DNA from: a virus | Taxonomy: Duplodnaviria > Heunggongvirae > Uroviricota > Caudoviricetes | IMG/VR virus record: IMGVR_UViG_2585427708_000005 | Direction: 5' to 3' (one strand) | Length of the DNA stretch: 64,000 nt | Shown here: positions 1 through 64,000 of the stretch, piece by piece | Layout: each line of letters opens with the position of its first letter | Position numbering within the stretch: the first letter of the stretch is position 1 | The notes under the pieces: model-generated | Told to the model about the DNA's origin: nothing | Seen by the model: the letters and a program-made list of their open reading frames with translations, nothing else | The model's database searches: none | Made by a program: the position numbers and the translations under genes

Positions 1-365
1 AAGCGCCAGATAAATTCAGGATGAGTTGGGGTAGGGATAGTAGCCATATTGGCAGCCTCCTTAGACGTTGGTATGTAACCACCGCAGAAGAGACCAATCT
101 TGCTGGCGGTGGACTGTACGGAGTTGGCCTTACTGGCGTCCAAGGTAACCAGCCTACCCGAAGGTAGCCCCATACAGCCCACCATTGTAGAGGTGTGCGT
201 GTACGCCGATACAAAAAAAGACGCGAGCGGCGTCTGTATCGCCTTAGACTTAAGCGGGAGGCCAATCCCGGCACCCGTTTTAATGAGGTGCCTGATAAGC
301 ATAAACCGAAAATGCCTCAAGGCGCAAGAGGTCAGGTTCAATGTAACATCGGTAGCTAAAAAACA

Positions 366-382
366 CAATTTATTAGAGCAAA
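366..382 (-). promoter_or_regulatory. C1 repressor operator-like site (15/17 match to ATTGCTCTAATAAATTT, reverse orientation)
   Basis: Plus strand reads caatttattagagcaaa, immediately downstream of the pacB stop; a leftward gene start is seen near position 47. Confidence 0.55.
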
Positions 383-385
383 TAT

Positions 386-1870
386 TCATTCATTAAGCCA
401 TGCCAGAGCTTCATCAACCTGCGCTTCGTCTTCGACGCTAAGCACTTCATCCTGGGGAACATAATCAGCCAGCATAGCGAAACAATATGTATCCCAATGG
501 TCTGGTGAGTGCAGGTTGAGTTTTTTCTTCATATCCTCCTTACTCATCACTTTCCATTGACCTGCGGAGTTAATCCCTACAGGGATTTTCGACGCTTCCT
601 CAATAGTTTCATTACCCTTATCCAGTCTCATACGACCAGATTTTACGGCCTCTGCGGCTTGAACGTTGGCATAAGCACGTTTATCAAAGTACAGGCTCTT
701 ATCTTCACGGCTATGCATCTTTTTACCCCAGCGTATACGCTGTACGGTAATACCATAATACTCGTACATCAGATCCGCCGTTGCTTTACCCAGGCCATCG
801 CCGTCTATCGCTATGGTGATATTTGGGAATCGCTCAGGATTACATTCTGCGAAAATTTTGGCGGCAAGCTGCGTTTCTGTAACGTCTGTGTATTCCAGCA
901 TTCGATAGTTGATTACACGGCGTTTATTTCGCTGGCCGGACACCATCATGATATTGATAACGGACTTATCCCGTCCCGTACCACCAGCAACGTCCACACA
1001 TGCAAGCCAGCCCCATCCTTTTGCAATCTTGACTTTCCGCCGCGTTGCACGTTCAACCTCATCACGTCCAAGAAGGAAGCCATCCTGTGATTTAGGGAAT
1101 AGGCCGCGTACCTTAATCATGTACATAGGGTTATCGCGCCCGCCGTACTCCGCCAGCTTCATTTTGATAAATGCTGGCGTTACCAGCGGTGATTCCTCAC
1201 TGTTAAGCGTGATCGCCGTATAAACGCCATCAGGGTTACCAGGACGCTTGGCCAGTTTATGGTGAGTATCGTAGAAATAGCCGCTTGGGCGTGTAGGCTG
1301 TGACAGTAATAAGATGCGGTTATCCTGTCCGGTAAGAGCACCGGTGATGATACCGAAAGCTCTATCACTGACACCGGAGGCTTCATCGATAATATACAGA
1401 AGATGATCTGCGTGTTCACCGGCGAGAGCTTCTTCACTTCCCAGACGAAAGCCCTTCGGTACTACAGTCCATACACCTTTACCAGTAACCTCATAGAAAG
1501 CGGTTTCTGTCAGAACAAAATAATCAGCAAGCCATGGGAAACGGCTGGTGGCAGTAGCCCAGTTTATCTTGATGTACTTGAATATACCGGTCATTACCTG
1601 CTGAATTTTGTTCGCAACGATAATGGCTCGGGCACCGGGATACATGATTATGAACAACATGATCATGATAGAAGTCATGTCTGATTTCCCGGTACCGTGA
1701 CCAGACGAAACAGATGTCTTGCTACCCTGTTCCTGCACAGACTCAATAATCAGATCCTGCTGCCAGGTAGGTGTTTTGCCGAACAAAACATCAGCGGCCG
1801 CAATCCAGTCATAACGATATAGCGCCACCAGCTCGCGCCAACGTGGATCCGTTACGCAACTTCTGGCCAT
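386..1870 (-). CDS. pacB: Terminase large subunit (PacB-like)
   Basis: 494-aa ORF directly downstream of and abutting the small-subunit gene; N-terminal ATPase-like region; position and size match P1 PacB as recalled. Confidence 0.85.
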
Positions 1871-3063
1871 TAATCATCATCCCCGTATAGCTTGCGGGTA
1901 ACTTCTTCGTCTTCCTCCTCGTCTTCGTCCAGGTCTTGTTCCAGCCATGGGTCGTTTGATGCACCTTCAGTATCAACATCTCCATAACCGCCTGTATCAA
2001 CGATATCGGCGATTTCTTCCCTACGCTGCTCAATCCACAATGCGGCATCCGCGCGGCGGTTGGCGGCCCGTTCTCGCGCAACTTTGTCCAGATCTTCAAG
2101 AGAAGGGCCACCGACGGCTGTTTGCCTTTCCTCATCATCGGTATTGGTCTTAGGAGCACGCAGATCGGCTTTGATTTGCTCCAGCATCAGGGGCGGCACT
2201 TTCCCGCCATGCGCCTCGATGAATTCAGCTGCTTCCAGCACTGACCAGTTATTTTCACGCTTTCGTTCGTATGCCAGCTTAACAATGCCAGCTTGCCCCA
2301 TAGATAAAGCGTGCTTTTCCGCCTCCCGGCTTTCTTTTCGATAGTTATTCCGGATGCTGTAAATGGTGTTGATCAGGCTGCTTATCTGCGCGGAACAGCT
2401 GTTTAGCATGCTCGCGATACGATATTCAGGCGGAGTCCCTTCATCATCGTCTTTTTGCTGATCGCGCATTTCCTGCACCAGACGAATACACGTATCCCTG
2501 GCGTTCTCCAGCATAAGGAGATGAGAAAGAGACTTTTCCAGAAGAGTGGTTTCCAGAACATCGGCCCCGGACCGACGCAACATAGCGCGCGCGGCCTTCC
2601 GCGCTTCAACGTTATCTATCAGGTAATCGCCAGCTTCGAATTCAAAGCGTTCACCATCATCATCCAGGGTGTCGCGTTCCAGGCGATCACGTAAGGTCCG
2701 GTGGGCGCGGGTGATCACGTCATGATCATCAGAACGATCATTTATGCGCTTATTTTGGCGCTTCGCATTCTCGACTGCGGCACTGACAACGGCATTAACC
2801 CTTTGTTTTTCCGCTATTTCAGCCGCAATGTGATTACCTGCATGTTGATCATTAGAGTGATCAATGATCATGCTTTTTAGTGGCTTCCTGACTGGCTTAT
2901 TTGGCTTGCGGCTGTCCGCTGTCCTGGTGTCTTCTTTGAAGGCACGGAGATAACGACGTGCAGTATTAGGGTTAAGATTAAACTCGGCGGCATACTGTGC
3001 GATGGTGTAACCACCATCTCGCGCCAGGCGAGCAAAATTCTTCTTGTGATCGTCCCAGGTCAC
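1870..3063 (-). CDS. pacA: Terminase small subunit (PacA-like), contains the pac site
   Basis: 397-aa ORF with N-terminal HTH-like region and acidic C-terminus; TGATCA hexamer clusters inside the gene; abuts pacB. Confidence 0.8.
2711..2870. other. pac packaging site: two clusters of TGATCA(G) hexamers (Dam GATC sites) about 130 bp apart
   Basis: tgatca at 2712, 2723, (c)gatca 2736 and tgatca at 2846, 2858, 2865; matches the known P1 pac architecture of hexamer repeats flanking the cleavage region. Confidence 0.7.
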
Positions 3064-3106
3064 TTATGCTTCCTTTCGTAAAAACTCTTTTTGACGCGAG
3101 GGTAAC

Positions 3107-3115
3107 GAAAGTCAC
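3107..3115 (-). promoter_or_regulatory. Candidate late-promoter box GTGACTTTC (minus-strand sense) upstream of pacA
   Basis: Same 9-mer recurs upstream of the head gene at 42374..42382; about 50 nt upstream of the pacA start. Confidence 0.35.
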
Positions 3116-3148
3116 ATGTCAAAAGGCCCGGAACGGGCAAGCAATCAA

Positions 3149-3601
3149 TCAGATACGTGCGGATGTGGCATTACCGTAATGACGGTGCTGACGGGCCACC
3201 TTATTGAAAAGTTGACGCGCCATTACCCAAGGCTGGTGCTCCCGGCGTTCCTTTTCGTCCTGCGTCATATAGAGTTCGTTCTGGAGTTTTTCATCAAACC
3301 GGCGCGGAGCGCGGCTACGGCGAAAGAATTCAGGATTCAGAGAGTGGATCTGAAATCTACGTGGGCGTGTACTGTCATCAATCAAAACAGACGAATACTT
3401 AGACACAGCGATAGCCTTTAAGCGCAGATAAACATCGCGCTTATCGACATCCAGATGCGGGTATTCCTTTTCAAGAATTGCTGCGAGTTCTTTCGCTGAT
3501 AGAAGAGATTTAGTGCGGATCATGTAATCCGCAATCTCGTACGATGTTATTCGTGAGTGATTTATTTCCATGAAGTGGCGTCCCTGCCAGTTAAGTAACA
3601 T
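3149..3601 (-). CDS. lpa: Late promoter activator (Lpa-like, gene 10)
   Basis: 150-aa ORF between the pdc/doc module and pacA, preceded by an operator-like site; assignment by position and size only. Confidence 0.5.
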   Translation of the reverse strand: MLLNWQGRHFMEINHSRITSYEIADYMIRTKSLLSAKELAAILEKEYPHLDVDKRDVYLRLKAIAVSKYSSVLIDDSTRPRRFQIHSLNPEFFRRSRAPRRFDEKLQNELYMTQDEKERREHQPWVMARQLFNKVARQHRHYGNATSARI

Positions 3602-3671
3602 CCTGTCACCTACTGATTAGCCCATGTCAACTAATCAACGTGGAATATAATACCCTCGATTAAAGAAATAG

Positions 3672-3688
3672 CAATACATTAGAGCAAT
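3672..3688 (-). promoter_or_regulatory. C1 operator-like site (14/17)
   Basis: caatacattagagcaat just upstream of the lpa start. Confidence 0.45.
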
Positions 3689-3689
3689 T

Positions 3690-4733
3690 TTATCTAACGC
3701 TCGACGAGTGACTTGTGATAGCGCCGACTCCAAGCGCGTAATCAAAGAACAATCGTTGATGCATCGCCAGCCTGCCGTGCGTCTTCTCCCAATTATCGCG
3801 GTCACGCTCAATATCACGCTGGCATGACTGGCACAGAGGAATTGCGTAAATGTCATGCGCGCATAATCGACTATGACGAACGATATAAGGCGTAATGCGA
3901 GCGCCAGCTCCCGCAGCTCCACATCCACAGCACGGACGGGAAGCAACAAAGTCCATGTACTCGGGTAATTTTAGCGATTGCAGTTTTGGTATTTTGAAAT
4001 GCGCCATGCCAGGGTCGGAGTCAACATCCACAGGGCATACTTTTGCACGCATCGGCGCGGCGCGTTCTTCCATCATCTGAACATATGCTGTAGCACGATC
4101 GTCGTACGGGCGAATATCCGCCTCTTTCAAAGGTCCGCTATCCTGCGGAGCAGCCTTCATCTTATTTATTGATATGCGGCAAACTTCTTCCGGCATCAGG
4201 TGCATCATGTTGCGCATGAAAGCCCACCAGCACAGTTCCTGAATACTTAAATCATGGCCATCTGAAAGCCCCATTTCCTGACGGGCGACATCCAGTATCC
4301 AGTTAACGCGATTATTATGCAGCGTTTCTTTCAGCTCATTAAAACCACGCATCCGGTAATGGTTATCGTGATGCCAGCACAACAACACCGCGCTATTGTC
4401 TCGTTCTGCGTGGACAATATGGTTGTCACACCAGCTACGATCTGCGGCCTGGCATTGCCCCTCTTTCCTGCGCAACCACGCCACCAGCGCGTCAATTCCA
4501 CCAATACGGCGAAACAGTTCATCGCTGTTAAAAAACGGCTGCAACGCCTCATTTGTTGCCATAGTTTGCTCGGAAACAACGAGGCCGTCGTCCATGTGCT
4601 CGATTAACTCACGCGGCACCGGCTCCATAATAAATTTACGGCCAGCCTCCACCAGCTTTCTGACTTCCTGATCCACTTTGAATGTGGCGACGCCAAGCTC
4701 TTTTTGTACAAAGGGAGTAATTACGGCTTTCAC
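3690..4733 (-). CDS. Hypothetical protein with HNH-like Cys/His motifs (DUF968-like; P1 pdcB position)
   Basis: 347-aa ORF; CDNHIVH...LLCWHHDNH and C-terminal CxxC motifs; downstream of doc. Confidence 0.6.
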
Positions 4734-4760
4734 ATCACACCTTTCATCACTGATTGGGCT

Positions 4761-4940
4761 TTATCTGCTGCCCGGCATTCTCTGTTTAAGCACAACCATT
4801 TCCTGACGGCATAACACAGCAATAGCAGTCCTGGCTCTAATTTGCTTACCAACCAGGTATTGCTTTACCTCGCGGCGACTCACGCCATCAAGAAGCATCT
4901 TTAACGCTTCACGGGACAATTTGTTGTATTTGCGTGCCAT
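4761..4940 (-). CDS. Small basic putative DNA-binding protein (P1 pdcA position); start taken at internal Met
   Basis: 59-aa reading MARKYNKLSREALKMLLDG...; lies directly after the doc stop. Confidence 0.4.
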   Translation of the reverse strand: MARKYNKLSREALKMLLDGVSRREVKQYLVGKQIRARTAIAVLCRQEMVVLKQRMPGSR

Positions 4941-4944
4941 TAAT

Positions 4945-5325
4945 CTACTCCGCAGAACCATACAATCTACGTAACGTGGCGGCGACAGAAGATACAGATA
5001 TCTCGCCAGTCGCAGCCCCTACGGTAAGGTCTGCCAGTTCAGGTGAATCAAATACCTGCACCCCGTTACGGCGTAGAAATAACAGCGCACTGTTTAGCGC
5101 GGTACGCTTATTGGCATCATTGAATATATGCCCTCTCGCCGTAGCCACCAGGTAGGTGGCGGAGACTTCGAAAAGGTCGGTGATCTCTTCGTAGGCAACT
5201 CTGGCCTGAACTCTCCCGATAATGGCCTCTGCCCTACCCGGATCTGACATTCCCGGCAGGCCGCCGTAGCGGCTTATATTCGCATCATGAAGCGCAATAA
5301 GTTCTTCCGGTGATATATGCCTCAT
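4945..5325 (-). CDS. doc: Doc toxin (Fic/Doc family, death on curing)
   Basis: 126-aa ORF with Fic/Doc-type motif region ([12 protein letters not shown]); overlaps the phd stop; matches P1 Doc as recalled. Confidence 0.9.
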
Positions 5326-5552
5326 TATCGGTTAACCAGTTCCTTGTTGGTGGAGTCCAGGGTGTCAAACAGGGATGCAAATTCAGCATCCAGCGCCGCT
5401 TTTTTGTAGGCTTCGAAAGTAGCCTTGCTGACAATTACTGCTGGCTCACGGCCTCTGCGGGTGATTTCAACCTCTTCCCCGGCTTCAACATTGTTGAGCA
5501 CTTCAGAAAGGTTGCCACGCGCGGTACGGAAGTTAATGGATTGCATAAACAC
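5325..5552 (-). CDS. phd: Phd antitoxin (Phd/YefM family)
   Basis: About 73-aa ORF (true start probably the third codon) immediately upstream of and overlapping doc. Confidence 0.9.
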
Positions 5553-5618
5553 CTCGTGTACTCGTTATGTGTACACAATTATAAACTTCACAGGCATAAA
5601 GCACCAGCACTTTGCAGC

Positions 5619-6008
5619 TTAAATCACCGGACAATCATCAAATTCCCCACTTCGGGCATCATTGATGACATGAGTGATCACACCAAAAACAGCATTACTA
5701 CCCGTGTAACCATCGTCATCTACTGGTAACGCCTCTTTCTTCCCGGTGCTTAAATCCTCCAGGTGCTGGCGCGGATACTTCCTGTATCTCTTTATGCGAT
5801 ATTCACCCTCCATAGCGCACACAAGCAGAGAACCATCAACCGGAGTAAGCGAGGAATCAACCACCAGCAAAGCACCCTGCAATATTCCCTCACGGTGATG
5901 GCTATCAGCTGCCCGCATGAAGTAGGTTGCTGATGGATGTCTAATTATCTGCTGATCAAGAGAAATTCGGCTTTCAACATAATCCGCCGCAGGAGAAGGG
6001 AAACCCAT
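5619..6008 (-). CDS. humD: UmuD'-like S24 peptidase (HumD-like SOS mutagenesis protein)
   Basis: 129 aa with strong similarity to the UmuD C-terminal domain (GFPSPAADYVE...HPSATYF); LexA box upstream. Confidence 0.85.
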   Translation of the reverse strand: MGFPSPAADYVESRISLDQQIIRHPSATYFMRAADSHHREGILQGALLVVDSSLTPVDGSLLVCAMEGEYRIKRYRKYPRQHLEDLSTGKKEALPVDDDGYTGSNAVFGVITHVINDARSGEFDDCPVI

Positions 6009-6028
6009 AGCGTTTTACCTCAAAAATA

Positions 6029-6044
6029 CTGTTTATCTGTACAG
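6029..6044. promoter_or_regulatory. LexA box (CTGT-N8-ACAG)
   Basis: ctgtttatctgtacag about 20 bp upstream of the humD start. Confidence 0.6.
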
Positions 6045-6182
6045 TATACATTAAAGAAGCACCTTTGGTGCAAACGCGTTATGTACATCAACCACCGCTG
6101 ATGATTTTTGTGCGCTTTGCTACTATTCATCACCGCGGGATCAGCGTAACCTCGTTGCCAATCAGTTAATAAGGAATTAGCT

Positions 6183-6518
6183 ATGCCTAATCGCATTCCT
6201 CTCGATCCTGTATTGCCCAAAAATTTTGACTGCACTCCTAACGAGAAACGCTCTAAAGCTCAGCTGGACGCCTGGTGGGACCATCCCTATGGGGTTACAG
6301 AACATGACGGGAAAATTGTTGTTTATTGTCTGAATGGTGGCGCGTGGGACCGTCCATCCGTGCTTGGTTTGGCAAATAACTATGATGAAGCCTGTGAACT
6401 TGCCGAAAGACAGCAGGCAAGCTGGGTAAAAACACGGTCTGAACCGACATTCATGTTTTCAAAAGAACCGCCATTTATACTGGCGAGGATGCCGCAGCGA
6501 CCGGATCATCAACAATAA
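6183..6518 (+). CDS. Hypothetical protein, divergent from humD
   Basis: 111-aa ORF with RBS-like aggaattagct upstream; no recognisable domain. Confidence 0.45.
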   Translation: MPNRIPLDPVLPKNFDCTPNEKRSKAQLDAWWDHPYGVTEHDGKIVVYCLNGGAWDRPSVLGLANNYDEACELAERQQASWVKTRSEPTFMFSKEPPFILARMPQRPDHQQ

Positions 6519-6548
6519 ATTGTTGCTGAATTTTCCTCAAGGGATGAG

Positions 6549-6764
6549 ATGAATCTCTTCTCATTAAAGCAGGAAGAAAGGGATCGCGTCGAAGTGTCTC
6601 CAACTCTCGACCACAACCGGATGAACCTGGCCCAACTCGCCTGGTACAGCAAAGAATTAGAGATGTCTATTGCCCGACTTGAAAACGAAAAAGCCGCTAT
6701 CCAAGCCCAGCATGAAGTAGTTCTGAACCGGATTAGAGAAATGCAAAACGATAATAGAGGCTAA
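6549..6764 (+). CDS. Hypothetical coiled-coil protein
   Basis: 71-aa ORF followed by a hairpin. Confidence 0.35.
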   Translation: MNLFSLKQEERDRVEVSPTLDHNRMNLAQLAWYSKELEMSIARLENEKAAIQAQHEVVLNRIREMQNDNRG

Positions 6765-6790
6765 ATCGAGGTAGAAAACACATTGTTTAA

Positions 6791-6807
6791 GGCCACTAAT
6801 TGTGGCC
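6791..6807. terminator. Hairpin between convergent genes (weak or bidirectional terminator)
   Basis: ggccac-taatt-gtggcc stem-loop between 6549..6764(+) and 6825..7376(-); no strong T-run. Confidence 0.35.
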
Positions 6808-6824
6808 TCAAAGGGGAGAGATGC

Positions 6825-7376
6825 TTATTGGCTATGGCTAAAAATCAAATGAGACACTTCATGTGGTTGTAGCTCGTCAAGATCCGGGGCCACAAAACCT
6901 TTTCCGAAAGACTTCACAAGTAATTCACCAGCCGCATCATTGTCACCTATTACACGAAAGTCATACGGCAGCATCGCAAGTTGACGGCGTAATCCTGCGG
7001 AGAAAGTCGAACCTAACAGCGCCCACGAATTGCCGCCCGCGTTGTGTACAGCTGCGCTCTTAAAAATAGACTCAGTTATCCATATTGGGCCATCTTTTAA
7101 AGGAAGATAGGTTCCCCAAAGTAACTGTCTGCCATGTGATCGCGTGAAATACCGGGCCATCTTCGGATTGCTATGCTGCTTAGGAGCACCTGGTCTATAT
7201 GTCTGATACCCAGCCAACATCCCATCAAACCTGTATAGAGGGAATGTAACTACTCCTTCACTTTCATCGATCCACTGTCTATATGGGTGTATATCATGGC
7301 GGTAGTTACGAGTTAGCAAATGAGCTTCCAGCTTTCCAAATTTTGTCATATTCCGTTCTTCCTGCATACTGGGCAT
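6825..7376 (-). CDS. Toprim-domain protein (primase-like catalytic core)
   Basis: 183 aa with conserved Glu (ITESIFKSAA) and DxD (VIGDNDAAGE) Toprim signatures. Confidence 0.55.
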   Translation of the reverse strand: MPSMQEERNMTKFGKLEAHLLTRNYRHDIHPYRQWIDESEGVVTFPLYRFDGMLAGYQTYRPGAPKQHSNPKMARYFTRSHGRQLLWGTYLPLKDGPIWITESIFKSAAVHNAGGNSWALLGSTFSAGLRRQLAMLPYDFRVIGDNDAAGELLVKSFGKGFVAPDLDELQPHEVSHLIFSHSQ

Positions 7377-7651
7377 GTGTTCTCTGTGAAATATGGGAAA
7401 CTATTATCCAGCTCATCTACCCACTGTTTATGGTCGAAGCAGAAAAATATCTCCCACGGCATTCCATATTCTTCCATCCATAGGCGGATCTGCATTTCTA
7501 TTGGAATCGGCGGTATTGCAGACACCATATCAACAGGATAACAGTTCAGACGACGTTCCAGTTCTTCTACTCTCTTCTGGAGATGAAATATCCGATCCAG
7601 ATGCACACGCCGCTCCCGTGCCATTTTAAAATAAAGCTCGCCGGTCATCAT
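7346..7651 (-). CDS. Hypothetical coiled-coil protein with C-terminal Cys/His motif (paralog A)
   Basis: 101 aa; C-terminal W-E-I-F-C-x-DH-x2-W-x-DELD-x-SFPYF-x-E-x3-CPxCR shared with the next gene. Confidence 0.5.
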   Translation of the reverse strand: MMTGELYFKMARERRVHLDRIFHLQKRVEELERRLNCYPVDMVSAIPPIPIEMQIRLWMEEYGMPWEIFFCFDHKQWVDELDNSFPYFTENTCPVCRKNGI

Positions 7652-8016
7652 TAACTCCTACATTCAGGGCAAGAGTTCCCTTCCGCAAAATAGGGGAAAC
7701 TGCTATCAAGCTCATCACACCATCTGCGATGGTCGTAGCACCAAAACGCCTCCCACGGTGCACGGAAATACTTCATCCACCAGGACACTCGATCAGGTAT
7801 ATCTGCTGGTGGCAGCTCTTCTGGCAATAATTTGCCTGATAATTCCCTTTCCGCCCGCGCCAGCATTCCTTTTAGACTCGCATTCTCTTTTTCAAGAATA
7901 TCTATGCGCGCCTGTAACTCAGCTTTCGTTGGCATGGTCCGCCTCATGCTTTTCAGCCACCAGCGGCAATAAAGCCCTGGCCATCTTATGAACCAACAGA
8001 GCATCGATAATGCCAA
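7651..8016 (-). CDS. Hypothetical coiled-coil protein with C-terminal Cys/His motif (paralog B)
   Basis: 121-aa ORF (real start probably internal) ending WEAFWCYDHRRWCDELDSSFPYFAEGNSCPECRS. Confidence 0.5.
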   Translation of the reverse strand: MALSMLCWFIRWPGLYCRWWLKSMRRTMPTKAELQARIDILEKENASLKGMLARAERELSGKLLPEELPPADIPDRVSWWMKYFRAPWEAFWCYDHRRWCDELDSSFPYFAEGNSCPECRS

Positions 8017-8608
8017 GCGTATGCCCCGGCTTAATGTTTAATGCCGCCTCAAGGTGACACCTTTCCAGGTCACTTTTCTCGGCTTGTTTATGATGGTCTG
8101 GCGTAATAACGTCGCCCAAAACACGGCTAATTCTTTCTCGTAATTGCTGGGTGCCTGCACACTTGATCGCTGTATCGTGGAGACGGTTAACCAGTTCGCG
8201 ATAAACATGCGGCTTAATGCGGATACGTTCACCTGTGACGCCCTTTCCTGGCGCTGGCACCGAACTATCCGGAATATCCGGAATATCCGGATAGTTGCCA
8301 GCCTCGTAAGCTACCCGCAGCCAGTGCATGAATGTTTCAGTGGACACACAACCACAGTCCACATCGATTTTTCCGCGTTGCTGTTCCAGCCACTGCTCAA
8401 AATTCAATCTACACGTATTACTTTCATGTTGCTCTTTTTGTCTCAAGGCCAGCACCTGTTGGGCCAGTTCCAGAACGATACCGGGTGACGCTAACCTCTC
8501 AAATTCCAATAAATAGTTTGCGTCAGGATGACAAGTAGCCTCGCCTGCAAAAAATACCAATTGCTGTAAGTATGCTGTCGTTAGAGTAGTCATTTCTTTT
8601 TGCGCCAT
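7919..8608 (-). CDS. Hypothetical protein
   Basis: 229-aa ORF; contains a DIPDIP tandem repeat encoded by ccggaatat repeats. Confidence 0.5.
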   Translation of the reverse strand: MAQKEMTTLTTAYLQQLVFFAGEATCHPDANYLLEFERLASPGIVLELAQQVLALRQKEQHESNTCRLNFEQWLEQQRGKIDVDCGCVSTETFMHWLRVAYEAGNYPDIPDIPDSSVPAPGKGVTGERIRIKPHVYRELVNRLHDTAIKCAGTQQLRERISRVLGDVITPDHHKQAEKSDLERCHLEAALNIKPGHTLGIIDALLVHKMARALLPLVAEKHEADHANES

Positions 8609-8964
8609 TTCTTTTCACATTCCTTAGTCCATTTTTCAATGTTCATTTTGGCAATATCAGTCATTCCATCACCTAAGAAATACTTTTTCCGGTACGTCTT
8701 GCACTTAAACCACACTACAACAGCCACCAGCCAGAAAATAAAAGGCCATACGGCAATACCAACTCCAGCCGCGATAAAGCCCAATATCCATAAATGAAGC
8801 TCTCCAACTTCTGTTTCCGGCAATATTCTTAAAGAATTAAACAGCAGGCTGAACGAATGGTCGTATGCATTGGCAGTATAAGACATGCAATCCATATAAT
8901 TAAAGTCATAGCCTGCGGCTGCCGCCCATAATGGGCGGTCAAGAAAATGTTTTAGTGTCATCAT
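8590..8964 (-). CDS. Hypothetical membrane protein
   Basis: 124 aa with two hydrophobic helices (LWILGFIAAGVGIAVWPFIFWLVAVVVWF). Confidence 0.5.
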   Translation of the reverse strand: MMTLKHFLDRPLWAAAAGYDFNYMDCMSYTANAYDHSFSLLFNSLRILPETEVGELHLWILGFIAAGVGIAVWPFIFWLVAVVVWFKCKTYRKKYFLGDGMTDIAKMNIEKWTKECEKKWRKKK

Positions 8965-8970
8965 ATTAAT

Positions 8971-9264
8971 TTAAGGTTCAGGCCAGTTATCTTCAATAGC
9001 AATGCTTAATCTTTGTAGCCATTCTGCTAATTTCAGCATTGCTTCTCTTTCGCTTAAACCACACGGAAAATCATCAAGCGATATTGTTGGCTTGAAGTTT
9101 CCCAAATTATCCATTTCAACGGTCAGATTTTGCTCCAGAACGGTATTTCTTACGCGGCTATTGTGCCGAAGCAAATATACTGAACGTGATTTATTGGTTT
9201 TGTGGTCGAACGTATATTCGGTAAGTATCATCTGACTTCCGCCATGATTATTACCGCGCCACAT
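8971..9264 (-). CDS. Hypothetical protein
   Basis: 97-aa ORF in the operon context. Confidence 0.4.
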   Translation of the reverse strand: MWRGNNHGGSQMILTEYTFDHKTNKSRSVYLLRHNSRVRNTVLEQNLTVEMDNLGNFKPTISLDDFPCGLSEREAMLKLAEWLQRLSIAIEDNWPEP

Positions 9265-9287
9265 AATTACTCCGTGTTAATTGAAAT

Positions 9288-9569
9288 TTAGCTATTAATC
9301 TTCACTTTTATCGCGAACACCTTTACCGGTTTATCACCGAAGTGTGGATGTGTGATTGTTTTTATTTCATATCCGTTATACGGGACGTCAATTCTGCGAC
9401 TGAAGTCTTCGCGCTTCGGATATCCCTTTGTGATAATCAGGCGGTCATACTTACAGTTAACGAGGCGCTTATTCCAGTAGTCATTACACAGGCGATACTC
9501 TTCCGTTTTCTCCCCGCGAATCATGGCATCGAAGTATTCACCTTTAACGGCAAGTTGCAGGTTAGCCAT
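9288..9569 (-). CDS. Small ASCH/PUA-like protein (putative)
   Basis: 93 aa; pattern resembles the ASCH family (KTEEYR...LIITKGY). Confidence 0.4.
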   Translation of the reverse strand: MANLQLAVKGEYFDAMIRGEKTEEYRLCNDYWNKRLVNCKYDRLIITKGYPKREDFSRRIDVPYNGYEIKTITHPHFGDKPVKVFAIKVKINS

Positions 9570-10156
9570 TACCTCACCTCCTGCTGCGGTGCTGCTGGCA
9601 TTTCACGCCAGTGCGTAACTGAGTGCGGATCCGGATATTCGGTGCCATCATCCCAGCGATTGCCATTCCACATTGCAGACCACATCTCACCGTCTTCATA
9701 CATGACCATTACCGGAATTAACTTATCCGGCATTCGCTCACTACAGCATATCCAACCATCCGGAGTTACCGGAGAGTTGCCCGATAGCGCATTACGCAAT
9801 CGCTCCAGCTTCACGTATTCCTGAACCCTGTTTCCGTCGCATGCCTGAAGCCATTGCGCAGCCTTTTGCGCATCAGTGTGAAAGGCACAAGTGCGACCGT
9901 CATCAAATTGCATTTCGTAGAGGTCAGCAACTTGTTCAAACTGCGTATGTTGTGACTTGTAAGTTTGGCTTACAGGTTCGGCACCATGAAGCATGGCGGC
10001 GCGGAGTTTCTGTATCTCCCGTGCCATTATTGCGGCCTGACGAGGAGTGAACATATCACCTGCAATAATTCTGTTTAGTTCCTCGTCAGTGAACTCATAA
10101 TCATCAGGAACATTGTGAACCTCAGCATAAAGAGGCTTTTTTGTAGAAATGGTCAT
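9569..10156 (-). CDS. Hypothetical phage protein with DUF551-like C-terminus
   Basis: 195 aa; Trp-rich C-terminal region typical of DUF551. Confidence 0.45.
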   Translation of the reverse strand: MTISTKKPLYAEVHNVPDDYEFTDEELNRIIAGDMFTPRQAAIMAREIQKLRAAMLHGAEPVSQTYKSQHTQFEQVADLYEMQFDDGRTCAFHTDAQKAAQWLQACDGNRVQEYVKLERLRNALSGNSPVTPDGWICCSERMPDKLIPVMVMYEDGEMWSAMWNGNRWDDGTEYPDPHSVTHWREMPAAPQQEVR

Positions 10157-10791
10157 CGTAAAACATCCTCCGCACTTACCAGTCCGTTTCGCAAAAGATA
10201 ATCCATCGCCCTATCAGGTAATTTGCAATCAGGTTTTGCTTTTTTCAGTTGGCTGACCAATTGTTTAACCAGCATTGTTAATTCGATCACCTGGTAGCGC
10301 GGCAATGGTGAATTATCGGATTTGCCCTGACTGTCATCACTGCATGAATGCCCTTCCAGCCAGGCCAATGCTTGTCGCATGAAATACGCAATATGTTTGC
10401 CGTGGTAATCGTCTTCATCGATGTGAAAAGCGATACTACGAATGTATTCAATTGCGTTTTCAATGGCCTCTAACGCTATCGGCGCTGGCGGAGTGGTATA
10501 TAGTTTTCGACATTTGTATATCCAACCGGCATGGTCAGGCGTGTCTGTAAAACGCAAATCGTCTTCGTAGCACTCACGACTACGTTCTTTCCATTCCGTC
10601 CACGGAACACCGCTATTCCAGGTGGGGCGAGTGCAGGACTGATACAGAACAGGCTCTGCTTCCAGCGATGCCAGCACGATACGCGCCAGTTCTTCCGCTT
10701 CTTCTGCTGGCAGTACAACGTTGCTATCAGGTCCGTATGTTTCGCGCCACTGCTTGATTGTCAGCAGTCGCTCTTTGGTAATAGTGGTCAT
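10153..10791 (-). CDS. Hypothetical protein
   Basis: 212-aa ORF overlapping its neighbours by 4 nt (operon-style). Confidence 0.5.
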   Translation of the reverse strand: MTTITKERLLTIKQWRETYGPDSNVVLPAEEAEELARIVLASLEAEPVLYQSCTRPTWNSGVPWTEWKERSRECYEDDLRFTDTPDHAGWIYKCRKLYTTPPAPIALEAIENAIEYIRSIAFHIDEDDYHGKHIAYFMRQALAWLEGHSCSDDSQGKSDNSPLPRYQVIELTMLVKQLVSQLKKAKPDCKLPDRAMDYLLRNGLVSAEDVLR

Positions 10792-11069
10792 TTGTTAATC
10801 CTCAAAACTTTATGCCCGGGCGCAAAAGCACGCGTTTTGTCTTTGCTTATTCGCCAGCCATCCTTGCGCGCCTCTTTTGCACAGCCAGCCCATGACGTAC
10901 CTATATACTCACCGAAGTCTGGCGACTTATATTTGCCATCTGTACACTGGAGGCAATCACAATAGAGATGCATGGTGTAACTTGCAGCAATAGCCATATC
11001 ACTCTCCTTTAGTGCGCAAGTGGTTTTTCCAGCGGTTTTGCTCCGCGCTGGGCTTTTTGCAAAAACCAC
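10788..11069 (-). CDS. Hypothetical Cys-rich protein
   Basis: 93-aa ORF, start overlaps the upstream gene. Confidence 0.4.
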   Translation of the reverse strand: MVFAKSPARSKTAGKTTCALKESDMAIAASYTMHLYCDCLQCTDGKYKSPDFGEYIGTSWAGCAKEARKDGWRISKDKTRAFAPGHKVLRINK

Positions 11070-11249
11070 AATCCATCATCCCGTAATATTTCATCAACCC
11101 CATCCGTCGGTTGCTGAGTCTCACCCACTGCCAGACGCCAGGAGCGTTTCTACGAACTAACAGAATCTTTGCTTTACGGTTTTTCATCGTTTTGTTCTCC
11201 GATTAGTTCAGCCATTTTTATTACCGCCCTTTCGGGCGGCATCCCGACA

Positions 11250-11462
11250 TTAATCGTTGTGGTAACTCATGGCTTCATTTGCAGCATCAACCGGATCAAC
11301 CTCCCACCAGCAATAATTTGGGTCGGTTCCTTCAGGTGTCCACGGCTCTAATTCATTTTTTGCTACATTCTCGTCAGCAGTAATTTTAAAAATCTGCTCA
11401 GAGAATTTTTTTACCCACTCGTTATATTTTTCCGCGTTAATGGTTTTCTGTGTATTTAACAT
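11250..11462 (-). CDS. Hypothetical small protein
   Basis: 70-aa ORF. Confidence 0.35.
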   Translation of the reverse strand: MLNTQKTINAEKYNEWVKKFSEQIFKITADENVAKNELEPWTPEGTDPNYCWWEVDPVDAANEAMSYHND

Positions 11463-11507
11463 AGATATACCTCCGGTTAAGGATTAAATTTTATTTACAG
11501 TGCTGAT

Positions 11508-11900
11508 TTAATATTCAGTTCTGGATTTTGTCGCTCTGCGTATCCGCGCTTTCGCGTTACGCTCAATCTGAATTAGCTTTTCTATATTTTTTCGCCTTTC
11601 CTGTTCCTCCTGGCGCAATAGTTTTACATCATCTGCCAGCCTGGTTTCTCTTTTCGCAACAGAGAGCATCCAGTCAAATGGCTCCACAACTGCACCGCAG
11701 ATTTTACAGCGGACCTGACGCTCTTTTTCATCAACCCGGACAGAGGCATGATGGCAATATGGTCTTTCCGATGGTTCATAAAGAAAATTAACCTGATTAC
11801 GTGGGTCATCCTCTTTTACCGGAAATAAAACAATATTATTTAACTCATCTTCTGGTTTTATTTCCATGCTCTTCTCCTTTGATGTGAATGCCAGCGTCAA
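11508..11900 (-). CDS. Hypothetical protein with zinc-ribbon motif
   Basis: 130 aa; CHH...CKICG motif. Confidence 0.45.
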   Translation of the reverse strand: MTLAFTSKEKSMEIKPEDELNNIVLFPVKEDDPRNQVNFLYEPSERPYCHHASVRVDEKERQVRCKICGAVVEPFDWMLSVAKRETRLADDVKLLRQEEQERRKNIEKLIQIERNAKARIRRATKSRTEY

Positions 11901-12537
11901 ACATCATATGCAGCTCTCCTTTTCGAAGCTGGGCGGCTAACTCATCACATATGTGCGTCAAAGAGCAAAGTTTGATTGATGGGTGTTCGCGCATCATCTC
12001 TACCCCCTGCGCCCGAGCTTCAGCCAGGAAAGCGTCGGTGGCTGGAATTTGCGGCATCCCTCCGTCTGTTGCGCAGATATACGCATCAGATATTTCATCC
12101 TGCTGGCCATCAAACACGTAGCAACAGCCCCTGATAAACAGCTTCATTGAGGCATTCTCCACTGCCAGCGCCGTGCGATTACCATCCAGCTCTGCAATGC
12201 GCTGTTTTGCGGCATCCAGTTCAATCGACAATTTTTCCAACTGCTCTTGATGCTTCTTGTATTCCTGATATGCGTGCCAAGACTGACCTTTGCGCACACT
12301 ATCAGTGATATCAGTAATCTGTTCTGGTGTTAGCGTGGTCAGTGGCTGTGATGGGAAAATAAGCACTTTCCCGGAATCCCAATCAAAACCAGCGTGAATT
12401 GACTGAACCTCAACTGAAGGTGTTGAACCAATGCTGCCAGGCGAATGAACAACGATCGTTACATCCATATCGCGACGATGGCTGTGGTTGTTGGACAAAA
12501 TACGATTCACCAACTCAGAAAATTTGGAAAATTTCAT
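11845..12537 (-). CDS. Ead/Ea22-like protein (paralog 1)
   Basis: 230 aa; ATDAFLAEARAQGVEMM motif and coiled coil. Confidence 0.6.
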   Translation of the reverse strand: MKFSKFSELVNRILSNNHSHRRDMDVTIVVHSPGSIGSTPSVEVQSIHAGFDWDSGKVLIFPSQPLTTLTPEQITDITDSVRKGQSWHAYQEYKKHQEQLEKLSIELDAAKQRIAELDGNRTALAVENASMKLFIRGCCYVFDGQQDEISDAYICATDGGMPQIPATDAFLAEARAQGVEMMREHPSIKLCSLTHICDELAAQLRKGELHMMFDAGIHIKGEEHGNKTRR

Positions 12538-12857
12538 GCTGATTCCCCTTTCTCTGCTCTCTCCTGTCGGAACATCACTATCATCAGGTCGCCTTTTGTC
12601 GCTATCCTGGCTGTTGTACCTGGTTCAATGCGGCTAAGCTCAAATGCGTCATAGAACGCTTCTAATGCCTTCTGGCGTAGTTCCTGTTTGCGCCGTTTTT
12701 TCCACTGTTTTAGGAAAATGGAACCCAGCCATCGCCATGTACAGGACATGATGTAAAGCCAACCGAGAAGTGCCAGACCGGTATTTAGGAGCGTATCGAT
12801 CGTTATTGTCGTGTCGATATTCACTGGCTGCTTCCTTTGCGAATCTGTTCCGCCCAT
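12534..12857 (-). CDS. Hypothetical membrane protein
   Basis: 107 aa with a hydrophobic segment. Confidence 0.4.
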   Translation of the reverse strand: MGGTDSQRKQPVNIDTTITIDTLLNTGLALLGWLYIMSCTWRWLGSIFLKQWKKRRKQELRQKALEAFYDAFELSRIEPGTTARIATKGDLMIVMFRQERAEKGESA

Positions 12858-13522
12858 TCTTCAAGGGATTTCTCCGCATATTCACCAGACAGGCCATCAA
12901 TCGGATGCGCTTCATTAGCCAACTCTTCTTTCGCTGACAAAATCATGCGTGTAACGTCGAAAACTTCACGCAAAGACTTATTGATAAATCCGTGATTGAA
13001 CGCAGCAGCAAGACGGCTGGCGGTATAGTTAATCCCCTCGTTGCGTGCTTCCGCACGAATTTCAGCCAGAAAAGCATCGGTAGCTGGAGTTTCGCTGTGG
13101 TGTAGGGCATCGTTGATAATCATTGCAGCAACACCAGCCTGCCCTGCATCCGTGACCGACACATGATCAAGAGTTACAGCCATTGCGTGTTTCAGCCCGG
13201 CGTTCTCTGCCACCAGAGCCGCGAGCTTAGTCTCAAGCGGTGCTATTCGGCACATAGCATCAATATTTGTGTCCTCCAGGCGCTTAATTTCACCAAGTAG
13301 CTCCAGTGCAACCTTTGGGTTGAATGCGGCAATATAACGAGCGTTGTTCTCTGCGTTTTTCAGTCCATCAAAGCCGGTCCATTTGATAACATCTTCACAT
13401 CGTTTATCACCGGGCGTATGCACAGCATACGTACCTGTACCCGTCGAAATAAACGCGCCCCATTCGCCCTGTGTTGCCTGTTTTGCTATCTCACGTAGTG
13501 CCTGATAGTTAATTTTGCTCAC
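12821..13522 (-). CDS. Ead/Ea22-like protein (paralog 2)
   Basis: 233 aa; ETPATDAFLAEIRAEARNEG motif. Confidence 0.6.
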   Translation of the reverse strand: MSKINYQALREIAKQATQGEWGAFISTGTGTYAVHTPGDKRCEDVIKWTGFDGLKNAENNARYIAAFNPKVALELLGEIKRLEDTNIDAMCRIAPLETKLAALVAENAGLKHAMAVTLDHVSVTDAGQAGVAAMIINDALHHSETPATDAFLAEIRAEARNEGINYTASRLAAAFNHGFINKSLREVFDVTRMILSAKEELANEAHPIDGLSGEYAEKSLEEWAEQIRKGSSQ

Positions 13523-13799
13523 TGGTTGCCTCCGCTTCCCACGTTTTCAGACTTTCACCACAGAACGGGCAAAATGAAACTCGAATCGGCGATTTAGAAA
13601 ATTCACCAGACAGCAGCATGATCAGGTCTTGTGAATGAATTAATTCATGGTTATAGATTTTGTATTTCAGCAGACCTTTTCGCGTCGTGTATTCAGCGTC
13701 ATGCTCCAGGGATTGTGCCAACGCCGCGCACGGTTCTATCTTGTTGCCATTAATTTGGCATTTTGACTCACTCACTGGTTGCCCCCTGAATACGCTCAA
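13509..13799 (-). CDS. Hypothetical protein (CxxC pairs)
   Basis: 96-aa ORF. Confidence 0.4.
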   Translation of the reverse strand: MSVFRGQPVSESKCQINGNKIEPCAALAQSLEHDAEYTTRKGLLKYKIYNHELIHSQDLIMLLSGEFSKSPIRVSFCPFCGESLKTWEAEATSEQN

Positions 13800-14349
13800 A
13801 CTCTATTACCCACACCCAAGGATTAGCGTTCCAACTATCTTCGCCATAAATTGATTTCCATAGGCTGCGGAAACCTGGGTAATGCTTATCGCCAATGAGG
13901 GTCGATTCTGTTGGTGCGCCCTCAGCCCTTGCATCGCATTCGCTGATATCGTTCAACCGCTCAACGCGCACGTTGGTAATTTCCAGAAGAATGCGCGATG
14001 CCCAGCGCGGCATGTGAATTGATGGCGTCCACTTTTCTGATACTGGTTTATTACAAACCTCGACCGGAACCCGGTGCGTTTGTTCTGTCCAGGAGTTACG
14101 CACGCTTGCGCGATAAACCAGCGTTGCGACGTCCGTCGCTTTGCCATGTACCCGGTAGGTTTCGCGAACCCAAATACGATCGCCCGGTTGACCATATGGA
14201 CAATGCTTAGCAAGCAACTCTGCGGCCACTGCACGTCCATAGAATTTTTCTTCAACAATCCTGCGAGTCTGTGTTTTATTCCCGCCAAGAATTGCCCGGA
14301 CCATCTCATCGTTGAAAATCATGCCGCGCTCTTTCACTTCGCCTTTCAT
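13768..14349 (-). CDS. Hypothetical phage protein
   Basis: 193 aa; first gene after an operator-like site. Confidence 0.5.
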   Translation of the reverse strand: MKGEVKERGMIFNDEMVRAILGGNKTQTRRIVEEKFYGRAVAAELLAKHCPYGQPGDRIWVRETYRVHGKATDVATLVYRASVRNSWTEQTHRVPVEVCNKPVSEKWTPSIHMPRWASRILLEITNVRVERLNDISECDARAEGAPTESTLIGDKHYPGFRSLWKSIYGEDSWNANPWVWVIEFERIQGATSE

Positions 14350-14527
14350 GCATCCCCCTTACCCATGCGCGACGATGCCGCCAAAAGTGATAGAGAACAG
14401 CCAGAAATAGATCGCGGCCATAATGATTTTGAATGCCGTGTTCATATTTTCAGCTCCTGTGATTGATTGGATACATGCCGCGCCTTGCGGCATGTTTTTA
14501 TTTTTACTTTCTCTGTTTTAAAAATCA

Positions 14528-14544
14528 AGATTTATTAGAGCAAT
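14528..14544 (-). promoter_or_regulatory. C1 operator-like site (16/17)
   Basis: agatttattagagcaat upstream of 13768..14349. Confidence 0.6.
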
Positions 14545-15050
14545 CATTGTTGATGAAGAAGCGCATTTTCATACTCCCTGACCATTAACGTAAGTACGCC
14601 GTGACTCCTGAAAACACGCGCCACTTCAATCTTATCTTCCAGCGCGAACGCAATTTTACTTAGACCAATTTTCTTCAGGAGATCAATCTTTGCTGGACCG
14701 TCATTTCTGTCATCGGTGGCAGGACGCATAGATAGCAAAGGCTCAGCCCCATTTGTTACGTGCTTACGCAACCAGGCTCGTGTTTTATCCCTGGCTATCT
14801 CACAGCGCCCGGTTACAAACCAGAGGGTGTAAATGCCGGACAACTGGCGCACCATATCAATAACTGGAGTGATGGGAGCATCAGTGTCACAGGCAAGGTT
14901 AAACTCGTTCCAGTGCTCTGTTAATGCACCTTTGCCAGGTGGTGGAAGTAAATGCAGCCTGTCTTCCGTTGCCTCTGATATCGTCCCATCAATATCTACT
15001 ATGACGATGTACGGACGTTCCTGGTGTGCGTGTTTATTGAAAATACTCAA
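14544..15050 (-). CDS. HAD-superfamily phosphatase-like protein
   Basis: 168 aa; N-terminal DxDGT motif (IVIVDIDGTISE). Confidence 0.6.
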   Translation of the reverse strand: MSIFNKHAHQERPYIVIVDIDGTISEATEDRLHLLPPPGKGALTEHWNEFNLACDTDAPITPVIDMVRQLSGIYTLWFVTGRCEIARDKTRAWLRKHVTNGAEPLLSMRPATDDRNDGPAKIDLLKKIGLSKIAFALEDKIEVARVFRSHGVLTLMVREYENALLHQQ

Positions 15051-15122
15051 ATACCCTCCTCATTGGACGAAAAAAATGCTGGTGGGCGCACTCCACCAGC
15101 ATTAAAGGTGACACTGTAACTA

Positions 15123-16385
15123 TCAGCGAACGTAAATAGTGCCGCCGTTCTCTTTTTCCCATGCATCGCTACGTGCATAGCAAACATCGAGAAGTCTTCT
15201 TGCCGCAGTTTCCTCTAAACCCAATTCGACAACCAACTGCTCATGACGGCGGGTAACCACATCAAACAGGGTATGCAGCCCTTTAGTTGCCAGATCATCA
15301 ATGAATTCCGGTTCGAACGGCAGCTCTGCATCTGCTAACATAACCTCTTGCGCCCACTCAACTCGACGGACCAGTTCCGGGCGGCGGCTTTCCATCTCTT
15401 TACAGATCAATTCATGGAAGAACTCTACCCAACCTTCCGGCTGGAACTCGCGGAAAATTGCCAACGGCTGGAAGTTTGGCATCAACCATTCGTTGATTCG
15501 GATATCAATGGCATAGCCCATGTCGCAGCAGAACTGATAAGCAAAGTCCAGCTTAGAAACGATATAAGGACGCTCGTTATTGAACTCTTTAGGCGATGAG
15601 ATCCCATAAGCCAGGAGGCGCGGGAAGAAGGAGATTTGCCCTAACGTCGGATGAAGTTTGCTTGCAGGGAAACGGCGCTCAGTAATGCCATACATTTCCT
15701 TCTTGAGCGTCGCAAATTTGGCATTCTCATTAACCAGCGCGGTAACCTCTGCTTTTTTATTAGCAAATGCCACGCGCGCTTCGCTTGCATCTTTAATAGT
15801 TTTTTTGAGCTGTTGGTTAAGGTCGGCGACCTGCTTACGCAGTTCCTGTCGCTCGCTTTTAGCTTTGTTATAGCGTTTCTCAAGGTTAAAAGGATCAAGT
15901 TTCATGATCTCTTTATATTGAGATTTTAGCGTTGAAATCTGTGAGTTCCGCAGTTCAACCATCGCGGTCATTTCATTGAGTTTTGTTTCCAGCTCAATGC
16001 TTATACGTTCGGCATTATCAGCACGCTGGTTGGCGTCATGCGTCGCATCTTCGATCGCGTCCTGTTGCTGGCGTTTCAAATGTTCAATTTCCAGCTGAAG
16101 CTCTTCAATTTCTTTACCCTTCAGACCGAGATCCAACTGCATATTTTCAGCTGCATCTACCAGGGAGTTATGGCTATCAGCTTCTGCGTTATAAACATCA
16201 ATAAGCTGTGCGTGAAGCATCTCCGCTGACTGAACCGCATTATCAAAAAAACGTGCTGTGAGGTCATCACAACTAACGCGGCGTTGCGCGGCCCGGATGT
16301 TCTGGATAATGGCCGGGATACCGGCATTCAGGACATCAGGGATAGATACATTTTCGATTGATTGGTTTTGTGCTGAAGTGCTCAT
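15123..16385 (-). CDS. Hypothetical coiled-coil protein with conserved C-terminal domain
   Basis: 420 aa; long coiled-coil N-half; first gene after the dual operator region. Confidence 0.55.
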   Translation of the reverse strand: MSTSAQNQSIENVSIPDVLNAGIPAIIQNIRAAQRRVSCDDLTARFFDNAVQSAEMLHAQLIDVYNAEADSHNSLVDAAENMQLDLGLKGKEIEELQLEIEHLKRQQQDAIEDATHDANQRADNAERISIELETKLNEMTAMVELRNSQISTLKSQYKEIMKLDPFNLEKRYNKAKSERQELRKQVADLNQQLKKTIKDASEARVAFANKKAEVTALVNENAKFATLKKEMYGITERRFPASKLHPTLGQISFFPRLLAYGISSPKEFNNERPYIVSKLDFAYQFCCDMGYAIDIRINEWLMPNFQPLAIFREFQPEGWVEFFHELICKEMESRRPELVRRVEWAQEVMLADAELPFEPEFIDDLATKGLHTLFDVVTRRHEQLVVELGLEETAARRLLDVCYARSDAWEKENGGTIYVR

Positions 16386-16386
16386 T

Positions 16387-16605
16387 TCAAAGTTCCGTAT
16401 TAGCTTGTGCTTCGGTCATTTTTCCTAAGTATGAAGGAGGAAGGACTACGCAATTTGTATCCAGTCCCTCACCTATGGCAGCCTGTAAAATTCTGGCTAA
16501 GGTGAGTCTCTTGTTGCGATACCTGGTGATGACATGCCTGATACCGCCGGTCGGCGTAACAAAGGCGATCAGCCAGTAGTGATATTTCCGTCGGAATGGC
16601 CACAT
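16387..16605 (-). CDS. Small hypothetical protein (start uncertain; the longer ORF overlaps operator sites)
   Basis: The track ORF 16387..16662 spans the operators; an internal Met gives about 72 aa. Confidence 0.25.
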   Translation of the reverse strand: MWPFRRKYHYWLIAFVTPTGGIRHVITRYRNKRLTLARILQAAIGEGLDTNCVVLPPSYLGKMTEAQANTEL

Positions 16606-16619
16606 AGTGCACCTTATAG

Positions 16620-16636
16620 ATTGCTCTAATAAAAAA
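16620..16636 (+). promoter_or_regulatory. C1 operator-like site (14/17, forward)
   Basis: attgctctaataaaaaa; paired with the opposed site at 16669. Confidence 0.5.
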
Positions 16637-16668
16637 CGTGATGAGTGTACATCACGTTTCAAAAATAT

Positions 16669-16685
16669 GGAATTATTAGAGCAAT
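16669..16685 (-). promoter_or_regulatory. C1 operator-like site (14/17, reverse)
   Basis: ggaattattagagcaat; the two sites flank the palindrome acgtgatgagtgtacatcacgt. Confidence 0.5.
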
Positions 16686-16686
16686 A

Positions 16687-17388
16687 TTATTCTGATTCCT
16701 GCTCAAAAAACGAGCTAATGAGGGGAATCCAATCCTCTGACACTTCGCGAGGTCGCGGTTTGCCGTGGAAAAAAATTATTCGGCAGTCCTTTGGTAATGC
16801 CCCATTCCCCCTGGAGTAACGCGCGCTCGCATATTTTGAACCTGGTTCCACAACATCGGCCTTGTAACTTACAAACCATCCTGGATACAGATCCTGAAAT
16901 GCTGGTGTATCATCGCCCATAACCTTCCGTAAGAACCCCTGATCACCCCAGCACTCAGTAGTGACACAACGAGAAATCCAACCTTCCGGATCTTGCCAGA
17001 ATGAACTCCAGATATGCGCTTTTACACTATTTGGTATCCACAGGGCACCGCTGCCACGATATTGTGGATGGTAAAAATCCCTAAGCATGGTGAAGCTGGT
17101 TGGTGGATCCTCAAGGATTGGGCGTATATCACCGGCAATAACCGTGTCCAAATCCAGATAGAACAGATCATCGGTTATATCCGGTCGGAACAACTCGATT
17201 TTCGCCCACCAGCCACGGCACTTTTGCCACTGGTTGATCAATGGGACAACTTTGACGCCAGGTACATGTAAACGCTTCAGGTCTGTCAGGCAAATAATTT
17301 CATAGCCTTTTGGCAGTTGATTAACCAGCCACTGCACATCGGAAGCGTTATAGTCACCACCAGAGCGAAAAACTAAAGCAATCTTCAT
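16687..17388 (-). CDS. Putative GT-A-like glycosyltransferase or nucleotide-sugar-binding protein
   Basis: 233 aa; Rossmann-like N-terminus ([11 protein letters not shown]) and a DxD-like YLDLD motif; weak assignment. Confidence 0.35.
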
Positions 17389-18077
17389 GCTGCACCATCA
17401 CCTTTCACTTTCATCAATGTCAGGTTTCCGCAAAATACGGCACCAGTGTCGATATACTGCTGATTCCAGAATGTCTTCGGGCTTTTCACCGGAGTGTGAC
17501 CAAAGATAAAACGATCTGCGCCCGAAATTTCGCCACCAATATCATCCATCGAATCACTGATACGCTCGCGCGCCCAGACAACGTTGAAAAGCGGCACCTC
17601 CTTACCGAATTGGTATTCATTATCCGGATAGTCGGCATGGGCTATAACGATAGTTTCTTGCCCGGTGTTCAACTCAATGATATAGGGCAGACGCTTTACC
17701 AGCTCCACCAGCGCCCAGGCTAATATTTCCTGATCAGTGTCCAGCATGAAGAACCATTGTCCGCCATTCATTAGCCAGTTATTCACGTTGCCATCTGGAC
17801 TTAACGCATCAATCATCAGCCGCTCATGGTTCCCCATCACTGCCCTGAACCAGGGCATCTGCAATAGTTCCAGACATTCGACATTTTCAGTACCGCGATC
17901 GATAAGGTCGCCGACCGATATCAGTAAATCCTGCGCCTGGTCAAAATCCACACGATGGAGTTCGGACATCAGTCTGGTGTAGCAACCATGCAGATCACCA
18001 ACAACCCAGACATTCCTGTATTTGGTACCGTCGATACGGTGATAAATTGTTGGTGCCATCATGTATTCTTCAGCCAT
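17385..18077 (-). CDS. ppp: Ser/Thr protein phosphatase (lambda PPase-like metallophosphatase)
   Basis: GDLHG, GDLIDRG and GNHE motifs; strong similarity to lambda phosphatase; true start probably the internal Met near 18059. Confidence 0.85.
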
Positions 18078-18685
18078 TCTTTAAGAGTCATCTGCGGAAT
18101 ACTTCCCATTTTCCCGCATGAAACAACGTCAATCTGTTCACGCGCAGACTGGAATAACAAAGGCAGGTGACTTAGATTTTTTGGCGTGCCGCCGGAGTGA
18201 ACGCGTGGTTCTTGTGTAGCGTCAACGCCCACCAGGGCGACATGTTTGAATCCTATATGGAAAGCCAGGTTCAGAGCGCCATATGCACTATTGCCGCTGG
18301 CAATTTCATTCTCATCTTCGCAAAGTCCGAAATGTGCGGACCAGCGCCACGCCCACCACTCGGGAGAATTCGTATTTTTTGGCTCCATGCCGCGTTCAGC
18401 CACACGACGGAAGCACAGAACGCCGTCTCTGACCTCACGTTCTTTAACATCGGGTAGCGCCATGCAATAACAAACACCACGGCGACGGCGGCCACGACCA
18501 ACGCGCCGCATATTGTCTGACGATGGATCAAGTGTGAAAAAATAAGAAGCGCGGTTAAGCCAGTCGATGGCCCCATTGACCGCTATAATCGGCACTCCGC
18601 GCGGCGCAACAAAGTTTGCGGCGCTTGGGCCACTGCCGACGATAATAACGCGATCACTGCCTCTAAATTTATTCTTGGGAAACAT
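18059..18685 (-). CDS. Rossmann-fold GSGPS-motif protein (DUF115/MptE-like or Maf/sialyltransferase-like), paralog 1
   Basis: 208 aa; [10 protein letters not shown]...IIAVNGA and [12 protein letters not shown]...ALVGVD motifs. Confidence 0.45.
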
Positions 18686-19245
18686 TGAATTGCACTGCTC
18701 CTACTTGCATTCAAAATATGTAAATCTGCGTGTTTTTTGCGGGTATCCAGGAACTGCTGTTGCCATTTTGAAATAGATACCTGCGTTGGATTCCGTAGTG
18801 CTTGAGGGTGCGCCCCATGCCAATGAAGGCCGTTTTGCAGAGAACAGTCATAGCCGACTAATACAACTACTTCAGCCCCTGATTCAGCCGCCAGACTGAT
18901 AGCCTGCGCGCCGCTATTTACCCCTTCCGCCGGTCCACAATATCGCCTGTACTCCAACGAAAATGATTTCGCCGCTGCCAGGTTGGCTGTCACTTTGCGG
19001 AACCTCCCTCCCGGTATGGTGGAACCGTATTGCTTCCACCATGACAAATCACCGGCGTATAAGGCATAAATGTCATCGAACATCTGCCAGGAATTGTTAA
19101 CCGCGATGATTGAACAGCCAGTTTTTTCTATAGCAGCACAGTCCTCACGAGTGAGTGACGGACCGCTACCGACACAAAAAACAGTCCTAGTCGCCCTGGG
19201 TGGTATGTTCATTCTCAACTGCAAATTCAGCCTCCAGGCGAGCAT
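18583..19245 (-). CDS. Rossmann-fold GSGPS-motif protein, paralog 2
   Basis: 220 aa; FCVGSGPSL...IIAVNNS and GVNSGAQAISLA...VLVGYD motifs; overlaps paralog 1 by about 100 nt in another frame. Confidence 0.45.
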   Translation of the reverse strand: MLAWRLNLQLRMNIPPRATRTVFCVGSGPSLTREDCAAIEKTGCSIIAVNNSWQMFDDIYALYAGDLSWWKQYGSTIPGGRFRKVTANLAAAKSFSLEYRRYCGPAEGVNSGAQAISLAAESGAEVVVLVGYDCSLQNGLHWHGAHPQALRNPTQVSISKWQQQFLDTRKKHADLHILNASRSSAIQCFPRINLEAVIALLSSAVAQAPQTLLRRAECRL

Positions 19246-19408
19246 TCATTTCAGCGATTACAGGGTCCACTACAGCATCTGTTTCCTGTTCATTACGCGG
19301 CATGACCGATGCCAGCGACTCATAATTAACCTTGGATGACACGATTATTCTCCCGATGTTGATGTGCACTACCATAAAGAGACAATATGCACTAATTAAT
19401 TTATTATT

Positions 19409-19987
19409 TTAAGCAGCATACAACCACTTATCGCCGTTCAATACATGCTCAATAGCCTCACCCTTTTTAAGGCTTATGTATTCCAGGATGGCGGTAATCG
19501 CTTGTTCTGCACCATACGCAAGAACAACGTAGTAACCTTCCTCTCTAAGCCTGCGCATCCAGGCAATCTGCTCTTTCGTCGGGGCTTTACCATTTGGTTC
19601 TTTAAGCTCAATTCGCATGCCGTGATAAATACCGCATGCTTTATCGAGACTCATGTCCGGATAACCTTTTTTCTGCCCTTCAGCCTTCATTTTCCCGGCG
19701 GTTGCTTTTGAACGCTTCCCTCCGTTAGGCGTTGCATGCAACAGCTCATAAATTTCAGGGTAATTGCGCTCGAAGTAATCAAAAATGAAAACCTGTTCGT
19801 AGTGCTCGCAATTTCCTACTCGCAGATCAGGATTTTTTGCCAGTGCTGCAAGTGCCTTCGCATGTGGAGAAACTTCTTTTACCGGCGCAAGCGATAAGAA
19901 TGGATCCTTTTTGGTTTTTGGCCTGGACCGCCCCTTATTTCGACGCTCACTAAAAGCCTGAAACTCTTCCTCAGTAAAGCGCAACAT
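19409..19987 (-). CDS. VRR-NUC domain nuclease
   Basis: 192 aa; PNGG...K motif region (HATPNGGKRSKATAGKMKAEGQKKGYPDM, IELKEPNGKAPTKEQIAWM). Confidence 0.75.
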   Translation of the reverse strand: MLRFTEEEFQAFSERRNKGRSRPKTKKDPFLSLAPVKEVSPHAKALAALAKNPDLRVGNCEHYEQVFIFDYFERNYPEIYELLHATPNGGKRSKATAGKMKAEGQKKGYPDMSLDKACGIYHGMRIELKEPNGKAPTKEQIAWMRRLREEGYYVVLAYGAEQAITAILEYISLKKGEAIEHVLNGDKWLYAA

Positions 19988-19989
19988 AA

Positions 19990-20235
19990 TCAGTCAAATC
20001 CTGCCGGTCGTATGCCATATTTACGCTGTTTTGCTGCCTGCTCTTCCCTGTGCCATTGCGCACACTCAGCGTCACAATAGATACCTGATTCAATCGGTTC
20101 ATTGCAGTAACGACACTTCCCTGTAAATACCTGGCTCACGACCTGTGCCTGCTTTCTGATGTTATCGATGGCCATGTCTTTGAGAGCTTCTAATTGATTC
20201 ATGCTCAGCTCTGCATCATCAACACGTTCTGCCAA
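19990..20235 (-). CDS. TraR/DksA-family C4 zinc-finger protein
   Basis: 81 aa; CRYCNEPIE...CDAEC four-Cys motif. Confidence 0.7.
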   Translation of the reverse strand: MAERVDDAELSMNQLEALKDMAIDNIRKQAQVVSQVFTGKCRYCNEPIESGIYCDAECAQWHREEQAAKQRKYGIRPAGFD

Positions 20236-42441: not shown

Positions 42442-44148
42442 TTGAGTAACTTACGCGAATACCAGAATCGTATTGCAGATATCGCAAAACGCTCTAAAGC
42501 TGTGCTTGGCTGGGCAAGCACTGCGCAGTTCGGTACTGATAACCAATTCATTAAAGATGATGCCGCGCGTGCCGCATCTATCCTTGAAGCTGCACGTAAA
42601 GACCCAATTTTTGCGGGTATCTCTGATAATGCCACCGCTCAAATCGCTACAGCGTGGGCAAGTGCACTGGCTGACTACGCCGCAGCACATAAATCTATGC
42701 CGCGTCCGGAAATTCTGGCCTCCTGCCACCAGACGCTGGAAAACTGCCTGATTGAGTCCACCCGCAATAGCATGGATGCCACTAATAAAGCGATGCTGGA
42801 ATCCGTCGCAGCAGAGATGATGAGCGTTTCTGACGGTGTTATGCGTCTGCCTTTATTCCTCGCGATGATCCTGCCTGTTCAGTTGGGGGCAGCTACCGCT
42901 GATGCGTGTACCTTCATTCCGGTTACGCGTGACCAGTCCGACATCTATGAAGTCTTTAACGTGGCAGGTTCCTCTTTTGGTTCTTATGCTGCTGGTGATG
43001 TTCTGGACATGCAATCCGTCGGTGTGTACAGCCAGTTACGTCGCCGCTATGTGCTGGTGGCAAGCTCCGATGGCACCAGCAAAACCGCAACCTTCAAGAT
43101 GGAAGACTTCGAAGGCCAGAATGTACCAATCCGAAAAGGTCGCACTAACATCTACGTTAACCGTATTAAGTCTGTTGTTGATAACGGTTCCGGCAGCCTA
43201 CTTCACTCGTTTACTAATGCTGCTGGTGAGCAAATCACTGTTACCTGCTCTCTGAACTACAACATTGGTCAGATTGCCCTGTCGTTCTCCAAAGCGCCGG
43301 ATAAAGGCACTGAGATCGCAATTGAGACGGAAATCAATATTGAAGCCGCACCTGAGCTGATCCCGCTGATCAACCACGAAATGAAGAAATACACCCTGTT
43401 CCCAAGTCAGTTCGTTATCGCGGCTGAGCACACGGTACAGGCGGCGTATGAAGCACAGCGTGAATTTGGTCTGGACCTGGGTTCCCTACAGTTCCGCACC
43501 CTGAAGGAATACCTGTCTCATGAACAGGATATGCTGCGTCTTCGCATCATGATCTGGCGTACTCTTGCGACCGACACCTTTGACATCGCTCTGCCGGTTA
43601 ACCAGTCCTTTAATGTATGGGCAACCATCATTCGTGGCAAATTCCAGACTGTATATCGCGACATTATTGAGCGCGTTAAATCTTCTGGTGCGATGGGGAT
43701 GTTTGCTGGTGCTGATGCAGCATCTTTCTTCAAACAGTTGCCGAAGGATTTCTTCCAGCCAGCCGAAGACTATATCCAGACTCCGTATGTTCACTACATC
43801 GGTACCCTGTTCGGTAACGTGAAAGTGTACGAAGTACCTGCTGGTATTTGTAAGAACTTAACGACAGAGAACATTCAGTTCAGCTCGATGGATGTGCTGT
43901 GCTACGTCCGTGATGAAAATCCGGGTAAAGCAGGCTTCGTGACTGGTGATGCTGTCCCGGCTATCCCGTTCCAGCATCCGACCACTCCGGCGCTGGTCAA
44001 CCGTACCACACTGTGGGGTTCGGCTATCAACGATATGCACCCACGCAACGGCGCTGATTACTTCACTCGTGTAACGCTGACAATGGCCAAAAAAGGCGGG
44101 CTTAACTTCATAAGCGGCGACACGATTGATGCCGGTGACTCTGAGTAA
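42442..44148 (+). CDS. Putative major head (capsid) protein
   Basis: About 568 aa; probable TTG start after RBS aaggaagag; assignment by size and position next to the sheath gene. Confidence 0.5.
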   Translation: MSNLREYQNRIADIAKRSKAVLGWASTAQFGTDNQFIKDDAARAASILEAARKDPIFAGISDNATAQIATAWASALADYAAAHKSMPRPEILASCHQTLENCLIESTRNSMDATNKAMLESVAAEMMSVSDGVMRLPLFLAMILPVQLGAATADACTFIPVTRDQSDIYEVFNVAGSSFGSYAAGDVLDMQSVGVYSQLRRRYVLVASSDGTSKTATFKMEDFEGQNVPIRKGRTNIYVNRIKSVVDNGSGSLLHSFTNAAGEQITVTCSLNYNIGQIALSFSKAPDKGTEIAIETEINIEAAPELIPLINHEMKKYTLFPSQFVIAAEHTVQAAYEAQREFGLDLGSLQFRTLKEYLSHEQDMLRLRIMIWRTLATDTFDIALPVNQSFNVWATIIRGKFQTVYRDIIERVKSSGAMGMFAGADAASFFKQLPKDFFQPAEDYIQTPYVHYIGTLFGNVKVYEVPAGICKNLTTENIQFSSMDVLCYVRDENPGKAGFVTGDAVPAIPFQHPTTPALVNRTTLWGSAINDMHPRNGADYFTRVTLTMAKKGGLNFISGDTIDAGDSE

Positions 44149-44208
44149 TCAGGGGAAGTTCTCCGTTTAACATAGCGCCCCCGTGCGGGGCGCATAACAG
44201 GGAAAGTT

Positions 44209-45798
44209 ATGTCTCAATATTCAATTCAACAGTCATTAGGTAATGCATCCGGCGTCGCGGTTAGCCCGATCAATGCCGATGCGACGTTATCTACCGGTGT
44301 TGCATTAAATAGCAGCTTGTGGGCTGGTATTGGCGTATTTGCGCGTGGCAAGCCGTTTACTGTTCTTGCGGTTACTGAGTCCAATTACAAAGATGTTCTC
44401 GGCGAACCGCTGAAGCCGTCTTCCGGCTCACAGTTCGAACCAATTCGCCATGTATACGAAGCTATTCAGCAAACGTCAGGTTATGTTGTTCGTGCTGTTC
44501 CGGATGATGCGAAGTTCCCGATTATTATGTTCGATGAATCAGGCGAACCGGCTTACAGTGCGTTGCCATACGGTTCTGAAATTGAACTTGATAGTGGCGA
44601 AGCCTTTGCTATCTACGTTGATGATGGTGATCCGTGTATTTCACCTACCCGTGAGTTAACCATCGAAACGGCAACAGCGGACAGCGCGGGTAATGAACGC
44701 TTCCTCTTAAAACTGACCCAGACGACTTCGCTCGGCGTGGTAACGACCCTGGAGACACACACTGTGTCTTTGGCGGAAGAAGCGAAAGATGACATGGGCC
44801 GCTTGTGTTATCTGCCTACGGCTCTGGAAGCCCGTTCTAAATATCTGCGCGCGGTTGTTAATGAAGAGCTGATTTCGACGGCGAAAGTAACAAATAAAAA
44901 ATCGCTGGCGTTCACTGGTGGTACCAACGGTGATCAGTCGAAAATCTCAACCGCTGCGTACCTGCGTGCGGTTAAGGTGCTGAACAATGCGCCGTACATG
45001 TACACCGCTGTTCTCGGCCTGGGTTGCTATGACAATGCGGCGATCACCGCGTTAGGTAATATCTGTTCTGATCGCCTGATTGATGGCTTCTTTGATGTCA
45101 AACCGACATTGACGTATACGGAAGCGCTCTCTGCTGTTGAAGATACCGGTTTACTTGGTACCGATTATGTAAGCTGTGCTGTCTATCACTACCCGTTCTC
45201 CTGCAAAGACAAATGGACCCAATCCCGTGTGGTCTTTGGTCTGTCTGGCGTGGCGTATGCGGCGAAAGCTCGTGGCGTCAAGAAAAACTCTGATGTCGGC
45301 GGTTGGCATTACTCACCGGCTGGTGAAGAACGTGCCGTCATTGCTCGTGCGTCAATTCAACCGCTGTATCCGGAAGATACCCCGGACGAAGAAGCAATGG
45401 TCAAGGGCCGTCTCAATAAAGTATCTGTTGGCACCTCTGGCCAGATGATCATCGACGATGCTTTAACTTGCTGCACGCAGGATAACTATCTGCACTTCCA
45501 GCACGTCCCATCCCTGATGAATGCAATCAGCCGTTTCTTTGTCCAGTTAGCCCGACAGATGAAGCATAGCCCGGACGGTATTACTGCGGCTGGCCTGACT
45601 AAAGGGATGACCAAACTTTTAGATCGCTTTGTCGCCTCCGGCGCTCTGGTGGCTCCTCGTGATCCTGATGCTGACGGTACAGAACCGTATGTGCTGAAAG
45701 TTACGCAGGCGGAATTCGATAAATGGGAAGTAGTCTGGGCCTGCTGCCCGACTGGCGTAGCCCGTCGTATCCAGGGCGTACCGCTGCTTATTAAGTAA
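44209..45798 (+). CDS. Tail sheath protein
   Basis: 529 aa; contractile-sheath family features as recognised by eye (GVFARGKPF N-terminal region, conserved C-terminal domain). Confidence 0.6.
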   Translation: MSQYSIQQSLGNASGVAVSPINADATLSTGVALNSSLWAGIGVFARGKPFTVLAVTESNYKDVLGEPLKPSSGSQFEPIRHVYEAIQQTSGYVVRAVPDDAKFPIIMFDESGEPAYSALPYGSEIELDSGEAFAIYVDDGDPCISPTRELTIETATADSAGNERFLLKLTQTTSLGVVTTLETHTVSLAEEAKDDMGRLCYLPTALEARSKYLRAVVNEELISTAKVTNKKSLAFTGGTNGDQSKISTAAYLRAVKVLNNAPYMYTAVLGLGCYDNAAITALGNICSDRLIDGFFDVKPTLTYTEALSAVEDTGLLGTDYVSCAVYHYPFSCKDKWTQSRVVFGLSGVAYAAKARGVKKNSDVGGWHYSPAGEERAVIARASIQPLYPEDTPDEEAMVKGRLNKVSVGTSGQMIIDDALTCCTQDNYLHFQHVPSLMNAISRFFVQLARQMKHSPDGITAAGLTKGMTKLLDRFVASGALVAPRDPDADGTEPYVLKVTQAEFDKWEVVWACCPTGVARRIQGVPLLIK

Positions 45799-45807
45799 GG
45801 GAATACA

Positions 45808-46623
45808 ATGAGCAAAAACTTTTTTCAATCCGGGGCATTTTTGGGGAATGGACTGTCTCGTTTCGCTTTGAACTCTGATCCTGTGCAGCTGATGGAGTCT
45901 GCCCGAGCAAGCGCCGAACAGCCAACAGATCCGGTTATTAATAATAATCCGGAACCGGCGGCACAGACTAACGATAACGTTCCATCTGCCCCGGCTCCTG
46001 AGCAAATCCTGGAAGGGAAAGACGGTAAAGAATGGACCGTCGAACAGGCGCACCAGATGATTCTGGAAGCTGCAAATAGAAGTGCTATGCAGAATGCGTT
46101 GAGTGATGCGGCCGACGCCGTTTTCGCCTGGGCTGATAGCGGTGATCTGACTTTCGACTCCCTTGATGGTTTCGTTCAGGCTATCGCTGGTATCTCTGAT
46201 GACGACGACTCCGAAGTTACAGAAGAACAGGACGATGCCTATAACGAAGCATGGGCAAATGTTGCTGACTTCCTCGCAGCATGCGGTGTAGATGATGACC
46301 TGATCGAAGCACTGGCTGACGATGAAGACGACGACGCAGCTGCTGATGTTGGTGCCTCTATCGCTGGTTTAGATAGCGACGACCGTGACGAACTGGAAGC
46401 GGCGTTTGTTGTTGCTGGCACTTCTGATGAAATGCTGACTGAAGCATTTAAGAAGGTTGTTCGTAACGGTGAGATCAAACTCATCCGTAAACGCCTGCGT
46501 AAAAAACGTCTGACTGCGGCTCAAAAATCGGCGCTGAAAAAAGCGCGTCGAAAAGCCCAGACGGGTGCGGCAAAACTTGCCCGCAAAAAGTCAATGAAAC
46601 TGCGCCGTAAGCGCCTTGGCTAA
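45808..46623 (+). CDS. Hypothetical virion protein, acidic core with highly basic C-terminal tail
   Basis: 271 aa; D/E-rich middle and KRLRKKRL-type C-terminus; hairpin downstream. Confidence 0.5.
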   Translation: MSKNFFQSGAFLGNGLSRFALNSDPVQLMESARASAEQPTDPVINNNPEPAAQTNDNVPSAPAPEQILEGKDGKEWTVEQAHQMILEAANRSAMQNALSDAADAVFAWADSGDLTFDSLDGFVQAIAGISDDDDSEVTEEQDDAYNEAWANVADFLAACGVDDDLIEALADDEDDDAAADVGASIAGLDSDDRDELEAAFVVAGTSDEMLTEAFKKVVRNGEIKLIRKRLRKKRLTAAQKSALKKARRKAQTGAAKLARKKSMKLRRKRLG

Positions 46624-46658
46624 AGGAGGAGGCCGGAGAACTCCGGCCTTTAACTTGA

Positions 46659-47240
46659 ATGGCACCTATACCTTATGGGGTTTACAGCCAGGCTGACGGT
46701 GTATCGCCATTTCTGAAAGTTACTTTAACGAACTCTCAGTACCAGGTTACCGGATATATCAGCCAGGGGGCAGCAATGAACATGGCCCAGAATTGGGAAG
46801 CGCCGTTTACCGGTATGTCCATGGGGTCTGTTGCTGGTGCCTTCAGTGGTTTTGCGCAGGTTGGTACTGAAACAACGTCGGTGGCCCGTTGGAACAGCTT
46901 AATGGTTTGGGAGGGGGGAACACCGCCAACTTTCACGCTGCCAGTAACTTTCATCGCTTTGTTTGATCCATTCACGGAGGTTTCAGGAGCTATCGCCGCA
47001 TTGTCAGCGATGATTAGCCCGGAACTTAAAGATGCCAGTATTGGTGGTCGAATCCCGGAGCGTGTGACGCTAAACATTGGTCGCCAGATCAACATCATTG
47101 ATGTCGCTATCCAGGACATAAGTTTCGATCTCGATGCGCCCAGGGACAGCAATGGGCATTTCCTGAAAAACACCGTCAACCTCCAGTTGACCGGTTCTTC
47201 GATATATAACAGCTCCGATATTGTTCGGGCGTTCCAGTAA
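46659..47240 (+). CDS. Putative tail tube or tail structural protein
   Basis: 193-aa ORF directly after the sheath gene region. Confidence 0.4.
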   Translation: MAPIPYGVYSQADGVSPFLKVTLTNSQYQVTGYISQGAAMNMAQNWEAPFTGMSMGSVAGAFSGFAQVGTETTSVARWNSLMVWEGGTPPTFTLPVTFIALFDPFTEVSGAIAALSAMISPELKDASIGGRIPERVTLNIGRQINIIDVAIQDISFDLDAPRDSNGHFLKNTVNLQLTGSSIYNSSDIVRAFQ

Positions 47241-47251
47241 AAGGATTTTAT

Positions 47252-47761
47252 ATGGGGCACAATAACACTAACGGAAACCGTAAATTTATTAAGGGCCGCT
47301 ATACTGCCAACGCGGCCAAAGGCGAACGACTGGTATCTTCTGAATTCCAGCTCACTGTTGCAGGCCATGAAGATATCAGCGTACTGGTTCGCACGTCGCA
47401 AATTCCTGAAATGACCCGCGAGGATGTGGAGGACTATGGTCCGAATGGTGTGAAGTTCAACCAGCACGGTCCAATTCGAAACTCTGGGGAAATCCAGGTC
47501 CAGTGCGTGGAGACTATCGAAGGCGATATTCTTCAGTTCATTAAAGATCGCATTGCGGCGAAGGACTATGTTGATATCACGATGGCTGCTACCCCTGAAT
47601 CCAAATCTTCCGGGGTTAACGCTGTGACAAAAGCTGCTACAACAATTGAAATGTTGGACTGCAAAATCTACAGTGATGCAATCGACTTTAGTACCGAAGA
47701 TGTGACTGCCGCTGTGCGCCCGTCACTTCGTATCGTTTACAACTGGATTGAGTGGGATTAA
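47252..47761 (+). CDS. Putative tail structural protein
   Basis: 169 aa; followed by a strong terminator. Confidence 0.4.
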   Translation: MGHNNTNGNRKFIKGRYTANAAKGERLVSSEFQLTVAGHEDISVLVRTSQIPEMTREDVEDYGPNGVKFNQHGPIRNSGEIQVQCVETIEGDILQFIKDRIAAKDYVDITMAATPESKSSGVNAVTKAATTIEMLDCKIYSDAIDFSTEDVTAAVRPSLRIVYNWIEWD

Positions 47762-47782
47762 GAGTCATCCCTTGTATTTTAA

Positions 47783-47805
47783 AGCTCCTGCGGGAGCTTT
47801 TTTTG
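47783..47805 (+). terminator. Rho-independent terminator
   Basis: agctcctgcgggagct hairpin followed by a T7 run. Confidence 0.8.
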
Positions 47806-47845
47806 TGCTTAAATTATGCTGGTATAGCGAAATTTTGAGCATATT

Positions 47846-48142
47846 ATGGAAATTGATTTTTCATACTCTCCTGAAACGATAGAACGAAGATTCGAAATAA
47901 TTGGATGCAAAACTATTTCAGAGGAGCATTATTGGATTCTCTATGATGCCAATACATGGTTATGTGCCTTAGCAGAATGTCGGTCATCGTTATGTGCAGG
48001 GGAGGGAGGACTTCGACATAAGGTGCTGGCTACACTTGAAGTGAACACGTTACGATATTGGTGTGTCGAAATACTTAGGAATAACAAAGAATTACATTTA
48101 TTATTGCTGAATAAATGTGCACCTCTGCGCAGAAAAGCATAA
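47846..48142 (+). CDS. Hypothetical Cys-rich small protein in AT-rich islet
   Basis: 98-aa ORF; local AT-rich composition. Confidence 0.4.
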   Translation: MEIDFSYSPETIERRFEIIGCKTISEEHYWILYDANTWLCALAECRSSLCAGEGGLRHKVLATLEVNTLRYWCVEILRNNKELHLLLLNKCAPLRRKA

Positions 48143-48269
48143 GAAAACCCAACAGCCATACTGGAATTATCAGAAGAATATGTGCGGAAAGTTATAGCTA
48201 GCTATTGAAAAGCTAAAGTAGATCGGTTAGATTTGCCTTACTCATCTACCATGTGTAGAAAGAGCGATC

Positions 48270-48309
48270 GAACCCGATACATAGCAATATGTGTCGGGTT
48301 CAGCTTTTT
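48270..48309 (+). terminator. Rho-independent terminator between convergent genes
   Basis: gaacccgatacat...atgtgtcgggttc hairpin followed by a T6 run. Confidence 0.6.
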
Positions 48310-48788
48310 TATGTCCCAAGCGCTCTTTTTCTGCTTTGTTTGAGTGTTCTGATTTTACTGTTATAGGTTACAACATAGGCTGTTTTAAGAAGCCAATAGT
48401 CTCTACGTGCGGATAGCACAACAACGTAGTTTTCACACTCGTTCCAGATTACCCATTCTTCAGTTGGTCCTCGTCTTTCAGACCAACATGATATATCGGA
48501 ATGGTTATAATTCCTTATCATATGCGCGATCCAGCGGATCCGCTTACACCGTTCAAGATCAGGTATTCGTTCTTCTTCTATTTTTCCCTCTGATACTAAA
48601 TGCCAAAATCCGAACTCTTTCCCATCATATTCCGGTGAATAACGTAACCGAACAGGGAGACCCTTAAACGTTATATTAGAGATTAAAATGTCTTCTCTGA
48701 CAACATAATATACATCGTCTATATACTCTTGCCAACTTCCATTGAAGTACAATAAATCTGGCATTTGAAGCATCAGCGAGCCTCCCAC
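48309..48788 (-). CDS. Hypothetical protein (partner of the DUF3800-like gene)
   Basis: 159 aa; overlaps the upstream gene by 16 nt; AT-rich. Confidence 0.5.
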   Translation of the reverse strand: MGGSLMLQMPDLLYFNGSWQEYIDDVYYVVREDILISNITFKGLPVRLRYSPEYDGKEFGFWHLVSEGKIEEERIPDLERCKRIRWIAHMIRNYNHSDISCWSERRGPTEEWVIWNECENYVVVLSARRDYWLLKTAYVVTYNSKIRTLKQSRKRALGT

Positions 48789-49477
48789 ACGAAAATATTA
48801 AATTTACTTTCTGTTGGAAGAGTGCTTTTTAGTAAATCCCTGTTTGTATGTGATTTTATCCTGTTTATGACTTGGATTTTTCCCGCGTTGCTATTCATTC
48901 CTCGATGAACGTAGCCTAACGCACCAATGAAAAGATCCGTTAGCTGCAATTGTTGCACTTCATGAGATCGTATATGTTGAATTCTGTTTATCGACTCATG
49001 ATTGTAATCATAGCGATCATTGTGAAGAACTCCTCTTAATTTCTCAATTTTTTCAATGCCTAAAGTATCTTTTATATCTAGGTAGATATTGTATGTGTTG
49101 TTACTTTCTATTATGTTTTTTAAGACATAAAAAAACATCTTATAATAGAAAGTATTATGATCTTGATGGAATCGAGCATGGTCCAGTTGCTCTTTATCAG
49201 GAACAACAACACCTCTAAAGCGCAATGCTGGGTTGCTGAAGAAGTAATCTACGACATCTAAGTAAAATTCAACCTTGGACGCAGATACTTTAGTCCACTT
49301 GATTTCGAAATCAGGTTTTAGATTGTGTTTTAATTTTAATTCCTTGATGTCTCTAGCAATTTTTTTTGTGATAGTGCCAGGGCACCAAAGCGCACCCAAT
49401 ACCATGACTTTATTATGATCATTTAGTAGGTGACAGGATTCATCGCAGAATACATTAAATGTTCTTCGGTTCAACAT
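48773..49477 (-). CDS. DUF3800-like protein (N-terminal F-C-D-E-S-C-H motif, C-terminal QLQLTD motif)
   Basis: 234 aa; VFCDESCH near the N-terminus and HEVQQLQLTDLFIGAL near the C-terminus resemble the DUF3800 signature as recalled; AT-rich. Confidence 0.45.
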   Translation of the reverse strand: MLNRRTFNVFCDESCHLLNDHNKVMVLGALWCPGTITKKIARDIKELKLKHNLKPDFEIKWTKVSASKVEFYLDVVDYFFSNPALRFRGVVVPDKEQLDHARFHQDHNTFYYKMFFYVLKNIIESNNTYNIYLDIKDTLGIEKIEKLRGVLHNDRYDYNHESINRIQHIRSHEVQQLQLTDLFIGALGYVHRGMNSNAGKIQVINRIKSHTNRDLLKSTLPTESKFNIFVWEAR

Positions 49478-49645
49478 GTTAACTCCACTTATTGTTAGGT
49501 AGAATTGTCCGTTAGTTGTTTATTAATTGCAATAATGGGACGTCCAGTTTTGGCAACAGTGCCCTCTTACCAGGACGCCTATGAGTTTGCCTCATGGCAA
49601 ACTAGAGGCGTTGAAAGTATGCATGGTTATAATTAGAACAATTCA

Positions 49646-50491
49646 TTACCCTCTGAATCCCGCCGGTATACCCCATTGTTCGTTATCTTTATTTTTGGCT
49701 AAAACCGCATTAAGAGCTTCGTTTACCGTCATGCAATGCGGTAGGTTATCGAAGTTTGATATCCCGCCAATATCAGGCGAACGCTTGTTCTTCAGGTAAG
49801 CATATTTCCGCGCAGCCGCCTCTACTTTCTGCTTGAACTCATGTTTTTGAGTGCGTTTTTTGGATAACCGCAGATTGTCAGCCTTTGCTTTTGCCTCAGC
49901 GATCCATGAAGTCAATTTTTTGAGTCTGGTCGTTCCGGCACCGCCGGAAACTGATCTTTTTGTTTTTTTAACTTGTGACTTCTTATTCTTTATTGCCACG
50001 TCATCCTGACAGGGGGAGGGGGTATCATTTTGATATGGGGGTGTGGTTAAAAAATCAAATAAAGCCAATGTCTTAGCGAGAACAGCTTTAACCTTGGTTG
50101 CGGCTGAAGAGATCTTTAATTTGCTTTCAGTCAGCGCGTTTTTAGCTTGTTGTGCGAAGGCCAAAAAGGATGGTGTAAACCGGTACAGGTTAGCGCGACG
50201 TTCACGGTGATCGCCGATAACAATCTCTACAGACAGAATTCCTTTGTTTACAGCTTCACGGAATGCACGAACGACGGTTGATTGGCTATAACCAGTTTCT
50301 GCCGCGATCAGGCGGTGAGGCTTGTGAATGAAGTATTCACTGGTTGTTGCCGCGAGATTTGCACATTGCGACAGGATATGCCCGGCGCTACGGGATAGAC
50401 CGGAGTGTGTTACAAAGCAGGCCAATTCATAGCCAGAAAAAGTAAAATCGCTCATCGTTATACAGCTCAGGAAAGTGACTTTAGCCAGCAT
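49646..50491 (-). CDS. repL: Lytic replicon initiator RepL
   Basis: 281 aa; HTH region then basic C-terminus; directly downstream of kilA. Confidence 0.8.
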   Translation of the reverse strand: MLAKVTFLSCITMSDFTFSGYELACFVTHSGLSRSAGHILSQCANLAATTSEYFIHKPHRLIAAETGYSQSTVVRAFREAVNKGILSVEIVIGDHRERRANLYRFTPSFLAFAQQAKNALTESKLKISSAATKVKAVLAKTLALFDFLTTPPYQNDTPSPCQDDVAIKNKKSQVKKTKRSVSGGAGTTRLKKLTSWIAEAKAKADNLRLSKKRTQKHEFKQKVEAAARKYAYLKNKRSPDIGGISNFDNLPHCMTVNEALNAVLAKNKDNEQWGIPAGFRG

Positions 50492-50520
50492 TACAATGCT
50501 GGTGGTTCTTACTACGTCTG

Positions 50521-51321
50521 TTAGCGCGTTGCCGCGACAGGTACCAGCACACCAGCATCAAGCAATCGCTTCATCAGCCACTGCTGACCTTTGCCGGTTA
50601 TACGAGTCGTGAAAGAAATCCTGCTTCCATTGCTTGTATCGATCACGGTTTCTTTAAGGGTGAAATACCCACGGGATATGTATTCTTGTTTGGGGACGTT
50701 CCTGCGTTCACCGGTTGCGATCAGAATTCCGTTATCACGCAACCAGGTGAAGAGATAGTTTTGGCCCAGGCCGAGCACTTTGGCATAGTTGCCGATTAGA
50801 ACCCCGCTGGCGGTAGCAACGCGTTCGGCGAATTCGACTTTAGGTGCATCCATCAGCATTTTTTGCTCCAGCCGTTGCTTTTGCTCTGCCAGGTCAGCAG
50901 CCAAACGGAGAGCTTCTGGGAGGCTCTTCGGAATAGCAGGTTGTAATCTTCCGGCTCGATAGTCGATAAATGTCTGGTTTACCTTCAGCCGAAACGCGGG
51001 AGAAATCCAGCCTGCGTACTCCACTGCGAGCAATTCATGGGCAAAAGTGCCGCCGCCACGGCCTTCGAACGAAACTATGCAATTCTGCATAGTTTCTTTT
51101 TCAAGCTCTTCGATGAGCTGTTTGGCTGACAGCGTTCTTAGCCATTGAGCTGGCGCTTTATGGGCACCGAGTCCGCTCGCTCTGTGTAGAGCATTAAGGT
51201 TGTAACGGCCAGCGCGGTCGGTCGTAATTTCAACACCACAAATAACAGGCAGAGTGGTTGAAGGATCGACATTTTGATGAAGGTTTGATATATTCATATC
51301 CGCATTGAATGTTTGTTGCAT
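50521..51321 (-). CDS. kilA: KilA (KilA-N domain with Bro/antirepressor-type C-terminal domain)
   Basis: 266 aa; C-terminal half paralogous to the C-terminus of the adjacent antirepressor; operator upstream. Confidence 0.8.
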   Translation of the reverse strand: MQQTFNADMNISNLHQNVDPSTTLPVICGVEITTDRAGRYNLNALHRASGLGAHKAPAQWLRTLSAKQLIEELEKETMQNCIVSFEGRGGGTFAHELLAVEYAGWISPAFRLKVNQTFIDYRAGRLQPAIPKSLPEALRLAADLAEQKQRLEQKMLMDAPKVEFAERVATASGVLIGNYAKVLGLGQNYLFTWLRDNGILIATGERRNVPKQEYISRGYFTLKETVIDTSNGSRISFTTRITGKGQQWLMKRLLDAGVLVPVAATR

Positions 51322-51390
51322 TTTTTCTCCAAATTTGCATCAACCTTCAATCACCAGCTCGAAATGGTGATTCTTTGCACTTAGAAAACG

Positions 51391-51407
51391 AAATTTATTA
51401 GAGCAAA
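51391..51407 (-). promoter_or_regulatory. C1 operator-like site (16/17) upstream of kilA-repL
   Basis: aaatttattagagcaaa. Confidence 0.65.
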
Positions 51408-51485
51408 TTTTTCTAACTCGATCCAGATCGGGTTGGACGATCTGCTCAGAAACCTGCCAGTTTGCTGGCAGGTTTTTTTCTTTTG

Positions 51486-52529
51486 TTAACCTATTGCTAC
51501 TGGTTTTAACAAACCAGCATCAAGTAGCTTGCGAGTTAACCACTGCTGGCCTTTACCCGTTAATTGGGGCGTCAGCCGTATCTGGTAGCCATTTTCATCA
51601 TCCAGCACCACTTCTTTCACCGTGAAATACCCGGCGTTGATGTACTGTTGGCGCGGTACGTTTTTGCGCGCTCCAAAAGCCATGAGAATGCCATTCTGGC
51701 GCAACCATGAGAAAAGGGCGTTTTGCTTAAGTCCAACGACCTTTGCAAAGTTCCCGATCAGGATTCCATTAGCCACTGATACCCGGTCGGCAAAATCGAC
51801 TTTAGGGGCAGCGGCCACCAGCTGTTGTTCCAGCTGCATTTTCTGTTCTGCTAACTCGGCAGCCAGGCGTAGAGCTTCTGGTAATGTTTGGGGGATCGAT
51901 GGGGCAGGGGAGTTTGCCTGCTGCAATTCTTCCAGTTTGTCGATCAGCGAACGGCGGACCGCTTTTGACTCGCGCGCGGCGACTCGCAAGGCTTGTTTGT
52001 AGGTCATGGTGATGACCTCAAAAGAGCGCCCAGCCCTTGTGCCATGGGATTTTGCACTTTTTGTGTAAAATTCACCTTCAAGTTCATCGAGTATTTTTTC
52101 GATGAATTTATTGTTTCTAACCTCTGGTTCTCCACATAACTTGCGTGCCTCATTGACCATCTTCAACAATGTTTGGCTGTCGATTGTGTCTCCGGTGTTG
52201 GGGATGACATTCACGGCTGGTGTTGGCGTAGCTGACGTAACAGGTGCTGGTTTCTCAACATTCAAATTTTTACCGGTCACTCTATGTGCCTCCTTTCTCA
52301 TTTCTGCTGCCACCGTTGCGTAACGTAGACGTCCTTGTTCAATCAAATAATCCCTGATCTCGGCTATCAGTAGCCTGTTGATCACTGCCTTATCTGTTCG
52401 GGTATAAAAACGCCTGGTTATCATGAAATAGTTGGCAATTGCGCCGGGGATCTCCCGCGTCGGCATACAGGCAGTATGCAGGGCGATTGCTTCGGCTATG
52501 TCATTACGGGTGACGAGAGGTTTTTTCAT
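51486..52529 (-). CDS. ant: Antirepressor (Ant-like)
   Basis: 347 aa; C-terminal domain shared with KilA; preceded by a coupled small ORF. Confidence 0.7.
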   Translation of the reverse strand: MKKPLVTRNDIAEAIALHTACMPTREIPGAIANYFMITRRFYTRTDKAVINRLLIAEIRDYLIEQGRLRYATVAAEMRKEAHRVTGKNLNVEKPAPVTSATPTPAVNVIPNTGDTIDSQTLLKMVNEARKLCGEPEVRNNKFIEKILDELEGEFYTKSAKSHGTRAGRSFEVITMTYKQALRVAARESKAVRRSLIDKLEELQQANSPAPSIPQTLPEALRLAAELAEQKMQLEQQLVAAAPKVDFADRVSVANGILIGNFAKVVGLKQNALFSWLRQNGILMAFGARKNVPRQQYINAGYFTVKEVVLDDENGYQIRLTPQLTGKGQQWLTRKLLDAGLLKPVAIG

Positions 52530-52747
52530 AAAACCCCCTGAACGTCGGCAGAGAAGGGGAGGTTCCAGTAACTAAGTGAATTGCGCGAGTTAGTTGAAAA
52601 ACGGGCAGTAAAAATGCAGGGGCCATCAGGCAATTGAGAGCGTGCTTCGTCTTCAGTTGCTGCGATAACGAAGTGATAGTGGTGTTTTTTACAGGAATAG
52701 AAACGCCAGATGAATTCTGGGCGTGTGCAAGGATTGGCATTAACCAT
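52526..52747 (-). CDS. icd: Icd-like small protein, translationally coupled to ant
   Basis: 73-aa ORF whose stop overlaps the ant start codon (ATGA overlap). Confidence 0.5.
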   Translation of the reverse strand: MVNANPCTRPEFIWRFYSCKKHHYHFVIAATEDEARSQLPDGPCIFTARFSTNSRNSLSYWNLPFSADVQGVL

Positions 52748-53060
52748 AGTTACGGCCTCACTAACAGGTTTAACAACCTGCTACCCGCTGTCAAACAGGT
52801 GGCAGGACGTGACAGGGTTGACAGACTGGCGTTAGTGAAACCAGCAGGCCGAAGCCTCCCCATCACGCCCCACCATAATTCGGGCGTAACGCGGTTTACG
52901 GACACAAAAATACCGCAATATCGGAAATCTGCGGTTGTCCGCACTAACATTCAGGCTGTCAAACCCGGTCGCAGAATTTGCTACGACGGCGGAACTATAA
53001 GCCTGAACGATTAAAAGGTCAATATGATGCGAAAAGATAGCATTCGTGACTTAAAAATAC

Positions 53061-53077
53061 AAATTTATTAGAGCATT
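53061..53077 (-). promoter_or_regulatory. C1 operator-like site (16/17) at the immI promoter region
   Basis: aaatttattagagcatt upstream of the leftward icd-ant leader. Confidence 0.6.
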
Positions 53078-53146
53078 GTTTGTTTAATAAATGCACAATT
53101 GGATCTAATAACCTCTTTTTTTTAAAGGCGAAAATATGTACCCTAA

Positions 53147-53821
53147 ATGAGTTATAAGGCAGGTGAGGTTATAATGAGAAAACTATTACTACCGTTATTA
53201 TTTATGGCTGGGACTGTTAATGCAGCATCAAGCGTAAAGGAGATTTGTACCGATTATACGAAATACCTTGGGCACGTTTACGGCTTTGCTGTCAGTGAAG
53301 ACGAATCCATGCGCAAGAAGTTACTGTCAGATATGAAGCGCCTTAAACTTTCTGAAGCGATGGTGCAGCAGGAACTGTATAAAGTCTCAACCAACGCAAA
53401 TGCTAAATACCAATATTCTCGCCTATTAAACCCCGATGCAAATGAGATCAATCGAAGCACTTTCGATTATATGGTAAAGGCATGCGAAACCGCTCCTGAT
53501 TTTGCTATCCCTAGCTGGGGTGTGCTGGTGGCGAGCAATGCCGTTAATAAAGAAGATGTTGGAAGAAATGGCATTGACTCAATCAGAAATGCCCCAGGAA
53601 TGCGCCATCAAAACGTGCAGGGTACGCTTGAAGAGCGGGCCAGGGGGCCGGGTACAAACTCCCCAATGGGAAACCTCTCACCAGAGGAATTGCAAGAGTA
53701 TAACCAACGGATGGAGCAGTATGAGAAAGCGGCACGCGAACAAATGGAACAACAAAAGAACGGCTCACTTAATACCTTCCAGCAAGGTTTAAAAGCGCTT
53801 AATTTACCCTATGAATGGTAA
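53147..53821 (+). CDS. Secreted hypothetical protein (signal peptide) carrying a motif shared with Sit
   Basis: 224 aa; signal peptide MRKLLLPLLFMAGTVNA; GMRHQNVQGTLEERARGPGT matches a Sit internal motif. Confidence 0.55.
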   Translation: MSYKAGEVIMRKLLLPLLFMAGTVNAASSVKEICTDYTKYLGHVYGFAVSEDESMRKKLLSDMKRLKLSEAMVQQELYKVSTNANAKYQYSRLLNPDANEINRSTFDYMVKACETAPDFAIPSWGVLVASNAVNKEDVGRNGIDSIRNAPGMRHQNVQGTLEERARGPGTNSPMGNLSPEELQEYNQRMEQYEKAAREQMEQQKNGSLNTFQQGLKALNLPYEW

Positions 53822-53882
53822 ATATATTATGGATAACCAATTAAAATATTGATAATCGTTAATATCCAAAGGAGATAAATTA

Positions 53883-54359
53883 ATGCGCATCAAACGATTT
53901 TTTCTAATTCTTGCTTTGCTTACTCCATTTTCATCAATGGCAAATGTAAGCAAATGGTCAACCGGCGAGACTCATGGTGTTCGTTCTTATGCTGTTTCCA
54001 GCAAAGATAATTATACGCTTACATTTGAGTGCGATGTTGGATTTAATAATACGGATCCCAATCAAGTAGGAACACGACTACTCACTCTCATGAAAACAGA
54101 ACCTGGCGGTGAGTCATTTGATGCTAAAAAAGAACAAATAACGCTGAAAGTTGGTGATGATGAATATCCTATCAGTTCTATCGGTTCCTCTGTTGGTGAT
54201 AGTTACTGGTATGGTTTTTGGTCAGATACCCCTGATATGGAAGTTAAAACATTCGATGCATACGTAGACGGAAAAAAAATCGCAACATTTACGCTACGTA
54301 AGGCCGCAGAGCTTTTCAACGCGGCACCTGAAGATGGCTGCCTGAAGCGCGCAAAATGA
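53883..54359 (+). CDS. Secreted hypothetical protein (signal peptide)
   Basis: 158 aa; N-terminal signal MRIKRFFLILALLTPFSSMA; strong RBS aaggagat. Confidence 0.55.
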   Translation: MRIKRFFLILALLTPFSSMANVSKWSTGETHGVRSYAVSSKDNYTLTFECDVGFNNTDPNQVGTRLLTLMKTEPGGESFDAKKEQITLKVGDDEYPISSIGSSVGDSYWYGFWSDTPDMEVKTFDAYVDGKKIATFTLRKAAELFNAAPEDGCLKRAK

Positions 54360-54393
54360 CCTGTCACAAATGACTACTCGTAGAATCGGTTAA

Positions 54394-54984
<591 letters not shown>

Positions 54985-54994
54985 GGGGGCTGAT

Positions 54995-55606
54995 ATGGGG
55001 CTTAATGTTGCTTCAGTAAAGTCTTATGTATCTTCGGCATTAACGACGACATTATTTGGCTCCGGCGTTGGTGAGCGGGAAGTTGGTAAGCTGACGTCAA
55101 TCATCATGAACAAAATGCTGTTCGCGCAAGGATGGCAGTTCTCTGTCGAAGTTGATGGTCTGGAGGGGGCAGACTTCTTTGCCAAAGACATTACCTACCA
55201 CGATTACAGCATCGAATATGAAACGATTAAAATAGGCGGAGGGAATATCCTTCAGCCAACGGTGCGTTCGCCTGGGCAGATAACAATGATGGTCAGGGAT
55301 ACCGTTGATGGCCTCGTTTTGGACTGGTTTAAGACGGCAAAAGGTCGGGTGATCAATCCGGACGGTACCGGGAATATACCGTCTAAATATTTGCTCAATG
55401 TGCGTATTTATCGGTTGCTGTCCTCCGGTTTAACCAAACTGGAAAATGAGATGACGGTATTCCCGGTCACTACCGGCGATGTCACCTATGCGCGGGATCA
55501 GGTTACGGAATTTAAGTCATTCCCAATGACCTTCGCATTGCACAGCACGTTTAACCAATCCTCAAGTTCTTTAGCTTCCCTTCTGGGCTTTAGTTTTTCT
55601 CTTTGA
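54995..55606 (+). CDS. Putative tail tube-like structural protein
   Basis: 203-aa ORF immediately upstream of the tape-measure region. Confidence 0.4.
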   Translation: MGLNVASVKSYVSSALTTTLFGSGVGEREVGKLTSIIMNKMLFAQGWQFSVEVDGLEGADFFAKDITYHDYSIEYETIKIGGGNILQPTVRSPGQITMMVRDTVDGLVLDWFKTAKGRVINPDGTGNIPSKYLLNVRIYRLLSSGLTKLENEMTVFPVTTGDVTYARDQVTEFKSFPMTFALHSTFNQSSSSLASLLGFSFSL

Positions 55607-55620
55607 ATTAAGGAGCAAGG

Positions 55621-56502
55621 ATGCTTTTACCTCTTTTCCCGCTACCATCGCGGCCAACTGAATTGATCCAGTTCCGTCAGCCAAATATTGCTGATGCGAT
55701 GCGTTTCAACTCGATAACACCGGAGGAACAAGAACAACAGACAACGGCGTATTTAAAAGCCTTGCTGGCTGAACCCGCGAAACATGATCCCCTGACATGG
55801 ACGGCGCAGGATCGGATTACCGCGTTATGGTGGATATTTACCGGCTCCCGTGAAACACCGGTCGAGACATTCACCTACACCTGTAAACATTGCGGTAAAG
55901 AGCATTATTACGATTGCGATATGAATGCTCTGGCTGAAGATATCCAGGTCCTGGAAGTGGAACCGTTCATTGACGATATTGAGGTGTCTGTAGAGGGAGT
56001 GCCTTATCAATGGCGTATCGTGCCGCTTGATGGCTGGGCAATGGAAATGCTGGAGATGCGCCGTGCTGCATTGCCACCTGAAGACGACGCGGAATTCAAA
56101 GAAGCGATCGTTGATTTGCGTTTTTGGGAATTCGCTTATCAGTGTGAGCTTTATAACGATGTTAGCGGTACTCGTGAAGATCAGGCTGAGCGTCGTTATG
56201 AAACGATTAAACGGATGGCCATTGATACTGAATTTATGAAGCTGGCGGCACACATCCGACTGGCTCATGAAAAGCTCGAACATGGTTTACCGTGCTACAT
56301 CGATAAAGGTGAAATGCGTCTTCGTCTCCCGCCGCATAAATGCCCAAATCAGGATAAAAAGGAGTCCACAGAGGGTGCATATACCCGTCTGTGGGTGCCC
56401 TTTCGGGCTACCGACTTCATTCCACAGGTGGGGATTGAAAAGCTATCAGACCTTAGTGTCCAACCTGGTTTTGTATGGGGGTATACCGATTCAGGACGCT
56501 GA
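55621..56502 (+). CDS. Hypothetical tail-assembly-region protein with Cys cluster
   Basis: 293 aa; CKHCGKEHYYDCD motif. Confidence 0.45.
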   Translation: MLLPLFPLPSRPTELIQFRQPNIADAMRFNSITPEEQEQQTTAYLKALLAEPAKHDPLTWTAQDRITALWWIFTGSRETPVETFTYTCKHCGKEHYYDCDMNALAEDIQVLEVEPFIDDIEVSVEGVPYQWRIVPLDGWAMEMLEMRRAALPPEDDAEFKEAIVDLRFWEFAYQCELYNDVSGTREDQAERRYETIKRMAIDTEFMKLAAHIRLAHEKLEHGLPCYIDKGEMRLRLPPHKCPNQDKKESTEGAYTRLWVPFRATDFIPQVGIEKLSDLSVQPGFVWGYTDSGR

Positions 56503-56583
56503 AAGGCTTACTGAATCCTATGCGTTTTTCCTGTTGGAGAAACTGGAAGAAAAACTTAAACCGAAACGGTAGGCGATAAGATC

Positions 56584-59500
56584 ATGGAAAGAAAAAACGC
56601 CAACATTGACGATGTTATAAGGACAGTTGAAACCGCCAGCGCAAAAGAGCTGGAAGAGCTTGCAGGTATCCGGGAAGCTGTTGAAGATTTGAAAGGGGGA
56701 CGCGTTGCAACTGTTGATCCTGTCTCTCGCAGTGTGTCGGCATTAAATCGCACAATCGAAAATTCCCGGCCAGACTTTGTGGCCAATGCGCCATCAGTGG
56801 ACCCTATTGTTGAGGCAATGAAACGGCTTAATTTAGGGGACGTTCCTCGTGTAGTTCAGGAGGATGTTGCTCTACAGGAACCGCAGGCCAAATCAACTAC
56901 GCGAAAGGGTAAAAAACGAGGCAGGAAGGCTATAACAGAAGATGTAAAGGCGCAACGGACCGAAGCAGCCGAACACGCCCGCGAAATGTTCGGTCAAAAA
57001 GGCGGTACGCAAAAAAGCCAAAACCAACGCGATGCGCGTGGTCGTTTTATTGGAAAGTCAGGGAGTAAGGCCGCAGCGGAAGATGCCCGTGCTGAACGCG
57101 CTGAAAAGACCAGGCGCAAAGAGGATGATGAGCGTCTAAATGCTGAATCAGGTTTATTAAAAAAACTGTCAAAAGTAGCTGAAGGTATAGGTAACCCTTC
57201 AGAGACTCGTGCCGTCGATGCTTTAGGTTATGCCGTTGCTGGCCCATTGTGGGCAGCGGGAAAAGAGCTTGGCGGGATATCAAAAGAAGTTGGCGGATCG
57301 CTTAATGGTGCCAGAAAGTCTATTGCCGATGTGATTCGTGGCAATGACGATAACAGCCGTAAAAAAGGTTTTTTTAGGCGTAAATCGCAAAGTAGTGCCG
57401 ATGTCGTTCAGGTTAACACCCAAAAACGGACGGTTCAGGAACTTCAGGATCAGACCAGCGAAATTAAAGAGGGCAATGACAAGATTCTCAGCGCCCTTGA
57501 TCAGATAGCCAAAAACACCGGGAAAAAGAAGGGCGGCTTGCTGTCCAAATTATTTAGCCTGTTAGGGAAGGGGGCCGGTGGTATTGCCTCCCTTATTTTT
57601 GGCCGTGGGGCACTAAAGAAAGTTGGCTCGATGGCACTCGGCGCTTTAGGTATTAAGGGGGTAGGGAAACTAGGGATTAAGGCGGTCGCAAAAGGCGCTT
57701 TACGTGCAATTCCGCTAGTCGGCACGGTGGCTGGAGGTATCTATGATGCGGTAACCGGTTGGAATGATATAGAAGCGCAACGCCGAGCGTTTGGGCTTAA
57801 ATCAGGACAAGATCCATCATTCCAGCAAAAAGCCGCTTATACGTTAGCTAATGTTCTTGATATGGGGGGACTGGTATCTGGTATTAGCAGCGCCATTGGT
57901 GAGGTTCTCAAATCACTTGGATTTGAGGATATCGGCAATATGTTGCAATCATTTTCGACGGAAAGTATTGCCCAGGCCATTGATAGCGGGGTTACCAACT
58001 TAGAAACATATATTTCTAATCTTGGCGACACCATTTCTACCAAGTTCGATGATTATACAGCAAAGATTGGTGATGCTATTTCTGCATGGTTCAGTGACAC
58101 CACAAAGAATCTGAACGAAAAATTAGACGCCATCAAAAACTTCTTTACTGTCGATAACCTGAAACAGGTTTTCAGTGATGCAATTGATAGTGCAATTGAT
58201 TTCATTAAGAATCCTGGGAAATACATTAAAGAGGCTGGCAGTAATCTATGGAGTGCCGCAAAAGAGCTTTCAGGTGAGGTTGCAGATGCCGCTGTTCAGA
58301 GCACCCCTGTGGCCTGGGTTGCATCAAAGCTAGTCAACAAAGCGGATGCGAAAGAGGTTACACCTGAATTAAAAACACCAGCTAAAGAAAGTCAGGAGGA
58401 CAATGCTCCTAAGACTGAATATACCCCTAAAAAGGCTAATATTGTCACTCGTGTTGTAAATGCATCCCTAGATACGGCGAAAGATAGCAATAAAACAGTT
58501 AAAGAAACTGCCAATCAGATTATCAATGCAAATGCCGTAGAAACGGGCAATCGCGCGTTGCAGAAAATTGATAATGCTATTGGTCAAAATAGCTCATCAT
58601 CATCGTCGCTTAATACTACTGGCACCAGGAATGACATTCAGAAAGCTGCGGATACCTACAACAATGGCAACTTAGATGTAAAAGTCGGAAGCCTTGGCGC
58701 TGAAGGTAAGGCAAATCTCGATAAGTTGGCTCCGTATTTTGCTGAACTAGAGAATAAATATGGCCTTCCTGAAGGTACTCTTTACGCGATCGCTGCAACT
58801 GAATCTGGTGGTGATCCTAACGCAAAATCTACGCTTACAAGATCACCAAATGGAAAGCTAAGTGGTGGCGCTCTCGGAATGTTCCAGTTTACGAGCGTTG
58901 CTCGTGAGGAAACTGGATTATCCCGGGAAGATTCTTTTAATCCGGAAAAATCGGCAGAAGCTGCGGCTCTTCTCATGAGCAAGTATCTGAAGCAAGCCAA
59001 TGGAGACTTAAACGAGGCCATCACTGCATATAACGCTGGGTTTGGCACTATCAATAAGTGGAAAAAAGGCACAGGTGACTTATCGAAAGAAAACCGTGAG
59101 TACGCGATCAAGGTCAATACTCATCGTGCTCGCTATTTGGGTGGTGAAATCTATACACCTGGAGCAGGAGCACAGGGTGGGGCGCAATATGGAGTGAGGG
59201 GACCACTGCCTGATAACGCCGTTATCGATCAGTCTACTGGCCTGGCGTTTACCCCTGGTGATAGCCCGTTTGAGAAAGGCGGTCTGGTAGACAAAATCGG
59301 CAATGCTGTTGGCGTTAACGATCTGGTCAACAAATTCATGAATGGCCGGGGGATGCGTCGGGAAGTCGTTCAGGGAACCCTCGAAGAACGTGCACGAGGA
59401 AGGGGAACCGCAACGGCAGCTGGCAATGTGTATGTTGATACACCTATGCCAGTTGAAGAGGCACGTCCGGTAGCAAACAACTCAAGTTACTTTGACCAAC

Positions 59501-59916
59501 TCGGTGCACAAATGGGGATTGATGGGCTGTATGACAAACTCATTAATGCCCGGGGAATGCGCTCAAATAATTCTCCTCAACCAGCCTCCACGTCCCAGGT
59601 GACGACTGCCGCCAACGATTTGCAGCAACCAACCGGTCGTATGCAGATAGACGGACAGGTTATTAGTGACCTTGGCGGCTCCGGTGCCAAGCCGACAATG
59701 CAGTTGGCTGATAATACCGTTTCACTTGATGGTGAAACGAAGCGGCTGTTTGCGCAGATGACCTCATTGCTTGCCAGGATTGAAGAGCACACTAAAGACT
59801 CGGCGAAAGGCCAGGGAACTGTCGTAAAGGTCAGCACGCCTCAACCGGGCGTTATGCGCACGGTGCCACTGTCAATTGATGATCCGTTGATGAATGACTA
59901 CGCGAGAGTTGATTGA
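56584..59916 (+). CDS. sit: Tape-measure / injection protein with lytic transglycosylase (SLT) domain
   Basis: 1110 aa; Gly-rich hydrophobic segment (GALKKVGSMALGALGIKGVG); SLT motifs ATESGGDPNA...GMFQF...AYNAG. Confidence 0.85.
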   Translation: MERKNANIDDVIRTVETASAKELEELAGIREAVEDLKGGRVATVDPVSRSVSALNRTIENSRPDFVANAPSVDPIVEAMKRLNLGDVPRVVQEDVALQEPQAKSTTRKGKKRGRKAITEDVKAQRTEAAEHAREMFGQKGGTQKSQNQRDARGRFIGKSGSKAAAEDARAERAEKTRRKEDDERLNAESGLLKKLSKVAEGIGNPSETRAVDALGYAVAGPLWAAGKELGGISKEVGGSLNGARKSIADVIRGNDDNSRKKGFFRRKSQSSADVVQVNTQKRTVQELQDQTSEIKEGNDKILSALDQIAKNTGKKKGGLLSKLFSLLGKGAGGIASLIFGRGALKKVGSMALGALGIKGVGKLGIKAVAKGALRAIPLVGTVAGGIYDAVTGWNDIEAQRRAFGLKSGQDPSFQQKAAYTLANVLDMGGLVSGISSAIGEVLKSLGFEDIGNMLQSFSTESIAQAIDSGVTNLETYISNLGDTISTKFDDYTAKIGDAISAWFSDTTKNLNEKLDAIKNFFTVDNLKQVFSDAIDSAIDFIKNPGKYIKEAGSNLWSAAKELSGEVADAAVQSTPVAWVASKLVNKADAKEVTPELKTPAKESQEDNAPKTEYTPKKANIVTRVVNASLDTAKDSNKTVKETANQIINANAVETGNRALQKIDNAIGQNSSSSSSLNTTGTRNDIQKAADTYNNGNLDVKVGSLGAEGKANLDKLAPYFAELENKYGLPEGTLYAIAATESGGDPNAKSTLTRSPNGKLSGGALGMFQFTSVAREETGLSREDSFNPEKSAEAAALLMSKYLKQANGDLNEAITAYNAGFGTINKWKKGTGDLSKENREYAIKVNTHRARYLGGEIYTPGAGAQGGAQYGVRGPLPDNAVIDQSTGLAFTPGDSPFEKGGLVDKIGNAVGVNDLVNKFMNGRGMRREVVQGTLEERARGRGTATAAGNVYVDTPMPVEEARPVANNSSYFDQLGAQMGIDGLYDKLINARGMRSNNSPQPASTSQVTTAANDLQQPTGRMQIDGQVISDLGGSGAKPTMQLADNTVSLDGETKRLFAQMTSLLARIEEHTKDSAKGQGTVVKVSTPQPGVMRTVPLSIDDPLMNDYARVD

Positions 59917-60272
59917 TGGCCAACAATAACGAAATTGATCCTTTACTGACGCTGGAGTTATCCGGCGTAAAAACGTATGAGTCCCAGGAGGAGGCCTGGG
60001 GCGCTCGTTTATATGAGTGGCTGAACACTTATCAGGGTGAGGTATACGGAGATCCGTCATGGGGCAATGTTTTACCGCAGTTTAAACACGAACCGACCAA
60101 CTTGTCGCATGTTCAAATTGCGGTTGAGGCAATGCTGTTGCAAAAACTGACGGTAGATTTACCTGACATACCGATTTCTGGCTTGTCAGTAGCCGAGGGA
60201 GATGCTTTTGATAAGTTGAAAATATCCATTCGTATCAGGGATATAACTATCACACAGGACGTGGTGCTATGA
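59913..60272 (+). CDS. Putative baseplate/tail protein
   Basis: 119 aa; 4-nt overlaps with flanking genes. Confidence 0.45.
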   Translation: MMANNNEIDPLLTLELSGVKTYESQEEAWGARLYEWLNTYQGEVYGDPSWGNVLPQFKHEPTNLSHVQIAVEAMLLQKLTVDLPDIPISGLSVAEGDAFDKLKISIRIRDITITQDVVL

Positions 60273-61702
60273 GTAAAACAACACCGACTAAAGACAGTAT
60301 TCGTGCAGAGTTTGAAGAGCTTGTCGAGAAAGATTCATTCTGGTCGAAGTTTGTCGGCTCTCAATTTGTCTCGATGCTGACATTGTTTATTACCCAGATT
60401 GTCTACAGGTGCTTTCAGTATGCCGATGCGGCGCTGGCTGAAGGCTTTATATCGACCGCGACGCGGCGTTCCTCTATCCTGGCAGCGGCAGAAACGAATA
60501 GTTACGTTGGTACCAAGCCAACACCGTCATCGGGGATGATTGAGATCACCGCCACAAGTGAAGATGCCCCAGCGGTAATCCCCAAAAACATGCCTTTAAT
60601 ATCTGACGACCAGTACCCTTACATGACTATGGATGTATGCAGGTTGGTTGACGGCACCGGTACGGTAGAAGTGGCACAGTTGGAAATCCAGGAGGTGACA
60701 TATACCGTTACGGCAGCCAAAGAATTTCTGGAAGTCGTGTTATCAAAGGCTCTCACTGCTGTCTGCTATAAGCTGGAAGTATTCGTGACGACCGATGGTA
60801 AGACCACGCAGTGGTCTTCCAGCACTATGTTCCGGTTAGCCGGTAGTAAAAGCCAGGTCTACGTTGAGTTTTATAAACCATCCGAGCAGTTGGGGGTTCG
60901 ATTCGGCGATGGGCTAATTGGGCAAATACCGCCAGAAGGCTCGACCATTACGCTTAAGGTATGGTGCACCAACGGCGATATAACCCTGGTTGCTGGCCAA
61001 AACCTGACGCCTGTCGATTCTGCGGCTAATTTAGCTAATTTGATTTCAGTTAAGACAACGACACCTATAACCGCAGGTACCGATGCCGAAACAACGGAGA
61101 TCACACGTAACCGTGCACAATATTACCTTGCCTATGATGATCAGGTCGTATGGGGCGGGGACTATACGTATTTTCTGGTGCGTAACATCCCGGGACTGTC
61201 ATGGGTAAAGGCATGGGGCGAAGGCCAGCAAGAGAAATTAGATGGTGCTTATAATGTTCGGAATATCAATAAGATATTTATTTCAGGGTGGCATCCAAAT
61301 AAAAGCCAGTCAGAGCTTGAAGAAATGATCCTGGCTGCCTTTAAGAAGGTGCCGAATGAGTTGAACAAGAAATTCTCGTATAAAGAGGTCAGAAAACTCC
61401 CCTTTAAGATCACCATCACTGGGCGGATATCGGCAAGCCTGACCATTGAGAATGTGACCGATGAGCTGAAGTCGGCACTGGAAACAAAATTTGGGCGCGA
61501 CTCAACTTTCTTTGATCCGAACCGCGTCGGGAAGTACATCCTGATTAAGAAAAAAGACGTTTGGGCGTTTATCGAAACGCTGGGTTATTTCCGCGACTTT
61601 TATCTGGAATTTGTCGAGTGGAATGAGTCCAACGGCTTTTACGATTTCGTTTATCTGGATACAGAAAACTCCACCTTTAATATTTCGTATGAGGAGGAGT
61701 GA
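60269..61702 (+). CDS. Putative baseplate protein
   Basis: 477 aa in the tail operon. Confidence 0.5.
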   Translation: MSKTTPTKDSIRAEFEELVEKDSFWSKFVGSQFVSMLTLFITQIVYRCFQYADAALAEGFISTATRRSSILAAAETNSYVGTKPTPSSGMIEITATSEDAPAVIPKNMPLISDDQYPYMTMDVCRLVDGTGTVEVAQLEIQEVTYTVTAAKEFLEVVLSKALTAVCYKLEVFVTTDGKTTQWSSSTMFRLAGSKSQVYVEFYKPSEQLGVRFGDGLIGQIPPEGSTITLKVWCTNGDITLVAGQNLTPVDSAANLANLISVKTTTPITAGTDAETTEITRNRAQYYLAYDDQVVWGGDYTYFLVRNIPGLSWVKAWGEGQQEKLDGAYNVRNINKIFISGWHPNKSQSELEEMILAAFKKVPNELNKKFSYKEVRKLPFKITITGRISASLTIENVTDELKSALETKFGRDSTFFDPNRVGKYILIKKKDVWAFIETLGYFRDFYLEFVEWNESNGFYDFVYLDTENSTFNISYEEE

Positions 61703-62538
61703 TGCAGCGTTCCTGGTTTAATAACCGGCTTACATCAGCTAAGCAAAAGTCATTGCTCTATAAATCATTGGCTGATTTGGTTCAGTCAATGATGGACACC
61801 TTTGTTGACCCATGGTTGGAGCGAATTACCAACCGGAAGTCTATTTTCTCCATGAGCAAGGAGGATCTGGAGACCAGGACAAATGAACTTGGCCAGTTCT
61901 TTACTATCAGAACCTCGGACTCATCTTCCGTTCCGATGTTGTTACAACAGCGGCTTGATGAGATCCACTTTAAGGGAACTGAACGTCCTATAAACCAGAC
62001 AATTTACCGCGAATTTAACGGTATTTCTGTTTTATGGGATCCGATATATGCACCGGTGGACCTTGAGCGTCATCCCTATGGCACAGTTCTAATACCAGAA
62101 AGCACATTGGAGACTACCGGCGGCACATTCGGCGAGATGTTTCTGACTTCCAGAGGGATGATCAGTATTCCCATAAACGACCTGGCCCGGACAATGGGTA
62201 TTACTGGCACGATAGATCAGTCCGCAATTACAGAAGAAATTCTCAGAAAGTTTAATCAGTTCGTAAAGCCTCTACTGCCACTGCATATAGTGTTTGATGG
62301 GCTTACGCTCTATTTGTCGGTTGTTGTAAATGAACAGGCCGACATGATCACTTTGAACGAGATTTCTGATACCGAAAAAGCATTCTGCTGGTTTGAAACT
62401 TCGGATACAACTTCGCTTACTGGAGTTACGTCGATTAGCGCCCCGATCACCGCAACGCCTGGTGGCACTATTGTGAAAGCGACACCTACGTTTGATCGCA
62501 CCCGCGCAGATGATTTGTTGCTGGATAGCGACGCCTGA
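61699..62538 (+). CDS. Putative baseplate/tail protein
   Basis: 279-aa ORF. Confidence 0.45.
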   Translation: MMQRSWFNNRLTSAKQKSLLYKSLADLVQSMMDTFVDPWLERITNRKSIFSMSKEDLETRTNELGQFFTIRTSDSSSVPMLLQQRLDEIHFKGTERPINQTIYREFNGISVLWDPIYAPVDLERHPYGTVLIPESTLETTGGTFGEMFLTSRGMISIPINDLARTMGITGTIDQSAITEEILRKFNQFVKPLLPLHIVFDGLTLYLSVVVNEQADMITLNEISDTEKAFCWFETSDTTSLTGVTSISAPITATPGGTIVKATPTFDRTRADDLLLDSDA

Positions 62539-62616
62539 CAATCACCCCGTCCGCAGGGCGGGGTGACAAGTTACTTCTCTTACAATGAGGCTTCACAACA
62601 GTGATTAGGGAAAATC

Positions 62617-63051
62617 ATGTCTGACGTCTCAACAAACCTCTATAAGAGTCAGTTGTTGGACTATTACTATCAGCGGCGCGCTGAATCGTCCATTAACAAA
62701 GGCTCTCGATTTTTAATCAGCAAGGCCGTTTTCGGTACCAGTTCTCTGGTTACTAAGAAAGGAGATGGCACTTATGAGATTGGAGAACTGCCAAAGGCTT
62801 TCGATCTGGCAGAACTGACCAGCCAATTTTGTACCATCAACCTCGTGCCAACCTACTCAGGTGGGATAATTACTGTCCGAATGGACCTTGATCAAAGCCA
62901 GTTGCAGGAAGGGAAAAACTACCCATTCAACACTCTGGTTGTTCTGGATAACGAGAACAAGCCAATCGCCATTATTTGTGTCCAGGAAGACTCGCTGTAT
63001 GTGGGCAAAACATATACCGCAGTTATGGCCATAAACACGACTACAGCATAA
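62617..63051 (+). CDS. Putative tail-fibre-associated structural protein
   Basis: 144-aa ORF immediately upstream of the tail-fibre gene. Confidence 0.4.
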   Translation: MSDVSTNLYKSQLLDYYYQRRAESSINKGSRFLISKAVFGTSSLVTKKGDGTYEIGELPKAFDLAELTSQFCTINLVPTYSGGIITVRMDLDQSQLQEGKNYPFNTLVVLDNENKPIAIICVQEDSLYVGKTYTAVMAINTTTA

Positions 63052-63062
63052 GGATATGCTTG

Positions 63063-64000
63063 ATGAATGACGTTACAGTTGTTACATCGGTTACTTACCC
63101 ATCACCCGAGTCGTTGGCTCTGGTTGCTGATGTGCAATACCACGAACCATATCTGTCAGCCGCGCTAAACCGAAAATTCAGGGGGATTGTTGACCCGGGA
63201 TTTTATGCCGGTTTCTTACCTAAGCCTGGCGGTGGGATGAACCTGTTAATCACCTCAGTGGATGGAGATAAAACCGCAGGCGCGGCGTCGGTGGATATTG
63301 GTGAATTCTACCAGGTAACTATTCAGCAACGTACGGATATTCCTCTTGCACTTAGTGCAGGCAAGAAATATGCAATTGTGCTGAAGGGAAGATACCTCCT
63401 TGGAGAGGATACCTATCAGGTTAATACCGCGTCACATATTCATGCGGCTGAATTTGTTACCAGAACCTATACCGATTCATATCAGTTAGGAGATGGGGAG
63501 CTGCTTGTTTGTACGGTGAATATCCCTGCTGGAGTATCAGCCATTACCCAGGAGATGATTGATACATCCGAGCGTATTAACCGCACGATCGGCATTGATA
63601 TCTCAGACTCTGTAACCAGTAGCAGAAGTGATGTTGCTGCAAGTTCGCTGGCAGTTAAAAAAGCCTACGATCTGGCGAACAGTAAGTATACGGCGCAGGA
63701 TGCAAGCACAACGCAAAAGGGATTAGTTCAGCTCAGTAGCGAAACTAACAGCGACAGCGAAACAATGGCGGCTACCCCTAAAGCCGTTAAGTCTGTAAAA
63801 GATCTTGCTGATACCAAAGCGCCAATAGAAAGCCCGAGTCTGACAGGAACGCCAACCGCGCCGACGGCAGCGCAAGGTACAAATAGCACGCAGATCGCAA
63901 ATACAGCCTTTGTTAAGGCAGCTATAACGGCACTTATCAACGGTGCACCTGGCACACTGGATACGCTTAAAGAAATAGCTGCTGCGATCAATAACGACCC
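63063..64000 (+). CDS. S: Tail fibre protein, N-terminal part (runs off the window end)
   Basis: Conserved tail-fibre N-terminal motif KGLVQLSSETNSDSETMAATPKAVKSV...GTNSTQIANTAFV; RBS aagga; no stop before 64000. Confidence 0.85.
   Translation, partial: MNDVTVVTSVTYPSPESLALVADVQYHEPYLSAALNRKFRGIVDPGFYAGFLPKPGGGMNLLITSVDGDKTAGAASVDIGEFYQVTIQQRTDIPLALSAGKKYAIVLKGRYLLGEDTYQVNTASHIHAAEFVTRTYTDSYQLGDGELLVCTVNIPAGVSAITQEMIDTSERINRTIGIDISDSVTSSRSDVAASSLAVKKAYDLANSKYTAQDASTTQKGLVQLSSETNSDSETMAATPKAVKSVKDLADTKAPIESPSLTGTPTAPTAAQGTNSTQIANTAFVKAAITALINGAPGTLDTLKEIAAAINND

What the first reader, a model, noticed from the sequence alone, without database searches (positions are those of the whole stretch)
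7346..8016. Tandem paralogous small proteins sharing a C-terminal Cys/His motif
Two adjacent genes encode coiled-coil proteins whose C-termini share W-[EA]-[IA]-F-[FW]-C-x-DH-[KR]-x-W-x-DELD-x-SFPYF-x-E-x3-CP-x-CR. The conserved Cys/His spacing suggests a metal-binding domain I cannot assign to a known family.
Basis: seen in the sequence. Interest (0 to 1): 0.4.

Follow-up and report, generated by a model that had tools for sequence, protein, structure and literature searches.

The report
Paired small zinc-knuckle phage accessory proteins
Two neighbouring intact genes in a P1-like phage-plasmid encode small proteins with a leucine-zipper-like helix and a conserved, probably zinc-binding, C-terminal domain; the family is rare, has no known function, fits no described domain, and is mislabelled "antitoxin PHD" in databases.

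Summary
On the minus strand, geneA (7651-7935, 94 aa) and geneB (7346-7651, 101 aa) are intact paralogues. Their C-terminal 54 residues are 52% identical (BLASTP E 4e-22). Both carry C-x2-H-x17/18-C-x2-C.

Both belong to PHROG 3797 (unknown function). No Pfam, NCBIfam, PADLOC or PDB sequence match covers the Cys/His domain. An exhaustive HMMER search of 1.84 billion representatives found only 47 relatives. C, P, C and C are invariant, and His is replaced only by Cys, as expected of a metal ligand.

It occurs only in early accessory regions of temperate enterobacterial phages: P1 variable region 8, lambdoid exo-xis-like regions and the P22 nin region. It has no conserved partner gene.

The genes sit in a translationally coupled chain: PmgU-like, A, B, then a stand-alone TOPRIM protein and a terminator. 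This chain probably lies under a C1 operator.

My best reading is a dimeric, zinc-stabilised protein-binding accessory factor whose target is unknown. Ideas of a primase zinc domain, DksA/TraR, Ea8.5 or Phd were tested and not supported. The finding is real but of modest interest.

The parts
7651..7935 (-). geneA: 94-aa protein (MPTKAEL...CPECRS) with a leucine-zipper-like helix and a C-terminal CHCC domain. Stop codon is 7651-7653.
   Evidence: ORF. The start is supported by a GAGG SD and by homologue N-termini. PHROG 3797 E 7e-58. 97% identical to P0001. dN/dS 0.13-0.38 against 21 alleles.
7346..7651 (-). geneB: 101-aa paralogue (MMTGELYFKMARERR...CPVCRKNGI). Its ATG overlaps the geneA stop (TAATG).
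   Evidence: ORF. PHROG 3797 E 1.6e-36. The exact sequence is on record in 2799 blocks of public assemblies. The overlap was read.
7837..7926 (-). Coiled-coil / leucine-zipper-like helix of geneA (residues 4-33). Position a holds I11, N18, L25, L32; position d holds L7, L14, L21, A28.
   Evidence: AF2 helix 4-33 at pLDDT >90. Heptad print-out. Sub-threshold bZIP-zipper and coiled-coil Pfam hits fall only here.
7654..7812 (-). Putative Zn-binding domain of geneA (residues 42-94). Ligand codons: C66 7738-7740, H69 7729-7731, C89 7669-7671, C92 7660-7662.
   Evidence: Domain-only AF2 model pLDDT 93.4, pTM 0.73. Invariant C/P/C/C and near-invariant H. Codons verified.
7349..7519 (-). Putative Zn-binding domain of geneB (residues 45-101). 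Ligand codons: C71 7439-7441, H74 7430-7432, C93 7373-7375, C96 7364-7366.
   Evidence: Alignment. Codons verified.
6825..7349 (-). Downstream 174-aa stand-alone TOPRIM protein (MTKFGKLEAHL...). Its ATG overlaps the geneB stop (ATGA). It is a neighbour, not a family member.
   Evidence: PHROG 849 'DNA primase' positions 143-333 of 435. It is complete as it stands: homologues of 171-172 aa occur in T5 (AAX12008) and Kagunavirus gp37. Annotated 'toprim domain-containing protein' in identical plasmids.
7919..8608 (-). Upstream 229-aa PmgU-like gene. It overlaps the geneA start by 17 nt.
   Evidence: Its C-terminal half is homologous to P1 PmgU. It precedes geneA in all 60 P1-like IMG/VR loci.
6786..6812 (-). 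Terminator-like hairpin (11-bp stem) ending the operon 13 nt after the TOPRIM stop.
   Evidence: consensus scan only.
14528..14544 (-). P1 C1-operator-like site (16/17 match) directly after the pap-like ORF, at the position of P1 Op88/OpmgT. It is the probable control point of the 14.5 to 6.8 kb minus-strand operon.
   Evidence: Operator search: 11 sites against 0.37 expected. P1 annotation of OpmgT after pap. The regulation is inferred.

Best explanation
GeneA and geneB are two intact, co-transcribed, translationally coupled members of one rare phage accessory family (PHROG 3797).

Each protein has an N-terminal leucine-zipper-like helix that most likely makes a parallel dimer, either homo- or A/B hetero-. 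After a Pro-rich linker comes an autonomous, acidic, aromatic-rich domain of about 50 residues. This domain probably holds one Zn2+. Two ligands, C-x2-H, sit on a small beta-hairpin knuckle. Two more, C-x2-C, sit at the start of the terminal helical turn, giving a treble-clef-like layout.

The pair lies in P1 'variable region 8', in a long minus-strand operon that probably starts at a C1 operator. It would therefore be made when the prophage is derepressed, early in lytic growth.

I think it is a non-essential accessory factor that works by binding a protein target (host, or a competing element's) rather than nucleic acid. The target is unknown.

Shown: the genes, the paralogy, family conservation, purifying selection, the absence of any known-family match, and the genomic contexts.

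Inferred: zinc binding, dimerisation, timing of expression, and protein binding as the mode of action.
For: Paralogy: BLASTP E 4e-22.

Family:
- PHROG 3797.
- 45-47 clusters in 5.8 billion proteins.
- 47 representatives in an exhaustive HMMER scan of 1.84 billion proteins.

Ligands:
- C66, P81, C89 and C92 are invariant.
- H69 is replaced only by Cys, in P0057, P0069 and P0084.

Modularity: in P0078, P0083 and P0084 the domain is N-terminal with a helical tail, so it is an independent module.

Structure:
- Full-length model pLDDT 87.9, helix 4-33.
- Domain-only model pLDDT 93.4, with a hairpin carrying C/H and a terminal helix carrying CxxC.

Zipper: clean a/d heptads with Asn or Ile at a central a position. 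The only Pfam near-hits are bZIP zipper and coiled-coil models.

Acidity: median pI is 5.5 for full-length proteins and 4.8 for the domain, and there is no basic region ahead of the zipper.

Selection: dN/dS 0.13-0.38 overall, and lower in the domain.

Coupling: overlaps of 17 nt, TAATG and ATGA, followed by a terminator.

Operator: a C1-operator-like site at the Op88 position.

Context:
- P1 variable region 8, whose P1 genes are non-essential by CRISPRi (PMC9603915; PMC10695390).
- Between Ead/Ea22-like genes and xis/int in Pantoea and Erwinia prophages.
- Between ninF and ninG in a P22-like phage.
- Beside methylase, AcrF8-like or HNH genes elsewhere.

Recurrence of the pair: an independent, diverged A-type plus B-type tandem occurs in a different context, L099.
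Against: There is no experimental datum on any member. Zinc binding was not measured, and I could not inspect model coordinates for ligand geometry.

Protein binding is argued only from acidity, the aromatic-rich conserved surface and the type of genomic neighbourhood. No partner is identified and no neighbour is conserved across contexts.

Frameshifted alleles of geneA are common in other plasmids; P0008 is seen on 80 contigs. The function is therefore readily dispensable.

The operator-to-operon link is by analogy with P1 and rests on consensus scans.
Confidence: 0.45

Rival explanations
1. Detached primase-type zinc-binding domain. GeneB (and A) would supply the C-x2-H...C-x2-C zinc domain (DnaG zf-CHC2-like) that the downstream stand-alone TOPRIM protein lacks, together forming a split primase or TOPRIM nuclease.
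For: The ligand order and spacing (CHCC, x17/18) resemble DnaG zf-CHC2 (my own knowledge). The TOPRIM ORF matches only positions 143-333 of the 435-position 'DNA primase' PHROG 849, so it lacks an N-terminal zinc domain. The geneB stop and the TOPRIM start overlap as ATGA. In IMG/VR, 12 of 13 A+B tandems are followed by the TOPRIM gene.

Against: The TOPRIM protein is a complete, widespread family of about 172 aa that occurs without any family member, in T5, in Kagunavirus, and in PhiR41_1 directly after an EaA gene. The zinc family occurs without TOPRIM in lambdoid, P22-like, LASTA and L099 contexts. The megablast breakpoint lies exactly at the gene boundary, which indicates module shuffling.
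Confidence: 0.1
2. Nucleic-acid-binding regulator: a bZIP-like dimer with zinc fingers that binds DNA or RNA to control phage or host genes.
For: It combines a leucine-zipper-like helix with a zinc-finger-like motif. Sub-threshold bZIP hits are seen in 5 of 41 members. It lies in early regulatory and accessory regions. In 15 of 28 diverse loci it is followed by a PHROG 536 'transcriptional regulator'.
Against: The bZIP hits cover only the zipper part of the model (positions 28-54 of 54). Only about 6 residues precede the zipper, so there is no basic region. Proteins and domains are acidic almost throughout the family, with domain median pI 4.8. The conserved residues are aromatic and acidic (W, F, Y, ELD), not basic.
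Confidence: 0.15
3. RNA-polymerase secondary-channel binder of the DksA/TraR type, that is a helix plus a C4-type zinc finger of similar spacing.
For: The architecture is similar in outline, a long helix then Cx2[CH]-x17/18-Cx2C. TraR-like genes such as lambda Orf73 live in the same exo-xis-type regions (PMC9239242, listed; otherwise my own knowledge).
Confidence: 0.05
4. True Phd-type antitoxin, as NCBI names geneA, or a virion morphogenesis protein, as the 'pmg' labels of the P1 region imply.
For: NCBI and UniRef name many members 'antitoxin PHD'. The gene occupies the position of P1 pmgV, labelled 'putative morphogenetic function'.
Against: The real phd-doc pair lies elsewhere in the window; Phd is at 5325-5552. 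hhalign of the family against Phd gives probability 0.2%, and there is no PhdYeFM Pfam hit. No toxin gene is adjacent. PmgV is not homologous, with probability 0.2%. P1 pmgT, pmgU and pmgV are non-essential by CRISPRi. Homologues sit in early-left and nin regions, not in structural modules.
Confidence: 0.03

Closest known systems
PHROG 3797 (phage orthologous group, 'unknown function')
   Same: Both proteins match the whole 94-position profile (E 7e-58 and 1.6e-36). Distant members also match: P22-like SE1 at 4e-16, P0082 and P0084.
   Different: Nothing differs; this is the family. It carries no functional or structural annotation, so membership explains nothing.
DnaG-type primase zinc-binding domain (Pfam zf-CHC2, PF01807)
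   Same: Same ligand order, Cys-His-Cys-Cys, and similar spacing (C-x2-H-x17-C-x2-C in DnaG, from my own knowledge). One copy is next to a TOPRIM gene.
   Different: No profile similarity. The predicted fold is not a zinc ribbon. The link to TOPRIM is confined to one P1-like arrangement.
Lambda Ea8.5 (hybrid homeodomain/zinc-finger fold, PDB 2M7A)
   Same: It is a similar size (93 aa) and occupies the same kind of place, the exo-xis region between ea22 and xis. In Erwinia and Pantoea prophages the family sits between Ead/Ea22-like genes and xis/int. Its C-terminal ...GNDTCPLC resembles ...EGNSCPEC.
DksA/TraR family (Pfam zf-dskA_traR, PF01258)
   Same: Helix plus a four-ligand zinc site with an inter-pair loop of about 17-18 residues. 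It is encoded by phages and plasmids in accessory regions.
   Different: No sequence or fold similarity. The domain organisation also differs.
Small acidic coiled-coil phage inhibitors (T7 gp5.9, lambda Gam): functional analogy only
   Different: Those hits are within noise and confined to the helix. Neither inhibitor has a zinc domain. No evidence links this family to RecBCD.
P1 PmgV (gp097)
   Same: Same position after pmgU, similar size (120 aa) and coiled-coil character.
   Different: It is not homologous (hhalign 0.2%) and has no Cys/His domain.

Membership tests
PHROG 3797 | Significant full-length match to the family profile | tested here: met
   E 7e-58 (A, positions 1-94 of 94) and 1.6e-36 (B).
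Phd/YefM antitoxin (the NCBI name 'antitoxin PHD') | PhdYeFM_antitox domain (PF02604) | tested here: not met
   No Pfam hit in 41 members. hhalign against the window's own Phd gives probability 0.2%.
Phd/YefM antitoxin (the NCBI name 'antitoxin PHD') | Cognate toxin gene (Doc/YoeB type) immediately downstream | tested here: not met
   Downstream are geneB and a TOPRIM gene. The real phd-doc pair is a separate locus.
DnaG-type zf-CHC2 primase zinc-binding domain | Profile match to PF01807 or similarity to the DnaG N-terminal domain | tested here: not met
   No hit at E<=1 in 41 members. hhalign probability 1%.
DnaG-type zf-CHC2 primase zinc-binding domain | C-x2-H-x17-C-x2-C ligand pattern | tested here: met
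   C-x2-H-x18-C-x2-C in A and x17 in B. The pattern alone is not diagnostic.
DnaG-type zf-CHC2 primase zinc-binding domain | Obligate association with a TOPRIM catalytic domain | tested here: not met
   Most family members have no TOPRIM neighbour, and TOPRIM homologues occur without the family.
DksA/TraR | zf-dskA_traR domain (PF01258) or similarity to TraR | tested here: not met
   No Pfam hit. hhalign probability 1%. No structural hit.
Lambda Ea8.5 family | Sequence or fold similarity to Ea8.5 (PDB 2M7A) | tested here: not met
bZIP transcription factors | Basic DNA-binding region N-terminal to the leucine zipper | tested here: not met
   Sub-threshold hits cover only the zipper part (bZIP_2 positions 28-54 of 54). 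Only about 6 residues precede the zipper, and the protein pI is 5.0.
Zinc-binding protein (generic) | Stoichiometric Zn2+ bound by the four conserved ligands | not testable with these tools
   Only indirect support is available. The ligands are invariant, with His replaced only by Cys. The fold is compact and confidently modelled.

The most novel reading that the evidence does not exclude
The roughly 50-residue domain is a previously undescribed zinc-binding fold. The A/B pair would form a heterodimeric early effector of temperate enterobacterial phages that neutralises a specific host protein, for example a defence or SOS/repair component, since it sits beside humD in two unrelated contexts. 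That would make it a new class of anti-defence or host-takeover protein.
Probability: 0.15. Interest if true: 0.6.

Novelty: new variant of a known kind. Interest (0 to 1): 0.3.

Why it matters
Small early accessory genes of temperate phages are where many anti-defence and host-takeover functions have been found. This family is a clean, confidently modelled, selectively maintained domain with no structural or functional assignment. It is carried by P1-like plasmids in about 3% of complete E. coli genomes.

If its target were identified, it could add a new zinc-dependent inhibitor type. At the least, the widespread database name "antitoxin PHD" should be corrected.

As it stands, this is one more uncharacterised phage ORF family, not a surprise.

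Tried and rejected
1. Split primase zinc-binding domain. This was suggested by the CHCC spacing and the adjacent TOPRIM ORF, which matches only the middle of a primase PHROG. I rejected it as the main reading:
- No zf-CHC2 similarity.
- The TOPRIM protein is a complete stand-alone family.
- Co-occurrence is limited to one P1-like arrangement.

2. DksA/TraR: no similarity.

3. Lambda Ea8.5. Its position and its C-terminal CPxC were tempting, but hhalign gives 4.8% and there is no fold hit.

4. Phd antitoxin (the NCBI name) and P1 PmgV: not homologous.

5. Known defence proteins: no PADLOC hits.

7. Conserved neighbour analysis in 28 diverse loci. Only a PHROG 536 regulator plus xis/int recur, in 15 loci that are probably related prophages. 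There is no universal partner.

8. First search for related loci attempt with the broad alignment failed because no stretch was conserved enough. It succeeded with a narrower alignment.

9. Literature searches on Ea8.5/zinc, pmgU/pmgV and P1-like anti-defence found no description of this family.

Full report
**What the window is.** The region matches P1-like phage-plasmids (Punavirus). It is 100% identical over 1.9 kb to E. coli plasmids such as NZ_CP027590.1 and CP101300.1, and 99.9% identical to NC_013370.1. The window carries P1 hallmarks:
- humD and phd.
- Two C4 antisense RNAs and four tRNA genes.
- Eleven C1-operator-like sites against 0.37 expected by chance.

**The observation.** On the minus strand, ORF 7346-7651 (101 aa, geneB) directly follows ORF 7651-8016. 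The 8016 TTG start is a mechanical artefact. The ATG at 7935 gives a 94-aa protein, MPTKAEL... (geneA). It is preceded by GAGG, it is where nearly all homologues start, and it is what gene callers chose on other contigs.

The two products align over their C-terminal 54 residues at 52% identity, E 4e-22. Both carry Cys-x2-His...Cys-x2-Cys. In A the ligands are C66, H69, C89, C92, and in B they are C71, H74, C93, C96. I verified every codon. Both genes are intact. The second position is E in both copies. A also has one more residue than B before CPxC.

**Gene organisation.** The genes form a translationally coupled chain:
- The PmgU-like ORF (7919-8608) overlaps geneA by 17 nt.
- The geneA stop overlaps the geneB start (TAATG).
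- The geneB stop overlaps the start of a 174-aa TOPRIM ORF (ATGA, 6825-7349).
- An 11-bp-stem hairpin follows at 6812-6786.

Upstream, an uninterrupted run of minus-strand ORFs reaches a 16/17 match to the P1 C1 operator at 14528-14544. This site lies directly after the pap-like ORF, exactly where P1 has Op88/OpmgT. I infer, but have not shown, that the operon is C1-repressed and expressed early after derepression.

The locus is 'variable region 8' of P1-like phage-plasmids (PMC9603915). The P1 genes at this position, pmgT, pmgU and pmgV, are non-essential by CRISPRi (PMC10695390). P1 itself has the unrelated coiled-coil PmgV here. RCS47 has one copy of geneA, left unannotated.

**Family.**
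- Both proteins match PHROG 3797, 'unknown function'.
- Nothing in Pfam, NCBIfam or PADLOC matches the C-terminal domain.
- Across 41 members scanned individually at E<=1, the only hits are sub-threshold coiled-coil and bZIP-zipper models on the N-terminal helix.
- PDB sequence searches return only coiled coils.
- The family is small, with 45-47 clusters among 5.8 billion proteins and 47 representatives in an exhaustive HMMER scan of 1.84 billion.
- NCBI and UniRef label many members 'antitoxin PHD'. This is wrong. There is no Phd/YefM domain, hhalign probability against the window's own Phd is 0.2%, and no toxin gene is adjacent.

**Conservation.** Across members down to about 25-30% identity, C66, P81, C89 and C92 are invariant. 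F64, H69, W72, D77 and F80 are nearly invariant.

His69 is replaced only by Cys, giving CHEC, CQIC and CKKC in P0057, P0069 and P0084. That is what a metal ligand does. In P0078, P0083 and P0084 the domain is N-terminal and the helical segment follows it, so the domain is an autonomous module.

Compared with 21 other 94-codon alleles from IMG/VR, geneA shows dN/dS of 0.13-0.38. The domain half is generally more constrained, at 0.10-0.28. These comparisons are not independent, but they are consistent with purifying selection. Frameshifted alleles and A/B chimeras also circulate: P0008, P0011, P0017 and P0033 are frameshifted, and P0004 and P0036 are chimeras. The function can therefore be lost.

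**Structure.** With a 28-sequence alignment, AF2 models geneA at pLDDT 87.9. It shows a helix at 4-33, a Pro-rich linker, a helix at 48-57 and then a small domain.

The domain alone (residues 42-94) models at pLDDT 93.4 and pTM 0.73. C-x2-H lies on a short beta-hairpin and C-x2-C at the start of the terminal helical turn, a treble-clef-like arrangement. I could not inspect coordinates, so the ligand geometry is not verified.

Fold searches found nothing:

The N-terminal helix has textbook heptads, with I11, N18, L25, L32 at a and L7, L14, L21, A28 at d. Asn or Ile occupies the central a position across homologues. This favours a parallel dimer, which is an inference.

**Charge.** The family is acidic. 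Median pI is 5.5 for the full-length proteins and 4.8 for the domain. No basic region precedes the zipper. This argues against a bZIP-like or zinc-finger nucleic-acid binder. Together with the conserved aromatic/acidic surface (WExFWC..H..W..ELD..FPY), it favours protein binding.

**Distribution and context.**
- In complete E. coli genomes, 146 of 5426 have a match, almost all on plasmids, and 24 carry the full A+B tandem.
- In 60 P1-like IMG/VR loci, geneA always follows the PmgU-like gene. Thirteen have A+B, and 12 of those are followed by TOPRIM.
- In Pantoea and Erwinia lambdoid prophages the family lies between Ead/Ea22-like genes and xis/int.
- In P22-like Salmonella phage SE1 it lies between ninF and ninG.
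- It also occurs in Klebsiella phage LASTA.
- In metagenomic phage contigs it lies beside DNA methylase, AcrF8-like or HNH genes.
- Clustering the neighbours in 28 diverse loci found only one recurrent neighbour, a PHROG 536 'transcriptional regulator', in 15 probably related prophages.

So no partner gene is universal. One contig from a different context, L099, carries a diverged A-type gene immediately followed by a B-type gene. They lie directly after a humD-like gene, and no TOPRIM gene is present. A and B are therefore two old subfamilies that recur as a pair, which hints at joint (heterodimeric?) action. Each also occurs alone.

**The TOPRIM neighbour and the primase idea.** The 174-aa ORF matches only the middle of a primase PHROG, and the CHCC spacing recalls the DnaG zinc-binding domain. 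I therefore tested a 'split primase' reading. Four results count against it:
- hhalign against the DnaG N-terminus gives 1%, and no zf-CHC2 hit appears in any member.
- The TOPRIM protein is a complete, widespread stand-alone family. Examples are T5 AAX12008 (172 aa) and Kagunavirus gp37, and 489 phage records match.
- In PhiR41_1 the same TOPRIM gene (98% identical) follows an EaA gene with no family member present.
- The nucleotide similarity breakpoint lies at the gene boundary.

The linkage therefore looks like module shuffling, although a B-TOPRIM interaction is not excluded.

**Other candidates.**
- TraR/DksA: hhalign probability 1%.
- Lambda Ea8.5: same kind of genomic position and a similar C-terminal CPxC, but hhalign 4.8% and no fold hit.
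- PmgV: hhalign probability 0.2%.

None of these is supported.

**Verdict.** This is a real, selectively maintained, uncharacterised small-protein family with a probable zinc-binding domain that no described family accounts for.

My best mechanistic reading is a dimeric, zinc-stabilised, protein-binding early accessory factor, at confidence about 0.45. The rivals are:
- a nucleic-acid-binding regulator (0.15);
- a partner of the TOPRIM protein (0.10);
- a TraR-like RNAP binder (0.05);
- an antitoxin or morphogenesis protein (0.03).

It is a new variant within the familiar class of small Cys/His phage accessory proteins. It is catalogued but has no known function. Interest is modest (0.3) unless a target is found.

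Noticed in passing
window 7742-7773 (inside geneA); L105 604-635: A type I-E CRISPR spacer in the chromosome of E. coli LI60C3 (NZ_CP136900.1, array next to cas2e) is 100% identical to 32 nt of geneA, which encode KYFRAPWEAFW. On the minus strand the protospacer is preceded by 5'-ATG, which from my own knowledge is an interference-proficient I-E PAM. The spacer is therefore identical to this plasmid's geneA sequence.
   Followed up: partly
window 6825-7349 (-): The 174-aa stand-alone TOPRIM protein is often annotated 'DNA primase' but lacks any zinc-binding or helicase-interaction part. Its family is widespread (489 phage records). In T5 it lies next to tRNA genes, and in Shewanella and Vibrio phages the matched stretch also carries a tRNA nucleotidyltransferase annotation. 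It has no Pfam hit, and its real activity (nuclease, or RNA processing?) is unclear.
   Followed up: partly
window 6183-6764 (+): The gene at the position of P1 lxr (PHROG 6164, 194 positions) is split here by a single in-frame stop at 6516-6518 into 111-aa and 71-aa ORFs. Other P1-like contigs carry an uninterrupted 193-aa gene, for example L012 and L013. L014 and L015 share the split.
   Followed up: partly
window 8267-8290 (within the PmgU-like ORF 7919-8608): A 9-bp unit (TCCGGAATA) in tandem, two full copies plus a partial third, encodes a DIPDIPD repeat. RCS47 has one unit fewer, giving 226 aa against 229 aa. This is copy-number variation inside the PmgU-like gene.
   Followed up: no
L002 2995-3279 (RCS47, FO818745.1); L018 3941-4300 (Salmonella phage SE1): Family members are unannotated or mis-called in deposited phage genomes. 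RCS47 has no CDS for its geneA copy. SE1 annotates only a 54-aa fragment. NCBI's name 'antitoxin PHD' for the family is unfounded.
   Followed up: yes
P0046 (285 aa), P0004, P0036: Natural fusions and chimeras exist. P0046 is an in-frame PmgU-like::geneA fusion. P0004 and P0036 are A/B chimeras that look like products of recombination between the tandem paralogues.
   Followed up: no
window 102-291 and 52795-53000 (-): There are two C4 antisense RNA loci, one with an adjacent isrK match and the other with the c4-a1b1 target element. Four tRNA genes (Met, Thr, Tyr, Asn) lie at 27.8-30.1 kb. All are typical P1 immunity and tRNA features.
   Followed up: no

Follow-up and report, generated by a model that had tools for sequence, protein, structure and literature searches.

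The pmgO-pmgP-pmgQ cassette of P1-type phages, a candidate glycan-assembly system found in phages of Gram-negative bacteria

Gene content and C1 operators of the locus

The window, i.e., the whole 64-kb stretch of DNA analysed, belongs to a P1-like phage and is 98% identical to P1. Its 14544-19245 stretch shares 98-99% identity with phages P1, P7, RCS47, and SJ46, in which the same genes are annotated; sequence comparison identifies it as the pmgO-pmgP-ppp-pmgQ-pmgR-pmgS-pap region known from P1-type phages, and all of these genes (pap, pmgS, pmgR, pmgQ, ppp, pmgP, and pmgO) are encoded on the minus strand. The small ORF pmgN (19187..19375, minus strand), seen only in P1-like loci, opens the C1-controlled pmgN-pmgO-pmgP-ppp-pmgQ unit. 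It is followed on the same strand by pmgO (18583..19245; 220 aa ORF) and pmgP (18059..18685; 208 aa), which overlap by 103 nt (18583-18685), and by ppp (17385..18077) and pmgQ (16687..17388; 233 aa). As pmgO homologs begin near residue 12-20, Met12 (window position 19212) may be the true start of this gene. The remaining minus-strand genes are pmgR (16387..16605), a head-completion gene in P1, pmgS (15123..16385), which encodes a coiled-coil protein and is confined to P1-like loci, and pap (14544..15050). The five genes singled out in a preliminary description of this DNA (pmgO, pmgP, ppp, pmgQ, and pap) all lie on the minus strand where it had placed them; pmgR and pmgS, located between pmgQ and pap, had been left out of it.

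A search with the C1 operator consensus returned 11 matches versus 0.37 expected. Operator Op83 (Oppp; 19386..19402, plus strand; TATGCACTAATTAATTT), placed 5' of pmgN by moving the P1 annotation by an offset of +10545, has four mismatches to the consensus. Op86b (16620-16636, plus strand) and Op86a (16669-16685, minus strand), both located by the consensus search and the P1 annotation, divide the pmgQ unit from pmgR-pmgS-pap (16620..16685). The end boundary of the latter unit is formed by Op88 (OpmgT; 14528..14544, minus strand), which is annotated in P1 and has a single mismatch to the consensus.

Fold and kinship of the encoded enzymes

PmgO and PmgP, with the motifs VGSGPS...SIIAVNNS and VGSGPS...PIIAVNGA, respectively, are predicted to be the first and second DUF115/Maf-like glycosyltransferase-fold proteins of the locus. 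BLASTP aligns the two only over the N-terminal motif (E 0.003); their family profiles align over 162 columns (probability 97.7%, E 1.6e-12), and their structure models have identical top fold matches. Judged from profiles and models, their relationship exceeds chance and they are distant paralogs, in agreement with the tandem, partly overlapping GSGPS paralogs noticed earlier. The best structural match of both models is Maf, a glycosyltransferase, and the PmgO profile lines up with the CMP-binding motifs of Cst-II (GNGPSL and TSG...GID), so that the profile searches and structure models bear out the initial guess of a DUF115/MptE/Maf/sialyltransferase-like fold. The Maf flagellin glycosyltransferases (e.g., from Magnetospirillum, PDB ID: 5mu5) are, however, larger (~600 aa), having additional domains at both termini, and share 16-19% sequence identity with PmgO and PmgP, which would constitute minimal (~200 aa), bare catalytic domains of the Maf/sialyltransferase/DUF115 fold; besides, the phage cassettes have no nearby flagellin or CMP-pseudaminic/legionaminic acid synthesis genes. 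Sequence similarity to the GT42 sialyltransferases Cst-I and Cst-II (PDB IDs: 2p56 and 1ro7) is non-significant (E about 0.1). To our knowledge, E. coli K-12, a standard host of P1, makes no CMP-sialic acid, and therefore the label "sialyltransferase" is probably wrong about the sugar.

PmgQ (motif FYLDLDT) matches the PHROG_1962 glycosyltransferase family (1e-127). The single PmgQ sequence, being too divergent, yields no match to the Pfam GT8 model; the PmgQ family profile searched against the PDB matches Skp1 alpha-galactosyltransferase (6mw5, E 1.1e-6), a GT8 enzyme (5gvv, E 0.0014), and glycogenin (E 0.012). These profile matches to solved GT8 enzymes identify what had been described as a YLDLD-motif protein as a DxD (GT-A) glycosyltransferase of the GT8 type. 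Its invariant residues are D79-L-D81, G148-D-Q, and H208-G-.-P-.-P213, and the motifs DxD, GDQ, and H..G..(K/R)P are shared with the retaining GT8 enzymes (glycogenin, 6mw5, 5gvv, and WaaO/WaaR/WaaJ), although PmgQ is short and divergent and its relation to E. coli WaaO is weak. PmgQ would thus act as a metal-dependent, retaining enzyme.

Ppp carries the motifs GDLHG, GDLIDRG, and GNHE of a lambda NinI-type Ser/Thr metallophosphatase and is 64% identical to lambda protein phosphatase; the matches to Pfam Metallophos (1.1e-15), NCBIfam PRK11439 (5.2e-80), and a NinI-like PHROG confirm its earlier assignment as a lambda-type phosphatase. Pap (motif VIVDIDGT) is a stand-alone HAD phosphatase, as had been proposed, and more precisely one of the polynucleotide-kinase/phosphatase type: it matches Pfam HAD_PNKP (3e-11; 44.1 bits versus a cutoff of 27.6) and a polynucleotide kinase PHROG (5.7e-56), and has the DxDxT motif without a kinase domain. 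The fold assignments of the proteins at the locus are held with high confidence.

Distribution and genomic context of the cassette

PmgO, PmgP, and PmgQ occur together in ~40 loci; the phages concerned are unrelated to each other and infect Gram-negative bacteria. PmgP is the most conserved member, PmgQ is present in all loci with sufficient flanking sequence, and between about two thirds and three quarters of the non-P1 loci have PmgO. The hosts, all Gram-negative, comprise Enterobacterales, Pseudomonas, Ochrobactrum, Brevundimonas, Commensalibacter, Zhongshania, Methylophilaceae, Xanthomonas/Stenotrophomonas, and one Bacteroidota genome. Natural fusions join O to P (P0051), P to Q (P0224 and P0287), Q to P (P0306), Q and P to a methyltransferase (P0270), a methyltransferase to P (P0309), and, in phage XacN1, a TylF methyltransferase to Q. 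The slot between P and Q often holds a sugar O-methyltransferase or an additional glycosyltransferase; this slot or the cassette neighbourhood contains SAM methyltransferases, sugar O-methyltransferases of the FkbM, TylF, and CmcI types, and further GT-A and GT-B glycosyltransferases. Very likely, O, P, and Q constitute a single functional cassette, which is widespread across phages and has never been characterised before.

The cassette is usually part of a late or structural operon, in many cases immediately 3' of the major capsid gene. In 13 loci it separates the major capsid gene from the head-tail connector genes and is co-oriented with both, in ~10 it is within or adjoins the lysis-terminase late region, and in P1 it is directly upstream of pmgR. 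In XacN1, a 1088-aa PKD-domain protein is encoded downstream of it. In the chromosomes of Pseudescherichia, genes for an inverse-autotransporter adhesin and further Big_1 proteins are intermingled with O, P, and Q, while Serratia plymuthica has O, Big_1, Big_1, and lipoxygenase genes on one strand in an operon-like arrangement; one chromosomal copy is an orphan without informative neighbours.

Proposed function and alternatives

The best overall explanation, and still a tentative one, is a three-enzyme glycan-assembly cassette with a protein (virion) acceptor. Synthesis of a glycan rather than pyrophosphokinase activity is probable; the assignment of the acceptor to a protein or the virion is the least secure step and is put forward with caution. 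PmgO, PmgP, and PmgQ might act in succession in the cytoplasm on one acceptor, yielding a short glycan that in many relatives could then be O-methylated or lengthened by the enzyme from the variable P-Q slot. The donor of PmgQ would be a UDP-hexose. Glycosyltransferases of the Maf/sialyltransferase/DUF115 fold use CMP-activated keto-sugar acids; as genes for sugar-nucleotide synthesis are missing from the cassette and all named hosts are Gram-negative, we infer host CMP-Kdo as a donor for PmgO and PmgP, a rather doubtful choice given their weak resemblance to the Kdo transferase WaaZ.

The solved structures nearest to PmgQ by sequence, as well as Maf in the case of PmgO and PmgP, are protein-glycosylating enzymes. 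The late or structural setting of most phage copies, the PKD-domain protein gene following the XacN1 cassette, and the Big_1 neighbours of the chromosomal copies also favour a protein acceptor. By analogy with mycobacteriophages, the phage acceptor could be a virion protein that is exposed on the surface and produced late in infection, for example the capsid; in bacterial chromosomes, Ig-like (Big_1) adhesins might take this role. Since the carrier phages have unrelated capsid types (HK97-like, lambda-like, SU10/P22-like, Mu-like, P1, and jumbo), one specific capsid acceptor common to all of them is unlikely. The genes pmgO, pmgP, and pmgQ are dispensable for plaque formation, which fits a function in decoration, not assembly. 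The P1 cassette unit has a C1-repressed sigma-70 promoter, not a late promoter alone; this, the orphan chromosomal copy, and the location of the cassette away from structural genes in four lytic or jumbo phages count against a protein or virion acceptor. The paper on the P1 virion proteome makes no mention of glycosylation, and a test of Ser/Thr-ending capsid C-termini was non-discriminating.

Alternatively, the cassette could modify a cell-envelope glycolipid, either the core of LPS, the receptor of P1, or a different lipid-linked glycan. PmgO and PmgP would then add Kdo-like sugars, as WaaZ does, and PmgQ an alpha-hexose, like WaaO, WaaR, and WaaJ, leading to receptor masking, superinfection exclusion, or fewer progeny lost on cell debris. 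A universal acceptor (Kdo2-lipid A or core) would suit unrelated virions and many Gram-negative hosts, LPS glycans are commonly O-methylated, and morons classically occupy the lysis-terminase and Q-antiterminator positions. There are also faint precomputed Pfam WaaZ_KDO_III matches on the O-P fusion, partial hhalign matches to E. coli WaaZ, and a PmgQ-WaaO alignment spanning the DxD and KPW motifs, but these are weak (probability 47% and 38% for WaaZ, and 15% for WaaO). Known LPS-conversion modules (gtrABC-type) adjoin integrase or immunity genes, whereas this cassette is inside, and co-oriented with, late structural operons; its chromosomal copies are beside adhesin genes and not waa or O-antigen clusters. 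As the P1 cassette is repressed by C1 in lysogens, and LPS made in the final minutes of the lytic cycle would presumably be unable to displace surface LPS, modification of a glycolipid appears unlikely. Still less credible is a single pathway of all five genes, in which the phosphatases would act on a phosphorylated intermediate, either a sugar or a nucleotide, that the transferases use or make. The genes are close together in P1, ppp occupies the exact slot of the tailoring enzymes of other cassettes, and Kdo synthesis uses a HAD phosphatase, KdsC; however, profile searches gave no KdsC-type match for Pap, a member of a polynucleotide 3'-phosphatase family, and the close relationship of Ppp to the lambda enzyme argues in the same direction. 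Moreover, ppp fills the P-Q slot only in P1/P7/SJ46-type loci, pap is found only in some P1-like loci and in a separate operator-bounded unit, and neither phosphatase gene is present in any non-P1 cassette or in five more distantly related P1-like phage-plasmids, which have O-P-Q, while phage D6 keeps ppp in another context without O, P, and Q. Thus, of the five-gene module proposed in the preliminary description, O/P/Q stands as a conserved, sometimes fused, glycosylation cassette, which ppp and pap accompany only in P1-like elements; quite likely, both are independent accessory genes outside the cassette that happen to adjoin it in P1, and pmgS is likewise outside it.

Two further possibilities are highly improbable. 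Glycosylation of phage DNA or nucleotides as an anti-restriction hypermodification could be envisaged because DNA-modifying phage glycosyltransferases are well known, and because in four lytic or jumbo phages the genes near the cassette are not structural ones but those for ribonucleotide reductase (three phages, within a few kb) or DNA ligase (EP_H11). Yet no hydroxymethyl-pyrimidine pathway adjoins the cassette in P1, HK97-like, and lambdoid carriers, antirestriction activity is unchanged in knockouts, and the chromosomal copies occur with adhesins. P1 DNA is cut and cloned as a matter of routine, methylation is its only known modification, and we know of no DUF115- or GT8-type enzyme that glycosylates DNA. 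Neither this role nor one in sugar-nucleotide synthesis, both considered initially, found support. Similarly, PmgO and PmgP could be MptE- or thiamin-pyrophosphokinase-like, their diphosphorylated small molecule being transferred or consumed by PmgQ, as the matching Pfam family (PF01973) is named MptE-like after the 6-hydroxymethyl-dihydropterin pyrophosphokinase (PDB ID: 8sd5). The top structural match to Maf and the Cst-II CMP-binding motifs argue against this; the cassette has no pterin, folate, or thiamin context, its fusions and neighbours being glycosyltransferases and sugar methyltransferases, and there would be no obvious reason for two paralogous pyrophosphokinases within a single cassette.

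For the preferred reading, protein glycosylation, two functional parallels are available. According to PMC12363180 and PMC12619734, which cite Freeman et al. 2023, mycobacteriophages Che8, Corndog, and Myrna glycosylate the C-termini of capsid and tail-tube subunits by means of their own glycosyltransferases, which are dispensable for growth. These enzymes belong to other families and their hosts are of the Gram-positive type; besides, the mycobacteriophage glycans were shown directly, whereas that of the P1-type cassette is a prediction. The O/P/Q-Big_1 islands resemble Gram-negative adhesin glycosylation systems in gene adjacency, the link here being genomic. In Aah/AIDA-I, TibC/TibA, and HMW1C/HMW1, the genes of cytoplasmic glycosyltransferases adjoin that of the large surface adhesin they modify; Aah, TibC, and HMW1C are heptosyl- or hexosyltransferases from families other than those of PmgO, PmgP, and PmgQ.

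Gene order and transcription units

The 4.7-kb stretch that contains the pmgO, pmgP, and pmgQ cassette (14544-19245) is 98-99% identical to bacteriophages P1, P7, RCS47, and SJ46. It corresponds to positions 79592-84291 of P1, a coordinate of the P1 locus L001 being converted to that of the window by adding 10545. All genes of the stretch lie on the minus strand and follow each other in the order of transcription pmgN (19187-19375, transcribed first), pmgO (18583-19245, 220 aa), pmgP (18059-18685, 208 aa), ppp (17385-18077), pmgQ (16687-17388), pmgR (16387-16605), pmgS (15123-16385), and pap (14544-15050, 168 aa). The five genes named in the preliminary description, as well as the motifs quoted there, were all found in the translations of this stretch.

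Operators of the P1 repressor C1 split the stretch into units: Op83 (19386-19402) precedes the unit from pmgN to pmgQ, Op86a and Op86b (16620-16685) precede pmgR, pmgS, and pap, and Op88 (14528-14544) follows pap. Consequently, pap falls outside the transcription unit of the PmgO/PmgP paralogs. Across the window, the 17-bp operator consensus gave 11 matches versus 0.37 expected; additional ones are located at 366-382, 3672-3688, 30744-30771 (an overlapping divergent pair), 35300-35316, 51391-51407, and 53061-53077. Read-through into the P1 cassette may also come from a late promoter that lies upstream of pmgL.

According to published single knock-outs (PMC9024508) and knock-downs, neither plaque formation nor antirestriction requires pmgO, pmgP, or pmgQ. 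When pmgN was knocked down by CRISPRi, plating fell about 70-fold and the gene was scored as essential (PMC10695390, table), while deletion of pmgN has no effect, nor do the knock-downs of pmgO, pmgP, ppp, and pmgQ (CRISPRi results from the same table). Essential by deletion, pmgR is non-essential by CRISPRi (PMC10695390); its deletion leaves heads and tails unjoined. Polar or dosage effects may be behind these discrepancies.

Several gene boundaries deserve comment. The mechanical ORF of pmgR (16387-16662) has a TTG start and 91 aa versus 72 aa in the P1 annotation, and the shorter version is supported by the PHROG match, which spans residues 20-91 only. Homologs of PmgO begin near residue 12-20 of the P1 ORF, the first 15 residues of which have pLDDT values below 50, and conservation is poor in the C-terminal 16 residues, which give rise to the 103-nt overlap with pmgP. 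Only about 80% of window positions 1-25000 can be aligned to any single P1-like record, and parts of this segment are matched by records of about 500 phages, among which Stx-converting and lambdoid ones are numerous; the window thus contains accessory genes of lambdoid type that reference P1 lacks, such as EaA and an HNH endonuclease.

Predicted folds of the cassette proteins and phosphatases

By BLASTP, PmgO and PmgP resemble each other only in the N-terminal GSGPS...IIAVN stretch (E 0.003). Comparison of the family profiles (alignment A3 with 32 sequences for PmgO and A2 with 35 for PmgP) extends the similarity end to end over 162 columns (hhalign probability 97.7%, E 1.6e-12); the O-P fusion P0051 was left out, as with it the comparison is dominated by the fusion. 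The paralogy proposed in the preliminary description is borne out by these profiles, from which the two proteins are judged to be genuine but old paralogs. In a MAFFT alignment (A5), PmgO homologs were placed onto the PmgP-like half of P0051.

AlphaFold models of the two proteins, built separately, are confident (pLDDT 85.8 for PmgO and 94.7 for PmgP) and have a Rossmann-like fold in common with the solved structures of Maf, MptE, and Cst-I. The best structure matches of the two models are the Maf flagellin glycosyltransferase (PDB ID: 5mu5, 13.8 and 13.5), the archaeal pyrophosphokinase MptE (PDB ID: 8sd5, 11.0 and 12.6), and the Campylobacter sialyltransferase Cst-I (PDB ID: 2p56, 10.3 and 10.7), in agreement with the likeness to DUF115/MptE and Maf/sialyltransferase enzymes noticed earlier. 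They are followed by SteA, thiamin pyrophosphokinases, and animal sialyltransferases; in the viral fold library, the matches are only uncharacterised or 'MptE-like' phage proteins. Both PmgP (21.1 bits) and PmgO (23.4 bits) score under the threshold of Pfam PF01973 (MptE-like, 34.6 bits), which is passed by their relatives P0051 (44.6 bits) and P0259 (44.1 bits).

Both family alignments have an invariant nucleotide-binding loop, G-x-G-P-S, near the N-terminus and, further along the chain, an invariant (S/N)-S-G ... G-x-D motif; His141 and His143 in PmgO and His173 in PmgP are invariant as well. In PDB searches, the PmgO profile aligns weakly to the two CMP-binding motifs of Cst-II, its GT42 matches (Cst-I/II, E 0.1-0.6) being confined to two short motifs; neither the PmgP profile nor the single PmgO sequence gave significant matches, and the former had no GT42 match. 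Membership in WaaZ/GT73 (PF27901) was considered and rejected: hhalign probabilities against E. coli WaaZ are 47% for PmgP and 38% for PmgO, covering the C-terminal half only, and the precomputed Pfam matches to this Kdo transferase family are faint and restricted to the O-P fusion. None of the PADLOC anti-phage defence models matched PmgO, PmgP, PmgQ, Ppp, or Pap. Maf proteins comprise about 600 aa, with domains flanking the catalytic one, whereas PmgO and PmgP have 220 and 208 aa, about 160 of which align out of 632 in Maf 5mu5; moreover, none of about 40 cassette loci examined contains the flagellin or CMP-nonulosonic acid synthesis genes of a Maf-type linkage. By analogy, the cassette appears to resemble known protein-glycosylation systems in its working, yet it is placed outside the Maf, GT42, and WaaZ families as defined.

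As a single sequence, PmgQ has no Pfam match. Its profile retrieves from the PDB the Skp1 alpha-galactosyltransferase (PDB ID: 6mw5, E 1.1e-6), a pneumococcal GT8 enzyme (PDB ID: 5gvv, E 0.0014), and glycogenin (E 0.012). Among 29 sequences, the DxD motif (Asp79-Leu80-Asp81) is invariant, together with Gly148, Asp149, His208, Gly209, Pro211, and Pro213, and Gln150 is nearly so; the GDQ and H-G-x-P-x-P motifs align with GDQGLLN and HF.G..KPW of glycogenin. Motifs and profile assign PmgQ as a probable GT8-type glycosyltransferase. All three proteins for which the preliminary description had called for structure prediction or profile searches are predicted to have transferase-type folds, not unrelated ones.

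The two phosphatase assignments also stand, with Pfam scores over the cutoffs. Ppp carries the GDxHG, GDxxDRG, and GNHE motifs (Metallophos, 59.1 bits versus a cutoff of 21.5) and is predicted to be a lambda-type PPP-family metallophosphatase; with NCBIfam PRK11439 it scores 268 bits, under the equivalog cutoff of 326. Pap has a DxDxT motif (DIDGT, residues 19-23) and matches PF25109 (HAD_PNKP, 44.1 bits versus 27.6). There is no kinase domain within its 168 aa and no kinase or ligase partner nearby, and the protein is probably a stand-alone HAD phosphatase of the polynucleotide kinase/3'-phosphatase type. Its P1 label, 'putative acid phosphatase', is corrected here to predicted polynucleotide-type 3'-phosphatase.

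Distribution, fusions, and genomic contexts

HMMs of the three families were run on the ORFs of 19 and later about 45 loci; viral contigs scanned with the PmgP profile of P1 yielded only P1 copies, and the scan was repeated with a non-P1 first sequence. PmgQ occurs together with PmgP in every locus with sufficient flanking DNA, and some two thirds to three quarters of the non-P1 loci also contain PmgO. The gene family is of moderate size (573 clusters at 50% identity). Its hosts include Enterobacterales, Pseudomonas, Ochrobactrum, Brevundimonas, Commensalibacter, Zhongshania, Methylophilaceae, Alloalcanivorax, and a Bacteroidota genome, and the cassette is also found in jumbo phages of Xanthomonas and Stenotrophomonas; the named hosts are Gram-negative without exception. 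Gene order varies (O-P-Q, O-Q-P, Q-P, and P-x-Q-O).

Across the same loci, ppp, pap, pmgS, pmgR, and pmgN are confined to P1-like elements. Five more distant P1-like phage-plasmids have the order pmgM-O-P-Q-pmgR-pmgS, with ppp absent, and in phage D6 ppp is located among lambdoid nin-type genes, with no O, P, or Q. Because the phosphatases are missing from the non-P1 and distant P1-like cassettes, and ppp of D6 occurs apart from the three genes, they are placed outside the conserved unit. The five-gene module initially suggested is accordingly reduced: co-occurrence and fusions support a glycan cassette of O, P, and Q, while ppp and pap, limited to P1-like elements and, for pap, belonging to another transcription unit, are excluded, which corrects the annotation.

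Natural fusions tie PmgO, PmgP, and PmgQ, to judge from their sequences, to one pathway. They comprise O-P (P0051), P-Q (P0224 and P0287), Q-P (P0306), Q-P-SAM methyltransferase (P0270), methyltransferase-P (P0309), and a TylF-type O-methyltransferase joined to Q (ORF373 of phage XacN1). The contents of the slot between P and Q, or just past the cassette, differ by lineage: a SAM methyltransferase occupies it in at least eight loci, and other occupants are FkbM- or CmcI-like sugar O-methyltransferases and a second GT-A or GT-B glycosyltransferase. Only in P1-type loci is ppp the slot gene. The predicted functions of slot genes and fusion partners fit glycan assembly and tailoring.

Neighbouring genes were labelled from precomputed Pfam matches and from PHROG and Pfam scans. 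In 13 loci from about nine lineages, the cassette is part of the head module and on its strand, with the major capsid gene on one side and genes for head-tail connectors, adaptors, or head closure on the other. In about 10 loci it is located in the late lysis-terminase region, either between late antiterminator or lysis genes and the terminase or in a lysis-cassette remnant, and in four others it follows terminase, portal, or Mu-F genes. In P1 it is directly upstream of pmgR. Four cassettes of lytic or jumbo phages lie near ribonucleotide reductase or DNA ligase genes (L101, 8646-10395; L265 from XacN1, 1072-7952; L269, 2460-10377; L264, 1268-8160); in three of these phages ribonucleotide reductase genes are within a few kb, and in phage EP_H11 the gene of an NAD-dependent DNA ligase is nearby. 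This neighbourhood is non-structural and is unexplained by virion glycosylation. In XacN1, a PKD-domain protein adjoins the cassette.

The cassette also occurs in bacterial chromosomes. In five genomes of Pseudescherichia or relatives, O, P, and Q are interspersed with genes for an adhesin (a 1178-aa inverse autotransporter with IAT_beta and seven copies of Big_1) and for two further Big_1 proteins. Serratia plymuthica encodes O, two Big_1 proteins, and a lipoxygenase on one strand, in what reads as an operon, and one chromosomal P-Q pair is an orphan. Several Enterobacterales chromosomes contain a holin (on the opposite strand), PmgQ, PmgP, lysozyme, and in some cases Rz, with no other phage genes nearby (L099, 7274-9604; L270, 8712-11102; L271, 8738-11616); the arrangement looks like a domesticated lysis-region fragment that kept two transferases.

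Candidate acceptors of the proposed glycan

The three enzymes would assemble a short glycan, with PmgQ probably using a UDP-hexose donor. PmgO and PmgP might, more tentatively, use host CMP-Kdo, since glycosyltransferases of the same fold use CMP-keto-sugar acids, the cassette lacks sugar-nucleotide synthesis genes, and all hosts are Gram-negative. The weakest step concerns the acceptor, for which a protein is favoured: in phages one exposed on the virion surface, and in chromosomes an Ig-like adhesin. This preference stems from the cassettes within head modules, those in adhesin islands, the neighbour of the XacN1 cassette with its PKD domain, and the protein-directed action of the closest characterised enzymes. 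Glycosylation of mycobacteriophage virions is reported to shield them from the binding of antibodies (PMC12363180, PMC12619734).

Against a protein acceptor stand the unrelated capsids of the carrier phages, the non-structural context of some cassettes, and the repressor control of the P1 unit, and the main rival is that the cassette modifies the LPS core or another envelope glycolipid, to which the head-module and adhesin-island positions are less easily fitted. Glycosylation of DNA is a minor rival, as is a role of PmgO and PmgP as pterin or thiamin pyrophosphokinases; the latter does not fit the glycosyltransferase and methyltransferase partners. The protein-directed reading in its full form, i.e., that P1 and hundreds of phages of Gram-negative hosts decorate their own virion proteins with sugars from the CMP-Kdo and UDP-hexose of the host through a pair of Maf-like enzymes and a single GT8 enzyme, in many cases joined by a sugar O-methyltransferase, and that bacteria took up the cassette for Ig-like adhesins, is conceivable, though on balance doubtful.

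Short Ser/Thr-rich C-terminal tails, mostly with S or T as the last residue, were observed in HK97-type capsid proteins whose genes immediately precede the cassette (e.g., GSLSES, GNLSGAS, GSLKDGS, SGATGS, PSTGS, LASS, SLTAT, LQPSS, and VASGT, from L004 at 7355-7375, L095 at 7190-7214, L096 at 4600-4628, L102 at 8310-8330, L107, L115, L120, L195, L242, and L254). The P1 capsid protein gp23 ends with ISGDTIDAGDSE (44110-44148). A special tail as a mark of cassette-linked capsids was rejected; such tails are only suggestive, since a large cassette-negative group also ends with GPLTGSGS.

If the full reading were true, the cassette would be the first virion glycosylation system in phages of Gram-negative bacteria, and it would also be the first case in which minimal Maf-like transferases attach a Kdo-type sugar to protein. 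A virion target would extend particle glycosylation beyond mycobacteriophages and bear on immune recognition of therapeutic phages, stability, adsorption, and P1-derived delivery particles; an LPS target would represent a new kind of receptor modification from late operons. Either way, three orphan genes are turned into the testable question of which target is glycosylated.

The genes pmgO, pmgP, and pmgQ were already known and annotated, and their glycosyltransferase-like nature is hinted at in RefSeq and PHROG labels; a literature search for functional studies of them (also as hdmB/C/D, phage DUF115, or virion glycosylation) found none. What appears to be new is the conserved and mobile unit, at times fused, in which two minimal Maf-like enzymes are combined with a GT8 enzyme and a variable slot for tailoring genes, its placement in late/structural operons and adhesin islands, and the apparent exclusion of the P1 phosphatases from it. 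Few phages have been used in genetics as much as P1, and its cassette genes are still named "putative morphogenetic function". RefSeq names are a copied "sialyltransferase" or the misspelt "norphogenetic protein", a typing error for morphogenetic (pmgP of NC_005856 / NC_050152) found in hundreds of entries of PmgP and PmgO homologs.

Follow-up and report, generated by a model that had tools for sequence, protein, structure and literature searches.

Putative overlap of a terminator and a promoter between two C1 operators in the pmgR-pmgS region of a P1-like phage-plasmid

The main finding of this study is that a 66-bp element of a P1-like phage-plasmid, which coincides with the known C1-controlled pmgR-pmgS region, probably represents a compact overlap of a transcription terminator and a promoter placed between two sites for the C1 repressor. 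A more detailed version of this reading, which we put forward tentatively, packs four functions into the 66 bp. The inverted repeat in the element would be a terminator hairpin, its loop would be the -10 hexamer of the pmgR promoter (the PpmgR predicted in GenBank being misplaced), and the U-tract would double as the tail of one operator, while the 49-bp spacing of the operators would let two C1 monomers clamp one RNA-polymerase footprint.

The window, by which we mean the whole 64-kb stretch of viral DNA that was analysed (IMG/VR record IMGVR_UViG_2585427708_000005), is by its sequence a P1-like phage-plasmid. Its positions 15000-18000 are 98.7-99.1% identical to bacteriophages P1, P7, SJ46 and RCS47, and the 201 bases at 16560-16760 are 100% identical to the E. 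coli P1-like plasmid NZ_CP027590.1. On the minus strand the genes follow in the order ppp, pmgQ, pmgR, pmgS and pap, and the 66-bp element is packed into the gap of ~80 nt between pmgQ and pmgR (Table 1). An earlier note on this DNA had placed the element upstream of a 420-aa coiled-coil gene; this gene, pmgS, does lie downstream, but the next gene is pmgR and pmgS comes second. A search of genome contigs with PmgS returned near-identical loci only. The c1 gene itself lies outside the window, which starts in the terminase region. In P1 the gene before c1 is pacB. The order differs in NZ_CP027590.1, in which icd-like and KilAC-domain antirepressor genes lie directly between the terminase region and c1 (69500-73500; L143). 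This plasmid, which is also identical to the window in PmgS, encodes a "phage repressor protein C1." As for the genes downstream of the element, pmgR is essential and is needed to complete the heads, its deletion leading to unjoined heads and tails (PMC9024508).

Table 1. Coordinates of the features discussed, as positions in the window
Feature	Position	Strand	Remarks
Strong terminator-like hairpin TGCTGGTGGAGTGCGCCCACCAGCA followed by T7	15077..15101	-	right after pmgS; d = 31.8, dG -15.6
pmgS	15123..16385	-	420 aa, coiled-coil region; second gene of the pmgR-pmgS unit
pmgR	16387..16605	-	72 aa; ATG at 16605
Shine-Dalgarno AAGGTG of pmgR	16610..16615	-	read from the sequence
OpmgRb (former Op86b), C1 operator ATTGCTCTAATAAAAAA	16620..16636	+	consensus match and P1 annotation (L001 4621-4637)
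T-tract TTTTTTATT	16628..16636	-	immediately 3' of the stem; overlaps the OpmgRb tail
Interrupted inverted repeat/hairpin	16634..16659	-	5' arm 16659..16650, loop 16649..16644, 3' arm 16643..16634
Hairpin loop TACACT, candidate -10 (TAnnnT)	16644..16649	-	T37, A38 and T42 invariant
PpmgR -10 (GenBank-predicted)	16656..16661	-	TAAAAC in P1, TGAAAC here; L001 4657-4662
Candidate -35 for the loop -10	16666..16672	-	TCCATA with a 16-bp spacer or TTCCAT with 17 bp
OpmgRa (former Op86a), C1 operator ATTGCTCTAATAATTCC	16669..16685	-	consensus match and P1 annotation (L001 4670-4686)
PpmgR -35 TTGCTC (GenBank-predicted)	16679..16684	-	inside OpmgRa; L001 4680-4685
pmgQ	16687..17388	-	233 aa; final gene of the upstream operon (pmgN-pmgQ)

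The two sites that bound the element are, judged by position and sequence, the annotated C1 operators of pmgR-pmgS, and such sites occur far above chance in the window. The operators to which C1 binds number 22, are dispersed and share the asymmetric 17-bp consensus ATTGCTCTAATAAATTT (PMC8546580). The window holds 11 matches to this consensus, where 0.37 are expected, and eight exact copies of the operator core TTGNNCTAATAA, where 0.14 are expected. ATTGCTCTAATAAAAAA and ATTGCTCTAATAATTCC, which had been recognised in the earlier note as one operator-like site in each orientation, match the consensus at 14 of 17 positions each, with a perfect 13-nt core and all three mismatches in the AT-rich tail. 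OpmgRa begins 1 base after the pmgQ stop codon. Together the sites form an inverted repeat whose perfect 13-nt arms are separated by 40 nt, and they are opposed at 49 bp centre to centre. OpmgRb is the only one of the 11 matches whose tail is AAAAAA rather than AAATTT, a deviation that is kept in every lineage we compared. At these exact bases the P1 record AF234172 carries a "monovalent C1-controlled operator OpmgRb; former Op86b," and its note on OpmgRa reads "former Op86a; controls expression of pmgR and pmgS"; P7 (AF503408) is annotated with both protein-binding features as well. C1 binding at both sites is taken here from the GenBank annotation. The idea of C1-type operators at a repressed promoter agrees with the P1 annotation in both position and sequence, and since this pair (Op86a/b) has stood in the P1 reference annotation since 2004, the finding in that form was already known.

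Compared with OpmgRa, OpmgRb and PpmgR of P1 (AF234172/NC_005856), the locus, the orientation and the sequence are the same, with one base different in 66 bp. Subtracting a window position from 98837 gives the corresponding position in AF234172. This base is 16660, C for T on the plus strand, which changes the annotated PpmgR -10 from TAAAAC to TGAAAC (G for A at its second base) and is carried by only 4 of ~125 loci. The P1 record also differs from our reading, as it has no terminator feature at this place and sets the -10 on the 5' arm of the hairpin, not in the loop.

Between the operators, acgtgatgagtgtacatcacgt is present exactly at 16636-16657. It had been described as a perfect 22-bp palindrome, which turns out to be inexact: the string has two 8-nt arms separated by AGTGTA, 6 nt that lack self-complementarity, and is thus an interrupted inverted repeat. 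Its full arms are 10 nt long and perfect (AAACGTGATG and CATCACGTTT at 16634-16643 and 16650-16659, with a 6-nt spacer). Under the criteria used (arms of at least 10 nt, loops of 3-10 nt), it is one of seven distinct perfect inverted repeats in 64 kb; these make 15 entries, against a shuffle mean of 0.7, a site being listed once per qualifying loop size. Other perfect repeats with arms of at least 10 nt lie at 38915-38941, 42279-42307, 25132-25160, 51071-51096 and 51450-51475, and several of them score as terminators; those at 38915-38941 (GACTACAGTCAACTTTTGACTGTAGTC) and 42279-42307 do not. As RNA, the hairpin between the operators folds at -13.4 kcal/mol (z = -5), and a search of Rfam with 16300-17000 (E <= 1) gave no match. 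A CRP-like site was also considered and rejected. The core of a CRP site is TGTGA-N6-TCACA; the sequence here reads CGTGA-N10-TCACG and is not conserved among relatives.

What the inverted repeat does was approached by comparing 13 diverged lineages. The relatives collected were Cronobacter phage JK004, the Salmonella plasmid pCVMN1543, contigs encoding PmgR homologues with 72-84% identity, and many P1-type contigs. The PmgR family is narrow, with 18 clusters, and when viral and metagenome collections were scanned by pattern for non-P1 variants, one new lineage only was gained. Phage D6 is uninformative for the comparison because it has no pmgQ, pmgR or pmgS at this position. One further locus, L130 (GCA_045575315.1), was left out of the alignment. 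At ~1400-1500 its downstream operator is longer by one base (TTATTAGAAACAAT) and its neighbouring genes are fragmented, oddities that are probably due to assembly error or decay.

The relatives compared are all laid out alike on the pmgR-sense strand. The pmgQ homologue's stop codon is followed by an operator and, after 13 nt, by the hairpin; then come a T-tract, which is the second operator's tail in reverse complement, a ribosome-binding site and the pmgR ATG. Both operators and their exact spacing are kept in the 13 lineages, and columns 1-66 of the alignment contain no indel, whereas the 20 nt just downstream do, a pattern that fits several overlapping constraints. The strict conservation of both sites and of their spacing would also fit joint action of OpmgRa and OpmgRb. 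Within this rigid frame the sequence of the stem varies while its pairing is kept. The arms are CGTGATG/CATCACG in the P1 clade and CATGGTG/CACCATG, CGTGGTG/CACCACG or GCATGGTG/CGCCATGC in others, and in L135 the common stem is replaced by a shifted one (CGGCATG/CATGCCG) that is again followed by T6. In the 13-sequence alignment 96.5% of cells are standard pairs, and three stem pairs are changed on both sides (8 cells). No shuffle of 500 reached the observed pairing or covariation score, although these controls overstate significance because the lineages, few in number, are related. The cells that are not Watson-Crick pairs are 20 G.U against 1 A.C when read on the pmgR-sense strand, and the sole A.C lies in the register-shifted L135. 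A palindrome acting as DNA predicts no such bias, and a hairpin in minus-strand RNA does, so the G.U excess points to RNA. Rare single-base stem variants within the P1 clade give G.U ~5 times on the sense strand and 3 times on the other, and the bias therefore rests mainly on differences between clades.

This comparison bears on two readings in which the repeat would work as DNA. In one, suggested by the earlier note, the two C1 sites facing each other would form a DNA loop or cooperate directly, and a second, dimeric regulator would use the palindrome as its operator. In its favour, neither the operators nor their spacing of 49 bp vary among the diverged lineages, and C1-mediated looping is reported at the c1 operators. 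A second regulator would nonetheless face half-sites that are not conserved (CGTGATG, CATGGTG, CGTGGTG and the shifted CGGCATG) while their pairing is, strand-biased G.U pairs that point to RNA, and a 64-kb window with no other convincing copy, the one other match being at chance level, with 3 mismatches and inside pmgS. A loop of 49 bp between monomers, for its part, is physically demanding. We consider this combined reading quite improbable, all the more so as a T-tract following a hairpin after a stop codon is the anatomy of a terminator. The other reading is a DNA-level structure, either a cruciform, which might for example expose the -10 in single-stranded form, or a palindrome due to chance. 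Perfect 10-nt arms around a -10-like loop speak for such a structure. Its pairing would be needed on both strands, however, and no bias would be expected, against the 20 to 1 observed; a stem of 10 bp is also short for cruciform extrusion. Chance is excluded by the compensatory conservation and by the rarity of such repeats. Taken together, a DNA-level structure or a chance palindrome is scarcely credible.

We therefore return to RNA. The palindrome is most likely the stem-loop of an intrinsic terminator that ends the upstream pmgN-pmgQ operon, as far as sequence comparison can tell. The hairpin begins 27 nt past the pmgQ stop codon and runs directly into TTTTTTATT, and in all 13 lineages the T-tract is TTTTTTATT or CTTTTTATT. 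By a d'Aubenton-Carafa-type score the minus-strand reading reaches d = +10.7, compared with -33 for the plus strand, and in 13/13 lineages the sense strand scores above zero (1.0 to 28.4) and the antisense strand below it. The hairpin is a modest one, with a 7-bp core, -8.5 kcal/mol and 4 G-C pairs, and it ranks ~9th of ~13 distinct sites with d > 0 on both strands of the 64 kb. A stricter promoter and terminator scan called nothing in the window and called the equivalent hairpins in L135 and L139; it missed the one in the window because it extends the stem into the T-run, whereas our own scan tried shorter stems. The P1 record contains no terminator feature anywhere in the ~14 kb inspected, and its silence at the hairpin consequently means nothing. 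Like known rho-independent terminators, the element has a stem-loop, a T-tract that follows directly, a place just after a stop codon and compensatory pairing; it differs from them in that its stem is relatively A/U-rich and only moderately stable, its T-tract doubles as an operator tail and its loop resembles a -10. The same stretch thus seems to serve both as the tail of OpmgRb and as the U-tract.

Two other terminator-like hairpins lie in the neighbourhood. The hairpin right after pmgS (Table 1), which is not among the features of AF234172, is the probable end of the pmgR-pmgS unit. At 14474-14494 on the plus strand there is another (d = 38.7), in the leader of the minus-strand gene pmgT and near the C1 operator OpmgT (14528-14544); it could stop antisense transcription.

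The second part of the argument concerns the promoter of pmgR, for which AF234172 annotates a "predicted sigma 70 promoter PpmgR." Its -10 occupies columns 25-30 of the alignment, where the last base is C in all lineages and the critical second position is G in about half of them, including the window; relatives have TGCGGC (L135), TGAGGC (L136) or TGAAGC. Scored with a simple frequency matrix, the annotated promoter falls from +4.0 to -5.6 across lineages, with -1.8 in the window. The loop of the hairpin, in contrast, is TACACT, TATCAT or TATTAT, its first T, its A and its final T being invariant while the other three positions vary, and it is the only column of the element with TAnnnT in 13/13 lineages. 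In most relatives the candidate -35 for this loop is TTTACT, and the combination TTTACT-16-TATTAT or TATCAT (9/12) is called independently by the promoter scan in L134, L135, L136 and L139. The loop promoter is top-scoring in 11 of the 13 lineages. Its -35 is degenerate in P1 and in the window, where TCCATA-16-TACACT matches at 7/12, scores ~4-5 and is not called by the scan. In P1 it practically equals the annotated PpmgR (4.01 vs 4.04), and in the window it beats it. These comparisons suggest that the -10 of the pmgR promoter is most likely the hairpin loop, and that the -10 predicted in GenBank is probably misplaced.

It may still be that PpmgR is correct as annotated, in which case transcripts would start in the loop, the TAnnnT there would be a coincidence, and the hairpin might nevertheless be the pmgQ terminator. 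That promoter was annotated by the authors of the P1 genome, it ties with the loop promoter in P1, and a -35 inside an operator is also the annotated design of P2pmgT. Its -10 is poorly kept, as described above for the window, L135, L136 and others, with scores from -1.8 to -5.6, and we therefore find this alternative rather unlikely and prefer the loop as the -10.

Other promoters were sought around the element. No Lpa-dependent late promoter is annotated, and no match was seen to the -22 boxes of LPhot and LPpmgL, whose spacing is itself inconsistent. A plus-strand promoter using TTGCTC of OpmgRb as its -35 was rejected, the hexamer 17 bp downstream being AGTGTA (1/6). In the diverged relatives L135 (779-808) and L139 (1435-1464) the scan further calls an antisense promoter-like sequence, ATGATA-18-TAAAAT (9/12), that points into the pmgQ homologue and whose -35 is the hairpin loop read on the complementary strand; it is absent from P1 and from the window.

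Published transcription data agree with a promoter at this place. Per-gene log fold changes from RNA-seq of P1vir (PMC8201110 Table S1; Table 2), which do not locate transcript ends, place pmgR and pmgS 2-3 log2 units above pmgQ at 10 min in both hosts (PMC8201110), and this step shows a separate early promoter between pmgQ and pmgR. At the level of genes, these data show that pmgR-pmgS is an early transcription unit separate from pmgQ (PMC8201110). At 30 min there is a drop from pmgQ to pmgR that is compatible with partial termination and is ambiguous; wild-type pmgS values show no such drop (PMC8201110). CRISPRi essentiality data (PMC10695390) cannot show that pmgR is independent of upstream genes, since the knock-down of pmgR itself was missed.

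Table 2. Log fold changes of genes around the element in P1vir RNA-seq (PMC8201110)
Host, time	pmgO	pmgP	ppp	pmgQ	pmgR	pmgS
wild type, 10 min	7.39	6.99	6.95	7.05	9.02	9.99
dksA, 10 min	6.63	6.52	6.09	6.23	9.00	9.09
wild type, 30 min	11.77	11.32	11.49	11.66	10.81	11.70
dksA, 30 min	11.03	11.19	11.01	11.23	10.44	10.59

An early promoter between the genes could also lie upstream of the hairpin, so that the hairpin would act within the pmgR-pmgS mRNA as a leader attenuator, a 5' stabiliser or an RNase III site. A TAATTT in the tail of OpmgRa corresponds to TAnnnT in 11/13 lineages, and in RNA that reads through, pairing of the two operators could produce a long composite hairpin (-27.3 kcal/mol). 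P1 and the window, however, lack the final T in that hexamer, and there is no acceptable -35 upstream of it, which makes a leader attenuator unlikely. Transcripts of this kind would moreover end at a hairpin with T6 behind it, and the annotation of the stretch examined lists no antitermination factor. The operator arms also lack the covariation expected of RNA pairs (L129 and L136, for example, have mismatches). A role in the leader is accordingly very improbable in our view, and the terminator of the upstream operon remains the preferred function of the hairpin.

If the hairpin and the loop promoter are what they appear to be, the element would work as follows. Transcripts of pmgN-pmgQ arriving on the minus strand would be terminated by the hairpin and a U-tract encoded by the unusual A6 tail of OpmgRb. 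The sigma-70 promoter of pmgR would overlap this terminator, with its -10 most likely in the loop and its -35 next to OpmgRa, and initiation would occur near the invariant G16637 at the 3' foot of the stem, whereas the GenBank PpmgR would start in the loop. Under either promoter model, RNA that starts here lacks the 5' arm and so cannot form the terminator; it would run through pmgR-pmgS to the strong terminator at 15101-15077. In the lysogen, one C1 monomer would sit on each flank, OpmgRa covering ~-48 to -32 and OpmgRb ~+2 to +18, and with both sites inside the footprint of RNA polymerase the promoter would be shut, to fire early once C1 is inactivated. As a speculation, a start at G16637 would give GUUUUUU as the first nucleotides (16628-16637, minus strand), which might allow reiterative transcription by slippage.

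A comparable use of paired operators is found at Obanab of P1 (the former Op72a/b, which controls ban), where two opposed 17-bp C1 sites likewise lie at one sigma-70 promoter. The difference is that the Obanab sites overlap, being 11 bp apart centre to centre, while here the centres are separated by 49 bp, with the hairpin and the core promoter in between. The window itself contains, at 30744-30771, two operator matches that overlap in opposite orientation, one of which fits the consensus perfectly, in the layout of the P1 ban operator Op72a/b. Beyond phages, promoter-terminator coupling is reported to be widespread in bacteria in a 2026 preprint (bioRxiv 10.64898/2026.08.19.745784), and the arrangement described there resembles the present one in that termination and the next initiation take place in the same short DNA.

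What is possibly new here is modest and consists of the comparative evidence that the palindrome is a terminator and that the -10 of PpmgR is probably misplaced. The palindrome thereby gains a concrete and testable role as a terminator instead of that of a second operator. The predicted pmgR promoter, for its part, may be misplaced by ~12 bp, which matters for engineering P1 or for mapping its early transcription. The region is a clear example of the tight overlap of terminator, promoter and repressor sites in a phage and, if our reading is true, it would be a compact and conserved phage example of promoter-terminator coupling under the control of a repressor.

What the first reader, a model, noticed from the sequence alone, without database searches (positions are those of the whole stretch)
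47846..49477. AT-rich islet with a DUF3800-like two-gene cassette beside the lytic replicon
Composition drops to visibly AT-rich between the tail-gene terminator and repL. The islet holds a Cys-rich small gene and an overlapping leftward pair, one with DUF3800-like motifs, bounded by a terminator. Foreign-looking composition and overlap suggest an acquired accessory module, possibly defence-related; function unknown.
Basis: partly seen in the sequence, partly recalled or inferred. Interest (0 to 1): 0.5.

Follow-up and report, generated by a model that had tools for sequence, protein, structure and literature searches.

The report
P1 rlfAB cassette plus hidden sRNA
The AT-rich islet is phage P1's long-annotated pmgF-rlfB-rlfA interval, but its rlfAB pair belongs to a widely mobile candidate defence module that always carries an unannotated small RNA gene, and lone copies of that RNA sit in phage tRNA arrays.

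Summary
Window 47805-49631 has GC 0.375, the lowest 1.8-kb stretch in the window. It contains pmgF (+) and the overlapping rlfB/rlfA pair (-), next to repL. These are the reference P1 genes (96.5% nt identity; RlfA 233/234 aa), so the genes are not new.

The "replication-linked" name has no support. The interval is a swappable cargo slot: only 98 of 680 P1-like plasmids carry it.

RlfA is DUF3800 with an RNase HII-like predicted fold. RlfA and RlfB match the unvalidated PADLOC candidate system PDC-M04. In 79 of 80 species the two genes are adjacent, usually with overlapping stop and start. In 35 of 79 loci they lie beside type I restriction-modification genes.

New here: the "terminator" bounding the islet is the 3' half of a conserved ~70-nt small RNA gene (about 48240-48310, +) with its own promoter, convergent on rlfB. 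It occurs once in every one of 85 rlfAB loci across phyla, has strong covariation, and matches no Rfam family. Fifty-four distinct orphan copies occur in viral contigs, often inside tRNA arrays.

Best reading: an acquired, RNA-restrained, toxin-antitoxin-like exclusion module. This function is inferred, not shown.

The parts
47781..47807 (+). bplB intrinsic terminator; the left edge of the swappable cargo slot lies at 47803/47804
   Evidence: The terminator scan finds it. Homology to P1-like plasmids carrying other cargo stops at 47803/4, right after the T-run.
47846..48142 (+). pmgF (98 aa, 6 Cys). A P1-lineage gene of unknown function, not part of the mobile rlfAB cassette.
   Evidence: 90/98 aa identical to P1 PmgF. 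It matches phrog_7349 only, with no Pfam, PADLOC or NCBIfam hit. Its N-terminal 65 aa are 42% identical to a 198-aa protein at the same position in sibling plasmids, and the Cys residues are not conserved there. No PmgF match was found in the 80 other rlfAB loci.
48205..48233 (+). sigma-70-type promoter of the small RNA (TTGAAA, 17-nt spacer, TAGATT)
   Evidence: The promoter scan finds it. Seven enterobacterial copies, this window and P1 among them, have a -35/-10 pair at the same distance from the RNA start even though the spacer sequences differ. TANNNT lies at -17..-9 in 60/85 loci against 18/85 in a control window. The Bacteroidota loci have TAnnTTTG instead.
48240..48310 (+). Conserved ~70-nt small RNA gene, convergent with rlfB. 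5' hairpin 48241-48264 (CUCAUCUACCAUGUGUAGAAAGAG); terminator hairpin 48270-48301; U-tract 48305-48310, overlapping the rlfB stop codon.
   Evidence: The RNAalifold consensus has 13/19 pairs with compensatory changes. 97% of cells are paired against 83% in shuffles, 0/500 shuffles reaching the observed value. The covariance model R1 finds one hit in the window and in each of 85 rlfAB loci (86 hits in 1.32 Mb; one locus has a weak second hit), always antisense to rlfB and beside its 3' end. On 82 distinct sequences 96.6% of cells are paired and 15/19 pairs are compensatory. Strand test: 96.6% paired on this strand against 87.8% on the other, with 148 G.U cells. Single-sequence MFE is -29.7 kcal/mol, z -6.3. 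No Rfam family matches.
48309..48773 (-). rlfB (154 aa), the small partner protein; PADLOC PDC-M04B
48773..49477 (-). rlfA (234 aa), DUF3800 protein with a type-2 RNase H-like fold; PADLOC PDC-M04A
49478..49645 (-). rlfA upstream region. It holds the P1-annotated weak promoter PrlfA (TTGCAA 49532-49527, GACAAT 49509-49504) and the C1 operator Orlf (49642-49626). The right edge of the cargo slot lies at 49631/49632.
   Evidence: P1 annotation. The operator here reads ATTGTTCTAATTATAAC, against ATTGCTCTAATTATAAC in P1. In plasmids with other cargo the homology breaks inside the operator (ATTGCTCTAAT|...). The 11 other C1-operator-like sites in the window all keep the C at position 5.

Best explanation
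The islet is two independent units in a cargo slot of a P1-like phage-plasmid.

Unit 1 is pmgF, a lineage-specific gene of unknown function.

Unit 2 is a horizontally mobile 1.25-kb cassette of three parts:
- rlfA, a DUF3800 protein with an RNase HII-like fold and an intact acidic motif set.
- rlfB, a translationally coupled small partner.
- A convergent, independently transcribed ~70-nt structured sRNA whose terminator abuts the rlfB stop codon.

This cassette is the PADLOC candidate system PDC-M04.

Most likely it is a toxin-antitoxin-like exclusion or abortive-infection module rather than a replication function. In this model the abundant, probably short-lived sRNA restrains the RlfA-RlfB nuclease pair or its mRNA. 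When transcription of the element collapses, through phage takeover or loss of the plasmid, or when an invader perturbs the RNA, the proteins act on RNA or RNA:DNA hybrids and stop growth of the cell or the invader.

Shown: identity with the P1 genes; the three-part architecture and its conservation; the RNA structure, strand and promoter; mobility; the genomic company it keeps.

Inferred: that the proteins form a complex; that the RNA restrains them; that the output is defence or addiction; what the target is.
For: - Same genes as P1, with no evidence for a replication role.
- Cargo slot: only 98 of 680 P1-like plasmids carry the islet. The others carry hokD plus an 81-aa ORF, a 198-aa PmgF-like gene, Ail/Lom or IS421, with junctions at the bplB terminator and inside the C1 operator. 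PMC9603915 and PMC6906374 already list this region as variable and low in GC.
- PADLOC PDC-M04A/B hits.
- RlfA fold and motifs.
- Pair conservation: RlfA lies directly upstream of RlfB in 79/80 species loci. Stop and start overlap in 68/78.
- Company: 35/79 loci have type I R-M genes within 10 kb, and 16 have the order hsdM/S-rlfAB-hsdR (examples). Elsewhere the pair sits next to integrases of prophages, ICEs and islands or as a moron in a lambdoid prophage.
- sRNA present in all 85 rlfAB loci, with covariation, strand asymmetry and a promoter. Nucleotide homology between distant cassettes starts exactly at the RNA's 5' end.
- The 5' hairpin sequence is conserved across phyla. A purely cis-antisense RNA would not need this, which points to protein recognition.
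- Orphan RNA copies in phages without RlfAB, 21/21 co-oriented with nearby tRNAs. This fits a trans-acting RNA that phages could carry as a decoy.
- The main alternative cargo at the same P1 slot is hok, another toxin module controlled by an antisense RNA.
- Precedents for sRNA-restrained defence enzymes: ToxIN and AvcID, as summarised in PMC12409362.
Against: - No experiment shows defence, toxicity or RNA-protein binding. PDC-M04 is only a candidate, and no paper in the library mentions it.
- In P1 the cassette lies downstream of the C1-repressed kilA-repL operon, with a C1 operator in front and only a weak predicted promoter of its own. P1vir transcriptomics groups rlfA/B with early lytic genes. 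It may therefore be expressed mainly in lytic growth, which is atypical for a prophage defence gene.
- Both single-gene knock-outs exist in nature. rlfB has a nonsense codon at invariant W57 in Methylomonas and a poly-A frameshift in an E. coli ICE. rlfA has frameshifts or an insertion in three genomes, some of which may be sequencing errors. Neither protein is therefore obviously a constitutive toxin.
- Neighbours outside R-M operons are mixed, and include housekeeping genes.
- The orphan RNAs were found with a pattern taken from the RNA itself. Their link to RlfAB function is an inference.
Confidence: 0.5

Rival explanations
1. Replication-linked function, the original P1 naming. RlfA would act as an RNase H-like enzyme that processes the transcript or R-loop made by transcription through oriL, with RlfB as a cofactor, to prime or tune lytic replication.
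For: - Position directly downstream of repL, on the same strand, behind a C1 operator.
- RNase HII-like fold.
- Co-induction with repL early in P1vir infection.
Against: - P1-derived vectors carry the repL region without rlfA.
- CRISPRi knock-down has no effect on plaque formation.
- 582 of 680 P1-like plasmids lack most or all of the islet yet keep repL.
- The same cassette sits in type I R-M operons, ICEs and lambdoid prophages that have no repL.
- This reading does not explain the sRNA.
Confidence: 0.07
2. Plasmid-addiction module only. The cassette is a post-segregational-killing toxin-antitoxin unit that stabilises the P1 plasmid and other mobile elements, with no role against phages.
For: - The sRNA-plus-protein architecture.
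- A hok-type module occupies the same slot in sibling plasmids.
- 123 of 128 E. coli occurrences are on plasmids.
Against: - Frequent chromosomal location inside type I R-M operons and defence-rich neighbourhoods.
- Orphan RNA copies in lytic-phage-like tRNA arrays are hard to explain by addiction.
- The two roles are not mutually exclusive.
Confidence: 0.15
3. Two-protein system with an ordinary terminator. The conserved downstream element would be a bidirectional terminator or insulator carried along with the cassette, not a functional RNA partner.
For: - The 3' half is a canonical GC hairpin plus T-run.
- It abuts the rlfB stop codon.
- The best sub-threshold Rfam hits are generic terminator-like models.
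Against: - The 5' hairpin lies outside the terminator, is nearly invariant in sequence from Enterobacterales to Saccharibacteria, and still shows compensatory changes.
- A promoter is positioned upstream in most loci, with a phylum-appropriate motif in Bacteroidota.
- The same two-hairpin RNA occurs alone in phage tRNA arrays.
Confidence: 0.08
4. Phage offensive or counter-defence tool. P1 would express RlfAB early in lytic growth to destroy a host immune nucleic acid or host RNAs, with the sRNA protecting the phage's own molecules. A candidate target is an RNA:DNA hybrid such as retron msDNA.
For: - Likely lytic-phase expression in P1.
- RNase H-like fold.
- DUF3800 domains are the effector partner of type VII retrons, so the family does meet RNA-DNA hybrids (PMC7736814).
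Against: - Most family members are chromosomal and embedded in host R-M operons or islands, not in lytic phages.
- In the phage collection only P1/P7-like records and one weak Bifidobacterium phage hit carry RlfB.
Confidence: 0.08

Closest known systems
Phage P1 rlfA/rlfB/pmgF (P7 rapA/rapB), Lobocka et al. 2004 annotation
   Same: Same genes at the same locus. 96.5% nt identity; RlfA 233/234, RlfB 150/154 and PmgF 90/98 aa identical.
   Different: The reference annotation has no RNA gene between pmgF and rlfB, and its functional note ("possibly associated with lytic replication") rests on position only. The C1 operator here carries a C-to-T change.
PADLOC candidate system PDC-M04 (PADLOC-DB v2.0.0)
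   Same: RlfA and RlfB match the A and B profiles near full length, and the genes are adjacent and co-oriented.
   Different: PDC-M04 is defined as two proteins and is unvalidated. The RNA component found here is not part of that definition. No paper in the searched library mentions PDC-M04.
DUF3800-associated structured RNAs (DUF3800-I to -XI, drum, skipping-rope; Weinberg et al. 2017, PMC5737381)
   Same: A structured non-coding RNA with a Rho-independent terminator, tightly linked to a DUF3800 gene, possibly on the opposite strand.
   Different: No Rfam 15 model reaches even E = 10 on this element. Rfam 15 holds at least DUF3800-I and DUF3800-IX. The scans are. The paper's supplementary motif list is not held, so identity with a motif absent from Rfam cannot be excluded.
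RNA-antitoxin defence modules: type III TA ToxIN and AvcID
   Same: An enzyme gene with an adjacent, separately made small RNA. A proposed trigger by loss of a labile RNA on transcription shut-off. Phages can escape by carrying the RNA (general knowledge for ToxIN; AvcID as summarised).
   Different: No tandem RNA repeats. The RNA is convergent rather than upstream. There are two proteins. No sequence relation to ToxN/AbiQ or AvcD. Inhibition by the RNA is untested.
Type I TA loci with convergent 3'-overlapping antisense RNA, and hok/sok, which occupies the same P1 slot
   Same: A convergent sRNA whose 3' end overlaps the 3' end of the protein operon. hokD/mokW replaces rlfAB in sibling plasmids.
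   Different: The proteins are not small hydrophobic peptides. The conserved RNA sequence goes beyond what antisense pairing needs. No pairing signal with the rlfA or rlfB translation-initiation regions (z about 0).
PrrC/EcoprrI and other genes embedded in type I R-M operons (e.g. TgvAB of V. cholerae VPI-2)
   Same: Homologues sit between hsdS and hsdR in 16 of 79 loci, the classic position of R-M-linked back-up defence genes.
   Different: No sequence similarity to PrrC or GmrSD-type proteins. The P1 copy is not next to a type I R-M system.
Type 2 RNase H (RNase HII/H2A, RNase HIII)
   Different: 7-12% identity and no sequence-level hit to any solved structure. Substrate unknown. The family is DUF3800, not RNase_HII.

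Membership tests
Pfam DUF3800 (PF12686) | Profile match above the gathering score | tested here: met
   54.1 bits against a cut-off of 21; residues 8-189 cover profile positions 1-148 of 149.
Pfam DUF3800 (PF12686) | N-terminal DE motif and C-terminal QxxD motif, as described in PMC7736814 | tested here: met
   D12-E13 and Q178-x-x-D181 are invariant in 38 homologues.
PADLOC PDC-M04 (candidate defence system) | Both the A and B profiles match adjacent co-oriented genes | tested here: met
   PDC-M04A at 1.2e-95 and PDC-M04B at 9e-52, for genes that overlap by 1 nt.
PADLOC PDC-M04 (candidate defence system) | Protects cells against phage | not testable with these tools
   No experimental report found. 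Only guilt by association.
Type 2 RNase H | RNase H fold closest to RNase HII/H2A | tested here: met
Type 2 RNase H | DEDD catalytic carboxylates in register with the RNase HII active site, and cleavage of RNA:DNA hybrids | tested here: inconclusive
   Conserved D12, E13, D134/D137 and D181 lie on the expected secondary-structure elements. No residue-level superposition or activity test was possible.
RelE/ParE-colicin D (BECR-fold) RNase toxins, for RlfB | Significant fold match | tested here: inconclusive
Type III toxin-antitoxin (ToxIN-like) | Antitoxin RNA made of tandem repeats upstream of the toxin on the same strand | tested here: not met
   A single-copy RNA, convergent with and downstream of rlfB.
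Type I toxin-antitoxin | Small hydrophobic toxin peptide | tested here: not met
   RlfA has 234 aa and RlfB 154 aa, and both models are globular alpha/beta folds.
Type I toxin-antitoxin | Antisense RNA overlapping the toxin mRNA | tested here: met
   The RNA's terminator abuts or overlaps the rlfB stop codon (mode -2 nt, 33/80 loci) on the opposite strand. The extent of mRNA read-through is unknown.
Rfam DUF3800-I to -XI, drum, skipping-rope RNAs | Covariance-model match | tested here: not met
   No such family at E <= 10 on window 48180-48340 or 47000-51000. None at gathering score or at the E-value limits used (1 and 0.1) in 16 other loci scanned.
P1 lytic replicon (kilA-repL-oriL) | Needed for oriL-driven replication or lytic growth | tested here: not met
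   From records and the literature only. P1-derived vectors carry repL without rlfA. CRISPRi scores the genes non-essential. Absent from most P1-like plasmids.
New RNA class (rlfAB-associated sRNA) | Conserved structure supported by covariation, a fixed genomic partner, and a defined strand | tested here: met
   15/19 pairs compensatory and 96.6% of cells paired on 82 distinct sequences. Hits beside rlfB in all 85 loci. Strand asymmetry 96.6% against 87.8%.

The most novel reading that the evidence does not exclude
RlfA-RlfB plus the sRNA is a three-component, RNA-gated abortive-infection system acting on tRNA or other RNA. It would be the first functional assignment for DUF3800 and its puzzling RNA partners. 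Phages would fight it by carrying orphan copies of the gating RNA inside their tRNA arrays as decoys. P1 would use its copy during lytic growth or as a plasmid-addiction and exclusion device.
Probability: 0.25. Interest if true: 0.85.

Novelty: new variant of a known kind. Interest (0 to 1): 0.62.

Why it matters
P1 is one of the most studied phages. Even so, this interval carries a name ("replication-linked function") that the evidence does not support, and it contains an unannotated RNA gene.

DUF3800 is a large family with no demonstrated function. It recurs beside retrons, Cas12a2/a3 and Cas13 kinase loci, and beside many unrelated structured RNAs.

The compact P1/E. coli version is 1.25 kb: two proteins and one 70-nt RNA. 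It gives a directly testable model for what DUF3800 proteins and their RNAs do.

If the orphan RNA copies in phage tRNA arrays are decoys, that would add a new class of RNA-based counter-defence and a new reason why phages carry tRNA arrays.

On the practical side, many RefSeq records omit rlfB or call it "oxidoreductase" or "replication protein", and none annotate the RNA.

Tried and rejected
- Replication role. Rejected on vector content, CRISPRi data and population data.
- pmgF as part of the cassette. Rejected: it is absent from all other rlfAB loci and is allelic with a 198-aa gene.
- pmgF as a Cys-motif or zinc protein. The Cys residues are not conserved in the 198-aa relative. Not pursued.
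- Known Rfam RNA families for the element. No match.
- sRNA pairing with the rlfA or rlfB ribosome-binding regions, sok-like. Duplex energies were no better than shuffles.
- Classical protein toxin-antitoxin pair. Natural knock-outs of either gene exist, so neither is an obligate antidote.
- Sequence-level relatives of RlfB: Pfam on 32 members, a PDB profile search, and a 1.8-billion-protein profile search. These returned only same-size uncharacterised proteins, with no informative fusions.
- Divergent DUF3800 genes next to the orphan viral RNAs. Not seen among 150 neighbours.
- Literature search for PDC-M04, for the RNA sequence, and for a DUF3800 function. Nothing found.
- The Weinberg 2017 supplement is not held.
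Full report
**1. What is at the coordinates**

The window is a P1-like phage-plasmid. A 3.2-kb stretch spanning the islet is 100% identical to E. coli plasmid NZ_CP027590.1.

The interval named in the finding lies between the tail gene bplB (47252-47761, +) and the lytic replicon genes repL (49646-50491, -) and kilA. It holds three genes:
- pmgF, 47846-48142 (+), 98 aa.
- rlfB, 48309-48773 (-), 154 aa.
- rlfA, 48773-49477 (-), 234 aa.

The whole 2-kb query is 96.5% identical to reference P1 and 96.4% to P7, where the pair is called rapA/rapB. Against P1, RlfA is identical at 233/234 residues, RlfB at 150/154 and PmgF at 90/98.

GC falls to 0.32-0.42 here against about 0.50 on both sides. The segment 47805-49631 has GC 0.375 and is the lowest stretch of its length in the window (mean 0.473, sd 0.024).

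The rlfA stop and the rlfB start share one base (TGATG), with a GGGAGG ribosome-binding site upstream. Terminator-like hairpins lie after bplB (47781-47800) and between pmgF and rlfB (48270-48301).

**2. The genes are known; their name is not supported**

P1's annotation says "possibly associated with lytic replication", on positional grounds. It places a C1 operator (Orlf) and a predicted promoter upstream of rlfA.

Three lines of evidence count against a replication role:
- The same record shows that P1-derived cloning vectors carry the repL region ending just short of rlfA.
- A genome-wide CRISPRi study scores rlfA, rlfB and pmgF as non-essential (PMC10695390).
- Of 680 P1-like plasmids that match the bplB/repL flanks, only 98 carry the islet.

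The other plasmids hold different cargo in the slot: hokD/mokW plus an 81-aa ORF, a 198-aa gene plus the 81-aa ORF, the 198-aa gene plus an Ail/Lom outer-membrane protein, or IS421 insertions.

Homology to these plasmids stops at 47803/4, immediately after the bplB terminator T-run. It resumes at 49632, inside the C1 operator (ATTGCTCTAAT|...).

Two published comparisons already list rlfA-rlfB-pmgF as a variable, low-GC region of P1-like elements (PMC6906374 and PMC9603915). The "acquired accessory" reading is therefore sound and partly known.

**3. pmgF is a separate unit**

PmgF has no Pfam, PADLOC or NCBIfam match. Its first 65 residues are 42% identical to the N-terminus of the 198-aa protein that fills the same position in sibling plasmids, and its cysteines are not conserved there. 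It never accompanies rlfAB elsewhere.

**4. The rlfAB pair**

RlfA:
- It matches Pfam DUF3800 at 54.1 bits against a cut-off of 21.
- Its family is large (more than 5000 hits) and unusually conserved, with 52% identity to a Bacteroidota member.
- D12-E13, E58/K60/W61, D134/K136/D137 and Q178xxD181 are invariant.
- This agrees with published remarks on DUF3800.
- No solved structure is detectable by sequence.

RlfB:
- It has no relative in Pfam, NCBIfam or the PDB by sequence.
- Its family comprises 1767 clusters at 50% identity, almost all free-standing proteins of 150-190 aa.
- Foldseek finds nothing significant, although HigB1 and colicin D again rank high.
- I treat this resemblance as a lead only.

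Both proteins match the PADLOC candidate system PDC-M04 near full length, at 1.2e-95 and 9e-52. That candidate has no published validation in the searched library.

**5. The pair elsewhere**

A profile scan of one genome per species found RlfB in 411 species across many phyla, including Saccharibacteria and Gracilibacteria.

In the 80 loci kept:
- RlfA lies immediately upstream on the same strand in 79. The exception is cut by a contig end.
- Stop and start overlap in 68 of 78: by 4 nt in 32, by 1 nt in 17, and by 8-28 nt in 19. This implies coupled translation.
- Type I restriction-modification genes lie within 10 kb in 35 of 79 loci. Sixteen have the order hsdM/S-rlfAB-hsdR. Methylomonas and Algoriphagus are examples, the latter next to a reverse transcriptase and a pAgo.
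- Other copies sit directly after integrases of an E. coli ICE, a Burkholderia island and an Enterobacter prophage, or as a reverse-oriented insert in a Serratia lambdoid prophage.
- Neighbours of the remaining loci are mixed. They include MADS, type IIG R-M, TIR, PDC-M05, TOTE and Dpd components, and also housekeeping genes.

The P1-type cassette is in 121 of 5426 complete E. coli genomes, almost always on plasmids.

Natural knock-outs of either gene exist:
- rlfB has a nonsense codon at invariant W57 in Methylomonas, seen in three independent assemblies.
- rlfB has a poly-A frameshift in an E. coli ICE.
- rlfA has frameshifts or an insertion in three other genomes, some of which may be sequencing errors.

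Neither protein therefore behaves as an indispensable antidote to the other.

**6. A third, RNA, component**

The DNA just downstream of rlfB is much better conserved than the coding DNA: about 85% against 64-73% identity.

Read on the strand opposite to rlfAB, which is the + strand of the window, it has three parts:
- A 5' hairpin, CUCAUCUACCAUGUGUAGAAAGAG (48241-48264).
- A short linker.
- A GC-rich hairpin followed by a U-tract (48270-48310).

A sigma-70 promoter (TTGAAA, 17-nt spacer, TAGATT; 48205-48233) ends 7 nt before the conserved start. Seven enterobacterial copies, including this window and P1, have a -35/-10 pair at the same distance although their spacers differ.

Across 85 loci, TANNNT lies at -17..-9 in 60, against 18 in a control window. 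The two Bacteroidota loci have TAnnTTTG, which I recognise from general knowledge as the Bacteroidota -7 promoter motif.

Structure:
- RNAalifold on 35 distinct sequences predicts the two hairpins, with compensatory changes in 13 of 19 pairs.
- 97% of cells pair, against 83% in shuffles and 36-52% in slid controls.

A covariance model built from that alignment (R1) was searched against the window plus 85 loci, 1.32 Mb on both strands. It finds one strong hit in the window and one in every locus. One locus has a weak second hit, and there are no hits anywhere else. The hit is always antisense to rlfB and next to its 3' end.

On the 82 distinct sequences, 96.6% of cells pair and 15 of 19 pairs show compensatory change.

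The strand is fixed by 148 G.U cells: 96.6% of cells pair on this strand against 87.8% on the other.

The base of the terminator stem lies within about 19 nt of the rlfB stop codon in nearly all loci, most often overlapping it by 2 nt.

Nucleotide homology between the P1 cassette and distant cassettes begins exactly at the RNA's 5' end and stops about 10 nt upstream of the rlfA ATG. The conserved unit is therefore rlfA-rlfB-sRNA.

No Rfam 15 family matches the element in the window or in 16 other loci scanned. Rfam 15 holds at least DUF3800-I and DUF3800-IX. No paper in the library contains its sequence.

Weinberg et al. reported that DUF3800 genes associate with eleven unrelated structured RNAs of unknown function, several with terminators and on either strand. 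This element fits that pattern but is not one of the curated models. I could not read that paper's supplement.

**7. Orphan copies in phages**

The 24-nt pattern of the 5' hairpin has 95 exact matches in IMG/VR viral contigs.

- Nineteen are P1-like, with rlfB about 40 nt away.
- The other 76 (54 distinct) keep the two-hairpin RNA, scoring 27-58 bits with the covariance model in the 43 orphan loci searched.
- These lack RlfA and RlfB.
- They have no conserved convergent ORF and no DUF3800 enrichment among 150 neighbouring proteins.
- Twenty-one of the 54 have a tRNA gene within 500 nt, in all 21 cases on the same strand as the RNA. Several sit inside arrays of up to 37 tRNAs, one beside ROOL and a Y-RNA-like element.
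- None of the eight distinct rlfAB-linked viral copies has a tRNA nearby.

Because these copies were found with a pattern taken from the RNA, the count is biased towards exact 5' hairpins. The true family may be larger.

**8. Interpretation**

The secure part is this. The islet is P1's pmgF plus a mobile three-part cassette (a DUF3800 RNase-H-like protein, a coupled partner protein, and a convergent sRNA). That cassette travels between prophages, ICEs, plasmids and type I R-M operons.

The mechanism is inferred. Five features favour an sRNA that acts on the proteins, or as their recognised partner, in the manner of RNA-antitoxin defence modules such as ToxIN or AvcID:
- The RNA's sequence-level conservation.
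- Its own promoter.
- Its universal linkage to rlfAB.
- The existence of free-standing phage copies.
- The replacement of the cassette by hok-type modules in sibling plasmids.

The R-M-embedded position recalls PrrC-type back-up nucleases. A sok-like action on the ribosome-binding sites is not supported.

Three points weigh against a standard prophage-defence reading for P1 itself:
- The cassette sits behind the C1-repressed kilA-repL operon.
- It has a C1 operator in front.
- It has only a weak predicted promoter of its own, and it is induced with early lytic genes in P1vir.

In this window the operator carries a C-to-T change at a position that is C in all 11 other operator-like sites. This may loosen repression.

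I put about 0.5 on a TA-like exclusion or abortive-infection function. The replication, terminator-only and counter-defence readings get below 0.1 each, and a purely plasmid-addiction role about 0.15.

**9. Novelty and verdict**

The genes, their DUF3800 label, the variability of the region and the PADLOC candidate status are all already on record.

What appears new:
- The obligatory sRNA component, with its structure, strand and promoter.
- Its orphan copies in phage tRNA arrays.
- The quantified coupling of rlfA and rlfB.
- The quantified embedding in R-M operons.

I class the finding as a new variant of a known kind: an RNA-associated toxin-antitoxin or abortive-infection-like module built on a DUF3800 nuclease. 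It is of moderate to high interest because it offers a tractable E. coli/P1 model for an uncharacterised, widespread protein-RNA partnership.

Noticed in passing
window 49626-49642 (-): The C1 operator Orlf reads ATTGTTCTAATTATAAC here, against ATTGCTCTAATTATAAC in P1. The changed base is C in all 11 other C1-operator-like sites of the window. C1 control of rlfAB may be weaker in this element.
   Followed up: partly
window 47804-49631; loci L012-L016: The bplB-repL interval is a cargo hotspot. Sibling P1-like plasmids carry hokD/mokW plus an 81-aa ORF, a 198-aa PmgF-like gene, Ail/Lom or IS421 instead. The junctions lie at the bplB terminator and in the middle of the C1 operator.
   Followed up: yes
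viral loci L102-L196, e.g. L167:8450-8520, L143:9692-9755, L158:867-933: Orphan copies of the rlfAB-type sRNA occur without RlfA or RlfB in viral contigs. 21 of 54 distinct copies are within 500 nt of a tRNA gene, always co-oriented, and some sit inside large tRNA arrays. In L143 the RNA lies near ROOL and a sub-threshold Y-RNA-like match.
   Followed up: partly
L006:8699-9172, L004/L005:8699-9180, L026, L073, L095: There are natural knock-outs. rlfB has a stop at invariant W57 in Methylomonas and a poly-A frameshift in an E. coli ICE. rlfA has frameshifts in L026 and L095 and an insertion in L073. Some may be sequencing errors.
   Followed up: partly
RefSeq/GenBank records under hits H22-H27, H67, H69, H71-H79: Annotation is inconsistent. 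rlfB is often not called at all, or is named "oxidoreductase" or "replication protein", with no visible basis.
   Followed up: no
GQ141189.1 (Bifidobacterium phage Bbif-1) 35668-36135: An unannotated RlfB-like ORF (28.6% identity over 93% of RlfB) is the only non-P1-like hit in the phage collection. I did not check it for RlfA or the sRNA.
   Followed up: no
window 51250-51550, 52900-53350, 53650-53950: There are further short low-GC patches (0.35-0.39) to the right of kilA/ant. They were not examined.
   Followed up: no
L006:3316-3696, L039:10859-11250, L017:6361-6432, L035:3823-6024: Several chromosomal rlfAB loci lie in islands next to tmRNA or tRNA genes, which are typical integration sites.
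   Followed up: no
window 47846-48142: PmgF is the least conserved of the three proteins relative to P1: 8 changes in 98 aa, against 1 in 234 for RlfA.
   Followed up: no

Follow-up and report, generated by a model that had tools for sequence, protein, structure and literature searches.

The proteins Sp and Imm of phage T4, Llp of T5 and Cor are envelope exclusion proteins encoded beside the injection or receptor-binding genes that they antagonise. According to the older literature, the sim genes of phage P1 show their phenotype mainly when present on multicopy clones. With reference to Devlin 1982 and Kliem & Dreiseikelmann 1989, a passage of PMC8546580 credits Sim with keeping the DNA of superinfecting P1 from the cytoplasm. 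The simABC genes were non-essential in a CRISPRi screen (PMC10695390), and the sim region is one of the eight variable, low-GC regions described for P1-like phage-plasmids (PMC9603915). In Streptococcus phage TP-J34, the protein Ltp targets the tape-measure protein (PMC3952083). In Escherichia coli K-12, transcription of ykfB is driven by a FliA promoter within yafY, and its deletion caused no motility phenotype (PMC4183435).

The two-gene cassette described here resembles P1 Sim in its locus, strand, flanks (Oc4/PsimA and LPsit), predicted signal peptides, low G + C content and dispensability (PMC10695390, PMC9603915). Its first gene, ORF1, has its first 51 residues in common with P1 SimA, while P1 SimB and SimC have no detectable homology to the product of the second gene, ORF2. 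The role proposed below for ORF2 is similar to that of Ltp, also a small exported phage protein whose gene lies beside tail or injection genes, with the tape-measure protein as its target (PMC3952083). However, Ltp, Sp/Imm, Llp and Cor have folds unrelated to that of ORF2 and are either membrane proteins or lipoproteins, whereas ORF2 is predicted to be a soluble periplasmic protein with a signal-peptidase-I site and without a lipobox. The likeness of ORF2 to these proteins would be functional only.

Position of the cassette in the P1 sim locus

The window, i.e., the whole stretch of 64,000 nucleotides analysed (IMG/VR record IMGVR_UViG_2585427708_000005), belongs to a P1-like phage-plasmid (Punavirus). 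In the blastn analysis, the window was 98% identical to P1 over positions 52501-53313 and 54366-54600 and nothing aligned in between, which leaves a segment non-homologous to P1 at 53314-54365 (+ strand; breakpoints 53313/53314 and 54365/54366). The cassette region is 96% identical to Escherichia phage vB_EcoM-Ro157c2YLVW, and P1 matches only its flanks. In P1, the same slot is filled by simB and simC together with the final part of simA and about 160 nt. The comparison with the P1 annotation at this locus, recommended in the initial annotation, thus identified the ORF1-ORF2 slot as the simA-simB-simC locus of P1, extending from Oc4/c4 to LPsit. Judged by the alignment, simB and simC of P1 replace the rest of ORF1 together with ORF2. 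They are not homologues of ORF2: blastp gave E values of 0.1 or worse, hhalign aligned the signal peptides alone with a probability of 0.4-0.5%, and the proteins belong to separate PHROGs (3429 for ORF2, 14329 and 14355 for SimB/SimC).

To the left of the cassette lie ant, icd, the C4 antisense RNA of immI (52795-52880, - strand; Rfam RF01695, 68.8 bits) and the C1 operator Oc4 (Op51; AAATTTATTAGAGCATT, 53061-53077, + strand), which shares both sequence and position with the operator of the P1 annotation. Oc4 is located 6 nt upstream of the predicted -35 of PsimA, upstream of the core promoter and not over it; therefore, repression by C1 is not assured. As a C1 operator adjoins the promoter of ORF1-ORF2, expression in the lysogen is uncertain. 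To the right, ORF2 ends 8 nt before the late promoter LPsit (54368-54386, + strand; -22 box AAATGACTA, -10 TAGAAT at 54381-54386), placed according to the P1 annotation through the 98% identical alignment and conserved in Cronobacter phage JK004, and LPsit is followed by pmgC, tub, pmgB and sit. The location between immI (C4 RNA, icd and ant upstream) and the tail operon (pmgC-tub-pmgB-sit downstream) is therefore as first described. The promoter and terminator scan gave no more hits around the cassette than in shuffled sequence, so no promoter claim is drawn from it; it found no terminator downstream of ORF2 on the + strand.

Characteristics of ORF2 and its export signal

ORF2 (53883-54359, + strand) encodes a protein of 158 aa belonging to the YfjT family, as supported by the ORF list, PHROGs, homologues and dN/dS. 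A Shine-Dalgarno motif, AGGAG, can be read from the sequence at 53870-53874 (+ strand), 8 nt 5' of the ATG. The n/h/c-region heuristic combined with conservation predicted a Sec signal peptide, MRIKRFFLILALLTPFSSMA (53883-53942, + strand), cleaved before NVSKW. It is composed of MRIKR, FFLILALLTPFSS and SMA, with N as the first mature residue; the basic and hydrophobic parts followed by small residues at -3/-1 correspond to the layout of a signal-peptidase-I substrate. The best 10-residue Kyte-Doolittle window of ORF2 reached 2.48, compared with 0.9-1.3 in the cytoplasmic neighbours PmgC and Tub. The same layout was found by this crude heuristic in all 30 of the 30 sampled family members, and the mature N-terminus NVSKW is conserved. 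In the AlphaFold model, low confidence is confined to residues 1-20 (pLDDT <50), where the signal peptide is disordered. ORF2 is predicted to be a Sec-exported periplasmic protein.

ORF2 has a G + C content of 0.41 and a GC3 of 0.30; the window as a whole has 0.473, values of 0.47-0.49 were obtained for pmgC, tub, pmgB and sit, and the sliding-window profile falls to 0.34 at both cassette ends (53000-53300 and 53750-54050). The dN/dS values of 0.06-0.21, obtained in comparisons with informative synonymous sites, indicate purifying selection. Because ORF2 is conserved and shows such values, it is a real gene, and its interpretation as a chance ORF is ruled out. The identical sequence occurs on at least 1000 contigs, where it is labelled 'hypothetical protein' every time. 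The identity and location of this conserved gene are solid. The initial annotation had reported a second signal-peptide protein in an AT-rich stretch at 53883-54359, and both parts of this description hold for the ORF with its AGGAG, its heuristically recognised hydrophobic N-terminus, shared by the 30 family members, and its low GC and GC3.

Protein family and predicted fold of ORF2

ORF2 matched phrog_3429 (E 1.3e-80), a PHROG without an assigned function. The large protein search with ORF2 gave 16 clusters, nearly all of them on contigs of about 90 kb, and a precomputed PF27224 (YfjT) hit was present on 16 of the 16 close homologues. The assignment of ORF2 to PF27224 is made via these precomputed hits, as the Pfam-A release scanned predates this family; ORF2 itself had no match in that release, in NCBIfam or in PADLOC. 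The exhaustive profile search of 1.8 billion representatives revealed only 29 clusters of the ORF2 family, mostly of 130-166 aa, plus a few fragments and three larger multidomain proteins. One of these clusters is E. coli YkfB. The alignment of the P1-like group with the YkfB group was significant (hhalign 99.3%, E 4.8e-20), and tblastn of ORF2 against the YkfB/YfjT type gave 30.6% identity with an E value of 4e-6. On these profile and homologue matches, ORF2 is assigned to the YfjT/YkfB family, Pfam PF27224.

Besides a signal peptide, the sampled full-length members share a Cys pair as well as an invariant Trp and Gly close to the start of the mature protein, and the architecture of ORF2 matches that of the family (about 150 aa, signal peptide, single domain, Trp/Gly and Cys pair). 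In the family alignment, W25 and G32 are invariant, and C50, W109, F112 and F136 are conserved in at least 90% of the sequences; conservation is limited to these six residues. None of them looks catalytic, and therefore ORF2 points to a binding module and not to an enzyme.

YkfB (CP4-6) and YfjT (CP4-57) of K-12 are likewise proteins of 145-166 aa with a signal peptide, an N-terminal Trp/Gly and a Cys pair, encoded in mobile elements and preceded by a gene for another envelope protein. They differ from ORF2 in their partners, a ypjK membrane peptide and the YafY/YfjS lipoprotein instead of an ORF1/SimA-like protein, and are only about 25-30% identical to it. Membership of the YfjT family gives a name and not a mechanism. 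ORF2 has been catalogued before (PF27224, phrog_3429) and never studied functionally; the literature search on PF27224 found nothing, and the search on ykfB/yfjT returned only the FliA-promoter study (PMC4183435) and gene lists.

The AlphaFold model of ORF2 built from a 30-sequence alignment had a pLDDT of 89 and a pTM of 0.81, and shows a beta-sandwich-like core with two helices. Modelling from 11 close sequences had earlier given a mediocre result (pLDDT 71.6), with MotY as its best, non-significant PDB match. For the model with a pLDDT of 89, Foldseek detected no fold match in the PDB at E <= 0.001 (best E 0.1), the HMM search of PDB sequences with the ORF2 profile was empty, and the structural matches in BFVD were only uncharacterised phage proteins of the same size. 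Two candidate functions were rejected. Lysozyme or transglycosylase inhibitors (Ivy, PliC/MliC, PliG) were absent from the top 50 Foldseek matches and from the PDB-sequence profile search. A spanin pair does not agree with the ORF2 cleavage region, FSSMA before N, which has no lipobox Cys, or with P1 being lysis-proficient without the pair.

ORF1 and its Sit-like peptide

ORF1 (53174-53821, + strand) encodes a protein of 215 aa predicted to be exported, a 'full-length SimA', matching phrog_3933 (E 5.8e-136) and P1 SimA. The first exported protein of the initial annotation is thus also a real gene product. Its predicted signal peptide is MRKLLLPLLFMAGTVNA, cleaved before ASS. An alternative start, the ATG at 53147, would give a protein of 224 aa; the ATG at 53174 is probably the true start, having a GAGG ribosome-binding site and the MRK/MKK beginning used by the homologues and by the RefSeq annotation. 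P1 SimA has 52 aa and shares 92% identity with residues 1-51 of ORF1; P1 simA is therefore the stump of a longer gene that has been truncated. No homology between ORF1 and the YafY lipoprotein was found.

The blastp comparison of ORF1 with the resident Sit tape-measure/transglycosylase (E 7e-9) revealed a shared peptide motif: residues 151-177 of ORF1 (GMRHQNVQGTLEERARGPGTNSPMGNL, 53597-53677, + strand) match residues 923-949 of Sit (GMRREVVQGTLEERARGRGTATAAGNV, 59350-59430, + strand). A hit to the Sit family phrog_2533 (positions 927-972) covers the same segment. The motifs are identical in 18 of 27 residues, and the codon is shared at only three of these 18. All ORF1 homologues retain the core [AR]PGMR.Q, and the sequence after it varies. 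Recent gene conversion between ORF1 and sit was rejected, as similarity at the DNA level is absent. As the codons differ and there is no DNA similarity, the likeness of the two peptides is old and has been preserved by selection on the peptide. A periplasmic copy of a C-terminal Sit peptide is what an injection decoy or a dominant-negative inhibitor would look like, which we infer from the sequence only.

Distribution and alleles of the sim locus

Among the PLSDB plasmids, PmgC was found at any identity in 692 records and at >=90% identity, i.e., in close P1 relatives, in about 506. SimC was present in 141 records and a YfjT-family gene in 203, so that about 200 of the approximately 690 PmgC-bearing plasmids carry a member of this family. 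The YfjT-family gene was >=95% identical to ORF2 in 82 of the 203 records and <60% identical in 110. Full-length ORF1 was detected in 84 records, and in many further ones the match was limited to about its first 48 residues. P1 has no homologue of ORF2, and ORF2 matched only 6 of 50,697 phage records.

At this locus, the YfjT-family genes fall into at least four divergent classes, with 100%, 38%, 37% and 28% identity, which points to diversification at a fixed position. Locus L003 encodes a SimA-domain protein, a hydrophobic protein of 116 aa, the YfjT homologue with 38% identity and an SH3 protein with a hydrophobic segment. Locus L004 has the same 116-aa protein, which by inspection looks like a three-helix membrane protein, followed by the YfjT homologue with 37% identity and DUF4760. 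In L005, a truncated ORF1 is accompanied by the YfjT homologue with 28% identity and an SH3 protein. The allele of P7, located directly upstream of LPsit, encodes an outer-membrane lipoprotein and a DUF5384 protein with an annotated signal peptide, and P1 SimA, SimB and SimC have signal peptides according to the same heuristic that was applied to ORF2. All alleles examined at the sim slot are thus predicted to encode exported or membrane proteins.

All sampled contexts of the YfjT family are mobile elements. Outside the P1-like phage-plasmids, one setting is the CP4-6-type island, in whose modules ypjK is followed by the gene for the YafY/YfjS lipoprotein and then by that for YkfB/YfjT. Such modules were observed on a conjugative plasmid, next to a Lit exclusion gene, and on an F' plasmid of strain JM109. 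The other setting is jumbo-phage-like arrays with long runs of small ORFs on the same strand.

Linkage of the cassette to the tail module

The ORF1-ORF2 pair is intact and directly upstream of pmgC-tub-pmgB-sit in all 30 of the 30 IMG/VR loci, and this order persists in relatives with a Sit identity of no more than 46-49%. A block of about 5.4 kb between bplB and ORF1 (47759-53146 in the window) is missing from Cronobacter phage JK004 and from locus L034; in P1, this interval contains pmgF, rlfAB, repL, kilA, ant, icd and c4. In JK004 and L034, the pair is located between bplB and pmgC, within the tail module and on the same strand, and immI is found elsewhere. The stable linkage is therefore to the tail/sit operon and not to immI. 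The description of the two genes as lying just outside the immunity region is correct for the window and does not extend to JK004 and L034, where they adjoin tail genes.

The order in JK004 is bplB, an intrinsic terminator, an operator-like ATTAGAGCAAT site, a conserved TATTAT element, ORF1-ORF2 and LPsit. The ATTAGAGCAAT site, related to Oc4, is kept upstream of ORF1 in JK004 and in L032-L035. The pair thus travels with the sit operon and is nevertheless insulated from it.

The morons of lambdoid phages, a concept of Hendrix and Juhala, offer a comparison for this arrangement. Like them, the cassette is an autonomous insert between conserved blocks, has a lower G + C content and is variably present; in JK004 it moreover has a terminator ahead of it and a promoter behind it. 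Unlike in lambdoid morons, the scan found no + strand terminator after ORF2, and a hairpin appears to insulate the translation of the next gene. The proposal that the two exported proteins are morons and not virion parts is borne out insofar as the pair is missing from P1 and lies upstream of LPsit: P1 lacks it and still forms complete virions, and therefore ORF1-ORF2 is accessory and not a required part of the virion.

Hairpin between ORF2 and pmgC

A conserved hairpin of 11 bp (54377-54411, + strand; MFE -24.7 kcal/mol, z-score -5.6 versus shuffles) is located between the ORF2 stop and the pmgC ATG. Its left arm contains the -10 of LPsit, and its right arm overlaps the pmgC Shine-Dalgarno sequence GAGG (54409-54412). 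The hairpin is 100% paired in nine distinct sequences, which include one compensatory change from G-C to A-U, representing one evolutionary event. Transcripts initiated at LPsit would lack the left arm and leave pmgC translatable, while in readthrough transcripts from ORF2 the ribosome-binding site of pmgC would be hidden. A hairpin that hides this site makes sense only for transcripts coming from upstream. A similar design is known from the T4 genes e and soc. The design therefore suggests that ORF1-ORF2 is transcribed when the late/tail genes must be silent, and such transcription fits an accessory, non-late role.

Proposed function and alternative explanations

ORF2 is probably not a part of the virion but one component of an alternative cassette that acts in exclusion or at the envelope. 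The reading we prefer, with a probability of roughly 0.45, is that the cassette is an alternative occupant of the sim locus in which ORF2 acts as a periplasmic binder that blocks the entry of superinfecting P1-like phages. ORF1 and ORF2 form a two-gene accessory cassette, an allele alternative to P1 simABC, with the C1 operator/c4 promoter region on one side and the LPsit promoter of the pmgC-tub-pmgB-sit operon on the other. Exported by the Sec pathway, ORF2 would have a mature periplasmic domain of about 138 aa with a disulfide, expected between C50 and C153, and would serve as a non-enzymatic binding module acting alone or with ORF1. The interference would take place between adsorption and the arrival of the DNA in the cytoplasm, with the ejected Sit tape-measure/transglycosylase, or a host envelope factor used by Sit, as a possible target. 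We infer the periplasmic binding, the exclusion role and the time of expression from the following observations.

The exclusion reading is supported by the use of the same slot as simA-simB-simC, with envelope proteins in every allele examined, by the divergent YfjT classes at the locus and by the confinement of the family to mobile elements where sampled. The lack of a catalytic signature, the absence of a homologue from P1, the hairpin and the selected Sit-like peptide in ORF1 also support it. What counts against it is that ORF2 shows no similarity to SimB or SimC and that the PADLOC-DB defence models gave no match to ORF1, ORF2, SimB or SimC at E up to 0.1. The phenotype of P1 sim mainly from multicopy clones and the C1 operator beside the promoter weigh against it as well. 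In addition, the ykfB knock-out without a motility phenotype is the only experimental test found for the family (PMC4183435). A more specific form of the exclusion reading, a two-part periplasmic device in which ORF1 would display the Sit peptide as a decoy or dominant-negative and ORF2 would capture Sit or its host factor, is improbable as a whole.

An envelope-acting lysogenic-conversion or fitness moron, altering host physiology and unrelated to phage exclusion, is an unlikely alternative that nevertheless deserves attention. Envelope stress signalling, motility/flagella, adhesion and colicin or serum resistance are suggested as its targets. The low GC, the own ribosome-binding site and the presence or absence of the pair among relatives would be expected of such a gene, and its K-12 homologue ykfB is under the FliA promoter inside yafY (PMC4183435). 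ORF2 also shows a weak, non-significant likeness to the N-terminal domain of MotY (TMq 0.39-0.48), and one of its BFVD neighbours is labelled 'putative adhesin'. However, the MotY match is below significance and the ykfB knock-out has no motility defect; the sim locus is the sole place in P1 with a documented exclusion function, and the occurrence of family members in lytic jumbo phages fits better with roles in phage-phage conflict or at a stage of infection.

We also consider it doubtful that ORF2 is an early periplasmic helper of the lytic phase, derepressed on C1 inactivation and inactive in the lysogen, which would protect against lysis-from-without or secondary adsorption or modulate peptidoglycan or Sit. 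The C1 operator next to the promoter, retained in JK004-type phages, could mean repression in lysogens and, hence, an early lytic role: Oc4 precedes the predicted PsimA -35 by 6 nt, and JK004 and L034 retain the ATTAGAGCAAT site ahead of ORF1 even though immI is elsewhere. The family members in lytic jumbo phages agree with this too. However, with the operator upstream of the core promoter and not over it, repression is not assured. T4 Imm and Sp are early exclusion genes; the helper and the exclusion reading overlap strongly, and the difference between them is mainly one of timing.

A tail-related role would also agree with the stable linkage of the pair to the tail operon in divergent relatives, but a virion or tail-assembly component of the pmgC-tub-pmgB-sit module, suggested by the gene order conserved down to about 47% Sit identity and by the same-strand position inside the tail module of JK004 and L034, is extremely improbable given that every homologue has a predicted cleavable Sec signal peptide while tail assembly is cytoplasmic, that virions are still formed by P1 and about 140 P1-type plasmids with simBC and by P7 with unrelated genes, that ORF2 lies upstream of LPsit with a terminator preceding the unit in JK004, and that the PDB and BFVD searches gave no structural-protein match. 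A virion protein required throughout Punavirus was rejected outright, ORF2 being absent from P1, P7 and most phage records.

Novelty and relevance

The variability of the sim locus has already been published (PMC9603915). New are the exact allelic relation of the cassette to simABC, with P1 simA as a remnant of ORF1, and the connection between the P1 sim locus and two K-12 y-genes, ykfB and yfjT. Also new are the hairpin coupling LPsit to the pmgC ribosome-binding site and, in ORF1, the Sit-like motif. ORF2 is at present a well-placed hypothetical protein, a result that helps annotation and brings no surprise.

If the exclusion reading is true, the P1 sim locus would be a hot spot exchanging unrelated periplasmic anti-entry cassettes, and a demonstration of exclusion would provide the first functional handle on YfjT and YkfB, the products of two K-12 genes. 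Should the decoy-plus-binder device be real, ykfB, yfjT and the jumbo-phage relatives would form a widespread family of periplasmic anti-entry proteins in mobile elements. P1-like phage-plasmids disseminate resistance genes, and P1 itself is a routine tool for transduction and delivery; cassettes blocking P1 entry would shape the range of transducible strains. The cassette type found in the window is present in about 80 sequenced plasmids and more than 1000 contigs.

Gene start of ORF1 and its relation to P1 simA

The ORF finder placed the start of ORF1, the upstream gene of the exported pair, at ATG 53147, which gives a protein of 224 aa and is not preceded by a ribosome-binding site. The ATG at 53174 gives a 215-aa protein (53174-53821, plus strand), has a GAGG site and is the start shared with the homologues and the RefSeq annotation; with this start, the signal peptide falls at the extreme N-terminus. 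The Pfam analysis returned a match to PTPlike_phytase (PF14566) at 53276-53527 (aa 35-118 in the 224-aa numbering) that was below the threshold (E 1.4e-5, 25.7 bits vs a cut-off of 27), and the precomputed annotation of close ORF1 homologues contains the same match. The catalytic motif C(X)5R is absent.

The P1 gene annotated as simA (52 aa; 2748-2906 of the P1 locus) showed 92% identity over 51 aa to the N-terminus of ORF1 (53147-53313), and the longer form of 215 or 224 aa is carried by the window and by numerous relatives. P1 simA is the truncated N-terminal stump of ORF1, so that the P1-type simB-simC cassette looks like the derived state. Similarity to ORF1 is confined to roughly the first 48 residues in many PLSDB plasmids.

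Alleles and recombination at the sim locus

Each of the alleles examined at this locus encodes envelope proteins. In phage P7, the position upstream of the late promoter LPsit is occupied by a different allele (3960-5024 of the P7 locus), which encodes the outer-membrane lipoprotein upf50.5 together with a signal-peptide-bearing DUF5384 protein. The RefSeq label of upf50.5, 'DNA methyltransferase', is wrong. The allele of L005, another of the compared loci, carries an ORF1 (1894-2385) that is 99% identical yet truncated at about residue 170, just past the Sit-like motif, and followed by a YfjT homologue (28% identical) and an SH3 protein. From this truncated copy it follows that recombination breakpoints lie within ORF1 itself.

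Among those of the loci L007-L036 in which the ORF1-ORF2 cassette is 98-100% identical, the downstream Sit protein is 1100, 1110 or 1130 aa long with 85-100% identity (sit genes at, e.g., L007 8702-12094, L012 4987-8289 and L035 8677-11923). Such variation of Sit beside a nearly invariant cassette suggests that the cassette and sit recombine relative to each other. The sit gene of L035 is divided into two ORFs of 752 and 334 aa, which may reflect a frameshift or an assembly error.

Cronobacter phage JK004 (L039 3280-4600) and L034 do not have the block of about 5.4 kb that separates bplB from ORF1 in the window (47759-53146), an interval that in P1 contains pmgF, rlfAB, repL, kilA, ant, icd and c4. 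The ORF1-ORF2 pair lies there directly between bplB and pmgC, within the tail module, and has an intrinsic terminator and a ATTAGAGCAAT site resembling the C1 operator on its upstream side.

Sit-like peptide in ORF1

A C-terminal peptide of the tape-measure/transglycosylase Sit (59350-59430), which has a second copy near Sit aa 991-1017, also has a copy in the exported ORF1 (53597-53677), with 18 of 27 aa identical. The same codon is used at just 3 of these 18 residues and no DNA similarity was found between the ORF1 peptide region and sit, so the peptide is maintained by selection. Its APGMRHQ core is conserved in all ORF1 homologues, and the C-terminal tails are variable. In the periplasm, the peptide could serve as a decoy that mimics the injection protein.

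Hairpin at LPsit and pmgC

The segment 54377-54411 forms a hairpin of 11 bp that is conserved (-24.7 kcal/mol, z -5.6). Its left arm includes the LPsit -10 and its right arm the pmgC Shine-Dalgarno, and divergent relatives show one compensatory change. The arrangement resembles the T4 gene e/soc design, and by this analogy it looks as though the hairpin would leave read-through transcripts translationally silent and late transcripts active at pmgC.

Genomic context of the ORF2 homologue YkfB

The gene for the ORF2 homologue YkfB always comes after ypjK, whose product is a small membrane peptide, and the gene for the lipoprotein YafY/YfjS (L006 3299-4459 and L038 3282-4453), where L006 is the F' plasmid of E. 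coli JM109 with the CP4-6 region. Transcription of ykfB in K-12 starts from a FliA promoter within yafY (PMC4183435). The sole PDB near-match to the ORF2 model was the N-terminal domain of flagellar MotY (TMq 0.39-0.48, not significant), and its coincidence with a FliA-driven ykfB may be fortuitous.
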